Source: Candidatus Spongiisociaceae bacterium (GTDB lineage Bacteria > Actinomycetota > Acidimicrobiia > Spongiisociales > Spongiisociaceae). From it: 64,000 nucleotides of DNA. Shown piece after piece: positions 1 to 64,000 of the stretch. The notes beneath the pieces were generated by a model. That model was not told the DNA's origin. It saw only the letters and a program-made list of their open reading frames with translations, and did no database searches. Position 1 is the first letter of the stretch; the number at the start of each line of letters is the position of its first letter. The translations under genes and the position numbers were made by a program. Location: assembly GCA_965219685.1 (NCBI GenBank), contig CBDCOH010000002.1:1408001-1472000 (forward strand), in the 5' to 3' direction.

Positions 1-796
1 CACTGTGGAAGATGCCGGAAGCCACTCCTCCCGGACCGGACTTCTGCTTGTCGTTGTTGTCGGAGCCGTAGACCGCCCGGTCCAGCGCGTTCAGGCTCCT
101 CAACTTGTTCAACACCCGGTACAGATCCCGTGGGTCTCCTCCCGCGTAGTAGGACAGGTCCGCGTAGAAGTTGGGATGGCGAGCCACGACCGCGATCCCC
201 TCGTCGACATACGGGAAGGCCAGGTAGACGACTACCTTGAGGCCCCGGTAGCGGATACCTAGCTCGTCGAGCAGCATCGGGCGGGCGTGGTGTATGGGAG
301 CGTTGATGATCGGCGTGAACCCCGTGTGGGTGTGGATCGGGATGTCCAGTTCCAGACACTTCTCGTAGACGGGCGCCAGCCGCCGGTCGGCGGGATCGTG
401 ATGGTGATAGGTGGGAAGGAGCTTCATCATGCGGAACCCGTACTCCCGGACGCAGCGATCGATCTCCTCGGTCGCCCACCGCACATCGCGCAGCGGGTCC
501 ACACACACCACCCCGTAGAGACGTCCCGGATGGGCCGCACACTGGGCCGCCGTGTAGTAGTTCGGCACGTACACCTCGTGCTCCTCCGGATGGCTCGGAT
601 GGAACGTGGTACGGCGCAGGTCCGATCCGTGAGCAAGGCCCACCTCGATCCCGGCCTCGTCGAGGAGTTGGACCAGGGCGGCGCCGTCCGTCCAGCAGTA
701 TTCGCCTCCGTAGGGGCGGTACAACTCCTCCATCCACCAGACGGGCGCATGGCGGGGGGTCTCGGTCAGGTAGAGCAGGACGTCGACGGTGGGCAT
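1..796 (-). CDS. Amidohydrolase_2-family protein, paralog of 801-1700; 3' end runs off the window
   Basis: Not in the ORF track because it has no stop in the window. Manual translation from ATG at 796 gives MPTVDVLLYLTETPRHAPVWWMEELYRPYGGEYCWTDGAA...DPLRDVR...LPTY...FPYVDEGIAVVARHPNFYAD...VYGSDNNDK, collinear with the upstream gene. Confidence 0.85.
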   Translation of the reverse strand, partial: MPTVDVLLYLTETPRHAPVWWMEELYRPYGGEYCWTDGAALVQLLDEAGIEVGLAHGSDLRRTTFHPSHPEEHEVYVPNYYTAAQCAAHPGRLYGVVCVDPLRDVRWATEEIDRCVREYGFRMMKLLPTYHHHDPADRRLAPVYEKCLELDIPIHTHTGFTPIINAPIHHARPMLLDELGIRYRGLKVVVYLAFPYVDEGIAVVARHPNFYADLSYYAGGDPRDLYRVLNKLRSLNALDRAVYGSDNNDKQKSGPGGVASGIFHS

Positions 797-800
797 CGGC

Positions 801-1700
801 TCAGTCCAGTTTGTACAGGCGGCGGGCGTTGCCACCGACTATGCCCTCGATCTGCGCTGCGACGAAAGGCTCCCGGTATGTGCGCTCGGCTACCTCGTTC
901 AGTTCGTCCAGCAGGTGGGTCCCGATCTGCTGACCCCCGCCGGTCCGGTCCTTGTCGTTGTTGTCCGAGCCGTACACGACGCGTTCGAGTGCGTTCAAGC
1001 CCCGGAGCTTGTCGAGAGCGTCAAACAGGGGCTCGGGGCCGGCACCGACGAAGTAGGCGATGTCGGCGTGGAAGTTGGGATGGCGGGCCACCACGGCGAT
1101 CCCCTCATCGACGTAGGGGAAGTTGATGTACACGAGTACCCGCAGATCTCGATGGCGGATGCCGATCACATCGAGCCTCTCAGGATGGCCGTACCGGAGT
1201 GCCGCCGTGATGGTCGGCGAATACCCGGTGTTGACATGGGCGACGATGTCGAGTTCCTCGCAGCTCTCCAGCATCGGCGTGACAGCCGGATCGTCTATGT
1301 AGTAGTTCTGGTAGGTCGGCAGGAACTTCGAGGATCTGAAACCGTACTCCTCGACGCATCGGCGTTGCTCTATGACTCCTGCCCTCACGTCTCTCAGGGG
1401 ATCGATGTTGGCGACGCCGATCAGCCGGTCGGGGAACAGGGCCACCTGCTGGGCCGTGTAGTCGTTGGGGACGAACACGTGGCGCTGGTCAGGGAAGTCC
1501 GGATGATAGGTGGTACGGCGGATGTCGGACCCCTGGACCATCCCGATGTCGACACCACCCCGGTCGAGGATGCCGACGATGGCAGCGCCGTCCGTCCAGA
1601 TGTATCCACCGCCGTAAGGACGGTACATCTCCTCCATCCACCAGATCGGCGCCTGCTCGGCGGAGTCCGTCAGGTGGAGGTGGCAGTCGACGGTCAGCAT
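801..1700 (-). CDS. Amidohydrolase_2-family metal-dependent hydrolase/decarboxylase
   Basis: N-terminal DCHLH metal motif, PNDY, DPLR, C-terminal YGSD. Confidence 0.85.
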   Translation of the reverse strand: MLTVDCHLHLTDSAEQAPIWWMEEMYRPYGGGYIWTDGAAIVGILDRGGVDIGMVQGSDIRRTTYHPDFPDQRHVFVPNDYTAQQVALFPDRLIGVANIDPLRDVRAGVIEQRRCVEEYGFRSSKFLPTYQNYYIDDPAVTPMLESCEELDIVAHVNTGYSPTITAALRYGHPERLDVIGIRHRDLRVLVYINFPYVDEGIAVVARHPNFHADIAYFVGAGPEPLFDALDKLRGLNALERVVYGSDNNDKDRTGGGQQIGTHLLDELNEVAERTYREPFVAAQIEGIVGGNARRLYKLD

Positions 1701-1727
1701 CGGAAGCTGCCCTCCACGGGATCGGTG

Positions 1728-2927
1728 CTACGGGAAACTGATGACTCCTTCCTCGGCCATGTACCTCAACTCGGGCTCGCCGCACCCTATCAAACCGCCC
1801 AGGATGTCCCGGTTGTGCTCGCCGAGTGACGGGCCGGTGGTCCGCACGCCGCCCGGGGTCGCCGACAGGCGGCCGACCAGGTTCTGCATGCGGACCGGAC
1901 CGAGTACGGGATCCTCGACCGTGGTGACGGTCTCGTTGTGGACGAACTGGGGATCCTCGAGTATGCCGGTGATGTCGAGGATCGGTGCGATGGCGGCGCC
2001 CGCCTCGCTGAAGGCGGCCACCACCTCTTCGGCGTCCCGGGCACCCACCCACGCCCCTATGGCTTCGTCCAGCTCGTCCTGATGCAGGAGGCGTCCCGCG
2101 TGGTTGGCGAACCATGGCTCGGCCGCCATCTCGGGCCTTCCCACCAGGCGGACCGTGCGCTCGGCCGTGGACTGGGACGAGCCCGAGAGCCCGAGCCACA
2201 CCCCGTCCCGCGAGAGGTAGGCGTTGCGGGGAGCGGTGAAGGGCGCCCGGTTTCCGGTCCTACCCTGGACGATCCCCAACTGGTCGTAGATGGTGGCCTG
2301 CGGTCCCAGGAGCCAGAAGATGGGTTCGTAGATCGACAGGTCGATCACCTGACCCGTCCCGTCGCCCAGGTCGCGTGCCCGCAGCGCCGCCATCGTCAGG
2401 AAGGCTCCGCTCAGGCCGGCTATCCCGTCGGCCAGGGCGAACGGCGGCAGAGTCGGCGGCCCGCCCGGGTGCCCGTTGATGTGAGCGAAACCCGACATCG
2501 ACTCGGCCAGCGTGCCGAACCCGGCCCGCTCCCGGTAGGGGCCGGTCTGCCCGAATCCGGTCACCCGGACCATGACCAGCCGGGGGTTGACCTCGGACAG
2601 GTCGTCCCATCCGAGACCCCAGCGTTCCATGGTCCCCGGCCGGAAGTTCTCGACGAGTACGTCCGCCCCCTCCACCAGGCGCAGCATCGCCCGCCTGCCC
2701 AGGTCGTGGGAGAGCTTGAGGGTGACCGCCCGCTTGTTCCGGTTCACGACCGCCCACCACAGCGAGACCCCGTCCTTCTCCCAGCCCAGGTTCCGCAGGC
2801 TGTCCCCCGCCGGATGCTCCACCTTGATCACATCGGCGCCGTAGTCCCCGAGAAGGGTGGCGACCATGGGCCCGGCGAACAGGGTCGCCGCGTCGATCAC
2901 CCTCAACCCGGCGAGGGGACCCGCCAT
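1728..2927 (-). CDS. CoA-transferase family III (CaiB/BaiF)
   Basis: GPLAGLRVID, AGP, LGDYGADVIKVE, NRNKR, DVLVENFRPG, TGFGQTGPY. Start chosen at MAGPL. Confidence 0.93.
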   Translation of the reverse strand: MAGPLAGLRVIDAATLFAGPMVATLLGDYGADVIKVEHPAGDSLRNLGWEKDGVSLWWAVVNRNKRAVTLKLSHDLGRRAMLRLVEGADVLVENFRPGTMERWGLGWDDLSEVNPRLVMVRVTGFGQTGPYRERAGFGTLAESMSGFAHINGHPGGPPTLPPFALADGIAGLSGAFLTMAALRARDLGDGTGQVIDLSIYEPIFWLLGPQATIYDQLGIVQGRTGNRAPFTAPRNAYLSRDGVWLGLSGSSQSTAERTVRLVGRPEMAAEPWFANHAGRLLHQDELDEAIGAWVGARDAEEVVAAFSEAGAAIAPILDITGILEDPQFVHNETVTTVEDPVLGPVRMQNLVGRLSATPGGVRTTGPSLGEHNRDILGGLIGCGEPELRYMAEEGVISFP

Positions 2928-3006
2928 GGCGGGGCTTCGGTCATCGTGCATCGGGCGAGCCTAACGGTTCGACCGGCCGGCAACGGTCAGGACTGCGGCA
3001 CTGGCT

Positions 3007-3450
3007 CTACGCATCACGGTCGGGGGGCCGGCGTAAACGCTTTGTCTCGGACCGCCTGCGCTTCTCCTCCATCCGCTTCCGCCGGGCGGCCGGCCCGGGC
3101 CGTGACGCTCGCCGCGTGGGCGGCTCCGGGGCCAGCGCGTCGTCGAGCAACCCCCGGAGGCGTTGCCTGGCCACCTGGCGGTTCCGCCACTGGGAGCGGT
3201 GATCATCCACCACCAGGCGCACCGCTCCGTACCGCATCCTGGCGGCCAGTCGCTTCTCCATCCGTACCTTCTGCTCGTCGGTGAGCGCGTCCGACTTCCA
3301 GATCGAGAACGTCAGACCCACCCGGGTGTGGGCTCGGTTGGCATGCTGGCCTCCAGGACCGGAAGCAGGACCGAAGTCCCACCGCAATTCTGCGGCCGGT
3401 ATCACCGGTCCACGTCGGAGTTGGAGGTCACGGTTCGAGTTCGCGGCCAT
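3007..3450 (-). CDS. arfB: Alternative ribosome rescue peptidyl-tRNA hydrolase ArfB (YaeJ)
   Basis: SGPGGQHAN (GGQ motif), RSQWRNR, basic C-terminal tail. Start at MAANSN; the ORF-track extension overlaps menA. Confidence 0.88.
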   Translation of the reverse strand: MAANSNRDLQLRRGPVIPAAELRWDFGPASGPGGQHANRAHTRVGLTFSIWKSDALTDEQKVRMEKRLAARMRYGAVRLVVDDHRSQWRNRQVARQRLRGLLDDALAPEPPTRRASRPGPAARRKRMEEKRRRSETKRLRRPPDRDA

Positions 3451-3469
3451 ATTCAGCGAAACTAATCCG

Positions 3470-4357
3470 ATGAGCGCCAGATCCCCTAACCCCTGGGTGC
3501 TCGCCGCCCGGCCTCGCACCCTCTGGGCGGCTGTCAGCCCGGTGCTGGCCGGGTCGGGCCTGGCAGTCGGCAGCGGCGTGTTCCGGGCCGATGCGATGGT
3601 GGCCGCCCTGGTCTGCGCCCTGAGCCTCCAAGTGGCCGCCAACTTCGCCAACGACGCCTCCGACGCCCGGCGGGGCGCCGACCCGGAGAACCGCATCGGC
3701 CCGACCCGGGCTGTGGCGACCGGACTGCTGACCTCTCGGCAGGCGTGGATGGCGGTCTGGACCATGTTCGCCACAGCCGGCGCGTGCGGTCTCTACGTAG
3801 CTTCGATCACCAGTTGGTTGGTGGTCGGCGTAGGTGCGGTGGCGATCCTGGCCACGCTCACCTACACGGGCGGCCCTTCCCCCTACGGCTACAGGGGTCT
3901 CGGTGAGGTGTCGGTGTTCATCTTCTTCGGGCTCGCCGCCACGGTGGGGACCCGCTACGCCCACGACGGAACCGCACCGTTGGAGGCCTGGCTCCTGGCG
4001 GTGCCGGTCGGGTTGACCGCATCGGCGATCCTGGTAGCCAACAACGTCCGCGACATCGACACCGACGCGGCGGCCGGCAAGCGGACCCTGGCAGTAGTGC
4101 TGGGCCGGGACCGCGCACGGACGCTGTACACGGCGACGGTGACGGCCGCCTTCGTAGTGATCGCGGTGGCGGCGGGGACCGGGCTCGTCCCACGCTGGGC
4201 GGCGCTGGGTCTGCTCACCGCTCCGCTGGCCCTCCCGCTCATCAGGACCATCCACTCGACCGCCGAAGGCCCCGCCCTGATCAGAGTGCTCGAGGGCACC
4301 GCCCGTCTGCATCTCCTGGCCGGCATCGGCCTCAGCATCGGGGCCGCGTTCGGTTGA
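3470..4357 (+). CDS. menA: 1,4-dihydroxy-2-naphthoate polyprenyltransferase
   Basis: AARPRTL, NFANDASD, YTGGPSPYGYRGLGE, NNVRDIDTDAAAGKRTLAV; multiple TM helices. Confidence 0.93.
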   Translation: MSARSPNPWVLAARPRTLWAAVSPVLAGSGLAVGSGVFRADAMVAALVCALSLQVAANFANDASDARRGADPENRIGPTRAVATGLLTSRQAWMAVWTMFATAGACGLYVASITSWLVVGVGAVAILATLTYTGGPSPYGYRGLGEVSVFIFFGLAATVGTRYAHDGTAPLEAWLLAVPVGLTASAILVANNVRDIDTDAAAGKRTLAVVLGRDRARTLYTATVTAAFVVIAVAAGTGLVPRWAALGLLTAPLALPLIRTIHSTAEGPALIRVLEGTARLHLLAGIGLSIGAAFG

Positions 4358-4503
4358 CACCAGGGACGACCTGAGAGGGGTAGACCCACGTCCCCCCGCC
4401 ATGCTGCATCGAGTTCGCAGTCCTGGTTGGGGGTCTCCGTTGCTTGAGGATCAGAACCTGTTCTTTAGCAGAGTGACGTTTTGGACCATTCTCAGGGTGT
4501 TTA

Positions 4504-4540
4504 TGTCACAGCCGGGTCCTATAATGCGAACATATGTACG
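4504..4540 (+). promoter_or_regulatory. DNA-damage promoter: RecA-NDp/PafBC-like motif plus overlapping LexA SOS box
   Basis: TGTCACAG-N8-TATAAT at 4504-4525 fits tTGTCRgtg-N8-TAnnnT. CGAACATATGTACG at 4527-4540 is one mismatch from CGAAC-N4-GTTCG and overlaps the ATG at 4534. Confidence 0.7.
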
Positions 4541-5898
4541 ATCACCTACTCGACTACCCCGAACCCGACACGGTCAAGCCCCGCGACTTCCTCGACCGGG
4601 GTGGTGCGGAGCCGGACGGCGACATGTTCACCACCCGCTACCAGAGGGAATGCCGCAGGGTCTATGAACGTGCCCGCCACATGGCCGAGCGTTCGGACTA
4701 CGCGCACGCGGACGTGGAGGACGCCAAAGCCGAGGCCGCCCTGGTCAGGGCCCAAGCGCAGGTCAGCCGGGCCCGCGGCGACCAGGTCGGCTGGGTGCGC
4801 CACATGCTACGGCGGGGTGCTGTGGCAAGGTTCGGGTATCGCAACCCCACCGAGATGGTCGCCTCACGACTCGACGTGCGCCGCTCCGTCGCCCGCGACC
4901 TCGTCTATCTGGCTGAGCGGCTCAGCGATAACCAGGTCGAGTCGATCCGCCACGGTTCGGTCTCCTACGAGCGGGCGTTGGCAGAGACACGACTGAGCGA
5001 TGCCGGCGCGTCACGGGAGGTGATCGAACGAAGCCGCGGCGACGACCTCGAATCGGTCAAGCGGATCCTCCAAGCACATCGCCGCATGAGCCGCCACGAC
5101 GAACGCCGAATCTTCGAAGGCCAGTACCTGACCCTGCAGCCCTCCCTGGACGGCAGCCACGTGCAGGTCAACGGCCGGCTCGCCGCCCTCGAAGCCGAGA
5201 TATGCCGCAACGGCCTGGACCGGCGCGGCGAAAAGCTCCTACCCGCCGGCGAAGACCGTCCCGACGCAGGACAGAGAAGAGCCCTGGCCCTCACCACCCT
5301 ATGCCAGGACGAACTCGACCGCAGCCCACAACCCGCCCGCACGACCACGGAACGGTTCCGGGAGGCCTCCAGACGCCGCGAACCGGCCCTCATGGTCGTC
5401 GCCGACCAGCAACTAGCCGACAAATCAGGATACGAACAAGGCGCAGCAGTACTCGCCGGCGCCCGGGTAGGACCCGACACCATAGACCTCATCCGCTGTG
5501 TCGGCACCACCGAGACAATCACCGTGGCCGGCCACGACATCATCCAACACGGAACGACCACATACCTGACGCCGTCGCTACGCCGTGCCGTGCTAGCCCG
5601 AGACGACGGATGCACCATCGACGGATGCACATCCACCTACCGGCTCGAAGTCCACCACATCACCCCCCGATCCGAAGGAGGGGACCACAGCCCCGACAAC
5701 CTCACCACCCTGTGCTGGTGGCACCACCACGTATCCATACACCGCCGAGGCATGCGCATCGACCCCCAATCACCACCCCGAAGACGGCGGCTACTACCAC
5801 CCACAAGAACCTGCGGCTACCAGCCACCCGACCCCGACCCCCACACCCTCGCCATACTCCGCGCACTCCACACCCGCCCCAACCGGTCCCCACCCTGA
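4534..5898 (+). CDS. DUF222/13E12-repeat-like protein with C-terminal HNH endonuclease
   Basis: LRRAVLARDDGCTIDGC...EVHHITPRSEGGDHSPDNLTTLCWWHH; helical N-terminus with QRRALAL; C/A-skewed 3' end ending in RSPP. Confidence 0.85.
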   Translation: MYDHLLDYPEPDTVKPRDFLDRGGAEPDGDMFTTRYQRECRRVYERARHMAERSDYAHADVEDAKAEAALVRAQAQVSRARGDQVGWVRHMLRRGAVARFGYRNPTEMVASRLDVRRSVARDLVYLAERLSDNQVESIRHGSVSYERALAETRLSDAGASREVIERSRGDDLESVKRILQAHRRMSRHDERRIFEGQYLTLQPSLDGSHVQVNGRLAALEAEICRNGLDRRGEKLLPAGEDRPDAGQRRALALTTLCQDELDRSPQPARTTTERFREASRRREPALMVVADQQLADKSGYEQGAAVLAGARVGPDTIDLIRCVGTTETITVAGHDIIQHGTTTYLTPSLRRAVLARDDGCTIDGCTSTYRLEVHHITPRSEGGDHSPDNLTTLCWWHHHVSIHRRGMRIDPQSPPRRRRLLPPTRTCGYQPPDPDPHTLAILRALHTRPNRSPP

Positions 5899-6070
5899 CC
5901 AGGACGGCCATAACGGAGCGGTAAAGGCAAGCGAATAACGAGCCTGACCGCAGTTCTCGCGCGGGAGGATGCTGCTATCGGACGGTATCGTGGTCGAACA
6001 GCGCTACGCGGCCCGTTCGCGCGGCCCAGTGCAGCGCCCGACCCCGGACCACGGCCTGTCTATCTCCCTG

Positions 6071-6251
6071 TTCAGTAACTCTCCGAGCCTACCGCTGTCA
6101 CCCGTTACGCTACACACGAGGATACGGGTGTCCAGCAGAGTCACGCCTCTGCGTGAACGCCGTCATGGAGGATGGAAAATAGTCTGATCTGATGTTAGCC
6201 ACCGATCTCCAACTAACAACTATAGAGCTACCGACTAGGAACTAATCATCT
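6071..6251 (+). repeat. Dispersed non-coding element, copy A
   Basis: tggaggatggaaaata...accgatctccaactaac...ctaccgactaggaactaatcatct matches copies at 18261-18520 and 59891-60157 (reverse). Its end overlaps the TAG stop of the hydrolase gene. Confidence 0.7.
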
Positions 6252-7081
6252 GGGAGGTCGCTCAGGAAGTCGGCTATCTCGGCGGCCACCAAGTCGGGGC
6301 GCTCCATCACCACCATGTGGGACTGTCCCGTCAGGAACGATGTCTTGGCGTTCGGCAGCCGGCCCTCCAAGGCGTCCATCACGGCTTCCAATACCCCGGG
6401 GAAGTCGGAGATCAACAGCCTGATGGGTGCTGTCAGTTGATCGAGGCGTTCGTAGATGCGGGTCTCGGCGCTCGCAGCGAAGACGGCCGACTCCACCTCG
6501 GGGCGACATGCCAGGGCGACCCCTTCGGGATGAGGCACCAGACCCCCCTCCAGGTACCCGGAGAAGGCGTCCTCGTGCCACCGTGTGAACAATGGCTTCG
6601 AACGGTACGAATCGGCCGCGGCCTGGCGAGAAGGAAAGGTCGGGCGCCGCAGGGCCGCCATCACCGCCAAGGGGTGGTCATCCACTAGGGGCTCGTCTCC
6701 CGTTCCACGGAGGTGCGGGGCGATGATCACAGGCTCGATCAGCACCATGCCGGACAGCAGACCAGGTCGCATCATGTCGACCATCACCATGGCAGCGCCA
6801 CCCATCGAGTGCCCTACCCCCACAATGGGCGCCTTCGGTGACAACTCGTCGATCAGGTCGACCAGATCGTTTGCGAAAGTCCTCCACGTGACGTCCGATT
6901 CGAACGGAGGAGCGCTTCCGTGACCCCTAGCGTCCCAAGCCAGGGCGGTGGTGCCCACCCCCTGCTCGCGCAACTCAGCCACGAGCGGTCGCCAGACCTC
7001 CTTGCAGAAACCCGTGGCGTGACCGAGCAGTAGCAACGCATCGTCAGAACCCGCGTGCCACTCCAGTGCAGTCCGATTCAT
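6242..7081 (-). CDS. Alpha/beta hydrolase
   Basis: HATGF, DARGHG, GHSMGG nucleophile elbow, C-terminal His in SHMVVMERP. Confidence 0.9.
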   Translation of the reverse strand: MNRTALEWHAGSDDALLLLGHATGFCKEVWRPLVAELREQGVGTTALAWDARGHGSAPPFESDVTWRTFANDLVDLIDELSPKAPIVGVGHSMGGAAMVMVDMMRPGLLSGMVLIEPVIIAPHLRGTGDEPLVDDHPLAVMAALRRPTFPSRQAAADSYRSKPLFTRWHEDAFSGYLEGGLVPHPEGVALACRPEVESAVFAASAETRIYERLDQLTAPIRLLISDFPGVLEAVMDALEGRLPNAKTSFLTGQSHMVVMERPDLVAAEIADFLSDLPDD

Positions 7082-7099
7082 GACGCCAATGCTCCCCGG

Positions 7100-8131
7100 C
7101 TACGCGTCGTCGTTTGCAATGACCCAGATCTGCTTCAGCGGGAGTTCGGCCTGGATCTCTTTGGGGAGACGGTCGTAGTTCTCGGTGATCTTTTCGATCA
7201 GATCGGCTGAGTCCCATATTCGAAGGTTGAACCACTGGTCCCGCGCCAACCTCCGTGCACCCCGGTTGAACCCGCTCCACGACACGAACAGCGACTGATC
7301 GGCGCCGAAGCTGCCAGCGGCGCCCAAGAGGTTTCGTAACGTGGGACCATCCACCGCCTTCTGTCCCGACTTGACCTGGACAGCGATCCTGGGCGGCTCA
7401 AAGCCGAGCGGTCCCCGGGCGGCCAGCACGTCGACTCCGCCGTCGGGACCGGCCGGGGACCGGAATGTGACGTAACCCTCCGCATCGAGTACCGCCTCGA
7501 CCAGTCTCTCCAACCCGTGTGCTTTGAACGTCGCGGCTATGTGGGCCGCGATGCCGTCGATCGCCAACGGCTCGATATCCACCGCGCCTTCTTCGTCGAC
7601 CGAGTCCGTACGGTCCTCTTGAGTCACTTCGCCCGATTGGCGGAGTTCCGGATCGCGCCCGGTCCGGGAGAACTCGGCCAGACGGGCTACTGCATTGTTC
7701 CGACTCGGGCTGAAAACCGTATGCAGGCCGCCCAACGTGTGGAGGAGATCCTGGCCGAGTGAACTTCGGGGCTGCTCGGTCAGCAGCCACTCCACAGGGC
7801 GAACGTGACGGCACCCGTCAGGGTTGCCGGGCTGGAACTTGTATCGGCCCGTGCATCGCCCTACCGCCAAGGTCCTTGTCCTCTTGGCGGGCAACACCAC
7901 CAGATCACCGATGTCGATGCTACGGACGAAGCGGAAGATCTGCCCGGCGTGGTTCAGCAGCCTGCCTCCCTCGGCGTATCCCGTAGCCAAGAGTTTCTCG
8001 CGGACTTCATCGCGGCCTTTGACGTTCGACAAGTCCCCCAACTCGTCCCAACCGATAACGACTACACCCATCTCCAGGGCGAAATCCTCATTCTCGCCGT
8101 CCTTGCCGGCGCGAACCACCCATGCCCTCAT
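7100..8131 (-). CDS. Mrr-like type IV restriction endonuclease with N-terminal putative modified-base-binding domain
   Basis: N-terminal WVVRAG...IGWDELGDLS...IGDLVVLP; C-terminal GPDGGVDVLA...AVQVKSG, WSGF, IWDSADL. Confidence 0.85.
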   Translation of the reverse strand: MRAWVVRAGKDGENEDFALEMGVVVIGWDELGDLSNVKGRDEVREKLLATGYAEGGRLLNHAGQIFRFVRSIDIGDLVVLPAKRTRTLAVGRCTGRYKFQPGNPDGCRHVRPVEWLLTEQPRSSLGQDLLHTLGGLHTVFSPSRNNAVARLAEFSRTGRDPELRQSGEVTQEDRTDSVDEEGAVDIEPLAIDGIAAHIAATFKAHGLERLVEAVLDAEGYVTFRSPAGPDGGVDVLAARGPLGFEPPRIAVQVKSGQKAVDGPTLRNLLGAAGSFGADQSLFVSWSGFNRGARRLARDQWFNLRIWDSADLIEKITENYDRLPKEIQAELPLKQIWVIANDDA

Positions 8132-8148
8132 CCGCTCTACCTCCGTCG

Positions 8149-10848
8149 TTACGCGTCGGCGTGCCAGGGATCGGTGGCTTCGGCCGCGATCCGGTAGCGC
8201 TTGATGGCCCGGGCGACCTCCGCCGGGTCCAGCCTTCCTTCAGCTGCCAGATGCGACAGCACGGCTACCACGATGTGGGGACCGTCCACCTCGAAGAACT
8301 TTCGCAGCGAGTCGCGGGTGTCGGAACGGCCGAACCCGTCGGTGCCGAGCGAAGTGAAAGGTCGTGGGATCCAGCGGGACACCTGGTCGGGAACCGCCCG
8401 CATGTAGTCTGTGACCGCCACCACCGGGCCATGGGACCCTGCCAGGTGCCGGGTGACGGTGGGAATCCTGGGTTCCTCGGCGGGATGGAGGCGGTTCCAT
8501 CGCTCGGTGGATATCGCGTCTTCCCGGAGGTTTCCATAGGAGGTCACACTCCACAGTTCGGCCCCGACGTCATAGCGTCCGGCCAGTTCCTCCCTGGCCC
8601 AGCGGGCAGCCGAGTGGCTGGGGCCTGAGAAGAGGACGGACGCCTTGTGCGCGGTGTTCTCCGGTGACTCGGCGTAGCGGTACATCCCTTCGACGATGCC
8701 CTGGCGGACCCCGTCGGGCATCTCGGGCTGGGGGTAGTTCTCGTTGTAGATGGTGATGTAGAAGATGACGTCGTCGTGCTCTATACACATCCGGTGCAGG
8801 CCGTTCTCGATGATCACAGCGAGTTCGTAGGCGAACGCGGGGTCGTAGGAGACGACTCCCGGGTTGGTACCGGCGAGGATGTGGCTGTGCCCGTCCTGGT
8901 GCTGGAGACCCTCTCCGGCCAGGGTCGTGCGCCCGGCCGTGGCGCCCATCAGGAACCCTCGCGCCCGGGCGTCGGCTGCCTGCCAGATGAGATCTCCAAC
9001 CCTCTGGAAACCGAACATGGAGTAGAAGGCGAAGAACGGGACCATCGGCACGCCCCGGTCGGCATAGGCCGTCCCCGCCGCGATGAAGCTGCACACCGAA
9101 CCGGCTTCGGTGATCCCTTCCTCGAGGATCTGGCCGTCCTGCGCCTCCTTGTAGGAGAGGAGCATGTCGGCGTCGATCGGCTCGTACTTCTGGCCTCCCG
9201 CCGCGTATATCTTGAGCTCGCGGAAGAGGCCGTCCATCCCGAAGGTCCGCGCCTCGTCGGGAACGATCGGGACGAGACGCTCGCCGAAGTCCTCGTCCCT
9301 GGCCAGGCTCCTGAGCAGACGCACGTAGGCCATGGTCGTGGAGGCGGCGAACTCCCCCGTCCCGGCGTGAAACTCCTCGTAGACCGCCGGATCCGGCATG
9401 TGCACCGGCCGCCGTATGCGGACGGAACGGCTGGGGAGCGTCCCGTGCAGGGCCTTGCGACGGTCCATCATGTACTGGTACTCGGGTGAGTCGACCCCGA
9501 ACCTGCGGAACGGGAGTTCCCGGCCGTCCTCCAATTCCTCGGCAGCGATGTCGTCCTGCAGGCTGAGCCGAACCCGCAGCTCCCGGAACTGCTCGTTCGA
9601 CATCTTCTTGATCTGGTGGGTGGCGTTGCGGCCTTCGATATCCGGTCCGAGTGTCCAACCCTTGATGGTCTTGGCGAGGATCACCGTGGGGGCGCCCTCC
9701 TGCTCGGTGGCCGCCTTGTAGGCCGCGTACAGCTTCTTGTAGTCGTGACCCCCGCGGGGCAACTTCTCGAGATGGCGGTCGGAGAGGTGGGCGACCATCC
9801 TCCGCAACCTCGGGTCCGGTCCGAAGAACTTCTCCCTTATCTCCGAGCCGGGCGCCACCTGCAGCCGTTGGTACTCACCGTCCACCGTCTGGTTCATGCG
9901 ATGCAACAGCACTCCGTCTACATCGCGAGCGAGCAGTTCGTCCCAGCCCCAACCCCAGATCACTTTGATGACGTTCCAGCCCGCCCCTCGGAACACCGCT
10001 TCCAACTCCTGGATGATCTTGCCGTTGCCGCGGACCGGACCGTCGAGGCGCTGGAGGTTGCAGTTGACCACCCAGATCAGGTTGTCGAGCTGCTCGCGGG
10101 CGGCCAGCGAGATCGACCCGAGGGTCTCGGGTTCGTCGCACTCGCCGTCACCCACGAAACACCAGATACGCGACTCGCTGGTGTCATCGAGCCGCCGGTT
10201 GTGCAGGTAACGGTTGAACCGTGCCTGGTAGATGGAAGCGATCGGCCCGAGGCCCATCGAGACGGTGGGGTACTCCCAGAAGTCGGGCATGAGGCGGGGA
10301 TGCGGGTACGAGGAGAGGCCGCCCTCCGACAGCTCGCGGCGGAAGTGTTCGAGGTTCCCCTCGTCGAGGCGCCGCTCCAGGTAGGCCCTGGCATATATGC
10401 CGGGCGCCGCGTGGCCCTGGATGTAGACGTGGTCGCCCGGCGTCCCACCGGCCTTGCCCCGGAAGAAGTGGTTGAAGCCGACCTCGTACTGGGCCGCGGA
10501 CGAGGCGAAGGTCGAGAGGTGCCCCCCTATCCCCTCGGCCGTCTTGTTGGCCCTGACCACCATGACCGCGGCGTTCCACCTGATGAACCGCCGGATCCGC
10601 TTCTCCAGGTACTCGTCTCCCGGGAACCACGCCTGCTCCTCGGCGGGGATCGTGTTCACGTAGGGTGTGGACACGGTGGCCGGGTAGCCGACCTGCAGTT
10701 GCCGGGCGCGCTCCAGCATGGATCGCATCAGGAAGCGGGCCCGCGTCTTCCCCCGTTCGTTGACGACCGACTCGAGCGAGTCGAGCCACTCCTGGGTTTC
10801 CTCCGGATCGATGTCGGGCAGTTGGTGGAAGAAACCGTCGATCATCAA
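8149..10848 (-). CDS. aceE: Pyruvate dehydrogenase E1 component, homodimeric type
   Basis: DIDPEETQEWLDSL, GGHLSTFAS, SSYPHP, GDGECDEPE, NCNLQRLDGPVRGNGKIIQELE, GTDGFGRSDTR. Confidence 0.97.
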   Translation of the reverse strand: MMIDGFFHQLPDIDPEETQEWLDSLESVVNERGKTRARFLMRSMLERARQLQVGYPATVSTPYVNTIPAEEQAWFPGDEYLEKRIRRFIRWNAAVMVVRANKTAEGIGGHLSTFASSAAQYEVGFNHFFRGKAGGTPGDHVYIQGHAAPGIYARAYLERRLDEGNLEHFRRELSEGGLSSYPHPRLMPDFWEYPTVSMGLGPIASIYQARFNRYLHNRRLDDTSESRIWCFVGDGECDEPETLGSISLAAREQLDNLIWVVNCNLQRLDGPVRGNGKIIQELEAVFRGAGWNVIKVIWGWGWDELLARDVDGVLLHRMNQTVDGEYQRLQVAPGSEIREKFFGPDPRLRRMVAHLSDRHLEKLPRGGHDYKKLYAAYKAATEQEGAPTVILAKTIKGWTLGPDIEGRNATHQIKKMSNEQFRELRVRLSLQDDIAAEELEDGRELPFRRFGVDSPEYQYMMDRRKALHGTLPSRSVRIRRPVHMPDPAVYEEFHAGTGEFAASTTMAYVRLLRSLARDEDFGERLVPIVPDEARTFGMDGLFRELKIYAAGGQKYEPIDADMLLSYKEAQDGQILEEGITEAGSVCSFIAAGTAYADRGVPMVPFFAFYSMFGFQRVGDLIWQAADARARGFLMGATAGRTTLAGEGLQHQDGHSHILAGTNPGVVSYDPAFAYELAVIIENGLHRMCIEHDDVIFYITIYNENYPQPEMPDGVRQGIVEGMYRYAESPENTAHKASVLFSGPSHSAARWAREELAGRYDVGAELWSVTSYGNLREDAISTERWNRLHPAEEPRIPTVTRHLAGSHGPVVAVTDYMRAVPDQVSRWIPRPFTSLGTDGFGRSDTRDSLRKFFEVDGPHIVVAVLSHLAAEGRLDPAEVARAIKRYRIAAEATDPWHADA

Positions 10849-11057
10849 GGTGGGAACACTCCTTGGACTGTCATCAGCACTAACTCTATCCTCTCTTGAA
10901 GTGAAGAGGGACCGTGCTCAGTTACAGATGTCCTCCATCGGCGTAGCGAATTCGAACAGGGCAGAACCCCAGGGCTCCCCGACCGGTTACACCCTCAGAT
11001 CACGGGCGGGAAAACAGGCTGGTGAGTAGGTTCGGGTGGGTGCTGGTGGAGCCTTGG

Positions 11058-11339
11058 TCAGACTCCGGCTGCGCCGATGGCAAACAACCCGGCCAAGGCC
11101 ACGATGAACAGAACTACCCCGGCGAGGGACACCACCAGTCCGGCAACTGCGAGCCCATGGCGAGGCCGTTCTGGCGACTTGCGGGCCTTTGCAAGGCCGA
11201 CGGCGGAGAAAACCAGTCCCAAGAGCCAGACGATTTGCGCCACGACTGGCAGCCAGAAGAGGACAACGGCGCAAAGGGCAAGAACGAAGCCAGCAACGGC
11301 GATCCCATTTGTGCTATTGGGGCCGCTAGGTTCGGTCAT
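11058..11339 (-). CDS. DUF4190-like small membrane protein
   Basis: TNGIAVAGFVLAL...GLAVAGLVVS with hydrophobic helices; RBS AAGGAGG upstream of MTEPS. Confidence 0.7.
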   Translation of the reverse strand: MTEPSGPNSTNGIAVAGFVLALCAVVLFWLPVVAQIVWLLGLVFSAVGLAKARKSPERPRHGLAVAGLVVSLAGVVLFIVALAGLFAIGAAGV

Positions 11340-11548
11340 GGTCGAACGCCTCCTTAGGTTGGGACCTCGCATCATATCAGCGCCACCGGACCACTGACCT
11401 GGCGAAAGGCCACGCGAACCGAGCGCCGAGCCGAAAGGCAATCCAGACGCCTCAACGGTGACGATCCAACCTCGTTCACGACAAGAACCCGTGTACCCGC
11501 GGGTTCTTACACCCATGTAATTACGAGGGAGCCTCAGACCACCCCAGC

Positions 11549-12820
11549 ATGGATGAACCGAGATGTCCTATCAATTCGCGGATCAGCCCGACATCGCGAG
11601 CGGCGTCGATCGGTGTGACACCTGCGCCCAGCTGCAACTACCGTGTCCCGGTGACCATCTGGTGCTTGGATCCGTCCGTCAGCCATCTCAACCACGGCTC
11701 GTTCGGCGCCACCCCCGCCCCGGTGCTGGATGTGCAGCGCCGGTGGCGGGACCTGATGGAGTCCAACCCGACCCGGTTCATGCTGGACCAGTACCAACCG
11801 GCCCTCGACCGCGCTCGACAGAGACTGGCCCGGTTCGTCGGATGCGATCAGGGGAACCTCGGGTTCGTCAACAACGCCACCGCAGGCGTCAACGCGGTGC
11901 TGCGCTCGCTGGAGGCGACCTTGCGGCCGGGCGACGAGATAGTGGTCACCGACCACGGTTACAACGCGTGCCGCAACGCGGCGCTGGTAACCGCGGCCCG
12001 GACCGGAGCCAGGGTGGTAACCGCCTCGTTCCCCTTCCCCATCGAAGGTTCGTGGCAGGCGATGGAGGGCGTCATGGCAGCGGTCAGCGCCCGGACCAGG
12101 CTGGTACTCATCGACTCGGTGACCTCCCCCACGGCCCTGGTGCTTCCGGTAGCCGACCTGGTGGGAGCTCTGGAGCCCGATGTCCGGGTTCTTGTCGATG
12201 CGGCCCACGCTCCCGGAATGGTCGACTTCGATCTCGACTCGTTGGGCGCCTCCTACGTGACCGCCAACTGTCACAAGTGGATGTGCGCCCCCAAGGGCTC
12301 CGCCTTCCTTTACGTCCGGGAGGACCGGCGCCGTGACATCTACCCGGCCGTCATCAGCCATGGATACAACGGAGCATGGCCTGCCGAGGGCGGACATCTC
12401 CACACCCAGTTCGACTGGACGGGAACTGACGACCCGACGGCCTGGCTGGCGGTGCCCGATGCCCTGGACACGGTCGGCGGGCTCCACCCGGACGGCTGGG
12501 CCGGGATCCGGCACAGCAACCGCCAACTCTGCCTGGCCGGCCGTGACATCCTCATCGAGTCGCTCGGGATCGACAGGCCGGCGCCGGACGACATGATCGG
12601 TGCCATCGCATCTGTACCCCTCCCGGACTCGCGGGGGCGCGCCCGAAACATCTTCGATCCTCTGATGGAGGCGCTGCGTTCCAGGTGGTCCATTGAAGCG
12701 ATGGTGTTCACATGGCCGGAACCCCCGCATAGGTTGCTGCGGATCTCGGCGCAGCAGTACAACCGGATCGACGAATTCCACCGCCTGGCCCGAGCCGTGA
12801 AGTCCGAGCTAGACGATTAG
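11549..12820 (+). CDS. Class V PLP enzyme (isopenicillin N epimerase / C-S lyase-like)
   Basis: LNHGSFGATP, VNNATAGVN, VDAAHAPG, ANCHKWMCAPKG, FDWTGTDD, LRISAQQYN. True start is probably ~11651. Confidence 0.85.
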   Translation: MDEPRCPINSRISPTSRAASIGVTPAPSCNYRVPVTIWCLDPSVSHLNHGSFGATPAPVLDVQRRWRDLMESNPTRFMLDQYQPALDRARQRLARFVGCDQGNLGFVNNATAGVNAVLRSLEATLRPGDEIVVTDHGYNACRNAALVTAARTGARVVTASFPFPIEGSWQAMEGVMAAVSARTRLVLIDSVTSPTALVLPVADLVGALEPDVRVLVDAAHAPGMVDFDLDSLGASYVTANCHKWMCAPKGSAFLYVREDRRRDIYPAVISHGYNGAWPAEGGHLHTQFDWTGTDDPTAWLAVPDALDTVGGLHPDGWAGIRHSNRQLCLAGRDILIESLGIDRPAPDDMIGAIASVPLPDSRGRARNIFDPLMEALRSRWSIEAMVFTWPEPPHRLLRISAQQYNRIDEFHRLARAVKSELDD

Positions 12821-12900
12821 CTCCAAGCCATCAGACCGCAAGCGATCAGGGTATTGCTCGGGCAGCGCCATCCGGACCGGAAAGTACCCGATCCAACGCT

Positions 12901-12952
12901 AACCACCGAGTACAAACCAAACACCCCCAAACACCGAACACCTGATACCTAG
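12901..12952 (-). repeat. Degenerate heptamer run directly after a CTAG stop
   Basis: Minus strand reads ctag-gtatcag-gtgttcg-gtgtttg... after the EamA TAG. Confidence 0.5.
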
Positions 12953-13863
12953 AAGGGTGACCGGCGCGCCCGGGCAGCCGTCCGCCGGGGGAGGTCGTCC
13001 GATGCGACTCCCTTCCGCATGACGAGGGTCACCGCGGCGAGAATGACCACGCCGCCGGCGAGCACCCACGGGGCCGGTCTCTCGCCTAGAACGATCCAAC
13101 CGGATACCGTCGCGAGCGGCGGGGTGGCGTAGATTGCCGAAGCGACGACCGATGCGGGCGCATCCATCAGCGCCATCGCCCAGAAGACGAAACCGAGGGC
13201 GGAGGCGCCGATTCCGAGGTACAGGAAGGCGAAAACCGCGTCCGGGGGCGCGCTGAGCACCTGCGGTAGCACCCGCGGGGTCAAGGGCAGAGCCGTGACT
13301 GTGGCCGACCACAAGGCCCACGTGACCACCTGCGCGGGTCGGTACCTCGACATCAATCGCTTCGTCATCACTATGTAGCCGGCATGTGCGATGGCTGCGA
13401 CGACCACCAGGACCGCCGGCACATCCAGCCGGATCCGGTCTCCCTGGCCGAGCACCACCAGCACCAACCCCGGGAATGCCGCCAGCAATCCGGCCCAACC
13501 CCAGCCGGTGAGACGTTCCCCGGCCATGCCTAAAGACATCACCGCCACCATGATGGGGCACAGCCCGAGAAGGATCGCCGCGGTTGCCGACTCCACTACC
13601 TCCAGGGCGGTGTTGAGGACCAACCAGTAGACGGTCATCCCCAGAACCCCCGATGCGGACACCCGCCAGCGGTCGCCCCGGGCGGGGAACCCGACCCGCA
13701 CGAACACCGCCATGAGGGAGAGGGCCGCCGAGGCCGTGATGATCCGTAGGGTCGTGACGGCCAGTGGGTCGAAGTGGCGGAGTGCCACCCGCGCCACGGT
13801 GTAGGAGGACGACCAGAGCAGGATCGCTGAGAACGCGGCAACGAGGGCCGCGCGAGAACCCAT
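12949..13863 (-). CDS. EamA/DMT family transporter
   Basis: About 10 TM helices in two EamA repeats (LLWSSSY, GERLT, LGERP). Confidence 0.9.
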   Translation of the reverse strand: MGSRAALVAAFSAILLWSSSYTVARVALRHFDPLAVTTLRIITASAALSLMAVFVRVGFPARGDRWRVSASGVLGMTVYWLVLNTALEVVESATAAILLGLCPIMVAVMSLGMAGERLTGWGWAGLLAAFPGLVLVVLGQGDRIRLDVPAVLVVVAAIAHAGYIVMTKRLMSRYRPAQVVTWALWSATVTALPLTPRVLPQVLSAPPDAVFAFLYLGIGASALGFVFWAMALMDAPASVVASAIYATPPLATVSGWIVLGERPAPWVLAGGVVILAAVTLVMRKGVASDDLPRRTAARARRSPF

Positions 13864-13932
13864 GACCGGATACCATACCCCGCCCGGAAACGGTCGATCA
13901 CCCGACCGGTGGCGGACCGTCCGGCGTGATGG

Positions 13933-14778
13933 TCAGCGGATCCCGGTGAAGAGGTCCTCCTCCCGGAAGGGAACGTGAACCCTCGAGTACAGGCGCTGGA
14001 ACGCCTCGGTCCCGACCGCCGCGGGGAGGTCCGCCTCCGGCACCTGAAGCATGAACCAGTCCTCGGGGATCTGGGAACGGTGTGCTCGCAGGGCCTCGAT
14101 CTTGAGATCCACCCATTGGGTCACGTCCACCATCGCGGAGATGTCCCCGTCGGGAGTACCCCACCCTTCGGACTCCGCCGCTTCCTCCTCGGTGATCAGA
14201 CCAGCCGCTAACCGGGCCGCGGTCATGGCCGCCACCCTGGAGCGCGGCCAGGTGCTCATGTAGAGCTTGGTAACCCTCCAGGGTTCCTCACCCTCCTCCA
14301 GCGGGAACCTCCGCACGTCGTCGCTGCCGAAGAAGGCGGACATGCCGATCCTGTGAACCTGGATGTGGTCGGGGTGGCCGTACCCCCCGAAGGGGTCGTA
14401 GATGGTTAGAACCTCGGGTGTGTACCGCCTGATGAGCTTCACGAGCCGGCCGGTCGCATCCATGAAATCGGCCTGCCAGAAGGAGTCGGGATGCTGGTTG
14501 GGCTCGGTCCCCATCATTCCCGAGTCGCGAAACCCGAGGAAGTGGTGGTTGGGTACGCCAAGGACGGCCAGGGCCTTGGCGATTTCCTCCGCCCTCAGTT
14601 CCACCAGGCGGGGTCGGAGTTCATCGGGGTTGTCGTAGTTGTGGATCTCCCCCTCTGCCCCATCAGTGGCGGTGACCACCACCACCTGCTCGCCCGACTG
14701 CAGATACTTGGCCAGCACGCCTCCGGTGGAGGTGACCTCGTCGTCGGGATGGGCGTGGAAGCAAAGAAGTCCGGGCAT
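13933..14778 (-). CDS. PIG-L family deacetylase/amidase (MshB/Mca-like)
   Basis: HAHPDDE, TDGAEGEI, LGFRDSGMMG, YDPFGGYGHPDHIQVH, AHRSQI, EDLFTGI. Confidence 0.88.
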   Translation of the reverse strand: MPGLLCFHAHPDDEVTSTGGVLAKYLQSGEQVVVVTATDGAEGEIHNYDNPDELRPRLVELRAEEIAKALAVLGVPNHHFLGFRDSGMMGTEPNQHPDSFWQADFMDATGRLVKLIRRYTPEVLTIYDPFGGYGHPDHIQVHRIGMSAFFGSDDVRRFPLEEGEEPWRVTKLYMSTWPRSRVAAMTAARLAAGLITEEEAAESEGWGTPDGDISAMVDVTQWVDLKIEALRAHRSQIPEDWFMLQVPEADLPAAVGTEAFQRLYSRVHVPFREEDLFTGIR

Positions 14779-14898
14779 GGGATCTCCGGTGTGGGGTATC
14801 GGACGTTTCGAAGGGTCAGGATAGATGGAACGGAGCCCTTCGCAGCCGCGCTTGCACACGATTCCGAAACCATCACGTCGGGGATCCCGGTGCGGGGT

Positions 14899-15906
14899 TC
14901 AGCCGCCGATGTAGCTCATCTCGACCTTCGGAAGGTCGACCGTCGCCTCCGAACGGATCTCCGAGTACCGGTCCGCACGGACCTCCCACACTCTGCGGAC
15001 CATCCCGAGAATCTCCTCCTCGCCCCCACCACGTCGCAGAACGGACCGCAGGTCGGTCCCGCTGGTGGCGAACAGGCACGTGTACAGCATCCCTTCGGCG
15101 GATATGCGGGCCCGGGTGCAAGTCCGGCAGAACGGCTGGGTCACCGACGCGATGAACCCGATCTCACCCTGTCCATCCAGATACTCCCAGCGCCGGGCCA
15201 CTTCGCCCCGGTAGTTGGGCGCCGCCGGCCGGATCGGGAACTCCGCATTGATCCGCCCGATGAGTTCCGCCGCCGGTACCACGTCGTCGAGGCACCACCC
15301 GTTGGTGGCCCCTACATCCATGTACTCGATGAACCGCAGGATGTGGCCGGTCCCACGGAAGAAGCGGGCCATGTCGACCACGCCATGGTCGTTCACCCCC
15401 CGCTTGACCACTGCGTTCACCTTCACCGGCAGACCGGCCACCGACGCCGCCTCGATGCCGTCGAGGACCGCCCCGACCGGGAAACCGACATCGTTCATCG
15501 CCTGGAACACGGCGTCGTCCAGCGAGTCGAGAGACACGGTGATCCTGGCGAGGCCGGCCGACGCCAGCGCGGGCGCCTTCCGGACCAGCAGGGACGCGTT
15601 GGTGGTGAGGGTCACCTCGCAGCCGGTTGCCTCCACCAACATCCCCACCAGGTCCTCGATGCCCTTTCGGAGCAGCGGCTCCCCCCCGGTGAGGCGGATC
15701 TTGCGGACCCCGAGCCGCTCGAAGGCCCGGGCCAGGGTGGTCAGTTCCTCGAAGTTGAGTAGGAGATCGCGCCTGAGAAACACGTAGTCGCGGTTGAAGA
15801 TCTCCGCTGGCATGCAGTACCGGCACCGGAAGTTGCACCGGTCGGTCACCGACAGACGTAGGTCTCGGAGGGGCCGCTGCTGGGTGTCGACGGCTACAGG
15901 TTCCAT
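14899..15906 (-). CDS. moaA: GTP 3',8-cyclase (radical SAM)
   Basis: LRLSVTDRCNFRCRYCMP, TGGEPLLR, FCRTCTRARIS, C-terminal MSYIGG. Confidence 0.96.
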   Translation of the reverse strand: MEPVAVDTQQRPLRDLRLSVTDRCNFRCRYCMPAEIFNRDYVFLRRDLLLNFEELTTLARAFERLGVRKIRLTGGEPLLRKGIEDLVGMLVEATGCEVTLTTNASLLVRKAPALASAGLARITVSLDSLDDAVFQAMNDVGFPVGAVLDGIEAASVAGLPVKVNAVVKRGVNDHGVVDMARFFRGTGHILRFIEYMDVGATNGWCLDDVVPAAELIGRINAEFPIRPAAPNYRGEVARRWEYLDGQGEIGFIASVTQPFCRTCTRARISAEGMLYTCLFATSGTDLRSVLRRGGGEEEILGMVRRVWEVRADRYSEIRSEATVDLPKVEMSYIGG

Positions 15907-16053
15907 CTGCAACAGGTTACCGGCTCGGCCCGCCGGAGTGCTACCGGAGCTTAACAATTACCACTCTGCTCACCTACCTCTTGATGAACACATACTCCCT
16001 ATGTATGTTTCTAACACTGGCAGGGGTTAAAGGTGTTCGGCAAGGGAACAGCA

Positions 16054-16494
16054 ATGATTGGCGTACGGGAACCTCCGAGAAGCGGTAGGAACGCGGCAGC
16101 TGGTACGTCCCACCGTTTGCGCGCCCGAGGCCAGGCGGGAGGCGCGGCGGTTGAGGTGCTGATGGCCATGGGAGTGGCCCTGTTGCTCACGCTCCTGCTC
16201 GTGAATGTCCTGCTGATGCTCTACGGCCGCTCGGTCCTGCAGCACGCTGCCGACATCGGCGCCCGCAACGGTGCACGGTCAGGTGGTACCGAGACCAGCT
16301 GCGAGACCGCGACCGCGGAAGCCATCGAGAGACTGGCCGCTCTATACGCCGGCAGTGCCGGAGTCGAGTGTTCTCGCGAGACGCTGGCCACATCAGCCAC
16401 CGTCACCGCCCGCCTCGAGCCGGTCTTCACGGGCCTGGGGTCGGGGTGGGATGTGACGGTGAGGGCCACCAGCGCCACGGAGGTCGTGCCTTGA
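16054..16494 (+). CDS. TadE-like pseudopilin
   Basis: GQAGGAAVE followed by a hydrophobic helix; AADIGARNGA. Confidence 0.75.
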   Translation: MIGVREPPRSGRNAAAGTSHRLRARGQAGGAAVEVLMAMGVALLLTLLLVNVLLMLYGRSVLQHAADIGARNGARSGGTETSCETATAEAIERLAALYAGSAGVECSRETLATSATVTARLEPVFTGLGSGWDVTVRATSATEVVP

Positions 16495-16931
16495 ACATCC
16501 TTACAGGGATACCGCCGCTTCGGACCGAGCGGGGGTCCGGCGCCGTCGAGCTGGTACTCACCGCGGCCTTCATCCTGATGCCGGTCGCCATGCTGCTGCT
16601 GAGCTTCCCGTTGATGGTTGCGTACCACTCGATGGGAGACGCGGCGGCCCGCGAGGCCGCGCGGGCCTGTGCAACTGCCTTCGACTCGACCTCCGGACAG
16701 GAACGCGCCGAGAGGATCGCCCACCGGATCCTGGGCGAACGTGGACTGGCCCCGGCCGCTACCCGTGTCACCGTCGACTGCGTCTCGTCCTGGCAACCGG
16801 ACGGAGAAGTAACCGCCACTGTCTCGTTCCGGGCCCCGATGATCGAGGTCGTGGGAATAGGCAGCCTCGGTTCGGTCACCGTCGAACGTTCGTACCGGGA
16901 GCGGATCGAGCCATACCGGAGTTGGCCATGA
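16491..16931 (+). CDS. TadE/TadF-like pseudopilin
   Basis: ERGSGAVELVL plus TM helix, AAAREAARA, C-terminal IEPYRS; TTG start overlaps the previous stop. Confidence 0.78.
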   Translation: MNILTGIPPLRTERGSGAVELVLTAAFILMPVAMLLLSFPLMVAYHSMGDAAAREAARACATAFDSTSGQERAERIAHRILGERGLAPAATRVTVDCVSSWQPDGEVTATVSFRAPMIEVVGIGSLGSVTVERSYRERIEPYRSWP

Positions 16932-17374
16932 GGCGAGCATCCGGTGAGTGGGGACGACCTCAGGCGGGCGAGGGCGGCGCCGTGATCATCTGGAGCCTCG
17001 GGCTGCTACTTCTCCTCTTCTTCGCCGGCGCCGTCGCCCTGGACCTCTGGCGGGTCGTCTCCAGTCATGGCACCCTGACCGGCATCGCCGACAAGGCAGC
17101 AATCGCGGGGGCGGCCGAGATAGATGCGCGCTCGCTCAGCAGCAACCAGCTCAGGCTGGTCCCCACCCGGGCGGTCACATCGGCGGAGGAATTCGCCCGG
17201 ACGCAACCCGAGTGGGACGGCGCCGCCATGACGGTCAGGGCCACCGCCGACTCGTCTCGCATCTCGGTGGTGGTGACGGGCCAGGTGCAGGTAAGCCTGC
17301 TGCGGATGTTCGCATCGGCCCAGGCGATAGAGCTCACTGTTGACAGCCGGGCATCGCCGGTCCTGTTCGAGTAG
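16928..17374 (+). CDS. TadG-like pilus assembly protein
   Basis: GEGGAVIIW plus TM helix, ALDLWR, ADKAAIAGA; ATGA coupling. Confidence 0.75.
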   Translation: MRRASGEWGRPQAGEGGAVIIWSLGLLLLLFFAGAVALDLWRVVSSHGTLTGIADKAAIAGAAEIDARSLSSNQLRLVPTRAVTSAEEFARTQPEWDGAAMTVRATADSSRISVVVTGQVQVSLLRMFASAQAIELTVDSRASPVLFE

Positions 17375-17430
17375 ATGGTGTGTTCTCCGTCGATTAGTCG
17401 ATAGCGGGCAGTCATCGACCCGGTCGACCG

Positions 17431-18012
17431 ATGCGACGAGTAATCGTGCTGGCAGCGCGCATCAGCGAACATGGTGTTGTGCGTGTCGTGAGCTCGAGAA
17501 GCACCGCGGAGTTGACCCCGTCGGAGTCCACCCGGATCAGGACCCTCCTCGACGAGGCATTCGAGGGCAGATTCACGGATGCGCTCTGGGGCCAGGCACT
17601 CGGAGGAGTGCATTTCTTCGTCGAGGAAGACGGCGTCCCGATCTCCCATGCTTCGGTCGTTCCTCGCCTCCTTTCCGTTCGAGACCGTGAGATCAACACC
17701 GGGTACGTCGAAGCGGTCGGCACGCGGCATCGCGATCGGGGCAAGGGCCTGGCCCGGAGCGTTCTTGCCGCTGCCCGGCGTCACATAGCGGACACGTACG
17801 AGCTCGGAGCCCTACATTCTGTGCTGCCCACCTTCTACGAGCACCTGGGGTGGGAGCGCTGGCGCGGCCCCACCTTCGTGCGGACGGATTCGGGTCTGGT
17901 GCGGACTCGAACGGACGACGGGTGCATCCACATCTGGCGTGTCGCGGCCTCAGCTGCTCTCGACCTCGATGATCCGATCAGCTGCGAGTGGCGTCCCGGA
18001 TTCGTCTGGTAG
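17431..18012 (+). CDS. GNAT acetyltransferase, aminoglycoside 2'-N-acetyltransferase AAC(2')-I-like
   Basis: ALGGVH, HASVVPR, GYVEAV, YELGAL, GWERWRGPT, C-terminal CEWRPGFVW all parallel mycobacterial AAC(2'). Start may be ~17479. Confidence 0.8.
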   Translation: MRRVIVLAARISEHGVVRVVSSRSTAELTPSESTRIRTLLDEAFEGRFTDALWGQALGGVHFFVEEDGVPISHASVVPRLLSVRDREINTGYVEAVGTRHRDRGKGLARSVLAAARRHIADTYELGALHSVLPTFYEHLGWERWRGPTFVRTDSGLVRTRTDDGCIHIWRVAASAALDLDDPISCEWRPGFVW

Positions 18013-18260
18013 CGGAGCCCGGGTATCGCCGGGTCCCGCTCACGCGATGGCCATCTCCAATGAGGGGAAGCCCCCAAGGACGAAATCGTGCGGCCCCTTC
18101 GGTTCGGCGGTGAGCTCGACGTTGGGACAGCGGCTGGTCAGCCGGGCCAACGAAACCTACAGATCGAGCCGTCCAGCGGGGCGCCCAAACACGTGTGGAT
18201 GCCGCCTCCGAAGCTGAGGTGGCCGCAGGGATCCGGAGCCGTAGTGACCCGGGGTCGTCG

Positions 18261-18520
18261 GAGCTAGACGAGCGACTCCAAGAGGTCTGATCGGAAGCGA
18301 CCGCACTGTACTGTCGGAACACAACGAGGTACCACGCTCTGTGGCTCGCATACGCCTGTGGCCGGGCTCGGATGCCTTCGCTTCCACTTCGCGAAAGGCC
18401 CTCCGGCGCGACCGTAGGACCCAAATAGCTTCACAGGGTCCGGAAAACAACCCGATCTAACGCTAGCAACCGATCACCAACTACCGACTATCGACTACCG
18501 ACTAGGAACTAGTCATCTAG
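18261..18520 (+). repeat. Dispersed non-coding element, copy B
   Basis: Collinear with the reverse complement of 59891-60157; ends ctaccgactaggaactagtcatctag. Confidence 0.8.
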
Positions 18521-18530
18521 GATTCGAGCG

Positions 18531-19457
18531 ATGGATGATCGACCAGCATCGCACGCACCTCGTTTCGGGGTCGTCGTGCCGTCCAGCGGGACTCTCTCCC
18601 GACCGGAGTCCATGGTCGCCGTTGCCCGTCGGGCGGACGAGGTCGGGTTCGATTCGATCTGGGCGATCGACCACATCGTCATCCCGGCCTCAGCCGTCTA
18701 CATCTACGGCGAAGAGATCTACGATCAACTGGTGGTGCTCGCCCATCTGGCAGCTGTCACGCAGCGGGTCCGGCTGGGCACATCCGTGATGGTGGTGCCC
18801 TACCGCAACCCCATCGTCACGGCCAAGATGCTCGCCACCATCGATGCGTTGTCGGGCGGGCGGCTGATCCTCGGGGTGGGGTCGGGATGGCTCGAGGAGG
18901 AATTCGACACGCTCGGCGCCGACTACGCATCCCGCGGTGCGGTAACGGATGAGGCGCTGGACAAGTTCGTCAGCTTGTGGACGCGCCGCGACGAAGGCCG
19001 CTCGGCGAGGTTCGGGAAGATCCGGTTCGCGCCGACCCCGGTCCAGGATCCCCATCCCCCCATCCTCATCGGCGGCAACAGTCGCCGCGCCATCCGGCGA
19101 GCGGTGGAGCTGGGACAGGGCTGGCACCCCACGACGGTTCTCAGCGAGGCCGAGCTCGTCACGCTCGCCGACCATTTGCAGACGAGTTGGGAGGCGGCGG
19201 GACGCCGGGGGAAGCCCGAGATCGCGCTGGGGATCCCGGTCTTCGTCACGGAGACGCCGCCGGATCCCGAGGAGACCTGGCTCGGAGCGCGGATGGCGGC
19301 CGGATCGCCGGAGGAAGTCGTGGCCGAGCTCCGGAGGCTCGCCGGGTTCGTGACGCACTTCGTCATCCACGTGGTGGCGCACACCCGCGATGAGTTGTTC
19401 GCCCAGCTCGAGCTGATAGCCCGGGACGTACTTCCAGGCGCTCGGCTACGCTCGTAA
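18531..19457 (+). CDS. LLM-class probable F420-dependent oxidoreductase
   Basis: GFDSIWAIDH, RLGTSVMV, SGGRLILGVGSGWLEEEF, PPILIGG. Confidence 0.9.
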   Translation: MDDRPASHAPRFGVVVPSSGTLSRPESMVAVARRADEVGFDSIWAIDHIVIPASAVYIYGEEIYDQLVVLAHLAAVTQRVRLGTSVMVVPYRNPIVTAKMLATIDALSGGRLILGVGSGWLEEEFDTLGADYASRGAVTDEALDKFVSLWTRRDEGRSARFGKIRFAPTPVQDPHPPILIGGNSRRAIRRAVELGQGWHPTTVLSEAELVTLADHLQTSWEAAGRRGKPEIALGIPVFVTETPPDPEETWLGARMAAGSPEEVVAELRRLAGFVTHFVIHVVAHTRDELFAQLELIARDVLPGARLRS

Positions 19458-19484
19458 ACCGGCGCGGTGAGGAGGACAGGACCC

Positions 19485-20891
19485 ATGGCTCGGGATTTCG
19501 TTCGTGCCTTCAACGAGAACATCGGCGTGAACACAACGGGCCGGCTCCAGGTCGAGGACGTGGACGCCACCGGACTCGCCGAGAGGTTCGGAACGCCGCT
19601 CTACGTCATCTCCGAGAACCAGATCTACGCCAATGTCAATAAGTGGCACCATGCGTTCGCGTCGCGCTATCCCCGGTCCGAGATCCTCTTCGCGACCAAG
19701 GCCAACAACAACCTCACCGTGAGACGCATCTTCACCCTGGCCGGGGCCGGAGGAGACGCGTTCGGTCCGGGTGAGCTGTACCTGACGCTGCTGGCCGGTA
19801 CCGATCCCGAGCGAGTCGTTCTCAACGGATTCAACAAGCGGGATGAGGAGATCCGGATGGCCATCGAGGCCGGCGCCGCCATCCATCTCGATGCCCCCGA
19901 CGAGCTCGATGACGTGATCCGGCTGGCTCGCGACCTCGGGAAGAGAGCCCGCATCGGGATGCGGACGAGGTTGTTGTTGCACGACCTCGACGATATGGAG
20001 GCGGACTGGCCGCCCGGGATCAAGATCGGGCCGGGGGTTCGCGAGATCAACAAGTTCGGGATCGCCCTCGACGATCTCGAGACGGTGTGCCGCCACGCCC
20101 TTCGGGAACCCGACGTCGAGCTCGTCGGGTTCCATCACCACGTCGGTCGCTGGGCGCCCGACCTGAGGGTTCACGATGCGGTCGTGAAGGACCAGATGGA
20201 GGCCGCCGGGGTGCTCAAGGACCGGTTCGGATGGGTACCGGAATACTTCGATTTCGGCGGCGGCTTCGCGTGGGGAAGGCCGGAAGGTCACGGGCCCATG
20301 GGATTCGACCGGGGCTCGCCGACCGCGGAGGAGTTCGCCGAGGTGATGACGGCGCGCTTCCGAGAGGGGCTCGACGCTCACGGCCTCGGCGAGCCCCGGC
20401 TGATGATCGAGCCCGGACGGGGGATCTCGTCCGACATCGGCATCCTCCTGTCCACGGTCGGCATCAGGAAATCGTTCTCCGACGTGGGCCAGACCTGGAT
20501 CGGCCTCGATGCCAGCGAGAACCACCTGCTCAACATCCTGTCGGGCGGCTTCTACTACCACCCGGTCGTGACAGATCGAGTCAACGAAACGCCCACCGAG
20601 ACGGTCAACCTGGGGGATCCGCTGTGCTGGTTCGGCAACCTCGCGCTCAACGTCCAGCTTCCACACCTGGAGCGTGGCGACGTCGTGGCGTTCCTGGACA
20701 CCGGCGCCTACTGCGAGAGCAAGAGCCTGCAGTTCAACTCGATGCCCCGTCCGGCGACCGTACTGGTCTCGGGCTCGACGACCGAGGTCATCACCGAGCC
20801 GGAGGTGCTCCAAGACGTCACACGCCGCTTCCGCCTGCCCGCCCGGCTGATGCCCCAGCCGACCTCGCCCGCCGAGCTGAGCACGACCTGA
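19485..20891 (+). CDS. Group IV PLP decarboxylase (diaminopimelate decarboxylase-like)
   Basis: FGTPLYV, FATKAN (PLP Lys), KFGI, DFGGGF, EPGR, DTGAY, FNSMPRP. Confidence 0.85.
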   Translation: MARDFVRAFNENIGVNTTGRLQVEDVDATGLAERFGTPLYVISENQIYANVNKWHHAFASRYPRSEILFATKANNNLTVRRIFTLAGAGGDAFGPGELYLTLLAGTDPERVVLNGFNKRDEEIRMAIEAGAAIHLDAPDELDDVIRLARDLGKRARIGMRTRLLLHDLDDMEADWPPGIKIGPGVREINKFGIALDDLETVCRHALREPDVELVGFHHHVGRWAPDLRVHDAVVKDQMEAAGVLKDRFGWVPEYFDFGGGFAWGRPEGHGPMGFDRGSPTAEEFAEVMTARFREGLDAHGLGEPRLMIEPGRGISSDIGILLSTVGIRKSFSDVGQTWIGLDASENHLLNILSGGFYYHPVVTDRVNETPTETVNLGDPLCWFGNLALNVQLPHLERGDVVAFLDTGAYCESKSLQFNSMPRPATVLVSGSTTEVITEPEVLQDVTRRFRLPARLMPQPTSPAELSTT

Positions 20892-20924
20892 CAACCGCCG
20901 TTCATGCGATGAAAGAGAGAGCCC

Positions 20925-22472
20925 ATGCCCACCAACGGCCCACGCTCCGAGTTGGTTCTCCACTGGCCCGGTAGTCCGCCGTCCTTCAACCCGTTCTCCA
21001 ACCTGTCGATGCCGAGCTGGTTCCCCATCTGGTTCATCTTCGACCAACTCGTCAACCTCGACGGGGAAGCCCTGGTCGGTCCCCAGCTTGCCGAAAGCTG
21101 GGACGTCTCGGCCGACGGGCGCCGGTACACCTTTCGCCTTCGCCGCGATGTGACCTGGCACGACGGCGCACCCTTCAGCGCGGAGGACGTCGCCTTCACG
21201 TACACGATGCTCGTCGATCCCAGGTCCACGAGCAGGTACCAGTCTCTGGCGCTTCCGATCAAGGGCGCCGAGGCGTACGCCGCGGGAGACGCGGCAACGG
21301 TCGAGGGCATCAAGGTGGTCGACGATTGCACGGTCGTCATGGAGCTCGCCGAACCGCACTTCGGCTTCCTCGCGACGATGGCCTTCCCGATCATCCCGAA
21401 GCACATCCTCGAGGGCGTAGCGAAGGGCGAACGGGTCGAGGACACGGAATGGTCCCTCCGGTCACCGGTCGGAACCGGGCCTTTCCGGATCTCTTCGTAC
21501 GAGCCCGGGGGTGACGCCGTCTTCGTCGCCAACGAGGCGTACTGGGGCGGGGCTCCGAATCTCGAGGGCTTGGTGCTTCGCAGGCTCGACGACGAGGCCG
21601 CTCTGGTGGCGTTCGCCGCCGGGGAAATCGACGTCATGTTCATCGACGCGCTCGATGCCGACCGGGTGAGGGAGCGACCCGGCGCCAGGGTCGAGGCGTT
21701 CCGGACGTGCGAATGGCGGACGATCATCTTCAACTTCAGCCATCCGGCGCTGGGCGACCGGAGGGTGCGCGAAGCGGTCGTCCGCGCCATCGACCGCGAG
21801 ACCATCGTCCGCGACGTCTACCAGGGAATGGGCGAGGTGGTCGGCTCGCCCCTCATCATGCCCGAGTGGGCGGTGAACCACCGCCTGGACTCGCAGTACC
21901 CGTACGACCCGGAGGGTGCCAGGGCGCTTCTCGCAGAGGCCGGGTTCGCCGAGGGCTTCAAGGTCGATCTGGTCACGGGCCCGGGCGCCATCCCGGCCCG
22001 TCACAATGCTCCGTTCCTGGGAGAGGTCCAGCGTTACCTCGCCGGCGTCGGCATCGACCTCGTGCTCAACATCAAGCCGATCGTGGAGTACGTCGACGAC
22101 TACGAGAACTCACGTTTCGACGTGTACACCTGCTGCGGCGCCTCCGGTCCCGATCCGGACTTCACCGCGATCTACTTTCACTCGTCGTCGATGCCGCCGA
22201 AGGGATCCAACGGGGCGCGCTATGTCAGCGCGGAAGCCGACGAGCTGCTGCGGCGCGGCCGGACGACCGCCGACCCCGAGGAGCGGGCCGCCGTATACCA
22301 CCGCTATGCCGAGGTGCTGACCCACGACCTGCCGTGGGTGGCTCTGTGGCACGAGAACCGGGTCCTAGCGCTGAACGAGGGCGTCGGCGGAGACTTCACC
22401 GAACTGGGCATGTCGTGGCTGCCGGGAACGATTCCAGGATCGTGGCAATGGACCAAGAACGGGCCCGGCTGA
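20925..22472 (+). CDS. Family 5 ABC solute-binding-type protein without a signal peptide
   Basis: LAESWDVSADG, WHDGAPFSAEDVAFT, PVGTGPF, VREAVVRAIDRE; in-frame TGA 15 nt upstream of the ATG. Confidence 0.85.
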   Translation: MPTNGPRSELVLHWPGSPPSFNPFSNLSMPSWFPIWFIFDQLVNLDGEALVGPQLAESWDVSADGRRYTFRLRRDVTWHDGAPFSAEDVAFTYTMLVDPRSTSRYQSLALPIKGAEAYAAGDAATVEGIKVVDDCTVVMELAEPHFGFLATMAFPIIPKHILEGVAKGERVEDTEWSLRSPVGTGPFRISSYEPGGDAVFVANEAYWGGAPNLEGLVLRRLDDEAALVAFAAGEIDVMFIDALDADRVRERPGARVEAFRTCEWRTIIFNFSHPALGDRRVREAVVRAIDRETIVRDVYQGMGEVVGSPLIMPEWAVNHRLDSQYPYDPEGARALLAEAGFAEGFKVDLVTGPGAIPARHNAPFLGEVQRYLAGVGIDLVLNIKPIVEYVDDYENSRFDVYTCCGASGPDPDFTAIYFHSSSMPPKGSNGARYVSAEADELLRRGRTTADPEERAAVYHRYAEVLTHDLPWVALWHENRVLALNEGVGGDFTELGMSWLPGTIPGSWQWTKNGPG

Positions 22473-22531
22473 GGAAACATCACCGCCACTTACGCCGCCC
22501 AAACTGAGAGGATTAACTAACTCAAACCACT

Positions 22532-22570
22532 GGAAACAGCAACTAGCAACTAGCAAACTAGCAACTAGTT
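22532..22570 (+). repeat. AACTAGC heptamer tandem repeat between convergent genes
   Basis: aaacagc-aactagc-aactagc-aaactagc-aactagt. Confidence 0.75.
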
Positions 22571-22608
22571 TGGTGAGGGTTGTGGTGCGCTGGTTTCGGT
22601 GAGAGGGC

Positions 22609-25212
22609 TTAGTCGCGCTGGGTGGTGACGAGGGCGGTGGCGAAGTTGGGTACTGGGTTGCCGTCGGTGTCTGTGAGGCCGCCGAAGTAGATGATGGTGG
22701 CTTCAGCACCGGGCGGGATCGGGGTGCCGAGTGTGAGGGTGACGGTGGCGCCGTGGACGGTGAGTTGGCTGGGTGACTGGTTGTGGACTGGATTGCCCTG
22801 GCTGTCTTGTGCGCCGTGGATCAGGAAGCTCTGGCGAAGAGTTGCGGCTGTCGTGTCGTCGACGGCGGCGAGGCTGCGGCTGAAGGTGAGCGTCAGTTCG
22901 TTGCCGCTGACTGCCGCGCTGGTCGGCACCATGGACCTGTCCGTCGGCTCGGGCGGCCCGAGGGTGATCACCTCCGGTTCTTGGGCTTCGGTGACAGCCA
23001 CAGCCAGGTCTGCCGCGGTGGTCTTCTTGCCGACCGTGGCGGTCACAGTCACCTCGTAGACGTTGTCTTTGTCGCTGTCGGCGGGTGTCTCGTAGTCGGG
23101 TGCTGCGGCGAAGCTCAGCTCTCCCTCGGTGCTGATCTCGAACATGTCGGCGTCGGCGCCTGATAGCGAGTACGCGGCGTCGGCGTCCTCGGGAACGCTC
23201 ACGGAACAATGCCCCGCAACCAGGGCGCCCGGCACGTAGGGCTCGCCGGCCGGACGCACGGGCTCGACGAGTGTCCACCGTTGGTTGGCGGCGTCATAGG
23301 GCTGGGCGGGTGTGCAGAGCATCTGGATGCTCGGACCGGACACCGGCACGAAGACCTGCTGCTGTTGCCAGTCGACCTTGTGGGCGGGGTCGTGGCCCAG
23401 CCCCGGCTGCGCCAGGTCGGCGTCGACGCCGTCGGTCACGGCACGGATCGAGCCGCGGTTCAGATAGAGCGTGTTGGCAAGCACCGCGATGCCCCGCGAC
23501 GAGTAATTCGGCTCCACGACCGCGTGGTGGAACACCAGCTCGTCGGTGCCGCTGCCGCCGGCGTAAACCGCGACGTTGCGGCCTCCGGGGGCCGGGTCCA
23601 TGTCGATGACCAGTGTCGGCGTGCCAGTCACCTCCACCGCCTCGCTGAACGTGACCCGCACCGAGATCACCTCTCCGATGGCGTAGGTGTCATCGTATCC
23701 GGCCCAGGAGGCCACTTCCACGCCGGTCACCGACGGGACCACCTTGAGGCGTATCGGAACCTTGTTGTCGACGAGCTGCGACAGGCCCGTGTAACCGCTC
23801 GGCGCGAGGGCCACGTAGAAGACTTTGGCCGTGCGGCCGCTGTTCGCGGCTCTCTCGTCGAGTTCGATGGCGACCGTGCGTGGGGCGCCGGCCGAGGCGG
23901 TCCCGCCCCAGTCGAACTTCTCGTAGCCGTAGGTGCGGTACAACGTGCGCGAACCGCCCGAGAACAGCTCCCCGTAGCCGTGGTTGAAGGCCGTGCGCGC
24001 CGGCCGCTGGCTGCCCAGCGAGACGTCCTTGTGATAGTCGGGATGGGTGTCGGGGATGATCGGATCCTCAGCCACCAGCGCCCGGGCGGCGCCGTCGGCC
24101 GAACTGTGGATGACGGCGACCACCGGCCACTCGGCCGAGCGGGAGGCCCACAGCGTGCAATCCGCATCGGTGCCTCGAGTGACCTCCGCCGGACAGGTGA
24201 GCGTGAAGCCCGGGACCGACACCTCAACCTCGTCGACGTCGTCTCCCAGCGCCGCCCGGACGATCCTCACCGAACGGGTACCGGTGGTGGTCCCGTCCTC
24301 GGCCGTCACCGTAAGGGTCACCGTGGTAGCTCCGACGGCAAGGGGCACCGCCGCGCTCTCCTCGCCGCTGATCACCTCGATGCTGGTGCCGCCCCTGCCG
24401 TCGAGGTCCACGCTGCTACCGCCGAACGACGCGCTCAGCGTCATGGTCGTCCCGCGGGCCGCCTCCGCTGTCAGCGTCGCCTCCGTCACCTCGTAACCGA
24501 CAGTCTGCGACTGCCTGGCATGCGCCGCCGACAGCGCGTAGCTCTGCCCGGCGAACAGCTCCAGGCTGCTGAGCGACGTGTCGCTGCTGGGGCTGTCGTC
24601 GTCGGTGAGGGCGATGCTCGCCTTGTTGTTGTAGAGGAGGCCGACGCCGCTGCTGCCGTCCGGGCCGAGGGCCACATAGAACTTCTCGCTGTCCTCGTCG
24701 AGGCTGTCGTTTGTGGCGACGATGTTGACCGTGCGGCTGTTGCCGGGTGCTCCCACAGTGGTGGTGGTCTGGGTGGGATCGGCACCGGCGCTGCCGGACC
24801 AGTCAAAGCGCGAGTAGCCCACGAGAGTCTCCCCGATCCAGGTGACGCCGCCATCGATGGCGGCGTCGGGACTCGGGGCGCCCAGGGTCACATCGATCGA
24901 AGTGCCCCGCACGAGCGCACGGTCGGAGTCGGTGGACAGGTGCAGGATCGCCACCACCGGCCACGGCTTCGGCTCCGCGGCGGTGTTCTTCAGCGTGCAG
25001 GCCAGCGAGGCGCCCTCGGCGACGGTGTTGGTGGCGCACATCAACTCGAAGTCGCCCTGTTCTACCGTGATCGACGAGTCGGAACTTGCCACGCCGCCGA
25101 GGAGCAGGAACCCGATGCCAGCGACCAGCACAGCGACCGCCGCCCACCGCCCGGCTTGCACTCGACCAACACGAAGTCTCGGATGATGCATGATCCGCAT
25201 GTTCCCGAGCAT
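22609..25212 (-). CDS. Secreted multidomain beta-sandwich surface protein (internal duplication; cadherin-like and SwmB-like segments)
   Basis: Signal peptide; duplicated module C...CTL...WPVVA...RALV...GY.[RK]FDW...FYVAL; VTAEDGTT; PDYETPADSDKDNVYEVTV; C-terminal LTDTDGNPVPNF. Confidence 0.7.
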   Translation of the reverse strand: MLGNMRIMHHPRLRVGRVQAGRWAAVAVLVAGIGFLLLGGVASSDSSITVEQGDFELMCATNTVAEGASLACTLKNTAAEPKPWPVVAILHLSTDSDRALVRGTSIDVTLGAPSPDAAIDGGVTWIGETLVGYSRFDWSGSAGADPTQTTTTVGAPGNSRTVNIVATNDSLDEDSEKFYVALGPDGSSGVGLLYNNKASIALTDDDSPSSDTSLSSLELFAGQSYALSAAHARQSQTVGYEVTEATLTAEAARGTTMTLSASFGGSSVDLDGRGGTSIEVISGEESAAVPLAVGATTVTLTVTAEDGTTTGTRSVRIVRAALGDDVDEVEVSVPGFTLTCPAEVTRGTDADCTLWASRSAEWPVVAVIHSSADGAARALVAEDPIIPDTHPDYHKDVSLGSQRPARTAFNHGYGELFSGGSRTLYRTYGYEKFDWGGTASAGAPRTVAIELDERAANSGRTAKVFYVALAPSGYTGLSQLVDNKVPIRLKVVPSVTGVEVASWAGYDDTYAIGEVISVRVTFSEAVEVTGTPTLVIDMDPAPGGRNVAVYAGGSGTDELVFHHAVVEPNYSSRGIAVLANTLYLNRGSIRAVTDGVDADLAQPGLGHDPAHKVDWQQQQVFVPVSGPSIQMLCTPAQPYDAANQRWTLVEPVRPAGEPYVPGALVAGHCSVSVPEDADAAYSLSGADADMFEISTEGELSFAAAPDYETPADSDKDNVYEVTVTATVGKKTTAADLAVAVTEAQEPEVITLGPPEPTDRSMVPTSAAVSGNELTLTFSRSLAAVDDTTAATLRQSFLIHGAQDSQGNPVHNQSPSQLTVHGATVTLTLGTPIPPGAEATIIYFGGLTDTDGNPVPNFATALVTTQRD

Positions 25213-25300
25213 ACTATCTACACATCATGCCGACTTCCCAGAGGACTCACGTGTCAATATCTGGGATACTGAGCTTGTCCCCTGTTCATCCCGTGTAGAA

Positions 25301-25316
25301 TCGACACAGATGTCGA
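25301..25316. promoter_or_regulatory. Palindrome TCGACA-N4-TGTCGA, candidate operator in an AT-richer divergent intergenic region
   Basis: tcgacacagatgtcga, near TAGAAT hexamers. Confidence 0.35.
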
Positions 25317-25442
25317 GATATAGAATAGCGACATTTACACTCTCCAAGCCAGCTCCGCAGGGTCCAGCGACAGCCGATGTCGGGCAACAGCCCGGCCAGC
25401 CGGCACCGCACGCTGACCGGTGTAGCGAAGGACGCGTGCTGC

Positions 25443-25658
25443 GAGTACCTCGATCCCGACTCGCTGCTCAAGCAGGTAGCGGTCTCCCACGTCCCCCGGC
25501 CACTCAACTTCGGCGGCTGGGGCTACCTACACAGCAACTGGCACACCAACGTCCGCACCCGGATGAAGATCGACCGCATCCGCGTATGGCCGCCCGAGAA
25601 CCACTACTCCGACATGGAGCCCGTGTACCAGTGGGAAGTGGGACGCCGACGAGCGTCA
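25443..25658 (+). pseudogene. 3' relic of a third GH16-like paralog
   Basis: EYLDPD...QVAVSHVPRPLNFGGWG...RTRMKIDRIRVWPPENHYSDMEPVYQ, then TGG where the paralog has TAG; the downstream flank matches 29195-29220. Confidence 0.85.
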
Positions 25659-25707
25659 TATGCCTCCAATTACGGCAACAACGCATCATGTGGACATCAC
25701 ATTGACT

Positions 25708-27387
25708 ATGAGTCACCGTGTCGAATCGGGTAATCCCCCAGGTGCGAGACGCGTGGCGTTGCTGGCTGCGGTGACGGCGGTGGCTGCTCTGTTATCGGTC
25801 ACCCCCGGCGCGGCGGACACCGGCGCGGCGGACACCGCCCAGCCGGCGGTAGTCTTCGCCGACACCGAGTACTTCGTCCCCTTTTTGGGCAGAATGTTCA
25901 ACGAGACCACCACTCCCGGAGGCAACCCCGGCCTGCCCGGAACCGTCGCCTTGTCGGTCTCCACCAACAAGTTCAACTACTTCGGCGAGCTGGAGATGCA
26001 GAAGCGGTCCGGCACCGATCTGGACCTGTCATTCAAAGTCGAGGGCCAGCCCGACGCATCCAATTACCGGTACTGCAGACAGGACCGCTCCACCTGCCAC
26101 AACACAGAGGTGAGAGTTCTCCCCGACAAGGGTCTCCTGTACCTCTGGAACTCTGGGAACACGGACCCGCTTCACTGGCTGGCCACGTTCGAGCCCGAGC
26201 GGCTGGAGGTGTCGGCGGCGGACACCGGCACCGGACTGAAGGTATACCGGGAGGTGCTGGTGAACCCGCCGCCGGAGGTGCAGGGCTGCGAGGACTACGA
26301 CGACTACACCATCGAGGCCTATGTCTGCCTGTACCTGCGGGAGATCATTCCCGAGGAGGCTCGAGGCGGCAACGAGGCGACTCTGCGAGCGGGCCTGCCC
26401 GGGTTGGTCCAAGACAGCTCGAACTACCAACTGGTGTTCGCCGAGGAGTTCGACGGCTCCCCTCCTGCGGCAAACTTCGTGGGATGCAGAGACGGCCTAT
26501 CCACGCTGGACGACTCAGTGTGGAACTACGGCAATGCGTGTGCTTGGGTGGACTCCCGAGGCGAATCGTGCGGCAACATCGCCGACGGCAGCCTGAAGGT
26601 GGCGGCGGCCTACAAGTGCTATGCAGGCCTGAATACCTTCGGGAAGGTCCAATACAAGTACGGATACCTGGAGTTCAAATACACAGTCAACATGGATTAT
26701 TGGAGCAATTGGCCGAACTACAACCTAATAGCGTGGAACCCTCACAATTGGCGGAAGCATCTGTGGAACCAGTACGGCGTGCCGATGAACGACTGGGAGG
26801 ACTACCTCAAGTACGGCGATGTCGAACTCGATTGGCTTGAGTACGTCCCCGGCTCCAGACACCAGAGTTCGATTGTTCACGCGAATTGGGCCCACAGCAG
26901 TGCCGGCAACCTGCCATCGTACAAGATTGGTACGAATTTCAATTTCTGCCGACGCACGAGTAATCCGTACCACAGGTTCTACGTGAATCCCGCCGGAGGC
27001 TGCAGGCGAGCAGACACTTTCACAGTCACCATGGGAGTGGAGTGGACCCCGCGCGGCTATCGCACCTATACCACATTGGATGGCATCCATGACGAACAAA
27101 CGTTGGTGACCGAGCAATACTTGGAGATCATGGATTTCAAGGAAGGGCGAACAGCCCAGATTCCAGAAGGCGATCGGGCTCGCTACTTCGAATACCTCGA
27201 CCCCGATGACCCCAGCACGATCCTGGGGCAGGTCGGCGTTGCCCACACGCCGAGTCCCTTGAGCATCGGCACATGGGGATGGATGCGCGTAGGCCAGTCC
27301 TATATCCGCAGTTGGATGAAGATCGACTACATCCGACTGTGGCAGCCCGAGAACCACTACTCCGACATGGAGCCCGTCTACCAATGA
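25708..27387 (+). CDS. Secreted protein: unknown N-terminal domain plus GH16-like domain, paralog 1
   Basis: Signal peptide; LVFAEEFDG, YKYGYLE, ELDWLE (ExDxxE), MKIDYIRLWQ. Confidence 0.72.
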   Translation: MSHRVESGNPPGARRVALLAAVTAVAALLSVTPGAADTGAADTAQPAVVFADTEYFVPFLGRMFNETTTPGGNPGLPGTVALSVSTNKFNYFGELEMQKRSGTDLDLSFKVEGQPDASNYRYCRQDRSTCHNTEVRVLPDKGLLYLWNSGNTDPLHWLATFEPERLEVSAADTGTGLKVYREVLVNPPPEVQGCEDYDDYTIEAYVCLYLREIIPEEARGGNEATLRAGLPGLVQDSSNYQLVFAEEFDGSPPAANFVGCRDGLSTLDDSVWNYGNACAWVDSRGESCGNIADGSLKVAAAYKCYAGLNTFGKVQYKYGYLEFKYTVNMDYWSNWPNYNLIAWNPHNWRKHLWNQYGVPMNDWEDYLKYGDVELDWLEYVPGSRHQSSIVHANWAHSSAGNLPSYKIGTNFNFCRRTSNPYHRFYVNPAGGCRRADTFTVTMGVEWTPRGYRTYTTLDGIHDEQTLVTEQYLEIMDFKEGRTAQIPEGDRARYFEYLDPDDPSTILGQVGVAHTPSPLSIGTWGWMRVGQSYIRSWMKIDYIRLWQPENHYSDMEPVYQ

Positions 27388-27466
27388 CCCTCCCCCCGGC
27401 GGTCAGAGAGCCACGGTCCGCAGTCGCGTCGGAACCCAATCGGCCTTGGACGCTCCGGGGTGGCAC

Positions 27467-29197
27467 GTGATCAGGTCGCCGGCCAGGCGTCTAGCACTGC
27501 CAGCTGCCGTGATGATGGTGGTGACGGCGCTTCTCGTCGTGTCGGCGCCAGGCGGGGAATCGTCGACGTATCTGGGCTCCGTCCCGGCCGCCGCGGCCGC
27601 CTCTCAGCCGTCGGGGCCGGTGTCGTCAGGCAACCACGAGCCGACGGTGGCCTTCGCCGACACCGAGTACTCGGTCCTCTTGTTGGGACGCATATTCGGC
27701 CGCACCGAGGTTCCCGGAGGCAACCCCGACCTGCCCCGGGACTTAGCGGAGGCAGCTTCCACCAACACGTTCACATACTTCGGTGAACTGGAGACGGAGC
27801 AGCGGCACGACGCCGACTTGGATCTGACGTTCATGGTCGAGGGCCGGCCCGACGCATCCAACTACCAGTACTGCAGACAGGATTCGCCCACCTGCCACAA
27901 CACAGAGGTGAGAGTTCTCCCCGACAAGGGACTCCTGTACTTCTGGTACTCAGGAAGCACGATCAACGAGACCCACTGGCCGGCCGCATTCGCCCCCCAG
28001 CGGCTGGAAGTGTCGGCGTCCGAGACCGGCACTGGACTCAAGGTGTACCGGGAGGTGCTGGTGAACCCGCCGCCGGAGGCCGAGGGCTGCGAGGACTACG
28101 GCGAAAACAGCGTCGAGGCCTACGTCTGCATCTACCTGCGGGAGTTCATCCCCGACGGAGCCGGGGGTGGCAGCAACGAAGGGACGCTGCGGGCCGGCTT
28201 GCCCGGGCTGGTGTACGACAGTTCAAACTACAACCTGGTTTTTGCGGAAGAGTTCGACGGCACCCCTCCTGCCGCCAACGATGCAGGGTGCAGCGACGGC
28301 CTTTCCACGCTGGACGACTCGATTTGGAACTACAACGACGCCTGCGTAGAGGTGGACCCCCGGGGCGAGTCGTGCGGCAACATCGCCGACGGCAGCCTTA
28401 CGATCGCGAGGGCACACAAGTGCCGTGCGAAGCTGAGTACCTATGGCAAACTCCACTACAGATACGGATACCTGGAGTTCAAATACACAGTCAACATGGA
28501 TCGATGGACCGACTTACACGCCAACATGAACCTCTTAGCGTGGGTCCACAACAATTCGCGGAAGCATCTGTGGAGCCAATACGGCGTGCCGATGAACGAC
28601 TGGGAGGACTACCTCAAGTACGGCGATGTCGAAATGGACTTCTTGGAGTACGTTCCCCCCGGCAGACACCAGAGTTGGAATACGCACGCGAATTGGCACC
28701 AATCCATAGCCGACAACCTGCCGGGGTACAGGGGCCGCAAGCAGATCTATTTCTGCTGGAACTCGAACTATTCGTACTATGGGTTCTGGGTGAATCCCGG
28801 AACCTGCAGGGCTGCAACCACTTTCACAGTCACCCAGGGAGTGGAGTGGACCCCGCGCGGCTACCGCACCTTTATGAAATTAGACGACTTTCATGACGAA
28901 CTAACGTTGGTGACCGAGCAATACATAGAGATCACGGAGTTCAGGCAAGGGCGAGTAGTCCACCCTTCGGAGGACGAGCGGTCTCGCTACTTCGAATACA
29001 TCAAGCCCGATGACCCCAGCACGATTCTGGAGCAGGTCGCCATCGGCCACACGCCGAATCCTTTGAGCATCGCCACCTGGGGCTATCCGGCGAGCTTCGC
29101 TCGGCCGCCCTCTATACGCACCCGGATGGAGTTCGACTACGTCCGGCTGTGGCAGCCCGAGAACCACTACTCCGACATGGAGCCCGTGTACCAGTAG
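27467..29197 (+). CDS. Secreted protein: unknown N-terminal domain plus GH16-like domain, paralog 2
   Basis: Signal peptide; LVFAEEFDG, YRYGYLE, EMDFLE, MEFDYVRLWQ; collinear with paralog 1. Confidence 0.72.
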   Translation: MIRSPARRLALPAAVMMVVTALLVVSAPGGESSTYLGSVPAAAAASQPSGPVSSGNHEPTVAFADTEYSVLLLGRIFGRTEVPGGNPDLPRDLAEAASTNTFTYFGELETEQRHDADLDLTFMVEGRPDASNYQYCRQDSPTCHNTEVRVLPDKGLLYFWYSGSTINETHWPAAFAPQRLEVSASETGTGLKVYREVLVNPPPEAEGCEDYGENSVEAYVCIYLREFIPDGAGGGSNEGTLRAGLPGLVYDSSNYNLVFAEEFDGTPPAANDAGCSDGLSTLDDSIWNYNDACVEVDPRGESCGNIADGSLTIARAHKCRAKLSTYGKLHYRYGYLEFKYTVNMDRWTDLHANMNLLAWVHNNSRKHLWSQYGVPMNDWEDYLKYGDVEMDFLEYVPPGRHQSWNTHANWHQSIADNLPGYRGRKQIYFCWNSNYSYYGFWVNPGTCRAATTFTVTQGVEWTPRGYRTFMKLDDFHDELTLVTEQYIEITEFRQGRVVHPSEDERSRYFEYIKPDDPSTILEQVAIGHTPNPLSIATWGYPASFARPPSIRTRMEFDYVRLWQPENHYSDMEPVYQ

Positions 29198-29232
29198 GAA
29201 TTGGGCCCCGGCGAGCGTCAGCGGGCAGCCCA

Positions 29233-29733
29233 CTAGCTGTCGGTAGGCGAATTCTCCCAGCGAACCTCTCCGAAGCGGGCGAAGTCGGTGTCGGCGCTCA
29301 TCACCGTGAGGCCGTGCTCAGTGGCGAGAGCCGCCAGCATGGCGTCGGGCACCAGATTGGCCGTGACGTGATGGCCGGTGACGAGTTCGCCCAGGATGGC
29401 GGCGGCGCGGCGCAGGTCACTCCACTGCTTCAGGGCGCGGCCGTCGGGATAGAGCCGCAGCACGGTCGGCTCCGGCTGGCGGACGGTGACACGTCCGGCG
29501 AGCCCCATGTCCCGGATCACCGGTCGTTGCAGGCCCCACAGCCGGAACGCGCACGTGGAGAAGCGGAACCCGTCGATGAGTTCTTCCGTGGCGACAGCGC
29601 CGCCCACGTGGCTGCGCGCTTCGAGAAGCCGCACCCGGAACCCGGCACGCGCCAGGTAGAACGCCGTCACCAACCCGTTGTGCCCGGCTCCCACGATGAC
29701 GACATCCGTGCCGGTCCTCGTCGAGCCCCTCAC
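29233..29733 (-). pseudogene. Chimera: phytoene-dehydrogenase-like FAD oxidoreductase N-terminus fused to VapC/PIN toxin C-terminus
   Basis: VVIVGAGHNGL...LEARSHVGGAVATEE, then ANLVPDAMLAALATEHGLTVMSADTDFARFGEVRWEN; junction at about 29400-29415. Confidence 0.75.
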
Positions 29734-29738
29734 GGGCG

Positions 29739-31214
29739 TCAGCCCACTATCGGCCAGGGGGTGAAGCTCCCCGGACCCACCTCGTTCTCGAAGCGGGAAG
29801 CGGCCGCATCGATCCGGCGATACGCCTCCGCCGCGTCGAAGCGGGTGAAGCGACCCCCGTCGTAGATGGCTTCCCCGTCGACGATGACCGTGTCGACCGT
29901 GCGGGACTGCCGGTAGAACACCAGGCTGTCGACGGGATCCTGGAATCTGGGGTGCGCTTCGGGACGATCCAGCGAGTGGATCACGATGTCGGCGCGCTTG
30001 CCGACTTCCAGCGACCCGATCTCGTCTGCCATGCCCACAGCCGCCGCGCCGTGCAGTGTTGCCATCTCGAGGATCGTCTCCCCCGTGAAGACCGGCATCT
30101 CGTTCCGGACCTCGCGGAATCCAACCGCGGCGAGATACATCTGCCGCCCGACGTCGCGCCGTGCGCTCACCCCATCGGACCCGAGGGCGACCGTTGAACC
30201 GGCGCGCACCATCTCCGGGAAACGGCCCATCCGCAGGGCGCCCATACCCCGGCGTACCGAGGCGGTCGGGCAGTGGACGACGCTGGTGCCCGACTCGATC
30301 GTGAGCTCCAGCTCGCGCTCGTCGAGGTGGATCATGTGCACGAGCGTGAGCCCCGGTCCGAGGATTCCGAGGTCGGCGAGGTGTTCGAGGGGCCGCTTAC
30401 CGTGCTCGTCGAGCGAGGCGCTGACCTCCTCGGGCCCCCAGGACTGATGCATGAGCATGGGCACCCGGTGCTCGTGCGCCAACTCCCTGGCTCGGACAAG
30501 CAGCTCGTCGGTGTTCCGTCCGCTGCCGAACAGGTTGACTACGCCCCTCACCCGTCGCTCGCTGTGAAACGGGTGATCCTCGATCTGGCGCTGCAGCCGC
30601 TCGAGCGCGACGGGGGTGGTCACCCCGAGGATGTCGATCTCCGACTGCGGCATCGAGCCGAACCGCGGGTCCTCGAGCTCGTCGGCATCGATCTCCAGGT
30701 TGCCGTCGATGAGAAAGTGGCCCGGGAAGCCCCGGATACCCACCATCTCGAGGGCGCGCACCTCGTCCTCCAGCCAGAAAGCGCTCCCGGTATCGGCGAA
30801 CATCGTTGTGCCGTTGGCGACCATCTCCATGGACGAGATCAGAGTGCCGAAGTGGTCCATCTCCGGTGAGCGTGCATCCCACAGGGCCAACTCCAGGTCG
30901 CTCCAGTCGGCCGTGTCTTTGGGCGCGAACCCGCGGATCAGCTCTTGGCTGTTGACATGAACGTGGGCATCGATGAATCCGGGGTGAACAAGGGCGCCTT
31001 GCAGGTCGCGTTCCGCTGCGCCGTCGGGCACCGCAATCTCGTCGTCCGGTCCGATGGCGACGATCCGGCCGCTGCCGATCGCGATCGAACCATCCAGCAG
31101 GATACGGCGATCGGTATCCATCGTGATGATGTGACCGTGCCGCAGCACGGTGTCCACACCGGTTGCCGGACGCTCTTCGCCTGCAGGCGTCACGTCGACC
31201 TGCTCCGGCTCCAC
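29739..31214 (-). CDS. Amidohydrolase (AtzA/TrzA/SsnA-like), paralog of 58443-59894
   Basis: PGFIDAHVH, GTT, VHCP, ALGSDG, GSLEVGKRAD; start uncertain (GTG at 31214). Confidence 0.88.
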   Translation of the reverse strand: MEPEQVDVTPAGEERPATGVDTVLRHGHIITMDTDRRILLDGSIAIGSGRIVAIGPDDEIAVPDGAAERDLQGALVHPGFIDAHVHVNSQELIRGFAPKDTADWSDLELALWDARSPEMDHFGTLISSMEMVANGTTMFADTGSAFWLEDEVRALEMVGIRGFPGHFLIDGNLEIDADELEDPRFGSMPQSEIDILGVTTPVALERLQRQIEDHPFHSERRVRGVVNLFGSGRNTDELLVRARELAHEHRVPMLMHQSWGPEEVSASLDEHGKRPLEHLADLGILGPGLTLVHMIHLDERELELTIESGTSVVHCPTASVRRGMGALRMGRFPEMVRAGSTVALGSDGVSARRDVGRQMYLAAVGFREVRNEMPVFTGETILEMATLHGAAAVGMADEIGSLEVGKRADIVIHSLDRPEAHPRFQDPVDSLVFYRQSRTVDTVIVDGEAIYDGGRFTRFDAAEAYRRIDAAASRFENEVGPGSFTPWPIVG

Positions 31215-31240
31215 GGTCTCTACGCTGCCTTGCCTGCCGC

Positions 31241-32182
31241 CTACGACCCGACGAGCCAACGGCGGGGGTTGTCCTGGGTGATCTTCTTTATCGCCTCTTC
31301 CGTAATGCCCAGATCGAGCAGCGCCGGGAGGAACGTCTCGGAGAGATACACGAAGCCGGGACCGCCGTGGGTCTTGAACTGAGGGAACTTGCAGGTGTCG
31401 TGGGAGAGCAGGACATAGTCCTCATGTCCCTTGTCGACCAACTCCTTCACGGTGTTCATGATGTGCTCCTCGAAGGTTCCCAGACCAGTGAATTGCCCGC
31501 AGTTGTCGAACATGACGAGGGCTCCTCGTGCGATGAGACCCTCGAGGAATTCCATGTGGGGATAGGAATCGCAATGGCCGACCGCGACCCGAGACATGTC
31601 GACATCCTCTTCCTCGAAAATCGTCAGGATGTCGGGTGCGACGGGGCCGATAGCGTGGATCGCACCCAGCGCGAGTCCGGTTGCCTTGTGGGCCCGTGCC
31701 GCCGCTCGCAGCACCCTCTCCTCCACCGGAGCGACCCAGGTCTTCTCCACACCGATCTCGCCGATCACCCCGGGCTTGATGCCGGTCCCGTCGACTCCCT
31801 CTGTGATCTCTGCGATGAGCTGGTCGGCGAGGGATCCGACGGTACGTCTCTCGATCACATCCTCGGGCCGGTAGTAATTGCCCCGATACCATCCGCACCC
31901 CATCACGATCTGGACGCCCGTGGTCTCAGAAAGCTTACGCAGGCGCTCCGGCGACCTGCCGATGTCCGGTACGGTCAGATCGACGAGAGTGGTTCCGCCC
32001 AGTTCTCCGAACGCCGCGACCTCGGCCGTGACGACGCGGTCGTCGTCGAACTGGTCGGGGAAGTCGTAGCGGTGCGCCGCCTGGCGGAGTTGACAATAGG
32101 GATGCTCATGGGGAAGCACGTAGCCGAGTTGGTCTGCTGGGATGGGCCCCAGAACGGTCATCACGCTTCCCGGGTCCGACAT
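31241..32182 (-). CDS. Phosphotriesterase-homology (PTE/PHP) family hydrolase
   Basis: VMTVLGPI, HEH, DIGRSP, GVIGEIG, VGHCD, LSHD, DNPRRWL. Confidence 0.9.
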   Translation of the reverse strand: MSDPGSVMTVLGPIPADQLGYVLPHEHPYCQLRQAAHRYDFPDQFDDDRVVTAEVAAFGELGGTTLVDLTVPDIGRSPERLRKLSETTGVQIVMGCGWYRGNYYRPEDVIERRTVGSLADQLIAEITEGVDGTGIKPGVIGEIGVEKTWVAPVEERVLRAAARAHKATGLALGAIHAIGPVAPDILTIFEEEDVDMSRVAVGHCDSYPHMEFLEGLIARGALVMFDNCGQFTGLGTFEEHIMNTVKELVDKGHEDYVLLSHDTCKFPQFKTHGGPGFVYLSETFLPALLDLGITEEAIKKITQDNPRRWLVGS

Positions 32183-32319
32183 GATCCATCTCCTGCGTTG
32201 TTGCCTGACTCCGCGACAGTAAACGGGCCCGTGTCAGCGAGTCAACCGGTCCCGCACGCCGGCATCGCGGGCTCGCTCGGTCGCGTTTTCGGGAAGGAGA
32301 ACGACATGGAATGCCCGCC

Positions 32320-33324
32320 ATGACGGGCCAGCTCGTCGTGGGCGTCGAAGGTCCCGGAACACCTGCTCGCGACTGGTCCGTCGAGCGCGACCTGCTCGAT
32401 GCGGCGGGCGCCGCCCTCATGACATCCATTTGCGCAAGCGAGGAAGAAGCGGCCGCAGCCTTGCGCGACGCCGACGCCGGACTCGTCCACACGAGCCCGA
32501 TCACCGGTGTCATCCTGGACATCGCCTCGAAGTGCCGCGCTCTGATCCTCGGCGGCGTCGGCTACGAACACGTCGATCTGGACCTCGCCTCCGAGCGCGG
32601 TATTGCGGTCGCCAACGTGCCGGACTACTGCGTCGAGGAGGTGTCGGATCACGCCCTCGCCCTGCTCCTGGCCCTCGCCAGAGGCCTGATCCCCTTGCAT
32701 ACAGCCAGCCGTCGCGGAGAGTGGGACCATCTAGCGGGAGGCAGGCTCACACGCGTCCGGGGATGCCGGCTCGGTCTCTACGGATTCGGGCGTATCGCTT
32801 GCCGGCTCGCGGGCAAGGCGCGTGGTATCGGGCTCGAGGTCATGGCGTTCGACCCGTATGTGGACCGCTCCGAGATGGCAGACGCCTCGGTGATTCCGGC
32901 GGAGAGCCTGGCCCAGCTTCTCGGCTGCTCCGACTTCGTGTCGCTGCACACCCATCAGACCCCGGAGACGGAGAACGTGATCAACGCCGATTCGATCCGG
33001 CTGATGAAACCGGGCGCCCGACTCGTCAACGTGTCTCGCGGCGCGTTGATCGAGGAGCGAGCGCTCTACGAGGCCCTCCGCTCCGGGCGCCTGGCCGGGG
33101 CGGCTCTCGACGTCATGGCCACCGAACCGTTCGACATGCACAGCCCGCTTCTGCGGCTCGACAACCTGGTCGTCACGCCGCACGCCGCGTGGTACTCGGA
33201 GCAGTCGGAACGCGAGCTCGGCAGGAAGATGGCCGGCGCGGCGATCCAGGCGCTGCGAGGAGAGCTTCCCGACCACACGATCAACGCACAGGCGGAGCCG
33301 CGCTTCTCGTGGATCGATTCGTGA
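32320..33324 (+). CDS. D-2-hydroxyacid dehydrogenase (CtBP-like)
   Basis: NVPDYCVEEVSDHA, GFGRIA, VNVSRG, ALDV..EP, TPHAAWYSE. Confidence 0.9.
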   Translation: MTGQLVVGVEGPGTPARDWSVERDLLDAAGAALMTSICASEEEAAAALRDADAGLVHTSPITGVILDIASKCRALILGGVGYEHVDLDLASERGIAVANVPDYCVEEVSDHALALLLALARGLIPLHTASRRGEWDHLAGGRLTRVRGCRLGLYGFGRIACRLAGKARGIGLEVMAFDPYVDRSEMADASVIPAESLAQLLGCSDFVSLHTHQTPETENVINADSIRLMKPGARLVNVSRGALIEERALYEALRSGRLAGAALDVMATEPFDMHSPLLRLDNLVVTPHAAWYSEQSERELGRKMAGAAIQALRGELPDHTINAQAEPRFSWIDS

Positions 33325-33374
33325 GGCGCCGGCAGCTTGGAAGGTGACGAGGGCGAGCCTACCAAGGAATCGCC

Positions 33375-33396
33375 AGATAACAAGATAACTTTATCA
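33375..33396 (+). promoter_or_regulatory. AT-rich GATAAC direct/inverted repeat, candidate operator upstream of the ABC operon
   Basis: agataacaagataactttatca in an otherwise GC-rich context. Confidence 0.35.
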
Positions 33397-33597
33397 AGTT
33401 TAAGACTGTTCAGTGGCTGCGCCTTCAGCCCACTTGCAAGCGACCAGCACGTCCCCCAGGAGTCACTCCTGAGCATCCTCCCGAGTCGCCAACTGCTCAC
33501 CGGACGACTTCAAGGGCGATGCATGTATGATCACGGATCACCTGGCCCCGCGGTCGTTACCCGCGTCTTCCGGGGTCTAAAAGACGAAGGGAGAGAC

Positions 33598-35448
33598 ATG
33601 CTCAGGCAACGAACGGTCCGCTGGTTGGCGGTTCTGCTGACGATGGCGATCTTCGCAGCAGCTTGCGGCGACGACGACACCGAGGACGCCGCCCCTGCCA
33701 CTACGGCGGCGCCCGCAACGACTGCGGCGGCGCCTGCTACAACGGCCCCGCCGGACACCACCGCCGCACCCGAGGAGACGACTGCCACCACGGTGGTCGA
33801 GGTAGGCACCACCACCACGACCGAGGCGCCGGCCGGCGAGACGACCACTACGGCTGCCCCGACCACGACCACCACCGAGGCGATGGCCGAGCCCCTGACG
33901 GGCCGCGCCGCGACCGTTGTGATCGGCAAGAAGATGGATGCCGACACCGTGTTCGACCCGGCCAGGGCCTTCGAGGAACTGTACGTGCTTGTGCTCGGAT
34001 CCGTCTACGACACGCTCGTGCAGTGGGCGCCGACCGACAACGGATATGACTACCAGACGCTGATCCCCGAGCTGGCCACTGACTGGTCGTCCAACGACGA
34101 CGCCACGCAGTGGACCTTCACGCTGGACCCGAACGCTCGCTTCCACGATGGGTCCGCTGTCACCTCGGAGGACGTGGCCTACTCGTTCATGCGCCTCAAG
34201 AACGTGGCGGGAACGCCGTCCTACCAGGCGGCCAACATCGACAGCGCCGAAACCCCCGACGCCCAGACCGTCGTGTTCAACCTGGCCGCTCCCGATCCCG
34301 AGTTCCCGGCCCTGACCACGGCCGCCGCTTTCAGCGTCCTCAACAGCGAGTTGGTGACGGCCAACGGTGGTTCGGCCGGCGAGGACGCTTCGGAGACCGA
34401 CACGGCCGGGGAGTGGCTCGCTCTGAACAGCGCCGGCTCGGGTCCCTTCATGTTCGACTTCTCCGAGCCGGGTAGCCGTCTCGAGATCGTCCGGGTCGAC
34501 GACTACTGGGGCGGTCCGCCTGCCGCCATGGAGCGGGTCATCTTCGTGAACATCCCCGAAGCACAGTCGCGCATCGACGCGTTGAGCCGCGGCGACATCG
34601 ACCTGGCGTGGACGGTGATCCCGCACCAGGCCGCGTCGCTGGGCGGGGACTTCACGATCCTGCAGGCCAACACCAACCACTGGTACTACGTGATGTTCAC
34701 CACGGATCCGGACAACAACGCGTTCGTTGCCAACCCGACGGTCCAGAAGGCGCTGAAGTACGCCATCGACTACGACGGCCTCCAGCGACTCTGCCCCGGA
34801 TACACCGCCAACCGGGTGTACGGGCTCGCACCGATGCGGCTCGGAGGGATCACGGAAGGCTACGAGCGCGACCTGGACAAGGCCCGCGAGCTGCTGGTCG
34901 AGGCGGGCTATCCCGACGGCTACGACGATGCGGAGAACCCGATCCGTCTCCAGACCTTCCAGTGGAGCGGGTTCTGCCCGGGCTTCGGCGACGTCGCGCA
35001 GAAGCTGGCCGCTGACTTCGCGGACATCGGCGTGAAGACCGAGGTTCAGATCCGTGACGCCGGCGTCTTCTTCACCGACTTCCGCAAGGGCGACCTCGAC
35101 ATCAACGTGAGCGACTGGTTCCCCGAGTACCCGTCGGCGATGAACTCGGCACAGGTGTCGTTCGCAGACGGCTTCCTCTCATGGCAGCGGTCGCTGTGGC
35201 CGGACAACGCTGAGGGATGGCCGCTCTACGAGGAAACGCTGGCGGCGGGCCACGCCGCGCTGGCGGCGATCGACCCGGCGGAGCGGATCAGGCTCCTGAA
35301 CGAGACCGAGCGCCTGAGCCTGGAGAGCAACCCGACCCACCTGATGGTCGAGATCCCCGAGTGGTACCCGCATGTCAACACCCTGACGGGCGTCTACTAC
35401 CACGCCGTCTACCGGTTCGAGCCCTACCGGATGGGGCGGTCCCAGTAG
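33598..35448 (+). CDS. Dpp/Opp ABC transporter substrate-binding lipoprotein
   Basis: Lipobox FAAAC, Thr/Ala/Pro linker, FHDGSAVTSEDV, GSGPF, ALKYAID. Confidence 0.9.
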   Translation: MLRQRTVRWLAVLLTMAIFAAACGDDDTEDAAPATTAAPATTAAAPATTAPPDTTAAPEETTATTVVEVGTTTTTEAPAGETTTTAAPTTTTTEAMAEPLTGRAATVVIGKKMDADTVFDPARAFEELYVLVLGSVYDTLVQWAPTDNGYDYQTLIPELATDWSSNDDATQWTFTLDPNARFHDGSAVTSEDVAYSFMRLKNVAGTPSYQAANIDSAETPDAQTVVFNLAAPDPEFPALTTAAAFSVLNSELVTANGGSAGEDASETDTAGEWLALNSAGSGPFMFDFSEPGSRLEIVRVDDYWGGPPAAMERVIFVNIPEAQSRIDALSRGDIDLAWTVIPHQAASLGGDFTILQANTNHWYYVMFTTDPDNNAFVANPTVQKALKYAIDYDGLQRLCPGYTANRVYGLAPMRLGGITEGYERDLDKARELLVEAGYPDGYDDAENPIRLQTFQWSGFCPGFGDVAQKLAADFADIGVKTEVQIRDAGVFFTDFRKGDLDINVSDWFPEYPSAMNSAQVSFADGFLSWQRSLWPDNAEGWPLYEETLAAGHAALAAIDPAERIRLLNETERLSLESNPTHLMVEIPEWYPHVNTLTGVYYHAVYRFEPYRMGRSQ

Positions 35449-35476
35449 TCGAGGCGTCGCAGGACTACGGACAACC

Positions 35477-35509
35477 GATCGGGGGCGACCCAGCCGGGCG
35501 CCCCCGATC
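35477..35509 (+). promoter_or_regulatory. Intercistronic stem-loop after the binding-protein gene (mRNA stabiliser/attenuator)
   Basis: gatcgggggcg-N11-cgcccccgatc, an 11-bp perfect stem. Confidence 0.65.
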
Positions 35510-35549
35510 CCCGGTCGAGCGACTGACCCCATGACACGGAGTACGTGAG

Positions 35550-36587
35550 ATGCGCTGGGTCGTGTTACGGCGCCTCGCCCTAGCGCCGTTCGTGCTGCTG
35601 GGCATGACCTGCATAACCTTCTTCGTGTCCCAGTTGATCCCCATCGACCCGGTCGCGGCTTACCTTGGGGGTCGGGGAGCCTCTCAATCCGACGCCGCGG
35701 AACAGGCCATCATCGACGCCCTCAATGCCCGGTGGGGATGGGACAGACCGATCCCGGAGCGTTACTGGATCTACCTGACCAACCTGGCACAGGGCGACAT
35801 GGGCGAATCGAGCCACTCGGCGCGCGCGGTCAGCACCGACCTCGCCAACGTGGTGCCTCCCACCATCGAGTTGGTGGTGGCAGCCTTGCTGGTCGCTTTG
35901 GTCTTCGGCATCCCGCTCGGCGTGTTCGCGGCAGCCCGGCGGGGAGGCGTCTGGGACAATCTCTTCAAGGTGGTGTCCACCCTGGCGATCTCAGTCCCGG
36001 TGTTCTGGCTGGCCATCGTCGGGTTCACCGTCTTCTACGGACGGCTCGGATGGGCGGCCGGGCCGGGACAGTTGGACATCTTCACCCGCCCGCCGCCGGA
36101 CGTGACCGGGATGGTGACCGTCGACTCCATCCTGGCCCGCCGTTGGGACGCCCTCCTCGACACCCTGCACCATCTGGCGTTTCCCGCCCTGGTCCTGGGT
36201 CTGGTGATCGGCTTCTACTTCGCCCGCGTGGTCCGCTCGGAGATGGTCGACGCCCTGGAGTCGGACTACGTCCGCACCGCCCGTGGCAAGGGTCTGCGCC
36301 GGCGCCTGGTCCTCTACCGCCACGCCTTGCGCAACGCGGTCATCCCGGTGATCACGCTCTCGGGCCTCGCCTTCGGATCCCTGCTCACCGGGATCATCGT
36401 GGTCGAACATGTGGTGGGCTGGCCGGGCCTCGGCCAGTACGCCTTCACAGCGGCCACCCGCCTGGACCTCAACGCCATCGCCGGCGTGGTGCTGGTGATC
36501 AGCCTCGCCTACGTGCTGGCGAACCTGGCGGTCGACCTGCTCTATACGGTGGCCGACCCGCGGGTACGCGACGGGATGAGGTCATGA
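35550..36587 (+). CDS. ABC permease (DppB-like)
   Basis: DYVRTARGKGL, HALRNAVIP, WPGLG, DPRVR. Confidence 0.93.
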   Translation: MRWVVLRRLALAPFVLLGMTCITFFVSQLIPIDPVAAYLGGRGASQSDAAEQAIIDALNARWGWDRPIPERYWIYLTNLAQGDMGESSHSARAVSTDLANVVPPTIELVVAALLVALVFGIPLGVFAAARRGGVWDNLFKVVSTLAISVPVFWLAIVGFTVFYGRLGWAAGPGQLDIFTRPPPDVTGMVTVDSILARRWDALLDTLHHLAFPALVLGLVIGFYFARVVRSEMVDALESDYVRTARGKGLRRRLVLYRHALRNAVIPVITLSGLAFGSLLTGIIVVEHVVGWPGLGQYAFTAATRLDLNAIAGVVLVISLAYVLANLAVDLLYTVADPRVRDGMRS

Positions 36588-37462
36588 CATCGGGCCGGCT
36601 CCGCCGTCTCCAGGAGACGATCCCGCATGCCCGTCTCGCCACGACGCTGACGTCACTCCGACCCCGCACCGCCCTCGAGACGTACGGTGTGGTGGTGATA
36701 CTGGTGATGGTGGCGGCGATCGCAGCCGCGCCACTCGTCGCTCCGGATCCGCTGGCCCAGGACCTCCCGTCGGCCCTGACCGGTTCGACTGCCGACCACT
36801 GGCTGGGCACCGACAACCTGGGCCGCGATCTGTGGTCGCGGATCCTCTACGGGGGTCGCGTGTCGCTGGTGATCGGCGTCTTCGTCCTCCTGACGGCGGG
36901 TGCCGTCGGGGTCCTCTACGGCGCGGTGTCCGGATACGCCGGGGGGATGGTCGACGCGGTGATGATGCGGATAGTCGACATCTTCCTGTCCTTCCCCTCC
37001 ATCATGCTGGCCCTGCTCATCTCCGCGGCGCTGGGACCCACCGTGAGGAACGTCATCATCGCCATCGCGGCCGCCTGGTGGCCGGTCTACGCCCGGCTGG
37101 TCCGGGGCCAGGTGATCGTGGTGAAGGAGCGCGAGTTCGTGACCGCCTCGCGGGCGCTCGGGGCCGGCCCGATCCGCAACCTGTTCCGAACGGTCCTCCC
37201 GAACAGCTTCGGGGTCATGAAGACGATCTTCGTCCTAGACGTCGGCTACGCCATCCTGGCCGGATCGACACTCGGCTTCCTGGGCCTAGGTGTCTCGCCC
37301 CCGACGCCCGAGTGGGGGTACATGATCCGGGAGGCGCTCCAGTACCCAACCCACTGGTGGTTCATCCTCAGCCCGGGCCTCGCCCTACTGCTGTTCGTGT
37401 CGGCTATCAACTTCGCCGGGGGCATCGTTACCCGGTCGGTGCATGAAGTCCCCGTCCGCTGA
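36584..37462 (+). CDS. ABC permease (DppC-like)
   Basis: HWLGTDNLGRD, YGGRVSL, FLGLGVSPPTPEWG; ATGA coupling. Confidence 0.93.
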   Translation: MTSGRLRRLQETIPHARLATTLTSLRPRTALETYGVVVILVMVAAIAAAPLVAPDPLAQDLPSALTGSTADHWLGTDNLGRDLWSRILYGGRVSLVIGVFVLLTAGAVGVLYGAVSGYAGGMVDAVMMRIVDIFLSFPSIMLALLISAALGPTVRNVIIAIAAAWWPVYARLVRGQVIVVKEREFVTASRALGAGPIRNLFRTVLPNSFGVMKTIFVLDVGYAILAGSTLGFLGLGVSPPTPEWGYMIREALQYPTHWWFILSPGLALLLFVSAINFAGGIVTRSVHEVPVR

Positions 37463-38567
37463 GCCCGGCACGGGAACGGCCGAGACGCCGAAGCAGGAGC
37501 GGCCTCTGCTGTCGGTGAGGGACCTGAGCGTGACGTTCCGGGCCGAGTCGGTGGTACGAGCCGTCCGGGAGGTCTCCTACGACCTGGCCGCCGGCGAACA
37601 GGTGGGGCTGGTGGGCGAGAGCGGGTCGGGCAAGAGCGCCGGAGCTCTGGCGCTGGTGGGACTGTTGCCCGACTACGCGGACCTGTCCGGACGCGTGACA
37701 CTGGAAGGAACCGACCTGATGCAACTGACCGAGCGAGAGCTCCGGGAGGTCCGCGGCGACCGGGTCGGGATCGTCTACCAGGACCCGTTCAGCTCCCTCA
37801 ACCCGGTCCTCACAATCAGCAAGCAGCTCACAGAGGTGCTACGCAAGCACAAGAGAGTCGGCGCTCGGGCGGCCCGCCGGGAGGCGGCCCGACTCCTGGG
37901 AGACGTTGGGGTCCCCAATGCGGAAGAAAGGCTCTCCGACTATCCCCACCAGTTCTCCGGAGGAATGCGCCAGCGAGCGGTCATCGCCATGGCGGTGGCG
38001 CCGAGGCCGGCACTGCTGATCGCTGACGAGCCGACCACCGCCCTCGATGTGACGGTCCAGGCCCAGATACTGGAGCTTCTCCAGGAGCTGACCTCGGAGC
38101 ACCGGACCACCATGCTGCTCATCACCCATGATCTCGGCGTGGTGGCCGGAGTGACCCAGCGCGTGATGGTCATGTACGCGGGGCGGATCGTCGAGTCATC
38201 CACCACCGCGGACGTGTTCACCAGGGCGTCCCATCCGTACACCGTGGCCCTGCACAGGTCGCTGCCCCGCATCGATGTCCGCCAGGAGCGCCTCGTGACG
38301 ATCGAGGGTCAGCCTCCCGATCCGACCCGCCACGTCGAGGGGTGTCCTTTCGCTCCCCGATGCCCGTCCAGAATCGATCGATGCTCGACGGAGGACCCCC
38401 CGCTGATGACCATCCCCACCGCGCGGCGTGCCACGGCCGAGGGCTGGGATCTGCAATCGGTCCGCGAGGCGGACGGGATCCGCGTTCCGGGACCGGGTAG
38501 CCCGCACCTGACCGCGTGCTGGAACCCTCCGGAACTGCTCGGAGACGAGAGGGGACCCACCGGATGA
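37443..38567 (+). CDS. ABC ATPase (DppD-like)
   Basis: [34 protein letters not shown]. Confidence 0.94.
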
Positions 38568-39664
38568 GTCCCGGCCCCGGCCCGAGCCCGGCTCTCGTCG
38601 AGGTCGAGGACCTGCGCGTCTGGTTTCCCGGCGGGCGGGGACGATCGACCAGCCGGCGCGGCTCTATCAAGGCGGTGGATGGGATTACCTTCTCCGTCCA
38701 CCGTGGGGAGACCCTGGGGCTGGTGGGCGAATCGGGATGTGGCAAGACGACGACCGCTCGGGCCATCCTCAAGCTCCTCCCCCCCACCGAGGGGCGTGTG
38801 CTGTTCGACGGCGTCGATCTCGCAACCATCTCAGGTCGGGAACTCAGGTTGGTCCGCCGCCGGATGCAGCCCGTGTTCCAGGACCCGTTCTCAAGCCTCA
38901 ACCCGCAGCGGACGGTGGGACGCATAGTGGCCGAGCCGCTCGTAATCCACCGGCAGGGAACGGCGGCGGAGCGCAGGGCAAGGGTTTCCGAACTGCTCGA
39001 AACGGTCGGGCTTCCACCGGATGCCGCCAACCGTTACCCGCACGCGTTCAGCGGAGGGCAGCGCCAACGGATCGCCATCGCCCGGGCAATGGCCCTGCAA
39101 CCCGACCTGATCATCGCCGACGAGCCCGTCAGCGCTCTCGACGTGAGCATCCGCGCCCAGATACTCAACCTGCTCAGCGACCTGCAGCGGGAGTTCCACC
39201 TCACCTACCTGGTCATCGCGCACGACCTCGCCCTCGTGCGGCAGGTGACCGACCGGGTCGGCGTGATGTACCTGGGCAAGGTTGTCGAGATGCGACCCAC
39301 CGAAGACCTATACCGGGCGCCGCTGCACCCGTATACGGTCGCGCTGCTGTCGTCGGCGCCCATCCCGGACACCGAGGCCGAGGCGAGCCGGCAACGTATC
39401 GTGCTGGAGGGTGACGTACCGAACCCGGCCGAACCGCCGACCGGTTGCCGGTTCCACACCCGCTGCTGGCTCCGGAAGAACCTGGGCAACCCCAACGTCT
39501 GCACGACCGAGCCACCACCTCTGACCCCCCTCGTGGAGAAAGGCGCCGCGGGAGCCGTGGCCTGCCACTTTCCTGGCGAGGTCGAGAGTTCCGACGAACG
39601 GCGCGAGACGTTGGTGGCCCTCACCGGCTCGGGGGGAGGCTCAGCCGGTGAGGGCCCACGGTAG
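38564..39664 (+). CDS. ABC ATPase (DppF-like)
   Basis: [33 protein letters not shown]. Confidence 0.94.
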
Positions 39665-39678
39665 GTTCCTAGGCAGGT

Positions 39679-40002
39679 CTAGGCTCCGGTCGCCAAGTCC
39701 GTGGAAGCGCCGTCGCGCTTGTCTGTGGTCCCCTCGCTTGTCGGCTCTTCACCAGGACGGGCCTCGTCAGCCTCCATCGGCCGATCGACTGCGCCGTTCT
39801 CCTCGCGATTCCTCCCGTTGTCTGCCCTGGATGTGAACAGGGGGCTCATCAGCACGGCGCCGACCAGGATCACCACCGCGGGCAACAGCCACCGCGGTGT
39901 CCCGAACAGCCAACCGCGGGCAGGGAAGCCGATCCAGGCGGCAAGCACGATGAGTGCCAGTCCGAATGCCAGCGAGAACATATTGAACGAATGGCGTTTC
40001 AT
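39679..40002 (-). CDS. Small 2-TM membrane protein of the PspC locus
   Basis: MKRHSFNMFSLAFG plus two TM helices; coupled to the upstream gene. Confidence 0.7.
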   Translation of the reverse strand: MKRHSFNMFSLAFGLALIVLAAWIGFPARGWLFGTPRWLLPAVVILVGAVLMSPLFTSRADNGRNREENGAVDRPMEADEARPGEEPTSEGTTDKRDGASTDLATGA

Positions 40003-41537
40003 CGTCCCTCCTCCACGATCACAGTTCCCTCACCGAGGCGGATGTCCAAGGTGAGCCGGTGGGCGCCTGAGATCTGACTTGTGTGCCTCGCACTCAGGTT
40101 GGACCCTTCACGCACTTCATCGAACACGGTGAGGCGCCCATGGTCCACCCGGGCGGTAACCCGCAAGCCCAAGTGCCGGGGAACGGTCACCCACACCTCA
40201 CCAAGATCCACGTCGACATCCACGCGCCTGTCGTCCTCGAGGAACAGGTCGCTCAAGTCGAGCCGCAGCGAACCATCATCCAGGGCGTAGTCGTCGCGAA
40301 GGAACTCGCCGAGCTGGATTCGGTAGTACTCTCTCACGGCCGTTCCGTCGCCTCTCGGAGGTTCAGGCACGCTCTCGGGCAGGGCTGGGTCGGGAGCCGG
40401 TCGCGCCCTTACGAGCACCTGGCCGATTCCAACGTCGGCGTCGAGCAGCAGCCTTCCCTCGGACCCTTCCAGGTGGTACACGGCATCGACTCCCAGTCCG
40501 CTGTATCGCTGGGAGCCAACCCTCAATTCCCCGATGCCCACGTCACCGTCCACCCTGGCTGACACACCCTCAGGGATGTACACGATCACCTCGCCGATTC
40601 CTAGATCGACCTCGGTCGCCACCGTTCGGCCGTCGAAGTCGACACCCCTGAGGTCGATGAGCAACGAGCCGAAACCCAGGTCGTATCCGTGGAGTATCCC
40701 CTCCACCGAACCGGGCCGATGGATGGAACGCTCGCTCATCGTGAAGTTGAGTTCGAACGGCGACCTTCCGTCGACCAGATCAGCCAACGGCGACAGGACC
40801 AGGAACGGTATCAGGACCATGCCGAGCACGATCAGACCCCCCGGGCGACCGAACCAGGCTCCTACAACCAGCCCGACACCGATGACCGCCACCAGCAAGG
40901 CGACGTAATGGCTGAACTGGGGATGGAAACCGGGAATGACGCTGTCGAACAGTCCTAATGCTCCCAGCGCCAGCACCGCGAACCCCACCGTGACCCTACC
41001 CAGTATCGAAGTCTCCGGTGGCGTAGGAGGTGTCTGCGCCGGCGGCGCCGGCGGGGTCGGATCCGGCGGCCCGCTCTCCGAATCAGGGACCACCGCCTGA
41101 ACGGGGGGTGTTCGAGAGGCCTGATCGGACGATGGCGCGACAGCCTGCTGGCGTACGTCACGGCTCAGATCCCCGCGGTAGAGCATCACGCCGATGCCGA
41201 TCAGCACCACCGCGAAGGCCAGGTCGCCCCGGATCAGTCCTGTCTCCGAGACCAGGATGATGACGGCGAGACCGACGAGGATCACACCCACCCACCGTCG
41301 GGCCTGGCCGGTACCCAACCAGCCCTGCACGATCGCATCGGTCTCACCCTCGCCCGGGATCAGTAGCCAGCCCGCTACGTACAGAAGCGCGCCCAGCCCG
41401 CCTGCGAAGCAGAGCAGGGCGAAAGCAATCCGGATGACCCAGACGGGCACACCGAAGCGGAGACCCAGGCCAGCCGCGACCCCGGCTAGCCAGCGGCCCT
41501 CGTCAGGCCGGTGAAGTGATGCAGTTTCGTTACTCAT
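39999..41537 (-). CDS. PspC-domain membrane protein with two LiaF-like (DUF2154-type) C-terminal repeats
   Basis: RWLAGVAAGLG...LYVAGWLLIP; LGFGSLLIDL..GIGEVIVYIP, repeated as GSLRLDL..DLGEVWVTVP. Confidence 0.82.
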   Translation of the reverse strand: MSNETASLHRPDEGRWLAGVAAGLGLRFGVPVWVIRIAFALLCFAGGLGALLYVAGWLLIPGEGETDAIVQGWLGTGQARRWVGVILVGLAVIILVSETGLIRGDLAFAVVLIGIGVMLYRGDLSRDVRQQAVAPSSDQASRTPPVQAVVPDSESGPPDPTPPAPPAQTPPTPPETSILGRVTVGFAVLALGALGLFDSVIPGFHPQFSHYVALLVAVIGVGLVVGAWFGRPGGLIVLGMVLIPFLVLSPLADLVDGRSPFELNFTMSERSIHRPGSVEGILHGYDLGFGSLLIDLRGVDFDGRTVATEVDLGIGEVIVYIPEGVSARVDGDVGIGELRVGSQRYSGLGVDAVYHLEGSEGRLLLDADVGIGQVLVRARPAPDPALPESVPEPPRGDGTAVREYYRIQLGEFLRDDYALDDGSLRLDLSDLFLEDDRRVDVDVDLGEVWVTVPRHLGLRVTARVDHGRLTVFDEVREGSNLSARHTSQISGAHRLTLDIRLGEGTVIVEEGR

Positions 41538-41659
41538 GCTCTAACTATGCGCCGAGTGAACCGGATTGTCTATGGGGTATCACCCTGGTCCATCCCTGAG
41601 TGCCTGAGTACCACTATGGGTATGTCACCGGTTGTTCGCAGTACTCGTGCAGTGAGACA

Positions 41660-42859
41660 ATGCTCAGAATGCAGACGGCACGATCCTCCAGCTTCCAGCG
41701 CATCGGCGGCGTCATCTCACGGCGTCGGGACGGCCGGCTGATCGCGGGTGTGGCCGGCGGACTCGCTGACCGGATCGGCATCGCCGATCTGTACGTTCGC
41801 GCCGGCTTCCTGGTCCTAGCACTCATATGGGGAATCGGCGTGTTCGTCTACGTGGTGCTCTGGGCGCTGACCCTGGACCGGATTGAGGTCCGGCCACCCG
41901 CCACACATGCCGGTGAGCACCGCAGAGCTGGTTACTTCCTGATGTTCGCTGGTGGTCTGCTGATCCTCAGGACGGTGGGGATCTGGAGCGGCGACGGGTT
42001 GGTGTGGCCGGGAGCGGCGGTGATCCTGGGTGTGGCCTTCCTGATGGACCGGCGCGACATCGATCCCCGCTCTGCGATCCTGGCGCTCTTCGACCCGGAC
42101 AGCGGCAGGTTCCGGAGCCGCACCGTGCTCGGAATCCTGCTCCTGGTGGTAGGCCTTTCGATCCTGGGCGCTGCGGCTGTCCCGGCGGTCGAGACAGTGA
42201 TCTTGGCGGTGCTCGTGACGGGAGTGGGGATGGCGGTGCTGTTCGGACCGTGGGTGTGGAGGCTGGTGGCCGATCTTGGCGCCGAACGCAGCAAGCGGAT
42301 CCGCGAGGAGGAGCGGGCTGACATGGCCGCCCATCTGCATGACTCGGTCCTCCAGACCCTGGCTCTGATCCAGAGGACCGACGATCCCAGGCGGGTCGTC
42401 ACCCTGGCCCGCGTACAGGAGAGGGAGTTGCGCCGCTGGCTGTACGACTCGACCCCGGCTGACGGCAAGGAGCTACTGTCCCGCGCACTGCAGAACGAGG
42501 TGGACCGCATCGAGAACACCTTCGACATCCCGGTGGAGCTGGTCACGGTCGGTGACCGCCCTGTGGATGACCACGTCCGGGCGATGGTGGCGGCGGCTGG
42601 CGAGGCTCTCACCAACGCGGCCCGGCATTCGGGCGCAGATCAGATATCGGTGTACTCCGAGGTGACGGATGCATCCGCCGATGTCTGGGTGTCGGATCTG
42701 GGCCGGGGTTTCGACACAGGGCTGGTGGCTCCGGATCGACGTGGCATCGCCGAATCGATAGTCGGCCGCATGCTGAACCATGGCGGGTCGGCAACTGTCT
42801 CGTCGGAGCTCGGGGAAGGAACCGAGGTACACCTCCGACTGACTGGGGAAGGAAAATGA
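41660..42859 (+). CDS. PspC-domain sensor histidine kinase
   Basis: RLIAGVAGGLA; AAHLHDSVLQTLALIQ; EALTNAARH; DLGRGF; GEGTEV. Confidence 0.92.
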   Translation: MLRMQTARSSSFQRIGGVISRRRDGRLIAGVAGGLADRIGIADLYVRAGFLVLALIWGIGVFVYVVLWALTLDRIEVRPPATHAGEHRRAGYFLMFAGGLLILRTVGIWSGDGLVWPGAAVILGVAFLMDRRDIDPRSAILALFDPDSGRFRSRTVLGILLLVVGLSILGAAAVPAVETVILAVLVTGVGMAVLFGPWVWRLVADLGAERSKRIREEERADMAAHLHDSVLQTLALIQRTDDPRRVVTLARVQERELRRWLYDSTPADGKELLSRALQNEVDRIENTFDIPVELVTVGDRPVDDHVRAMVAAAGEALTNAARHSGADQISVYSEVTDASADVWVSDLGRGFDTGLVAPDRRGIAESIVGRMLNHGGSATVSSELGEGTEVHLRLTGEGK

Positions 42860-43494
42860 TCAAGGTTTTCGTGGTGGATGACCACCAACTGTTCCTCTCC
42901 GGGGTGAAGACCGAGCTTACGGGCCGCAACGGGATAACCCTGAGCGGCGCCGCCCAGGACGTGGACGAGGCCATCGACGAACTCCGCAAGGACCCGCCGG
43001 ACGTAGCTCTCGTGGACGTGCACATGCCGGGAGGGGGAGGCCTCGCCGTCGTGGAGAATATACGGGAGACCAACCCCGACGTGAAGTTCTTGGCGCTCTC
43101 CGTGTCGGACGCCGCGGAGGACGTGATCGCCATGATCCGGGCAGGCGCCCGAGGGTACGTGACCAAGTCCATCGGGCCCGATGAGTTGGCCGACGCGATA
43201 CGGCGGGTTCATGCGGGCGACGCGGTGTTCTCCCCCATGCTGGCCGGTTTCGTACTCGACCGGTTCGCGGCGAATGTGCCTCCGCCCTCCGATCCGGAAC
43301 TCGACCGGCTCACCGCCAGGGAGAAGGAGGTGCTGCGGCTCATAGCCCGCGGCTATCCCTACAAGCAGGTTGCCAAGCGGCTCTACATCAGCGTCAAGAC
43401 GGTAGAGTCCCACGTCTCGGCCGTGCTCCGGAAGCTACAGCTGTCCAGCAGGTACGAATTGGCCCACTGGGCGAGCAACCGCCGCATCGTCTGA
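42856..43494 (+). CDS. NarL/LuxR-family response regulator
   Basis: VVDDH, DVHMPGG, GYVTK, LTAREKEVL, ISVKTVESH. Confidence 0.95.
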   Translation: MIKVFVVDDHQLFLSGVKTELTGRNGITLSGAAQDVDEAIDELRKDPPDVALVDVHMPGGGGLAVVENIRETNPDVKFLALSVSDAAEDVIAMIRAGARGYVTKSIGPDELADAIRRVHAGDAVFSPMLAGFVLDRFAANVPPPSDPELDRLTAREKEVLRLIARGYPYKQVAKRLYISVKTVESHVSAVLRKLQLSSRYELAHWASNRRIV

Positions 43495-43508
43495 AGGTCC
43501 TACTCCGG

Positions 43509-44252
43509 CTAACCGAGCATTTCCCCGCGGTCCACCACCGCGACTGCTCCCGTAACGGAGTCGTTGGTGATCAGCCCAATCATGGTACTGACCACGTCCT
43601 CCACCGGTACCAAGGGAACCGCACCGGCCCGGATCTCCTCGGCGCGGTCGGGCGGAACGTAGCGGTCGATCCATTCCGTGAGCATCCATCCCGGCGCCAC
43701 CGCGTTCACCTGCACGGCCGGCGCCAGCGCCCGGGCAAGGCAACGGGTGAGCGACACCAGCGCCGCCTTCGACACCACGTACGGGATGGAGCTGCCCGCA
43801 TCGGTGAGAGCCGAGTTGGAAGCCACGTTGACGATCTTGCCGGTCCCCCGCGCCTGCATCCCGGGCCCGACCGCCTGCGAGCACAGGAAAGCGCCCGCCA
43901 CGTTGACATCCATGATCCGTCGCCAGATGTCCGCGGTGACACCGTCCAGATCGGAAGACGGAACGTAGTGGGTGATCCCCGCATTGTTGACCAGGATGTC
44001 GACCGGCCCCAAGGCCTCTTCCACCGATGCGACCATGAAGGAGACGGCGTCACCGTCGGTCACGTCGGCCCGGACCGCGATGGATCGCCCTCCCCCGTCC
44101 TCGATCTCGCCGACGACCTGTTCAGCTGCCTCGCGCGACCTCGAGTAGTTGACCGCTACATGCACGCCACGCCGCGCCAGCCCGAGCGCCGTTTGGCATC
44201 CGAGACCCGTGCCGCCACCCGTGATCAGTGCCACCCGCCCGTCCAAGTCCAT
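43509..44252 (-). CDS. SDR oxidoreductase
   Basis: TGGGTGLG, NNAG, YVVSK, VNAVAPG. Confidence 0.93.
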   Translation of the reverse strand: MDLDGRVALITGGGTGLGCQTALGLARRGVHVAVNYSRSREAAEQVVGEIEDGGGRSIAVRADVTDGDAVSFMVASVEEALGPVDILVNNAGITHYVPSSDLDGVTADIWRRIMDVNVAGAFLCSQAVGPGMQARGTGKIVNVASNSALTDAGSSIPYVVSKAALVSLTRCLARALAPAVQVNAVAPGWMLTEWIDRYVPPDRAEEIRAGAVPLVPVEDVVSTMIGLITNDSVTGAVAVVDRGEMLG

Positions 44253-44317
44253 CGCCACCTCCTCGGTGCTAGTTGTAATCTATCGAAGATAGTTCCACTC
44301 CACTGATACACTCCCGT

Positions 44318-45445
44318 GTGTCACAGGCGAGGACCACAACCATGGGCCTACAAGATCATCCTGAGTGGCTCATCAATCGTCTCGAAAGCTTGCCCGACCA
44401 GGCGGATCCAGCATACGAGAAAGCGGCTCGCCGCGTTTGGGACCTCCATGACCTTGCCGGGGAGGCCGAACAGGATGACGTATTGAAACAATCCCTGGCT
44501 GCTCTCGAGAAACAGTTCCTCCGTGAACTGGTTTGGAGCCACCAAGCCACCTTGGACGCCGATGTATTGAGGGATATCGCCGACGACGACACCCTGCCCC
44601 TCGACCGCCGGTTCAACGCATATTTCGTCTGGCAGACAGCCCTATGGCGACGCTACGACCACAGGGAATTTCGAAATAACGTCCATAACTACAGCGAGGT
44701 ATTCTCAAGCCTGCCGATGTTCGACCATCAGCAGGCAATGGCACTGCTGAGCCAATCAGATCGACCTAGTCTTCAGGAAGCTCTCCGTTACGCTCGAGAC
44801 GCCCGTGGCAAAGTTCCCTCGTCGCCGGGGGTGCTGAACTTGTTGGCTGAAATAGTTGCGGAGATGGGCGAACGATACCCGGATACCATCGGTGAGGATG
44901 ATATCTCCGATGCGCTCGATTCGATAGGGGAGGCAATCGCTATCAACCGGCGGTACGGAAAGTACTTCGCAAACCGTGCCCGGCTCCTCGCTTTGGAGGA
45001 CAGATACGACGAGGCCGCCCGTGACATCCGGACCGCGATAGAGATCGAGCCGAGCAGCGACAGCACCATCTACGCAATGCGCGTGGCGCGTTATGACTTT
45101 ATCCGGTCACGTATCGAAGACCGTCAACAGCAACGTGAGTGGCTGGACGAACAGCGAAGGGTTCGCGACGAGGTTCGACGAACCAGATCGGAAACGATGG
45201 TGATGCTTGGCCTGCTGGCAGCAGTGGTCGGGTTCATAGTTACGGGATTCGACATAGCAACCGACTACGAACCGCTTGATGCTGCTGCGCTGATTGGAGT
45301 ACTGGCGGGATCGCTACTCATCGTGTTCACAGGCTTCGGTGAACTGGTCCGGTTCAGCCATAGTCTTAGAGCCCGTACTATCTCGGTCTTGGCCGTCGGA
45401 TTGGCGTTGATAGCGGTCTCGGCTGCCGTAATATGGGCGCTGTAG
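44318..45445 (+). CDS. TPR-like repeat protein with coiled coil and three C-terminal TM helices
   Basis: AIAINRRYGKYFANRARLLALEDRYDEAARDIRTAIEIEP; charged coil; hydrophobic C-terminus; codon usage less GC-biased than the flanks. Confidence 0.72.
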   Translation: MSQARTTTMGLQDHPEWLINRLESLPDQADPAYEKAARRVWDLHDLAGEAEQDDVLKQSLAALEKQFLRELVWSHQATLDADVLRDIADDDTLPLDRRFNAYFVWQTALWRRYDHREFRNNVHNYSEVFSSLPMFDHQQAMALLSQSDRPSLQEALRYARDARGKVPSSPGVLNLLAEIVAEMGERYPDTIGEDDISDALDSIGEAIAINRRYGKYFANRARLLALEDRYDEAARDIRTAIEIEPSSDSTIYAMRVARYDFIRSRIEDRQQQREWLDEQRRVRDEVRRTRSETMVMLGLLAAVVGFIVTGFDIATDYEPLDAAALIGVLAGSLLIVFTGFGELVRFSHSLRARTISVLAVGLALIAVSAAVIWAL

Positions 45446-46302
45446 CAGTGGATCGACCGAAAGCCATGCCGGGACTCGTCACGCTGGACCAGGTCAGTGT
45501 CGGGGGTTCGTCACGCCCCTTCAACGAAGACGCCCTCGGTTGGACACGGACCGCTGCCTGGGTGGTCGACGGCGCCACCTCGCTCGACGCAAGCCGCGAC
45601 TGGGCTCAGACGAGCGCTAGGTGGATGGCAACCACCACCAGCAGCCTCTTAGCCGAGCTTAGCCTCCGGCCCGGACCGGGCGCCCGGGAATTGATCGATG
45701 GCGTTGTCGAAGGCTTGGCCGCCGGATGGATCGAGATCGCCGGAGACGAGCCACACCTGTTGCCTCCTGCCGGCTCGCTCGGTCTCGTCGTCTACGACAT
45801 CGAACACGACCGGCTGCAGCTGACTACCGTTGGAGATTGTGTGATCGTGTGGTCGTCACCCAAGCGCGGTGACGAAGCGGTCGTGACCGACACTGCCATC
45901 GCCACCGCTGAGGAGAGCCATGGTCGGCATGTGGCACGGTCCAAGCCATCCGCCAAGACACTGAATGCTGAGTTGATCAGAAACCGTCGAAGGTACCTGG
46001 AGGGCGAGCCAGGCTGGATCCTCAGCGCGAATCCACGACTCACGAAAGCTGTGATGCCACTGGTTGTGGACGATCCGGTGGGTGACGTGATCCTCATCGC
46101 ATCGGACGGCTTCGCGAGGTCCATAGCCCTTCCCGACTTCCATAACTCGTGGAGCACCCTGGTAAAGGCCGCTTGGTCGATGGGCTTGGCCTCGGTCTTG
46201 CGAGAACTCCGTACCCACGAGCGCGAGATGCCGTCGTTCAGTGCCGGAAGATATAAGACCTCGGACGACGCCTCGGCATTACTGCTCCAAGTTCGCGATT
46301 AG
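45433..46302 (+). CDS. PP2C-like phosphatase
   Basis: NED, WVVDGAT, VGDC, IASDGF, SDDAS; overlaps the upstream gene. Confidence 0.78.
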   Translation: MGAVAVDRPKAMPGLVTLDQVSVGGSSRPFNEDALGWTRTAAWVVDGATSLDASRDWAQTSARWMATTTSSLLAELSLRPGPGARELIDGVVEGLAAGWIEIAGDEPHLLPPAGSLGLVVYDIEHDRLQLTTVGDCVIVWSSPKRGDEAVVTDTAIATAEESHGRHVARSKPSAKTLNAELIRNRRRYLEGEPGWILSANPRLTKAVMPLVVDDPVGDVILIASDGFARSIALPDFHNSWSTLVKAAWSMGLASVLRELRTHEREMPSFSAGRYKTSDDASALLLQVRD

Positions 46303-46386
46303 AACCCCGTCGAGCCCAACGGTCGAAAGAGCTACTCCCCGATGGGTAGGTTCTACAGAGCCTCTCCGTTGAAGTCATGCCACGGA

Positions 46387-47523
46387 TTACCCAAAAGCGT
46401 CGATCCCTGTCAGAAGGCGATCCACATCCTCCGGGGTGTTGTAGAGGTGGGGATCCGCCCGCACCCTGTCATCCTCCGGGTAGCCCCAAACATCCACGCC
46501 GAGTTTCCGGAGGTATCGACATAGTGGCACGGCGCCTGGGAAGTGGAACGCCACCACTCCGGCTCGCTGTTGGGGGGAAGGCGGGGTCAGCACCTCTATG
46601 CCCCGTTCGGTCAGCCCGTCGATCATCTGCCCCGCCAGTTCCAGGACGTGCCGCTCGATGGCAGGGATGCCTGCCTCGAGGATTATGTCCAATCCTCTAC
46701 GAGCCGCTGCTATCCCCGGCAGGTCGGCCAGTCCGATCTCGTGGCGGATCGAGCCCGAGCCGTGCACCAGGCTGCCGGGACCTCCGGATCGGTCATCCAA
46801 ATGGGAACCGATGTAGCCGACATGGGGCGGTGGCAACGCCTCGATGTGCTCTCTCCGGGCATAGAGGAAACCCAGGCCGGGCGGGCCGAGCAGCCACTTC
46901 ATCAGCGTTCCGCTCATGAAGTCGATACCCTCGCCGTCCGCGTCGATGGGAACGGCGCCGGCCGACTGGGCGGCGTCGACGATGAGGTAACCGCCGCAAT
47001 CACGCGTGAGTCCGGCCAGCCTCCTGAGATCGTGCCGGAATCCGGTGCGGGCGTCCACATGAGACACCAGCACCGCGATGGTGTGCTCGTCCACGAGGCT
47101 CTCGATCCCGGTCGTCCAGGTGGAGGTAGGTCCTGCGGGAACCGCGCGGACCTCGACCTTGCCGCGGTTTGGCAGCAGCCAGGGCCAGACTGCGCTCGGA
47201 TGGGAGGTCGGGTCTGTCACTATGTTGGCGCCCGGAGGCGGTGCGATCATCTGGACCGCTAGGTTCGACCCCCTGGACGTGTTGTCGATGATGGCGATCT
47301 CGGCAGGATCGGCGCCCAACACGGCGGCTAGGCGACTCTTCAGGATCTTCCACTCGTCGAAGTACCGGGCCCGGTGATACGCAGGATCGAACATCCAGCG
47401 ATCGGTCCACTGATCGAGAGCTGCCCTGACCGGTATGGCCGCCGGGGCGAGACCCCCCGCGAAGAGGTAGGCGCGAGTCTCGGTGATGGGGAAAAGGGGC
47501 CGGAAACGCTCGGTCAGGCCCAC
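46387..47523 (-). CDS. Class V PLP enzyme (cysteine desulfurase/kynureninase-like)
   Basis: VDAAQSAG, KWLLGPPGLGFLY, RADPHLYN. Confidence 0.88.
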   Translation of the reverse strand: MGLTERFRPLFPITETRAYLFAGGLAPAAIPVRAALDQWTDRWMFDPAYHRARYFDEWKILKSRLAAVLGADPAEIAIIDNTSRGSNLAVQMIAPPPGANIVTDPTSHPSAVWPWLLPNRGKVEVRAVPAGPTSTWTTGIESLVDEHTIAVLVSHVDARTGFRHDLRRLAGLTRDCGGYLIVDAAQSAGAVPIDADGEGIDFMSGTLMKWLLGPPGLGFLYARREHIEALPPPHVGYIGSHLDDRSGGPGSLVHGSGSIRHEIGLADLPGIAAARRGLDIILEAGIPAIERHVLELAGQMIDGLTERGIEVLTPPSPQQRAGVVAFHFPGAVPLCRYLRKLGVDVWGYPEDDRVRADPHLYNTPEDVDRLLTGIDAFG

Positions 47524-49088
47524 GCCGGGACCTCGACCAACGTCGGGCCGTCCGCTACCAGGGCACCCTCCACGGCGGTCATCAGTTCCTCGGGCTCGTG
47601 CACGCGCGCAAACGCGGCGCCGTAGGCAGCGGCCAGGGTCGCAAGGTCCGGCACGTGGAGATCGGTGGCGAACGGCTCGTACCCGCGCTCACGCATCAGG
47701 CGATCTATCTCACCGAACGCCCGGTCGTTCCAGATGACCACCGGAACAGCCAACCGGTGTTGGGCGGCCACCATCAACTCCGACATGGTGAACATGAAAC
47801 CGCCGTCTCCGGCGAGGGCCGCCACCGCCCGCTCGGGCCGGGCGATCTTGGCGCCGATCGCCGCAGGCAGCGCGTATCCCAACGTCCCCAGACCGGACGG
47901 ATTCATCCACGTCCGCGGTCCGGGAAGGTCGTAGAAGGGGTAGGCGCCGAAGCCGGCGACCATCGCCACATCCAGGGCGAGGGTGGACTCGGCGGGCATG
48001 GCCTTGCGGAGAGCCCTGATCCACGGTAGGTAGGACCGGCCCATGACCAGTGCCTCCTTCTCCGCCACAGCTCGAGCTTGCTCGGCGCGGGAAGCACCCC
48101 GCCTTGAACCTCTGCCGGTGACGGAGTCGAGAAGCATCGTCAAGGCTGCCCCGGCATCCCCCACCACCGGTGCGTCGACCGGGTGGTTCCGCCCGATCTG
48201 CTCAGGATCGATATCGACTTGGACCAGCCTCCCGCTCAACTGCAGGGGTCCCGTCCAGAAGTCGGCCGGGCTGAGTTCCGTCCCCACGGCCAGCACGACG
48301 TCGCACTCCTCGAGGAAGCGAGTCACCGAGCGGTAGATCACCAGAGAAGCCTCCAGGGGATGGCCACCCGGCACGACTCCCTTGCCGTTGAGCGTGGTCA
48401 CGATCGGGGCATCCAGACGTTCGGCGAGCGCGAGCAGTTCGCCGGCCGCCTGCTGGGCTCCACCACCCGCCACGATGGCCGGAGTTGCGGCCGAGTTGAG
48501 CAGATCGACCGCCCGTTCGAGGGCGTCCCCATCGGGCGTGGAAGGGGTCCCGGTCGGCGCGTCCGGGACATGGAGTGGGGTCGCCGCCTCCTGCACGTCA
48601 ACGGGAATGGCCAGACTCACGGGCCGGGGCCGTCCGTTCCCGAACCTGCGGAACGCGTCGTGTACGGCTCGTCCCACTTCGTCTGGCGACAGGATGAGCC
48701 GGTTCTCGTCGGTGATACCGGCCAGCACGCTCTCCTGCGAGCGGAGTTCGTGGGAGTGGCCCCGACCGCGCCCTATGTCCTCGCTGACGATGTGAGCCGT
48801 GATGCACAGCACCGGGACGGAGTCGGAGTACGCCTCGGCGATCGCGGTGGCGGCGTTCGTAACCCCCGGACCGGTCGTGACGATGCACACGCCCGTCCTG
48901 CCGGTCACCCTCGCGTATCCGTCCGCCATGAACGCGGCGCCCTGTTCGTGAGTGGTGGTGACGTGCGCGATGTCGGGTGCCTCACCCAGCGCCCGGTAGA
49001 TCTCGAGGGTGTGGGTGCTGGGGATGCCGAAGACATGCCGGACACGGTTCGCCCGGAGCGATTCGATCAATGCCTCGGCGCCGGTCAT
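47514..49088 (-). CDS. TPP-dependent 2-oxoacid decarboxylase (ALS-like/AruI-like)
   Basis: VFGIP, HEQGAAFMADGYAR, TGPGVTN, GTLGYALPAAIG, GDGG...WND. Confidence 0.9.
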   Translation of the reverse strand: MTGAEALIESLRANRVRHVFGIPSTHTLEIYRALGEAPDIAHVTTTHEQGAAFMADGYARVTGRTGVCIVTTGPGVTNAATAIAEAYSDSVPVLCITAHIVSEDIGRGRGHSHELRSQESVLAGITDENRLILSPDEVGRAVHDAFRRFGNGRPRPVSLAIPVDVQEAATPLHVPDAPTGTPSTPDGDALERAVDLLNSAATPAIVAGGGAQQAAGELLALAERLDAPIVTTLNGKGVVPGGHPLEASLVIYRSVTRFLEECDVVLAVGTELSPADFWTGPLQLSGRLVQVDIDPEQIGRNHPVDAPVVGDAGAALTMLLDSVTGRGSRRGASRAEQARAVAEKEALVMGRSYLPWIRALRKAMPAESTLALDVAMVAGFGAYPFYDLPGPRTWMNPSGLGTLGYALPAAIGAKIARPERAVAALAGDGGFMFTMSELMVAAQHRLAVPVVIWNDRAFGEIDRLMRERGYEPFATDLHVPDLATLAAAYGAAFARVHEPEELMTAVEGALVADGPTLVEVPAWA

Positions 49089-49118
49089 CGTGGACTTCTC
49101 CCCGGGTAGGCTCGGCGG

Positions 49119-50714
49119 ATGGTCGACCTTCTCCTGCGGAACGCGACGATCTACCCCGGCGATGCCGAGCCTTGGCCGGGAGATGTCGCAATCGACAACG
49201 GCGTCATAGTAGCGATGGGGGCCGGCCTGCGGCCCGAAGCCGACCGGACCATCGACCTCGATGGGCTATCACTGGCGCCGGGATTCGTCGACATGCACGC
49301 CCACAGCGCCCTGCGCTCCTTCGACGATCCCCTTCTCACCCCGAAGCTTCTCCAGGGCTTCACCACCGAACTCATAAACCCCGACGGGATGGGTCCGGCA
49401 CCCGTTACCGATGAGCGGCTCGCCGACCGGATGACTCAGTTGGGGCTCTCGGAAGGCCCCGGCCCGCCGGAGTGGCCTTGGAGATCCATCGGCGAGTACC
49501 TGGACGAACTGGAGCGAACGCGACCCTCCATCACCCTGTGTCCGTTCGTACCCCACGGCGCGGTACGTGACGCAGTGCTCGGCGGGGCGCAGCGGGCACC
49601 GCGTTCCGACGAGCTCAGGGCCATGCGGCGCGAGGTCGCCCGAGGCATGGAGGCAGGGGCATGGGGGATCTCCTTCGGCTTGGTGTACACCCCGGGCGCC
49701 TATGCGGATCGCGACGAGGTCGTTGCCGTCTCGTCGGAGGCCGCGAGGTTCGGCGGGCTGATCTCGGTTCACATGCGGGGCGAGAGCCACAACCTGCTGG
49801 AGGCGGTGGAGGAGATGATGGACGTGTCCCGCCGGAGCGGAGCTCCCCTCCACCTCTCACATCTGAAGGTTCTCGGGCGTCGCAACGCCTGGAAGCTGGA
49901 GCCTCTGCTCGAGATGATCGACCGGGCGCCCGCGGACGGAGTCGACGTCAGCTTCGACCAGTATCCCTACGGCGCCGGAGTGACCCTCCTCTCCGCTCTG
50001 CTGCCCCCGTGGGCACACGACGGGGGCGTGGAGCAGATGACTACTCGACTGCGGGACCGTTCCACCGCGGATCGCCTCGTCGGCGCGCTGGGCGACCCGG
50101 ATGCCGGCCCGGAGAGCTTCTACTACCAGTGCGGCCCGGACGGGATCGTGGTGATCGACTGCGGCCACGACGGACCCCGTGACGTGGTAGGCCGCACGCT
50201 CGCCGAGATCGCCTCGGCCCGCGATGTCGAACCCGAGCAGGTAGTCGTCGACCTGTTGCTGGAAACCGGGATGAGCGCCCTGGTCATCCTGCATTACGCC
50301 GACGAATCGGTTGTCAGGGCAATCGCACGTCACCCGGCGATGCTGGTGGGCAGCGATGCGGTATTCGCCAGAACCCCCCATCCGAGGCTCTGGGGCACCG
50401 CACCCAGGTTCCTGGGCCGGTACGCGATCGGGGAACGGCTCGTGGACGTACGCGAAGCAATCGCCCGGCTCTCGTTCCGGGCAGCCCGCCGGGTAGGGCT
50501 GAACGACCGTGGTGAGATCGCAGAGGGCAAGCGGGCCGACCTGGTCGCCTTCGACCCGGACCGGGTGATCGACCGGGCAACCTACGACGAACCCGAACTG
50601 CCACCTTCGGGGATCGACTGGGTCATCGTGGGAGGGAAGGTGGCGGTGGACCGGAACGGCCCCACCGGAGTCCGCCGGGGCCACGTAGCCCGAAGGAACG
50701 CAGCCGGGTTCTGA
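49119..50714 (+). CDS. N-acyl-D-amino-acid deacylase family protein
   Basis: APGFVDMHAHS, GLVYTPG, HMRGE, HLSHLK, DQYPY, GSD, HPRLWGT. Confidence 0.9.
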   Translation: MVDLLLRNATIYPGDAEPWPGDVAIDNGVIVAMGAGLRPEADRTIDLDGLSLAPGFVDMHAHSALRSFDDPLLTPKLLQGFTTELINPDGMGPAPVTDERLADRMTQLGLSEGPGPPEWPWRSIGEYLDELERTRPSITLCPFVPHGAVRDAVLGGAQRAPRSDELRAMRREVARGMEAGAWGISFGLVYTPGAYADRDEVVAVSSEAARFGGLISVHMRGESHNLLEAVEEMMDVSRRSGAPLHLSHLKVLGRRNAWKLEPLLEMIDRAPADGVDVSFDQYPYGAGVTLLSALLPPWAHDGGVEQMTTRLRDRSTADRLVGALGDPDAGPESFYYQCGPDGIVVIDCGHDGPRDVVGRTLAEIASARDVEPEQVVVDLLLETGMSALVILHYADESVVRAIARHPAMLVGSDAVFARTPHPRLWGTAPRFLGRYAIGERLVDVREAIARLSFRAARRVGLNDRGEIAEGKRADLVAFDPDRVIDRATYDEPELPPSGIDWVIVGGKVAVDRNGPTGVRRGHVARRNAAGF

Positions 50715-50757
50715 CTGGAATCCAGTCCACCCGCCTGCAAGTTGCCCAAGCGGAGGA

Positions 50758-51411
50758 TCACCCGAACAGCGCCCTGGCGATCTCCGGCTGGCGGCGTTGC
50801 CAGTACCGAGCCACGGTTTCGGGCAAGCGCGGTTGGCCGAGGCTCGCCGAGAGCCAAGGATCATCGGCCACGTCGCTGAAGGACCCCAGCGCCCGGACGA
50901 GGTGATAGACGCTCTGGTGCGTGCTGTCGACTCCGTATCGCAGGCAATACCAATCGAGCATCGCCATCGCGTCCGTATCCCCCATCACCTCGATGCACAT
51001 GAGGTCGTAGTAGTCGCGCAACTCTCCCCGATCTCCTACGACCTTCAACTTGGTGGCGGCCACGTCGGGGAACGATCCAACGACCATCTCGCCGACCTTC
51101 CGACCACGCTCGATCCTGTGCTGTCCGGTTGCCGAGAGAAACTGGATCTTGACCTCACCGAAGACACAGTTGAGCGTGCCCTCCGACCGGTACTCCGATG
51201 CCACCGGTCCATGTCGCTGCAGGCTCTCGAGCAAGACCCCGGGGTCGAAAGGAGCGTGGACGAAAATGTCCAGATCCTCCGACTGGCGATGTTCGAGGTA
51301 TGTGGCCAGAGCCGTCCCACCCATGAGCTCTCCCGAGGGCGGCGACAACGAACCCACCAGATCCCAGATCTCCAGCATGGCGGGGGTCAGAATCCCGTCA
51401 GCGACGGGCAT
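50758..51411 (-). CDS. AbiEii/AbiGii-like nucleotidyltransferase toxin
   Basis: LMGGTALATYLEHRQSEDLDIF, ATKLKV..RGELRDYYDL. Confidence 0.85.
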   Translation of the reverse strand: MPVADGILTPAMLEIWDLVGSLSPPSGELMGGTALATYLEHRQSEDLDIFVHAPFDPGVLLESLQRHGPVASEYRSEGTLNCVFGEVKIQFLSATGQHRIERGRKVGEMVVGSFPDVAATKLKVVGDRGELRDYYDLMCIEVMGDTDAMAMLDWYCLRYGVDSTHQSVYHLVRALGSFSDVADDPWLSASLGQPRLPETVARYWQRRQPEIARALFG

Positions 51412-51646
51412 CGATAGCGTTGCAGATCAGGTCTCGCGTGACCGGCTTGGTGGATCGCAGGGTCAAGCAGTACTCGAGCGCCTCGGTAGGTAGATGGACC
51501 GAGGCCCATATCGCTGCATCCGGCCAAGGCCCGTTGAACATTCGTCCTGCCACGTACTCGGAGTCGTCGGGCAGGCGGAGCAGGCCGGGGTCGGGGTGGT
51601 TCCAGAAGGACTTCCAGAACCTCTCAGGTATACGTCTCATACTCAA
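51398..51646 (-). CDS. Small putative antitoxin partner of the AbiEii-like gene
   Basis: IPERFWKSFWN...EYVAGRMFNG; overlaps the toxin start. Confidence 0.65.
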   Translation of the reverse strand: MSMRRIPERFWKSFWNHPDPGLLRLPDDSEYVAGRMFNGPWPDAAIWASVHLPTEALEYCLTLRSTKPVTRDLICNAIDARR

Positions 51647-51784
51647 TACATATGTTACCTGACATCGGGTATTAGATCAGCTCCACCCATCCCGGCAGAA
51701 GCCGGGTTCGATCCGCCCCTGTGTACCTCCGCAGTCCGAGCACCGTCCGCCGGCGTGCCCCTGCAAAGCGCAGTCGGTCGGGCG

Positions 51785-52301
51785 TACTGCTAGGGTGCCG
51801 GACGCAGTGCGTAACTTCGACCTGATGATCATCGGCACCGGATCCGGAAACTCGGTGATCGGACCGGAACACGACGGTTGGGACATCGCCATCGTGGAGC
51901 GGGGCCTGTTCGGCGGCACCTGCCTGAACGTGGGCTGCATACCTTCGAAGATGTTCGTCTACGCGGCGGAGATGGCCGAACTGGCAGCCGACAGCGAACG
52001 GCTGGGCGTACGAACCCGCTTCGACGGCGCCGACTGGCCATCCATCCGTGACCGCGTGTTCGGCCGTATCGACCCCATCGCCGCGGGCGGCCGCACCTAC
52101 AGGGAGGAACTCCCCAACGTGACTGTCTACCCCGGAACCGGGCGGTTCGTCCGTTCGAAAGGTGTAACCGTGTGCGACTCGGTCGTCACCACCGAACCGA
52201 TCGTCATAACGCCGGGAGGACGACCCACCGTACCCCCGTGCCGTGCTCAGCCGACTGCGCCTACCACATGTCGGACATACCGCGCATCGAGAAAGAAGTG
52301 A
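51785..52301 (+). pseudogene. Partial 5' duplicate of mycothione reductase (left direct repeat)
   Basis: 51785-51847 is identical to 54333-54395; mostly synonymous differences to ~52150, then decay and frameshift. Confidence 0.92.
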
Positions 52302-52343
52302 ACGCGCTACCCACTCATAAACATCGAACTACGGTATGATCCT

Positions 52344-53504
52344 GTGATGCCCTCACTGAACCAACCGCAGCGTACCACACGGGAACCCGACGACGATCCT
52401 CACGAACCCGACGATCTGACTCCAGAAGAGGAGGAAGACCTAACTAGCGCGGATGCCAATGTCCGGCCTGTTGCGTATTCCGGCCAAGACTTTGACGTGC
52501 ACGGACTCATCCGTAGATTAGGCAATGGCGACATTCTTATCCCCACCTTTGGCCACGCAGACCCACGAATAGTTAGTGCTGGATTCCAGCGGTCTTTCGT
52601 GTGGACGAAGCGTCAAATGGATCGGTTCATAGAGTCGCTCCTACTTGGCTACCCCATACCTGGGATCTTCCTCATCAAGCAGCGTGATAAACGGTACCTT
52701 GTACTTGATGGTCAACAACGTCTGATGACCCTCGGCTACTTCGCAGATGGGTTATATGCATCTAAGGAGTTCTCTCTCCACAATACAGCAGATCAGTTCA
52801 AGCATCTTACTTACAAGACGCTCCCCGAGGATCTACGGCGTCAATTCGATGACACATACATGAATGCGACGATCGTGTCTACGGACGGGTCTGCACAATC
52901 CCTTGAGTCTATATATCAGATCTTCGAGAGGCTCAATGCAGGAGGTACTAAGCTCACTCCACATGAGATTCGTGTTGCATTGTACGCGGGCCCAATAATT
53001 GACTATATTGAAGGACTCAACAGTGATTCGGTTTGGCGAGATCTCTATGGAAAACGTGCAAAGAGACTGCGAGATCAGGAACTCGTCCTACGAATAATTG
53101 CACTCTATGTCGCAGCCTCCACCTATAAACGACCTCTCAAGAGTTTTCTCAATACGTTCACAGGTATTCACCGTGATCTTCGTAATCTCCAAACAACACT
53201 CGTCGCTGAGCGGTTCACTACCGCAGCACAATTGATCAAGGATGGCCCAGGGAAAAGTGCAATACGTCTTAGAGGACGTCAGGTCAACGCAGCGCTAACG
53301 GAGGCTCTATTCGTAGGGCTTATGCGCCGACTAGATCAGGAGAACGACCCAGCGCCAAGTGCTGTGACGGATGCCGTGTCCGCGATAGCTACAGCTATAC
53401 AGTACAAGGAGGATTTGCTTGCTGCCGTCACTCGTTCAACTGCTGATGAGGATAAGGTTCGCACCCGTCTAGCATTCATGACTTCACATCTGGCAAGGAT
53501 CTGA
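52344..53504 (+). CDS. DUF262 (ParB/Srx-like, GmrSD N-terminal) protein
   Basis: FQRSFVW, SLLLGYPIP, VLDGQQRL, IFERLNAGGTKL; visibly low GC. Confidence 0.9.
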   Translation: MMPSLNQPQRTTREPDDDPHEPDDLTPEEEEDLTSADANVRPVAYSGQDFDVHGLIRRLGNGDILIPTFGHADPRIVSAGFQRSFVWTKRQMDRFIESLLLGYPIPGIFLIKQRDKRYLVLDGQQRLMTLGYFADGLYASKEFSLHNTADQFKHLTYKTLPEDLRRQFDDTYMNATIVSTDGSAQSLESIYQIFERLNAGGTKLTPHEIRVALYAGPIIDYIEGLNSDSVWRDLYGKRAKRLRDQELVLRIIALYVAASTYKRPLKSFLNTFTGIHRDLRNLQTTLVAERFTTAAQLIKDGPGKSAIRLRGRQVNAALTEALFVGLMRRLDQENDPAPSAVTDAVSAIATAIQYKEDLLAAVTRSTADEDKVRTRLAFMTSHLARI

Positions 53505-53505
53505 G

Positions 53506-54006
53506 TTGTCCAGGGGACAGAATCCGAACCTCAATATCCACAGGTCGGAACAATCGTTGGCCGCCCTACGAACTCTTGTCAACCAACAGGCCCGTACAGC
53601 AGATGACGACGTTGTACGGCAGTTGGCAAGGTTTCTTGTGATCAGAGCCTGTGGGTTCTTGGAGCAAGTTGCCAAAGAGTGTTGCATTTCTTACCTTCTT
53701 AGGCAATCAGATCCGAGAGCAGCAGCCTTTGGAGCGAGCTGGCTAAGGCGTGCCCCTAGTCCAACGCCGGACAATCTTGTAAGCCTGGTACGCCGGTTCG
53801 ACACCGTTTGGGCGGATGAACTCTGCGAGTTGCTAAACGAGGACGATGAGCGTCTTCGCCGTGAGATCGGGTTTCTGGTCGACCGTCGTAACAGAATCGC
53901 TCACGGTCTGAATGAGGGTGTCTCGACAGTGAAGGCTATCCAGCTAGCTGAAGTATCAGAGGAAGTTACGGATTGGTTTATCCGACGCCTCGGGACTCAA
54001 TCCTGA
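53506..54006 (+). CDS. HEPN-domain putative RNase (MAE_28990/MAE_18760 or RiboL-PSP-like)
   Basis: VIRACGFLE N-terminal helix and RNRIAH (Rx4H); 1 nt after the DUF262 stop. Confidence 0.82.
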   Translation: MSRGQNPNLNIHRSEQSLAALRTLVNQQARTADDDVVRQLARFLVIRACGFLEQVAKECCISYLLRQSDPRAAAFGASWLRRAPSPTPDNLVSLVRRFDTVWADELCELLNEDDERLRREIGFLVDRRNRIAHGLNEGVSTVKAIQLAEVSEEVTDWFIRRLGTQS

Positions 54007-54342
54007 TTGATGGGACAAGTCTGTGAGACTTTACTCATGGCTACTCTCTCTAAGGTGGCTTAGCCTTACAACTGCTGGAAGGGCAGTACTTCCACTCAAG
54101 AAGGATAAGCACGTCTGTTTAGTGTAGAGTATGTAAAACGGTTATTGAACAATGATGTCTATAACGGACCTTGGTCAAATAGAGGTTCACACATGTCCCC
54201 GAGACTACAACGGTGGTATACAGTTCGCGGACCTGGGAGAGTTCGCATCCTGGGCTGGACCGGACTCGTTGACGTCCTACGGCGGGAGACAGTCGGGACA
54301 AGCGCCGATTGCCACCACAAGCAAGCTCCGGCTACTGCTAGG

Positions 54343-55716
54343 GTGCCGGACGCAGTGCGTAACTTCGACCTGATGATCATCGGCACCGGATCCGGGAATT
54401 CGGTGATCGGTCCGGAGCACGACGGTTGGGACATCGCCATCGTGGAGCGGGGTCCTTTCGGCGGTACCTGCCTGAACGTGGGCTGCATACCTTCGAAGAT
54501 GTTCGTGTACGCGGCGGAGATGGCCGAGTTGGCTTCTGACAGTGAGCGGCTGGGCGTGCACACCCGCTTCGACGGCGCCGACTGGCCATCCATCCGCGAT
54601 CGCGTATTCGGCCGTATCGACCCCATCGCCGCGGGCGGCCGCACCTACCGCGAGGAACTTCCCAACGTGACCGTGTACTCCGGAACAGGGCGGTTCGTGG
54701 GAACGAAGCGTGTAGCGGTGGCCGACGAGGTCATTTCCGCCGAGCGGATCGTCATCGCGGCGGGAGGGAGGCCTACCGTTCCGCCCGTGCCGGGCCTCGC
54801 CGAATGCGGCTACCACACTTCGGACACGGTCATGCGGCTCGAGCGGCTGCCCGAGCGACTGCTGGTGATCGGCGCGGGGTACATCGCCGCCGAGCTGGGC
54901 GGTGTGATGGGCGCGTTCGGTTCGAAGGTCACCTTCCTACTCCGAGGCGACACCTTCCTGCGCCGGGAGGACCACGACATCAGCAGCCGGTTCACGTCTG
55001 CCTACTCACGTCGGTTCGACGTGCGAACGCACACCCGGCTGATCGAAGCCCGCCGGGACGGAGACGACGTCGTGATAGGCCTGGTCGACAAGGACGGAGA
55101 CAGAATCGAGTTGAGTGGGGATGAGTTGCTGGTGGCCACCGGCCGCCGGCCCAACACCGACCAACTCGACTTGACCGCGGGAGGAATCGAAGTCGACCGA
55201 CGCGGCTTCGTGGTCACCGACGACCAACTCCGCACGAGCGTCGACGGCGTGTGGGCGCTCGGCGACATCACCAACCCCGTCCAGCTGAAGCACGTCGCCA
55301 ACCACGAGGCCCGGGTGGTGCGTCACAACCTGACCAACCCGGAAAGTCCGGCGACCGTCGACCACCGCTTCATCCCGCATGCAGTGTTCGGCTATCCCCA
55401 GATCGCCAGCGTGGGCTTCACGGAGCAGGAGTGCAGGCAGCAGGACCTCCCGTACGTGAGCCATGTGCAGCCCTACTCGGAGGCCGCCTACGGCTGGGCG
55501 ATGGAGGACACCGATAGCGTGGCCAAGGTGATCGCCCACGCCGAGACCCGCCGTCTCCTCGGCGCCCACATCATCGGACCGCAGGCGCCCACCCTCATCC
55601 AGCAACTCATCCAGGGCATGCACTTCGACCTGACCGTCGACCAGATGTCACGCGGCCAGTATTACATCCACCCTGCGCTCCCCGAGGTAGTCGAACAGGC
55701 CCTGCTCGAACTCTGA
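54343..55716 (+). CDS. mtr: Mycothione reductase
   Basis: IIGTGSGNS, GGTCLNVGCIPSK, QLKHVANHEARVVRHN, AYGWAMED, YYIHPALPEVVE. Confidence 0.9.
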   Translation: MPDAVRNFDLMIIGTGSGNSVIGPEHDGWDIAIVERGPFGGTCLNVGCIPSKMFVYAAEMAELASDSERLGVHTRFDGADWPSIRDRVFGRIDPIAAGGRTYREELPNVTVYSGTGRFVGTKRVAVADEVISAERIVIAAGGRPTVPPVPGLAECGYHTSDTVMRLERLPERLLVIGAGYIAAELGGVMGAFGSKVTFLLRGDTFLRREDHDISSRFTSAYSRRFDVRTHTRLIEARRDGDDVVIGLVDKDGDRIELSGDELLVATGRRPNTDQLDLTAGGIEVDRRGFVVTDDQLRTSVDGVWALGDITNPVQLKHVANHEARVVRHNLTNPESPATVDHRFIPHAVFGYPQIASVGFTEQECRQQDLPYVSHVQPYSEAAYGWAMEDTDSVAKVIAHAETRRLLGAHIIGPQAPTLIQQLIQGMHFDLTVDQMSRGQYYIHPALPEVVEQALLEL

Positions 55717-55808
55717 CCGAGCTCTGGGAATCTGCCCGATCACGACAGAGCGGGAATCTTGGCCATAACAAATCCTGTAGACGGGAGTCGGCGATCCAAT
55801 CACGGAGC

Positions 55809-56075
55809 TTGAGGTACTATCGGGTCCAGTGGTACACATCAGTTCTCGGACGAGTTGCATCTCACAGGAGTAAGCTTATAGTGACTAAACACCCGCCACC
55901 GGCCGCTGTCGTCGTTACAGATGCCGAGCACCCTGCGGCACGCATCATCGGGTGGAGTGACGACATCCGCATCAAGGTCGACCTAGCCGAGCCAGCCATT
56001 CCTCCCGAGGATTGGCACATTGTCTCAAGTCCCGAAAGAGTTCTGACCGGCATTCCGGCGGACCATTCAGGTTGA
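55809..56075 (+). pseudogene. Degenerate Phd/YefM-like antitoxin
   Basis: RVASHRSKLIVTKHPPPAAVVV resembles V...E.IVITKHGxPVAxxV; tail IRIKVDLAEPAIPPEDW; no cognate toxin follows. Confidence 0.45.
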
Positions 56076-56098
56076 TCTCGGAGCCACCCGGCTCCGAC

Positions 56099-57403
56099 TC
56101 ACGACACTATTGCCACCTGCTCAAGCACCGCCGCTGCCGTTTGCAGGATGTATTCGACGTGGTCTTCCCCCATGACCGAAGAGGTGGACAGGAACGGGAA
56201 ACCGAAAACGCCGCGGTTCCCGAACGCCAGAGAGAGGCCGGTCATCAGCACGTCGGGTCGGCGTACTTCCGGCTCGCAGGCCAGGCTGAGCAGGGACCCG
56301 CCGCCTTCGACTCGGAGTGGCAGGCCCCGTTCACTCACGGCGGCGGACAAGCCTTCGCGCAGCAGCCTGCCGAGGTGGTCGATCCGGTCGTAGACCTCCC
56401 GGGTGAGGAGGCGGAGGCCGGCGACCCCCGCTGCGGCCGTCATCGGGTTGGCGTTGAAGGTCCCTGCCAGGGCCACCTTCATGTCGCCGAGCGGGTCGGT
56501 GACCGCCATGATGTCGGCCCTCCCACCGAACGCGCCGACCGGGAGGCCGCCGCCGATCAGCTTCCCGAGAGCGGTCATGTCGGGCGCCACCCCGTAGCGT
56601 TCCTGCGCGCCTCCCATCGCCAGGCGCAGGGAGATGACCTCGTCGAACAGGAGGAGCACTCCCTCGTCCGCCGTAACGGCTCGCAAGGTCTCCAGGAACC
56701 CTTCGGGCGGATGGGCGAAGCCGCCCGCCGAGCGGAATGGGGTGAGGATCACCGCGGCCATCCGGTCGGCGTTCAGCCTGATCAGGTGGGCGACACCATC
56801 GGTGTCCCCCCAGGAACCCAGCACGACGTTGTCCGAGAGGTTGGCGGGCACTCCCCCGGTGCTCGGCGCCATGCCGACGGCGCCCGGAGCGGACCCGAAC
56901 TCGAAGCCGTCGTAGGTGCCGTGATAGGCGCCGTCCAGCTTGAGGACGAGGTCCCGGCCGGTGAAGGCCCGGGCCACCTTGAGCATGTGCATGTTGGCCT
57001 CGGTGCCCGAGTTGGCGAAGCGGACCCGCTCGATCGACGGGATCCGCTCGCAGAGGATGCTCGCCCACTCGACCTCGGTCGGGTTGTGGCCTCCCCAGGC
57101 GGTCCCCGACTCCGCCTGGGACCGCACCGCCGCCACGATGTCGGGATGGGCGTGCCCGTGGACCAGCGCGGTCGAGTTGTTGTTCAGGTCGAGGCGGCGA
57201 TTCCCGTCGACGTCCCAAATGTAAGGGCCTTCCCCGCGCTCGAAGTAGGGAGGGTGCGGGCGGGTCGTAATCGAGTAACGGGTATCACCGCCCGGGAGGA
57301 CCCCCCCACCCCTAACGAATAGGGCTGCCGAACGGGGGGTGATCCGGCGGTACTCGTCGACTATCCCCTGGTACCACTCGAGGAGCGGTTGGTCGGCGCT
57401 CAT
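56099..57403 (-). CDS. Class III aminotransferase (glutamate-1-semialdehyde aminomutase-like)
   Basis: WDVDGN, GHAHP, RFANSGTEA, FDEV, GKLIGGGLPVGAFGG, GTFNANP; ATGA-coupled start MSADQP. Confidence 0.9.
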   Translation of the reverse strand: MSADQPLLEWYQGIVDEYRRITPRSAALFVRGGGVLPGGDTRYSITTRPHPPYFERGEGPYIWDVDGNRRLDLNNNSTALVHGHAHPDIVAAVRSQAESGTAWGGHNPTEVEWASILCERIPSIERVRFANSGTEANMHMLKVARAFTGRDLVLKLDGAYHGTYDGFEFGSAPGAVGMAPSTGGVPANLSDNVVLGSWGDTDGVAHLIRLNADRMAAVILTPFRSAGGFAHPPEGFLETLRAVTADEGVLLLFDEVISLRLAMGGAQERYGVAPDMTALGKLIGGGLPVGAFGGRADIMAVTDPLGDMKVALAGTFNANPMTAAAGVAGLRLLTREVYDRIDHLGRLLREGLSAAVSERGLPLRVEGGGSLLSLACEPEVRRPDVLMTGLSLAFGNRGVFGFPFLSTSSVMGEDHVEYILQTAAAVLEQVAIVS

Positions 57404-58341
57404 GTTCCGGTCAGCCAGCGTCGGGGATTGTCGTGGGTGATGGTCCTGATGATCTCGTCGGGCACACCCCTGGCGGACAGCGCGGGCAGGAACGTCTCGG
57501 ACAGGTACACGAAACCGGTGCCGCCGTGTATCCGCAACTGCCCCAGCTTGCACACATCGTGGGAAAGCATCAAACGGTCCTCGAATCCCCTGTCGATCAG
57601 TTCACGGATGAGGTCGAGAATACGTTCCTCGAACCGGCCCATGCCCCGGAACTGGCCGCAGTTGTCGAACATGACGTACACACCTCGGTCAAGCAGTCCG
57701 AGCAGGTAGCGGAGGTGCGGGTAGGCGTCGCAGTGCGCCACCGCCACCCGCCTGAGGTCCGCATCCTCCTCTTCGAGAATGTTCAGTTGCGCCGGAGCGA
57801 CCGGGCCGATGGCGTGGAGGGCCCCGATGGAGAGGCCCGTGGCCTTGTGCGCCCGAGCCGCGGCCCGCAGCACCCGCTCCTCTGCCGGGGACACCCAATC
57901 CTTCTCCGACCCGATCTCACCGATCACGCCCGGGCGGATGTCCGTGTCACCCACCCCTTCGGTGATCTCCCGGATCAACTCCTCGGCCAGGTCATCAGCC
58001 GACCGCCGATCGATCCGCTCGTCGGGCAGGTAGTAGTTCCCGCGGTACCAGCCGCAACCCATGACGAAGTGCACCCCGGTTCGCTCCGACAGGACGCGTA
58101 GCCGACGTGGGGACCTGCCATTGTCGGGAACGCTCAGGTCGAAGATGCTCGCTCCTCCCAGGTCGCCGAACGCCGTCACCTCGTCGGCCATCACATCCTC
58201 GTCGACGAACTGGTCTGCAACGTCGTAGCGGTAGTCGGCGTGCCGGAGGGTGCAGTAGACATGCTCGTGGGGAAGGGTGAACCCGAGTTCGTCAGCCGGT
58301 ACCGGTCCCAGAACTGTCATAACCGTTCCGACATCGTTCAT
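57400..58341 (-). CDS. PTE/PHP family hydrolase, paralog of 31241-32182
   Basis: HEH, GVIGEIG, AHCD, LSHD, DNPRRWL. Confidence 0.9.
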   Translation of the reverse strand: MNDVGTVMTVLGPVPADELGFTLPHEHVYCTLRHADYRYDVADQFVDEDVMADEVTAFGDLGGASIFDLSVPDNGRSPRRLRVLSERTGVHFVMGCGWYRGNYYLPDERIDRRSADDLAEELIREITEGVGDTDIRPGVIGEIGSEKDWVSPAEERVLRAAARAHKATGLSIGALHAIGPVAPAQLNILEEEDADLRRVAVAHCDAYPHLRYLLGLLDRGVYVMFDNCGQFRGMGRFEERILDLIRELIDRGFEDRLMLSHDVCKLGQLRIHGGTGFVYLSETFLPALSARGVPDEIIRTITHDNPRRWLTGT

Positions 58342-58442
58342 CCGGACCTCCTCGATCGGCTGTCAGGAACCGTTCAGGGACTCTACCGGGCTGATGCCGC
58401 TGTGGCGTACCCTGTGACACAGCCGTAGCCTGTTTCCGGGAG

Positions 58443-59894
58443 GTGGACTTGAACCGCGAGCACAGCACCGAGCACGAGGTCGACCTGCTTCTCCGTCACG
58501 CGCGCATCATCACGATGGACCCAGCGCGGAGGATCCTGGTCGACGGAGCGGTCGCCGTCGGCGATGGGCGCATTCTGGAGGTGGGGCCCGACCGTGAAGT
58601 GTCGGCGGTGGTTACCCATGCCGCCGCTACCCGCGACCTCGGTGGCGCCCTGGTACATCCGGGGCTCGTCGACGCCCACGTCCACGCGGGCAGCTCCGAA
58701 CTCAGCCGGGGCATGGCGCCCAAGGATCATGCCGACTACGGGGCGGTCGACGACTGGCTGTTCACCTTCCGCAGCCCCGAGACCGACCACCTCGGCGCTT
58801 TGCTGTCGTGCATGGAGATGGTGACCAACGGCACCACCGCGTACAGCGACACCGGAGGATCCTTCTTTTTGGACGAGACCGCCCGGGCCATCGAAACGGT
58901 CGGGATGCGGGGCATGCCCGGACATTCAATGCTCGACTTCAACCCCCGGGTTCCAGGCCGCGACACCTCCGCGGGCGCCATGTCCGACGAGGAGGCGGAG
59001 ACATTGCGTACCCCGACACGGGAGTGCGTCGAGAAGCTGGACGACCAGATGAGCCGCTACCCGTTCCGCGGCGGCGGGCTCGTCCGGGGCGGGGCGACCA
59101 TGTACGGCTGCATGCGCTGCTCCGACGAGCTGCTCATCAAGGCTCAGGCTCTCGCCAGGAAACACGGGGCGCCGATGATCATGCACCAGTCGTGGGATCC
59201 CGAGGAGGTGACCATCTCCGAGGCGCTGTACGGATGCCGCCCCATCGAACATCTGGCCGAGATCGGGGTGCTGGACGAGAACCTGACGCTGGTCCACATG
59301 AACCATCTGTCCCCGGTCGAGGTCGACCTGGTGGCCGAATCGGGCACCCGGGTGGTGCACTGCCCGGCGGCGTCCCTGCGGCGGGGTATGGGTGCGATCA
59401 GGAACGGCTCCTTCCCCGAGATGCTCGCCAAGGGTGTCCCGGTGGCTCTCGGCTCCGATGGCTACAGCGGCCGGCGGGATGTGCTTCGTCAGGCCTACCT
59501 GGCTGCGGTTGGGTTCCGTGAGTTCCGGGGTGAGTTGCCGGTCCTGACCGGCGAGACCGTCCTCGAGATGGCCACTCTCCACGGAGCCAAGGCACTCGGG
59601 CTCGAGGACGAGGTCGGTTCGATCGAGATAGGCAAGCGGGCCGACCTGGTGATCCACAGCCTGGATAGGCCCGAGGCATACCCCCGGTTCCAGGATCCCG
59701 TCGACAACCTCGTCTATTTCCGGGCATCGAGCACAGTGGATACCGTCTTCGTCAACGGGGAAGCAATCCTCGACGGAGGCCGCTTCACCCGTTTCGACGC
59801 AGCGGAGGCCTACCGCAGAATCCAGGATGCGGCGGCCGAGTTCGAGTCGGGCGTGGGCGCCACGACCTACGCCGTCTGGCCCCTCGTCGACTAG
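58443..59894 (+). CDS. Amidohydrolase (AtzA/TrzA/SsnA-like), paralog of 29739-31214
   Basis: PGLVDAHVH, MHQSW, VHCP, ALGSDG, GSIEIGKRAD. Confidence 0.88.
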   Translation: MDLNREHSTEHEVDLLLRHARIITMDPARRILVDGAVAVGDGRILEVGPDREVSAVVTHAAATRDLGGALVHPGLVDAHVHAGSSELSRGMAPKDHADYGAVDDWLFTFRSPETDHLGALLSCMEMVTNGTTAYSDTGGSFFLDETARAIETVGMRGMPGHSMLDFNPRVPGRDTSAGAMSDEEAETLRTPTRECVEKLDDQMSRYPFRGGGLVRGGATMYGCMRCSDELLIKAQALARKHGAPMIMHQSWDPEEVTISEALYGCRPIEHLAEIGVLDENLTLVHMNHLSPVEVDLVAESGTRVVHCPAASLRRGMGAIRNGSFPEMLAKGVPVALGSDGYSGRRDVLRQAYLAAVGFREFRGELPVLTGETVLEMATLHGAKALGLEDEVGSIEIGKRADLVIHSLDRPEAYPRFQDPVDNLVYFRASSTVDTVFVNGEAILDGGRFTRFDAAEAYRRIQDAAAEFESGVGATTYAVWPLVD

Positions 59895-60157
59895 ATGACT
59901 AGTTCCTAGTCGGTAGTCCCCAGGTTCTAGTTGGGAATCGGGGGTAACACTTAATTGGATTATTTACCATCCTCCAAAGCACTGTTGGGGTCTCGCGTTC
60001 TGCGCCGTGGGTGGCTCTTCAAGAAACTGCAGTCCTGCCCGGGGTCCGAGTCCAAGAACGGGGGCACACGAGTTACAGATGTGTCGTACAGCGTTGTGTA
60101 GCGAATCGAAGAGTACGGTCGCTTCTGGTCGATCCCTTGGAAGTACTCGACTAACCA
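59891..60157 (-). repeat. Dispersed non-coding element, copy C (inverted relative to A and B)
   Basis: ctagatgactagttcctagtcggtag is the exact reverse complement of 18495-18520; its CTAG supplies the amidohydrolase stop. Confidence 0.8.
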
Positions 60158-60211
60158 CCTCCCGAGCAGCGCCTCACCGACCGGGATCAGGATGTTTGGT
60201 ACTGTTCGCCA

Positions 60212-61435
60212 ATGGCGGTCGCCCTAGACGCTTACGATCCCAACTTCCTCCACGACCCCTACCCCACGTTCGACCGGATCCGGGAGGAGACACCCGTTTT
60301 CCGATCTCCCGGGCGCAAGGGTGAGAGGCCCGTCTGGTTCCTAACCCGCCATGCCGATGTGCGGAGGGCCTTGCGAGACCGCCGGTTGGGGCGGATAGAC
60401 CAGCCCACCGTGGACCGGGCCGCCTGGGGACTCCCGCCGCTCCACGCGGAGTTGGCGGCCTACTACGACGTGGAGCATTGGGCTCTGGTCTGGCTGGAGC
60501 CGCCCAACCACACCAAGATCCGCCGCCTGGTCTCCAGCGCCTTCACGATTCGCCGGGTGGCGAGCCTCCGACCCCGCATAGCCGTACTCGCCGACCGTCT
60601 GCTCGACCCGGTGGTGCAGCGGGGCCGCATGGACCTCGTGAACGACTACGCAGCTCCGTTCTCGGTCCAGGTAATCGCCGAGTTGCTGGGCGTACCCACC
60701 ACCCACTGGCGGCAGATGCTCGACTGGTCGTCCCGCATCACCAGGATGTACGAGTACAACACCGACAAGGCGCAGATCCGTTCGGCTGTGGACGCCTGTG
60801 TCGAGTTCTCCGCGTACTGCGAGGAGCTGATCGCACGCCGCCGTACCGACCCTCGCGACGACCTGATCACCGCGCTGTGCTTCGCCGAGACCGAGGACGG
60901 AACGCTCACCGACATCCAGATCGTGTCGATGATCATCACCCTCCTCAACGCCGGGCACGAAGCCTCGGTGAACACGCTCGCCAACGGAATGCTGGCGCTG
61001 ATGCAGCATCCGGACCAGTGGCGCCTCCTCTCCGGCGGGGAGGTCCGCCCGGCCACCGCCGTCGAGGAACTCTTCCGCTGGGATGCACCCATCCAGACCT
61101 TCGACAGATGGGTGGTCGCTGACAGCTACGACGTGGGCGGGCAATCGATCGGCCGGTACGAGCAGGTGACCGTGCTGCTCGGGTGCGCCAACCGCGATCC
61201 CCGCCACTTCGACGAGCCGAACTCCTTCCGGATAGGCCGGGACGATGCGACCCACGTCAGCTTCGGGGGCGGAATCCACCACTGCCTCGGCGCCCCGCTC
61301 GCCCGCCTCGAAGTAGAGGTTGCACTCGAAAGGCTCGCTGCCAGGTGCCCGAGGCTGCAACTGATCGGCAACCCGGTTCGACCTCCGAGGTTCGTGCTGC
61401 GCGGCTTCAACTCTCTTGAACTCACGCTTGCCTGA
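60212..61435 (+). CDS. Cytochrome P450
   Basis: EPPNHTKIR, NAGHEAS I-helix, EELFR, ANRDP, FGGGIHHCLG heme motif. Confidence 0.95.
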   Translation: MAVALDAYDPNFLHDPYPTFDRIREETPVFRSPGRKGERPVWFLTRHADVRRALRDRRLGRIDQPTVDRAAWGLPPLHAELAAYYDVEHWALVWLEPPNHTKIRRLVSSAFTIRRVASLRPRIAVLADRLLDPVVQRGRMDLVNDYAAPFSVQVIAELLGVPTTHWRQMLDWSSRITRMYEYNTDKAQIRSAVDACVEFSAYCEELIARRRTDPRDDLITALCFAETEDGTLTDIQIVSMIITLLNAGHEASVNTLANGMLALMQHPDQWRLLSGGEVRPATAVEELFRWDAPIQTFDRWVVADSYDVGGQSIGRYEQVTVLLGCANRDPRHFDEPNSFRIGRDDATHVSFGGGIHHCLGAPLARLEVEVALERLAARCPRLQLIGNPVRPPRFVLRGFNSLELTLA

Positions 61436-61501
61436 TGACCATCGCCTGGACAGTGGACGCCGCCCACGCCGCTAGGGAAGATCAGCCAGAATGAGCACCG
61501 A

Positions 61502-62533
61502 ATGAGGACGAGCAGGAAGATCATCGCGGGGGTTGCAGCCGCGATCCTCGCTGTTGCGGTGGCCGGTCTGGCGTGGTGGATTCTGCGGGACGAGGGACCC
61601 GAGGCGGTCGATCTGGAGGCGGCGGTGGCCCTGATGGAGACCGTGGACATCACCGACGGCGGGGACGCCACGCCGGCTACCGGGTCCACCCAAGACATCG
61701 GAACGACCCTGAGCACCGCTCCAGACACTCCAGCCACAACTTCCAATCCCACGATGTCCACCGGCGACGCTCCCACCACCACATCGACCATCGGTACCGG
61801 AACTTCGGTCACCACCTCGACCACTCCGCCGACCGCCGAGGACCCCACCACCACATCGACCACAAGTGCCGAAACCTCCGTCGCGACATCGGGCGCCGCG
61901 AAAGCCGACGACGCGGCATCACCCGATCCCGGTGAAGTCACGGAGACAACCGCGGTGGACGCGGGTCTGGCCGCCTTGACGGGAGTGTGGACGATCGTCA
62001 CCACCGAGGGTGCCGACGTTCTGACCGCCGAGTCCCCGGTTAGCTTCGCGGGTTACCGAGTGGTGGAGGTGCTGGCGGGAGGAGTCGACGAATCCACAGC
62101 AGTGGGCCGTACCGCAGAGGTGACCGGTTCGATCGAACTGAGCGGAACCCAACTGGTTGCCGCCACGGTGGTGGTCGAGATGGCCACGTTGCGTACCGAC
62201 GACAGCCACCGCGACAGCCATGCCCGCCAGGAACTCCACACCAGCGAGTTCCCGCTGGCCGTCTTCACCCTCGTCGAGCCCTTGGATTTGCCCGAAGGCG
62301 TCTCCAAGGGCGAGAAGTTCTCAGGGTCGGCCGTCGGAGACCTCACGATCAAGGGTGTCACCAACCGCGCCGTGTTCGATCTCGAAGCTCAACTCGTTGG
62401 CGACACCATCGTGGCCGTCGGGTCCACCGGGGTGGTGTTCGCCGACTTCGGCGTGGCGACTCCAACATCCCGCGCCGTCATCTCCGTCGAGGACCACGGC
62501 ATCATGGAGTTCCAACTCTTCTTCACCCGCTGA
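61502..62533 (+). CDS. Membrane-anchored YceI-family protein with Thr-rich linker
   Basis: N-terminal TM; AGYRVVE, AVGRT, LRTDDSHRD, GDLTIKGVT, MEFQLFF. Confidence 0.85.
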   Translation: MRTSRKIIAGVAAAILAVAVAGLAWWILRDEGPEAVDLEAAVALMETVDITDGGDATPATGSTQDIGTTLSTAPDTPATTSNPTMSTGDAPTTTSTIGTGTSVTTSTTPPTAEDPTTTSTTSAETSVATSGAAKADDAASPDPGEVTETTAVDAGLAALTGVWTIVTTEGADVLTAESPVSFAGYRVVEVLAGGVDESTAVGRTAEVTGSIELSGTQLVAATVVVEMATLRTDDSHRDSHARQELHTSEFPLAVFTLVEPLDLPEGVSKGEKFSGSAVGDLTIKGVTNRAVFDLEAQLVGDTIVAVGSTGVVFADFGVATPTSRAVISVEDHGIMEFQLFFTR

Positions 62534-62562
62534 CAACAGGGTCAGGAGTCGCTGGTGAGGGA

Positions 62563-62849
62563 CTAGGCGCCGGCTTCCGCGGTTGCGAGGGTGGCCTGGT
62601 CGGCTAGGACGGTGACCGTGTTGTCGAAGATCTGGAGGAAGCCGCCGCCCACATCCACGCGGACACGCTCCTCGGCGGTCTCTATCTCCACTGTGCCGGT
62701 GGCGAGAGCAGCCATAAGCGGCTCGTGGTGGGCGAGGATCCCGATCTCGCCGTCGACAGTCCTGGCCACCACGAATCCGGCCCCGCCGGACCAGAGCACC
62801 GCCTCCGGCGACACGACGTCGACCCGCATGAGGGTGGTGGCGGTTACCA

Positions 62850-62850
<1 letters not shown>
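62563..62850 (-). CDS. atpC: F1Fo ATP synthase epsilon subunit (short form)
   Basis: VVSPE, GEIGILAHHEP, GGFL, VTVLA; directly follows atpD. Confidence 0.92.

Positions 62851-64000
<1,150 letters not shown>

Follow-up and report, generated by a model that had tools for sequence, protein, structure and literature searches.

A duplicated mtr 5′ end brackets a low-GC gene pair

How did a low-GC gene pair come to lie between two copies of the start of mtr, the mycothione reductase gene, with no recombinase domain in the ORFs scanned around it? In the window (the whole 64-kb stretch of DNA analyzed here), a DUF262 gene and an HEPN gene are bracketed by a direct repeat of the mtr 5′ end, 493 nt long on the left (51785-52277) and 494 nt on the right (54333-54826, forward strand), which corresponds to mtr positions −10 to +484. 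Alignment identified the right repeat copy as the 5′ end of an intact mtr gene (54343..55716, forward strand), whose ORF gave a full-length match to the mycothione reductase model NF005884 (639.5 bits versus a cutoff of 501) and which is 90% identical to its ortholog in L001, a syntenic relative. The match of the left ORF (51795-52301) to NF005884 is confined to the first ∼150 positions. The likely real start of mtr is the GTG at 54355, equivalent to 51807 in the left copy; it corresponds to the MRNF start in the related loci L006 and L003 and fits the 164-aa database entry P0121. NF005884, Pfam, and GC content agree with the earlier note on this DNA, which had described partial and intact mtr copies flanking a low-GC DUF262 (DGQQR) and Rx4H HEPN pair set 1 nt apart.

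The two copies are 93% identical over 51785-52084 and 54333-54632, and the repeat goes on as 52235-52277 and 54784-54826 at 81% identity, with the offset moved by 1 nt. At its outer end lies an identical core of 63 nt (51785-51847 = 54333-54395). The left core (51785..51847, forward strand) comprises the ribosome-binding region, the start codon, and the first 53 coding nt of mtr, the first mismatch being coding nt 54. The repeat copies hold several identical runs of 35 to 63 nt. A 63-nt identical run anywhere in the arm is mildly unlikely by chance (p ∼ 0.06); with 32 differences spread over 370 nt, the probability that none falls in the first 63 nt is about 0.0016. The core begins 10 nt before the annotated GTG, or 22 nt before the start codon if the GTG at 51807/54355 is the real start, and 10 nt is too short for the promoter that had been placed within it; the core itself was as described.

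No similarity above chance was found upstream of the cores, where the local alignment score (200 nt each) was reached by 477 of 500 shuffles. The duplication thus has a sharp left boundary, and the faint upstream similarity reported earlier is not sustained. The noncoding DNA upstream of the left mtr copy (51668..51784) lacks a counterpart both upstream of the right copy and in L001, with which homology resumes at 51778. The inner repeat boundary, 52277, is identical whether the left copy is compared with the right copy or with L001.

The cargo is a credible PD-T4-2-type defense pair

The cargo has a GC content of 45 to 55%, versus 65 to 70% for the flanks. Its first gene (52344..53504, forward strand; 385 aa from the ATG at 52347 in the database entry) encodes a DUF262/ParB-like NTPase with DGQQR and QRxxxW motifs and PF03235 as its sole Pfam match (3e-28). 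We found 2,886 relatives at E ≤ 0.001 among 8,000 scored candidates, with a best non-self identity of 75% among the matches listed. In PADLOC, this PD-T4-2_A/NsnA-like putative sensor component matched NsnA (1.1e-57, model positions 36 to 378 of 385) better than PD-T4-2_A (9.1e-41, positions 55 to 355 of 363). The second gene (53506..54006, forward strand), which begins after a gap of 1 nt, encodes a 166-aa RiboL-PSP-type HEPN protein and predicted RNase effector (PF18735, 1.9e-7; 31.6 bits versus a cutoff of 28.4). Its Rx4H residues, R128 and H133, are invariant in an alignment of five HEPN partner sequences, and the protein is 38% identical to the HEPN partner on an Arthrobacter plasmid. The same gene order, DUF262 followed by HEPN, was present on all four plasmids examined (Kocuria, Arthrobacter, Rhodococcus, and E. 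coli). The window HEPN protein gave no PADLOC match to PD-T4-2_B even at E ≤ 10; the plasmid HEPN homologs matched this model weakly in three of the four cases (E = 0.0034, 0.0079, and 0.00044), with no match for the Rhodococcus protein.

PD-T4-2 is a two-gene anti-phage system from a functional selection in E. coli (Vassallo et al. 2022, as cited in PMC10952713 and PMC12065111), and its components are given in PMC10952713 as DUF262 and a PF18735 HEPN. The window pair shares with it a DUF262/ParB-like protein without DUF1524, a PF18735-type HEPN protein, and a gene order that is also that of the E. coli plasmid. It differs in the unmatched PD-T4-2_B model, in a DUF262 protein that favors the NsnA model, in its Acidimicrobiia host, and in that defense is here a prediction. 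Taken together, PF03235, PF18735, the PD-T4-2_A match, and the order on the four plasmids uphold the earlier view of the pair as a predicted anti-phage module, and the PADLOC comparison proposed alongside that view succeeded for PD-T4-2_A and NsnA and failed for PD-T4-2_B. From these sequence matches, the cargo appears to be a credible PD-T4-2-type defense pair of a known type, and we infer a defense function for it. By analogy with their families, the DUF262 (ParB-like) NTPase is most likely the phage-DNA sensor, and the RiboL-PSP HEPN protein most likely acts as the RNase effector.

Two other assignments were considered. GmrSD (type IV restriction), in which DUF262 is joined to or partnered with a DUF1524 HNH nuclease, does not fit, as neither cargo protein matched DUF1524. 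The DUF262 protein also resembles NsnA of Menshen (NsnABC), described in PMC12065111 as having a ParB-DUF262 plus ParBDB architecture, but the genes that follow it are the 166-aa HEPN gene and then mtr; because the NsnB ABC-ATPase and NsnC are absent, the window module is not Menshen.

The truncated mtr copy is a mosaic

Over codons 1 to 120, the left and right copies show 32 nucleotide differences, 25 of them at third positions, which affect 22 codons synonymously and 5 nonsynonymously. The mostly synonymous divergence noted before for ∼300 bp was thus confirmed, and the bias indicates that the proximal left copy derives from a functional allele. The left copy as a whole is a mosaic: nt −10 to +53 equal the resident gene, nt 186 to 357 group with L001, and nt 358 to 484 are decayed. 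Its proximal part beyond the core (51848..52151, forward strand; coding nt 54 to 357) is allele-like: most of its differences from the right copy are synonymous. The distal part (52152..52277, forward strand; coding nt 358 to 484) matches the right copy at ∼70% identity, no longer carries the conserved IAAGG motif, and has the appearance of an old relic in decay. This relic lacks 1 nt after 52234, and its shifted frame runs to a stop at 52299-52301, within the 69-nt junction (52278..52346) that separates the last mtr-homologous position from the start of the DUF262 gene.

Changes specific to the left copy number 8 in 357 nt and then 16 in 84 nt, an abrupt step at about coding nt 358 (binomial p = 4.6e-7); changes specific to the right copy are uniform (20 in 357 nt versus 5 in 84 nt). 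The left copy had been said to decay progressively and to frameshift toward the cargo; the frameshift is present, but the smooth gradient gives way to this step. Over nt 1 to 357, the pseudogene branch has accumulated fewer changes than the functional branch (8 versus 20, p = 0.036). Simple in-place duplication followed by decay is therefore disfavored, since it predicts a longer pseudogene branch. In nt 1 to 180, 10 sites unite the left and right copies against L001, versus 4 that unite the left copy and L001 against the right; the corresponding counts in nt 181 to 360 are 7 and 16 (Fisher p = 0.021 for the contrast between the two segments). A breakpoint thus lies in the left copy near nt 165 to 186, and with the second step near nt 358 there are at least two breakpoints in total. 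Divergence over 360 nt is lower between the left copy and L001 (8%) than between the right copy and L001 (10.8%), the gene-wide figure being 12.7%. The choice of resident copy and the timing of events rest on this comparison of three sequences (left, right, and L001), with modest site counts and L001 as the sole syntenic relative.

The distal relic is matched best by the closest clade (L001, 77%; L002, 78%), so it does not derive from any distant donor within the 80 relatives sampled. Because the cargo-proximal 125 nt of the truncated copy, mtr′, are decayed, the duplication is probably old, and because they form a much older relic within a mosaic copy, it was probably overwritten later by recombination. 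The synonymous-biased divergence gives no date for the arrival of the cargo. The proposal that both segments were once functional alleles thus holds for the proximal left copy, given its synonymous bias.

The cargo lies in a variable spot

L001 is syntenic with the window on both sides, with flanking proteins 84 to 93% identical. The conserved left anchor of the spot is orf82 (51398..51646, reverse strand), an 82-aa ORF of unassigned family with an 88% identical homolog in L001 (7707-7952) and no Pfam, NCBIfam, or PADLOC match. It overlaps the start of an AbiEii-like nucleotidyltransferase toxin gene (50758..51411, reverse strand; PF08843 AbiEii, 1.7e-10; PADLOC AbiEii, 2.5e-6), which lies in the variable segment between an amidohydrolase gene and mtr and has no homolog in L001 (tblastn, E ≤ 1e-5). 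DNA homology between the window and L001 breaks off at 51667. At the same spot, L001 carries an HNH gene between orf82 and mtr, and an NYN gene replaces AbiEii. Conserved flanks with differing accessory content were thus seen with one syntenic relative; in the other 10 close loci examined, the mtr neighborhood differs. On these comparisons, the interval from orf82/amidohydrolase to mtr is best read as a variable spot without mobile-element genes.

The earlier note had suggested searching relatives for empty sites or for other cargo between the same repeats. Different cargo was found in L001, but none of the 80 related mtr loci carried a second mtr fragment or the cargo, and neither an empty site, nor a circular form, nor a second instance of the arrangement was seen. 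The truncated mtr ORF has no near-identical counterpart among the protein-database matches listed, besides the window's own entry. Since 0 of 80 loci carry the duplication or cargo and the truncated ORF lacks a close match among those listed, there is no support for a recurrent class; the self-standing "recombinase-independent cassette" that had been proposed is unsupported, and the locus is a single case that does not define a new type of mobile element.

The selected ORFs scanned with Pfam across the 64-kb window yielded no integrase, transposase, resolvase, or relaxase domain, in line with the earlier report of no recombinase gene nearby. The 326-nt spacer between the HEPN gene and the right repeat copy holds no recognizable integrase remnant, and the sole tRNA of the window is at 6884. 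The 63-nt core does not behave as an att-type border: homology extends ∼430 nt further, on one side only, and the core occupies the outer rather than the inner end of the duplicated segment.

Duplicative recombination as a proposed route of entry

We favor, with about even confidence, entry of the cargo by duplicative homologous recombination in mtr, followed by reshaping through further recombination. Incoming DNA with an mtr 5′ fragment beside the cargo would insert by Campbell-type, or "ends-in," recombination, leaving, in this order, a 3′-truncated mtr′ on the outside, the cargo, and a complete mtr. The locus has this topology, with a 3′-truncated copy behind the outer upstream DNA and a complete copy that begins 10 nt before the start codon, and both the breakpoint and the step described above fall inside the duplicated segment, as in a mosaic arm. 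The proximal ∼360 nt of mtr′ would later have been overwritten by recombination with functional mtr alleles, through gene conversion or through whole-island transfer between related lineages via mtr crossovers. Of the earlier proposal of a single-crossover arrival with mtr as the homology arm, the topology survives, but the dating from synonymous bias does not, given the mosaic and the older relic. The origin of the incoming molecule, with its mtr fragment beside the cargo, is left unexplained by the insertion model.

Insertion-duplication of this kind is familiar from nonreplicating plasmids that carry an internal or 5′ gene fragment: a truncated copy stays behind the outer promoter, followed by the insert and by a full-length copy that starts where the cloned fragment starts. 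The product of such laboratory integration has the same topology as the mtr′-cargo-mtr arrangement, whereas the mtr case is natural, has diverged and mosaic arms, and has no known circular intermediate.

An unlikely but possible sub-variant of duplicative entry is that a different lineage put together the mtr′ relic, cargo, and spacer long ago, and that the block was imported ready-made by an ordinary double crossover, with no single crossover in the present genome. The left-hand crossover would lie in orf82/amidohydrolase and the right-hand one within the initial ∼50 to 185 nt of mtr. This course would explain the identity of the copies from −10 to +53, the 9 differing sites up to about +185, and the 13% inter-lineage, synonymous-biased divergence beyond, as well as a left arm whose distance to L001 is smaller than that of the resident gene and a relic far older than the rest of the arm. 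It leaves the original duplication unexplained, however, and the donor block was found in 0 of 80 loci, with no close counterpart of the truncated ORF among the matches listed. It also fits the model published for hotspots without mobile-element genes (PMC5635113). Many hotspots are described as lacking such genes, with recombination in the core genes that border them (Oliveira et al. 2017, PMC5635113; Johnson et al. 2023, PMC10250203). As in those accounts of mobile-element-free or "core defense hotspots," the window has conserved flanks, differing cargo in one syntenic relative, no mobility genes, and a core-gene mosaic; unlike them, the 5′ end of the flanking gene is partly duplicated around the cargo, and the spot is common to two genomes only. 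The partial duplication suggests that a single-crossover or ends-in event occurred at some point, beyond clean double crossovers.

A doubtful alternative is a decayed site-specific integrative element, or a cis-mobilizable remnant, whose mtr-targeting integrase was lost or acted in trans and which brought a replacement 5′ end and promoter; the left copy would then represent the resident 5′ end after its displacement, and the crossover would lie at about +484. Elements that replace gene ends include SXT at the prfC 5′ end and e14 and phage 21 at the icd 3′ end; these carry their own integrase gene, and their recombination takes place at a short core on the inner side of the duplicated segment. 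The mtr locus shares with them a displaced, truncated pseudo-copy at one border, the cargo, and, at the opposite border, the gene in restored, functional form. The grouping of nt 181 to 360 of the left copy with L001 would likewise suit a resident allele. The mtr locus differs from these elements in that neither the scanned window ORFs nor the spacer contain an integrase or a fragment of one, and identity peaks at the outer end and is lowest (∼70 to 81%) from +360 to +484, where the att core would be expected and where the longest identical runs are 7 to 9 nt. The element would measure merely ∼2.5 kb. In the left copy, the right copy, and L001 alike, the join between mtr and unrelated upstream DNA lies at −8 to −17 relative to the start, but such junctions are equally expected at any conserved gene whose edge borders nonhomologous cargo. 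Furthermore, the lower divergence of the left copy from L001, relative to both the right copy and the gene-wide figure, argues that it is the left arm that is unusual rather than the right copy.

A two-strain chimera, in which sequences with and without cargo upstream of mtr were mis-joined through their common mtr 5′ end, is very improbable: the relatives are metagenome-assembled genomes, as the window may be, and the copies differ as alleles of co-occurring strains do, but a mis-join should show an abrupt edge with high identity right up to it, whereas a ∼70%-identity, 125-nt stretch with an indel abuts the cargo as a real pseudogene relic, and identical proteins on a 4.39-Mb contig suggest a long-read, chromosome-scale assembly in which a 91%-identity repeat spaced by 2.5 kb is easily resolved.

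Under duplicative entry, the complete mtr would now need either read-through from an upstream promoter or a promoter within the noncoding, 326-nt spacer (54007..54332), which is GC-poor at its 5′ end and is the sole DNA able to hold a private promoter for the intact gene. The spacer showed no excess RNA structure (z = 0.02), no Rfam match, no sigma-70-like site, and no homologs among the relative loci compared, save for one marginal tblastx match (E = 0.008). A scan for promoters and terminators returned one promoter-like and two terminator-like sites, which equals chance expectation and leaves the proposed expression arrangement unsupported. If the repeat recombines, precise RecA-dependent loss of the module would restore a single mtr; excision or amplification of this kind is possible in principle with any direct repeat, that of mtr included.

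Two copies of the mtr 5′ end flank the cargo

The cargo, a DUF262 gene followed by a HEPN gene, lies between two copies of the 5′ end of mtr, the mycothione reductase gene. The left copy (mtr′) is partial and the right one intact, as the earlier note had claimed. Positions 51785-52084 and 54333-54632 form a direct repeat of 93% identity, which runs on as 52235-52277 and 54784-54826 at 81% identity with the offset moved by one base. The right ORF (54343-55716) matches the NF005884 model over its full length (639.5 bits against a cut-off of 501), and the left ORF (51795-52301, 168 aa) matches the model's first ~150 positions only. Both copies begin with the 63-nt identical core already described (51785-51847 = 54333-54395), which shows no differences, and they first differ at coding nt 54. 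Divergence beyond the core is mostly synonymous, again in agreement with the first reading: codons 1-120 hold 32 nucleotide differences, 25 at third positions, amounting to 22 synonymous and 5 nonsynonymous codon differences. Codons 121-140 hold 3 synonymous and 11 nonsynonymous differences. The frameshift in the left copy toward the cargo is also present, one base being missing after 52234, which leads to a stop at 52299-52301.

The sequence observation is real and needs minor corrections. The core had been thought to span the promoter; it holds just 10 nt ahead of the annotated GTG, or 22 nt should translation begin at the GTG at 51807/54355, an alternative to which the MRNF start at two related mtr loci (L006 and L003) and the 164-aa database entry P0121 point. 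With either start, this is too short for a promoter. The faint similarity reported upstream of both cores did not hold up, since likeness between the 200 nt preceding each was not above chance (477 of 500 shuffles reached the observed score). Homology past 52277 was likewise not above chance (178/500 shuffles).

The left copy is a mosaic

Progressive decay of the left copy toward the cargo had been proposed; what we found instead was a mosaic with a step at ~nt 358. For this analysis, the syntenic mtr locus of a relative (L001) served as the third sequence and L006, L002 and L003 as outgroups. Over nt 1-63 the left and right copies agree against L001 at 5 sites, and over nt 181-360 the left copy agrees with L001 against the right copy at 16 sites, nearly all of them third positions; the grouping of sites differs between nt 1-180 and nt 181-360 (Fisher p = 0.021). 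Changes found only in the left copy number 8 in 357 nt and then 16 in 84 nt from ~nt 358 (p = 4.6e-7), and those found only in the right copy are uniform (20 in 357, 5 in 84). The three sequences lie at similar distances from one another over nt 1-360 (left-right 91.1%, left-L001 91.9%, right-L001 89.2%). In a check for foreign origin of its 5′ end, the right copy differed from L001 at 15 positions in nt 1-180, inside the gene-wide range of 12-48 per 180 nt. The pseudogene branch over nt 1-357 has fewer changes than the functional one (8 versus 20, p = 0.036), whereas a simple duplication in place, with the broken copy then decaying neutrally, would give a longer pseudogene branch, the opposite of what is observed.

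In the distal 125 nt of mtr′, a conserved IAAGG motif is lost and the best matches are to the nearest clade (L001 77%, L002 78%). A relic of a distant donor's mtr was rejected, since the best DNA matches among 80 orthologs were L001, L002 and L006, at 74-78%. The stepped changes and the mosaic sites suggest that the cargo-side end of mtr′ is old, and the mosaic indicates that the arm recombined internally at least twice. The first 63 nt are common to the resident gene. Judging from the site patterns, the proximal ~360 nt appear to have been replaced later by a functional allele of a related lineage, and the distal stretch appears to be an old, decayed relic of an mtr of the window/L001 type.

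The mtr locus in relatives

Searching genomes with the intact Mtr protein gave 80 loci, the closest of them in Acidimicrobiia MAGs (86-90% protein identity). Synteny is confined to L001 (90%), whose left flank shares aminotransferase-V, TPP-enzyme and amidohydrolase genes and an 82-aa ORF (orf82) with the window and whose right flank shares aminotransferase-III and phosphotriesterase genes, all at 84-93% identity. Between orf82 and mtr, L001 carries ~2 kb with an HNH-endonuclease gene, against only 110 nt ahead of the left mtr copy in the window, and it has a NYN-domain gene where the window has an AbiEii-like toxin gene. This difference in content points to a variable spot in the sublineage. 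The AbiEii-like gene (50758-51411, minus strand) lies directly upstream of the left mtr copy and is overlapped by orf82 (51398-51646, minus strand); the counterpart of this block (50758-51646) is L001 6777-7976. There orf82 is 88% conserved, lacks the AbiEii partner and lies ~420 nt from the NYN-domain gene, so its pairing with a toxin seems exchangeable.

The HNH-endonuclease gene of L001 (8101-9534, plus strand) has a homolog at a different chromosomal site in the window (4534-5898, plus strand; 73% protein identity), and the gene may belong to a mobile or multi-copy family in the lineage. DNA homology between the two loci covers the ORF and ~36 nt upstream only, and 447 nt of unrelated DNA separate the gene from mtr in L001; on both counts we rejected the HNH gene as the agent that set the L001 mtr junction.

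The region upstream of mtr was also rejected as a general defence hotspot, since genes of ordinary kinds (GcvP, enoyl-CoA hydratase, MMPL, SDR and similar) border mtr at the other 10 close loci examined. In L002, whose mtr neighborhood is otherwise unrelated to that of the window, a TnpB/IS605 OrfB-like gene (5717-6835, minus strand; Cas12f1-like_TNB 7.4e-22) lies ~3 kb upstream of mtr. The proposal of a recombinase-independent class of defence cassettes was not borne out, as nothing shows recurrence: tblastn found a second mtr 5′ fragment at 0/80 related loci, and the DUF262/HEPN cargo was present at none of them. Three short DNA matches (45-48 nt, 78-79%) considered as second mtr fragments in relatives were taken as chance. 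In the protein database, the mtr′ ORF had 741 matches at E<=1e-10, and among the best 120 none exceeded 81% identity except the window's own entry. Five entries (P0122-P0126) are N-terminal Mtr fragments of 210-255 aa, 73-81% identical to the mtr′ ORF, on contigs 6-64 kb long; assembly frameshifts, partial genes at contig ends or additional truncated copies could each account for them.

Origin of the duplication

The topology most likely reflects a duplicative homologous-recombination insert, because the truncated copy stands behind the outer upstream DNA and is followed by the cargo and then by the complete copy, in which homology reaches only 10 nt upstream of the start codon. Arrival of the cargo by recombination with mtr as the homology arm, as first suggested, is still the best reading; what changes is the history: the duplication probably dates far back, with later reworking. 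In one version, a Campbell-type or ends-in crossover in the window's lineage would have taken up incoming DNA made of the cargo and an mtr arm. Import of a pre-formed mtr′-cargo block by an ordinary double crossover, with the right crossover falling within ~50-185 nt of the beginning of mtr, fits the data equally well. Such import is a published model for hotspots lacking mobile-element genes (PMC5635113, PMC10250203), and it would neatly explain why the core is identical, why divergence then steps up to the inter-lineage level and why the left arm is the closer one to L001, but it leaves the original duplication unexplained.

A site-specific element that has since decayed is less likely, as the scanned ORFs and the spacer ahead of the right copy yielded no integrase or trace of one, and identity drops to its minimum at the place where an att core would sit. 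In line with the remark that no recombinase gene is nearby, Pfam scans of selected ORFs across the whole window gave no integrase, transposase, resolvase or relaxase. The sole tRNA in the window is 45 kb away, and Rfam gave no match. An assembly chimera is unlikely, given that a degenerate stretch with an indel closes the left copy, directly against the cargo, and that the contig is 4.39 Mb long; a contig of this size is on record for identical DUF262 and mtr′ proteins, which makes a chromosome-scale assembly likely.

Recombination with mtr as the arm could also be extended to a recombinase-free mobile unit of natural "suicide-vector" design, a reading that we regard as improbable. Here the cargo and its host-gene arm would shuttle among related genomes in the form of a circle or ends-in fragment, and RecA-mediated crossovers in the mtr 5′ end alone would give both integration and excision. 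Every cycle would exchange the proximal arm for host sequence, and the cargo-side end of the arm, too diverged to recombine, would go on decaying. A cycle of this kind would yield exactly the observed stepped mosaic.

The cargo resembles PD-T4-2

Pfam matches, GC content and ORFs agree with the initial description of the cargo as a low-GC unit. The DUF262 gene (52344-53504; PF03235, 3e-28; DGQQR motif) and the HEPN gene (53506-54006; PF18735, 31.6 bits against a cut-off of 28.4; Rx4H motif) lie 1 nt apart, with a GC content of 45-55% versus 65-70% in the flanks. From what is known of the two families, we presume that the DUF262 protein is a phage-DNA-sensing NTPase and that the HEPN protein acts as an RNase effector. 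The DUF262 protein matches the PADLOC models NsnA (1.1e-57) and PD-T4-2_A (9.1e-41) over nearly its full length, and its closest relatives among the matches listed are 70-75% identical.

Menshen, as outlined in PMC12065111, was ruled out because the NsnB ATPase and NsnC are absent, and GmrSD because the DUF1524 domain is absent. For PD-T4-2, the table of one review gives both DUF262 and the PF18735 HEPN (PMC10952713). The cargo has these same domains and differs in that its HEPN falls short of the narrow PD-T4-2_B model, which the HEPN homologs from three of four plasmids reach weakly. The DUF262-then-HEPN pair was present on all four plasmids examined (Kocuria, Arthrobacter, Rhodococcus and E. 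coli). The HEPN from the window and its Arthrobacter counterpart share 38% identity, and R128 and H133 are invariant in a five-sequence HEPN alignment. By domain content we file the cargo as PD-T4-2-like; it is a further member of a known, widespread defence family.

Expression, loss and significance

Terminator-like sites between mtr′, cargo and mtr were not more numerous than expected by chance, and a scan of 51400-54500 for consensus promoters and terminators gave counts at chance level. No sigma-70-like site was found in the 326-nt non-coding spacer between the HEPN gene and the right copy (54007-54332). The intact mtr may therefore be transcribed by read-through from the outer promoter or from an unrecognised promoter in the spacer. 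The stretch 54007-54342 was rejected as a structured RNA (z = 0.02, no Rfam match) and as a gene remnant (one marginal tblastx match only, E = 0.008). Since the arms keep several identical runs of about 35-63 nt, RecA-mediated deletion restoring a single mtr is plausible.

The locus is a clean, well-resolved example of a defence module in a chromosome without mobility genes of its own. Its unusual detail is the partial duplication of the flanking housekeeping gene, with a stepped mosaic that records more than one recombination event. To our knowledge, single-crossover acquisition is assumed and rarely documented in natural genomes. Should like scars turn up around other cargo, they would provide a sequence-level marker for such (duplicative) acquisition and would also explain how precise loss of these modules can come about. 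Present evidence amounts to one case from one lineage, and the scar left by the duplicated flank, though uncommon, can be explained.

Other features of the window

An Mrr-type restriction endonuclease domain gene (7100-8131, minus strand; PF04471, 2.8e-22) adjoins the sole tRNA (tRNA-Pro, 6884-6972) and lies ~1.2 kb from the HNH gene; this region may be another small accessory or defence patch. The stretch 25554-29205 holds tandem paralogous genes (25660-27387 and 27446-29197, 77-83% DNA identity), with the 3′ end of a further copy at 25554-25642; the proteins of the two genes gave no Pfam match at E<=1e-4. A 166-aa ORF at 29233-29733 (minus strand) matches FAD/NAD-binding Rossmann models over its first ~75 residues (NAD_binding_8, 4.4e-15) and the C-terminal part of a PIN domain over the remainder (4.6e-7). 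The ORF has the look of a scar, left where the 5′ end of an oxidoreductase gene was fused to the 3′ end of a VapC-like toxin gene. Neighboring phosphotriesterase-family and amidohydrolase genes occur twice in the window (29739-32182 and 57400-59894), so the two form a paralogous two-gene unit.
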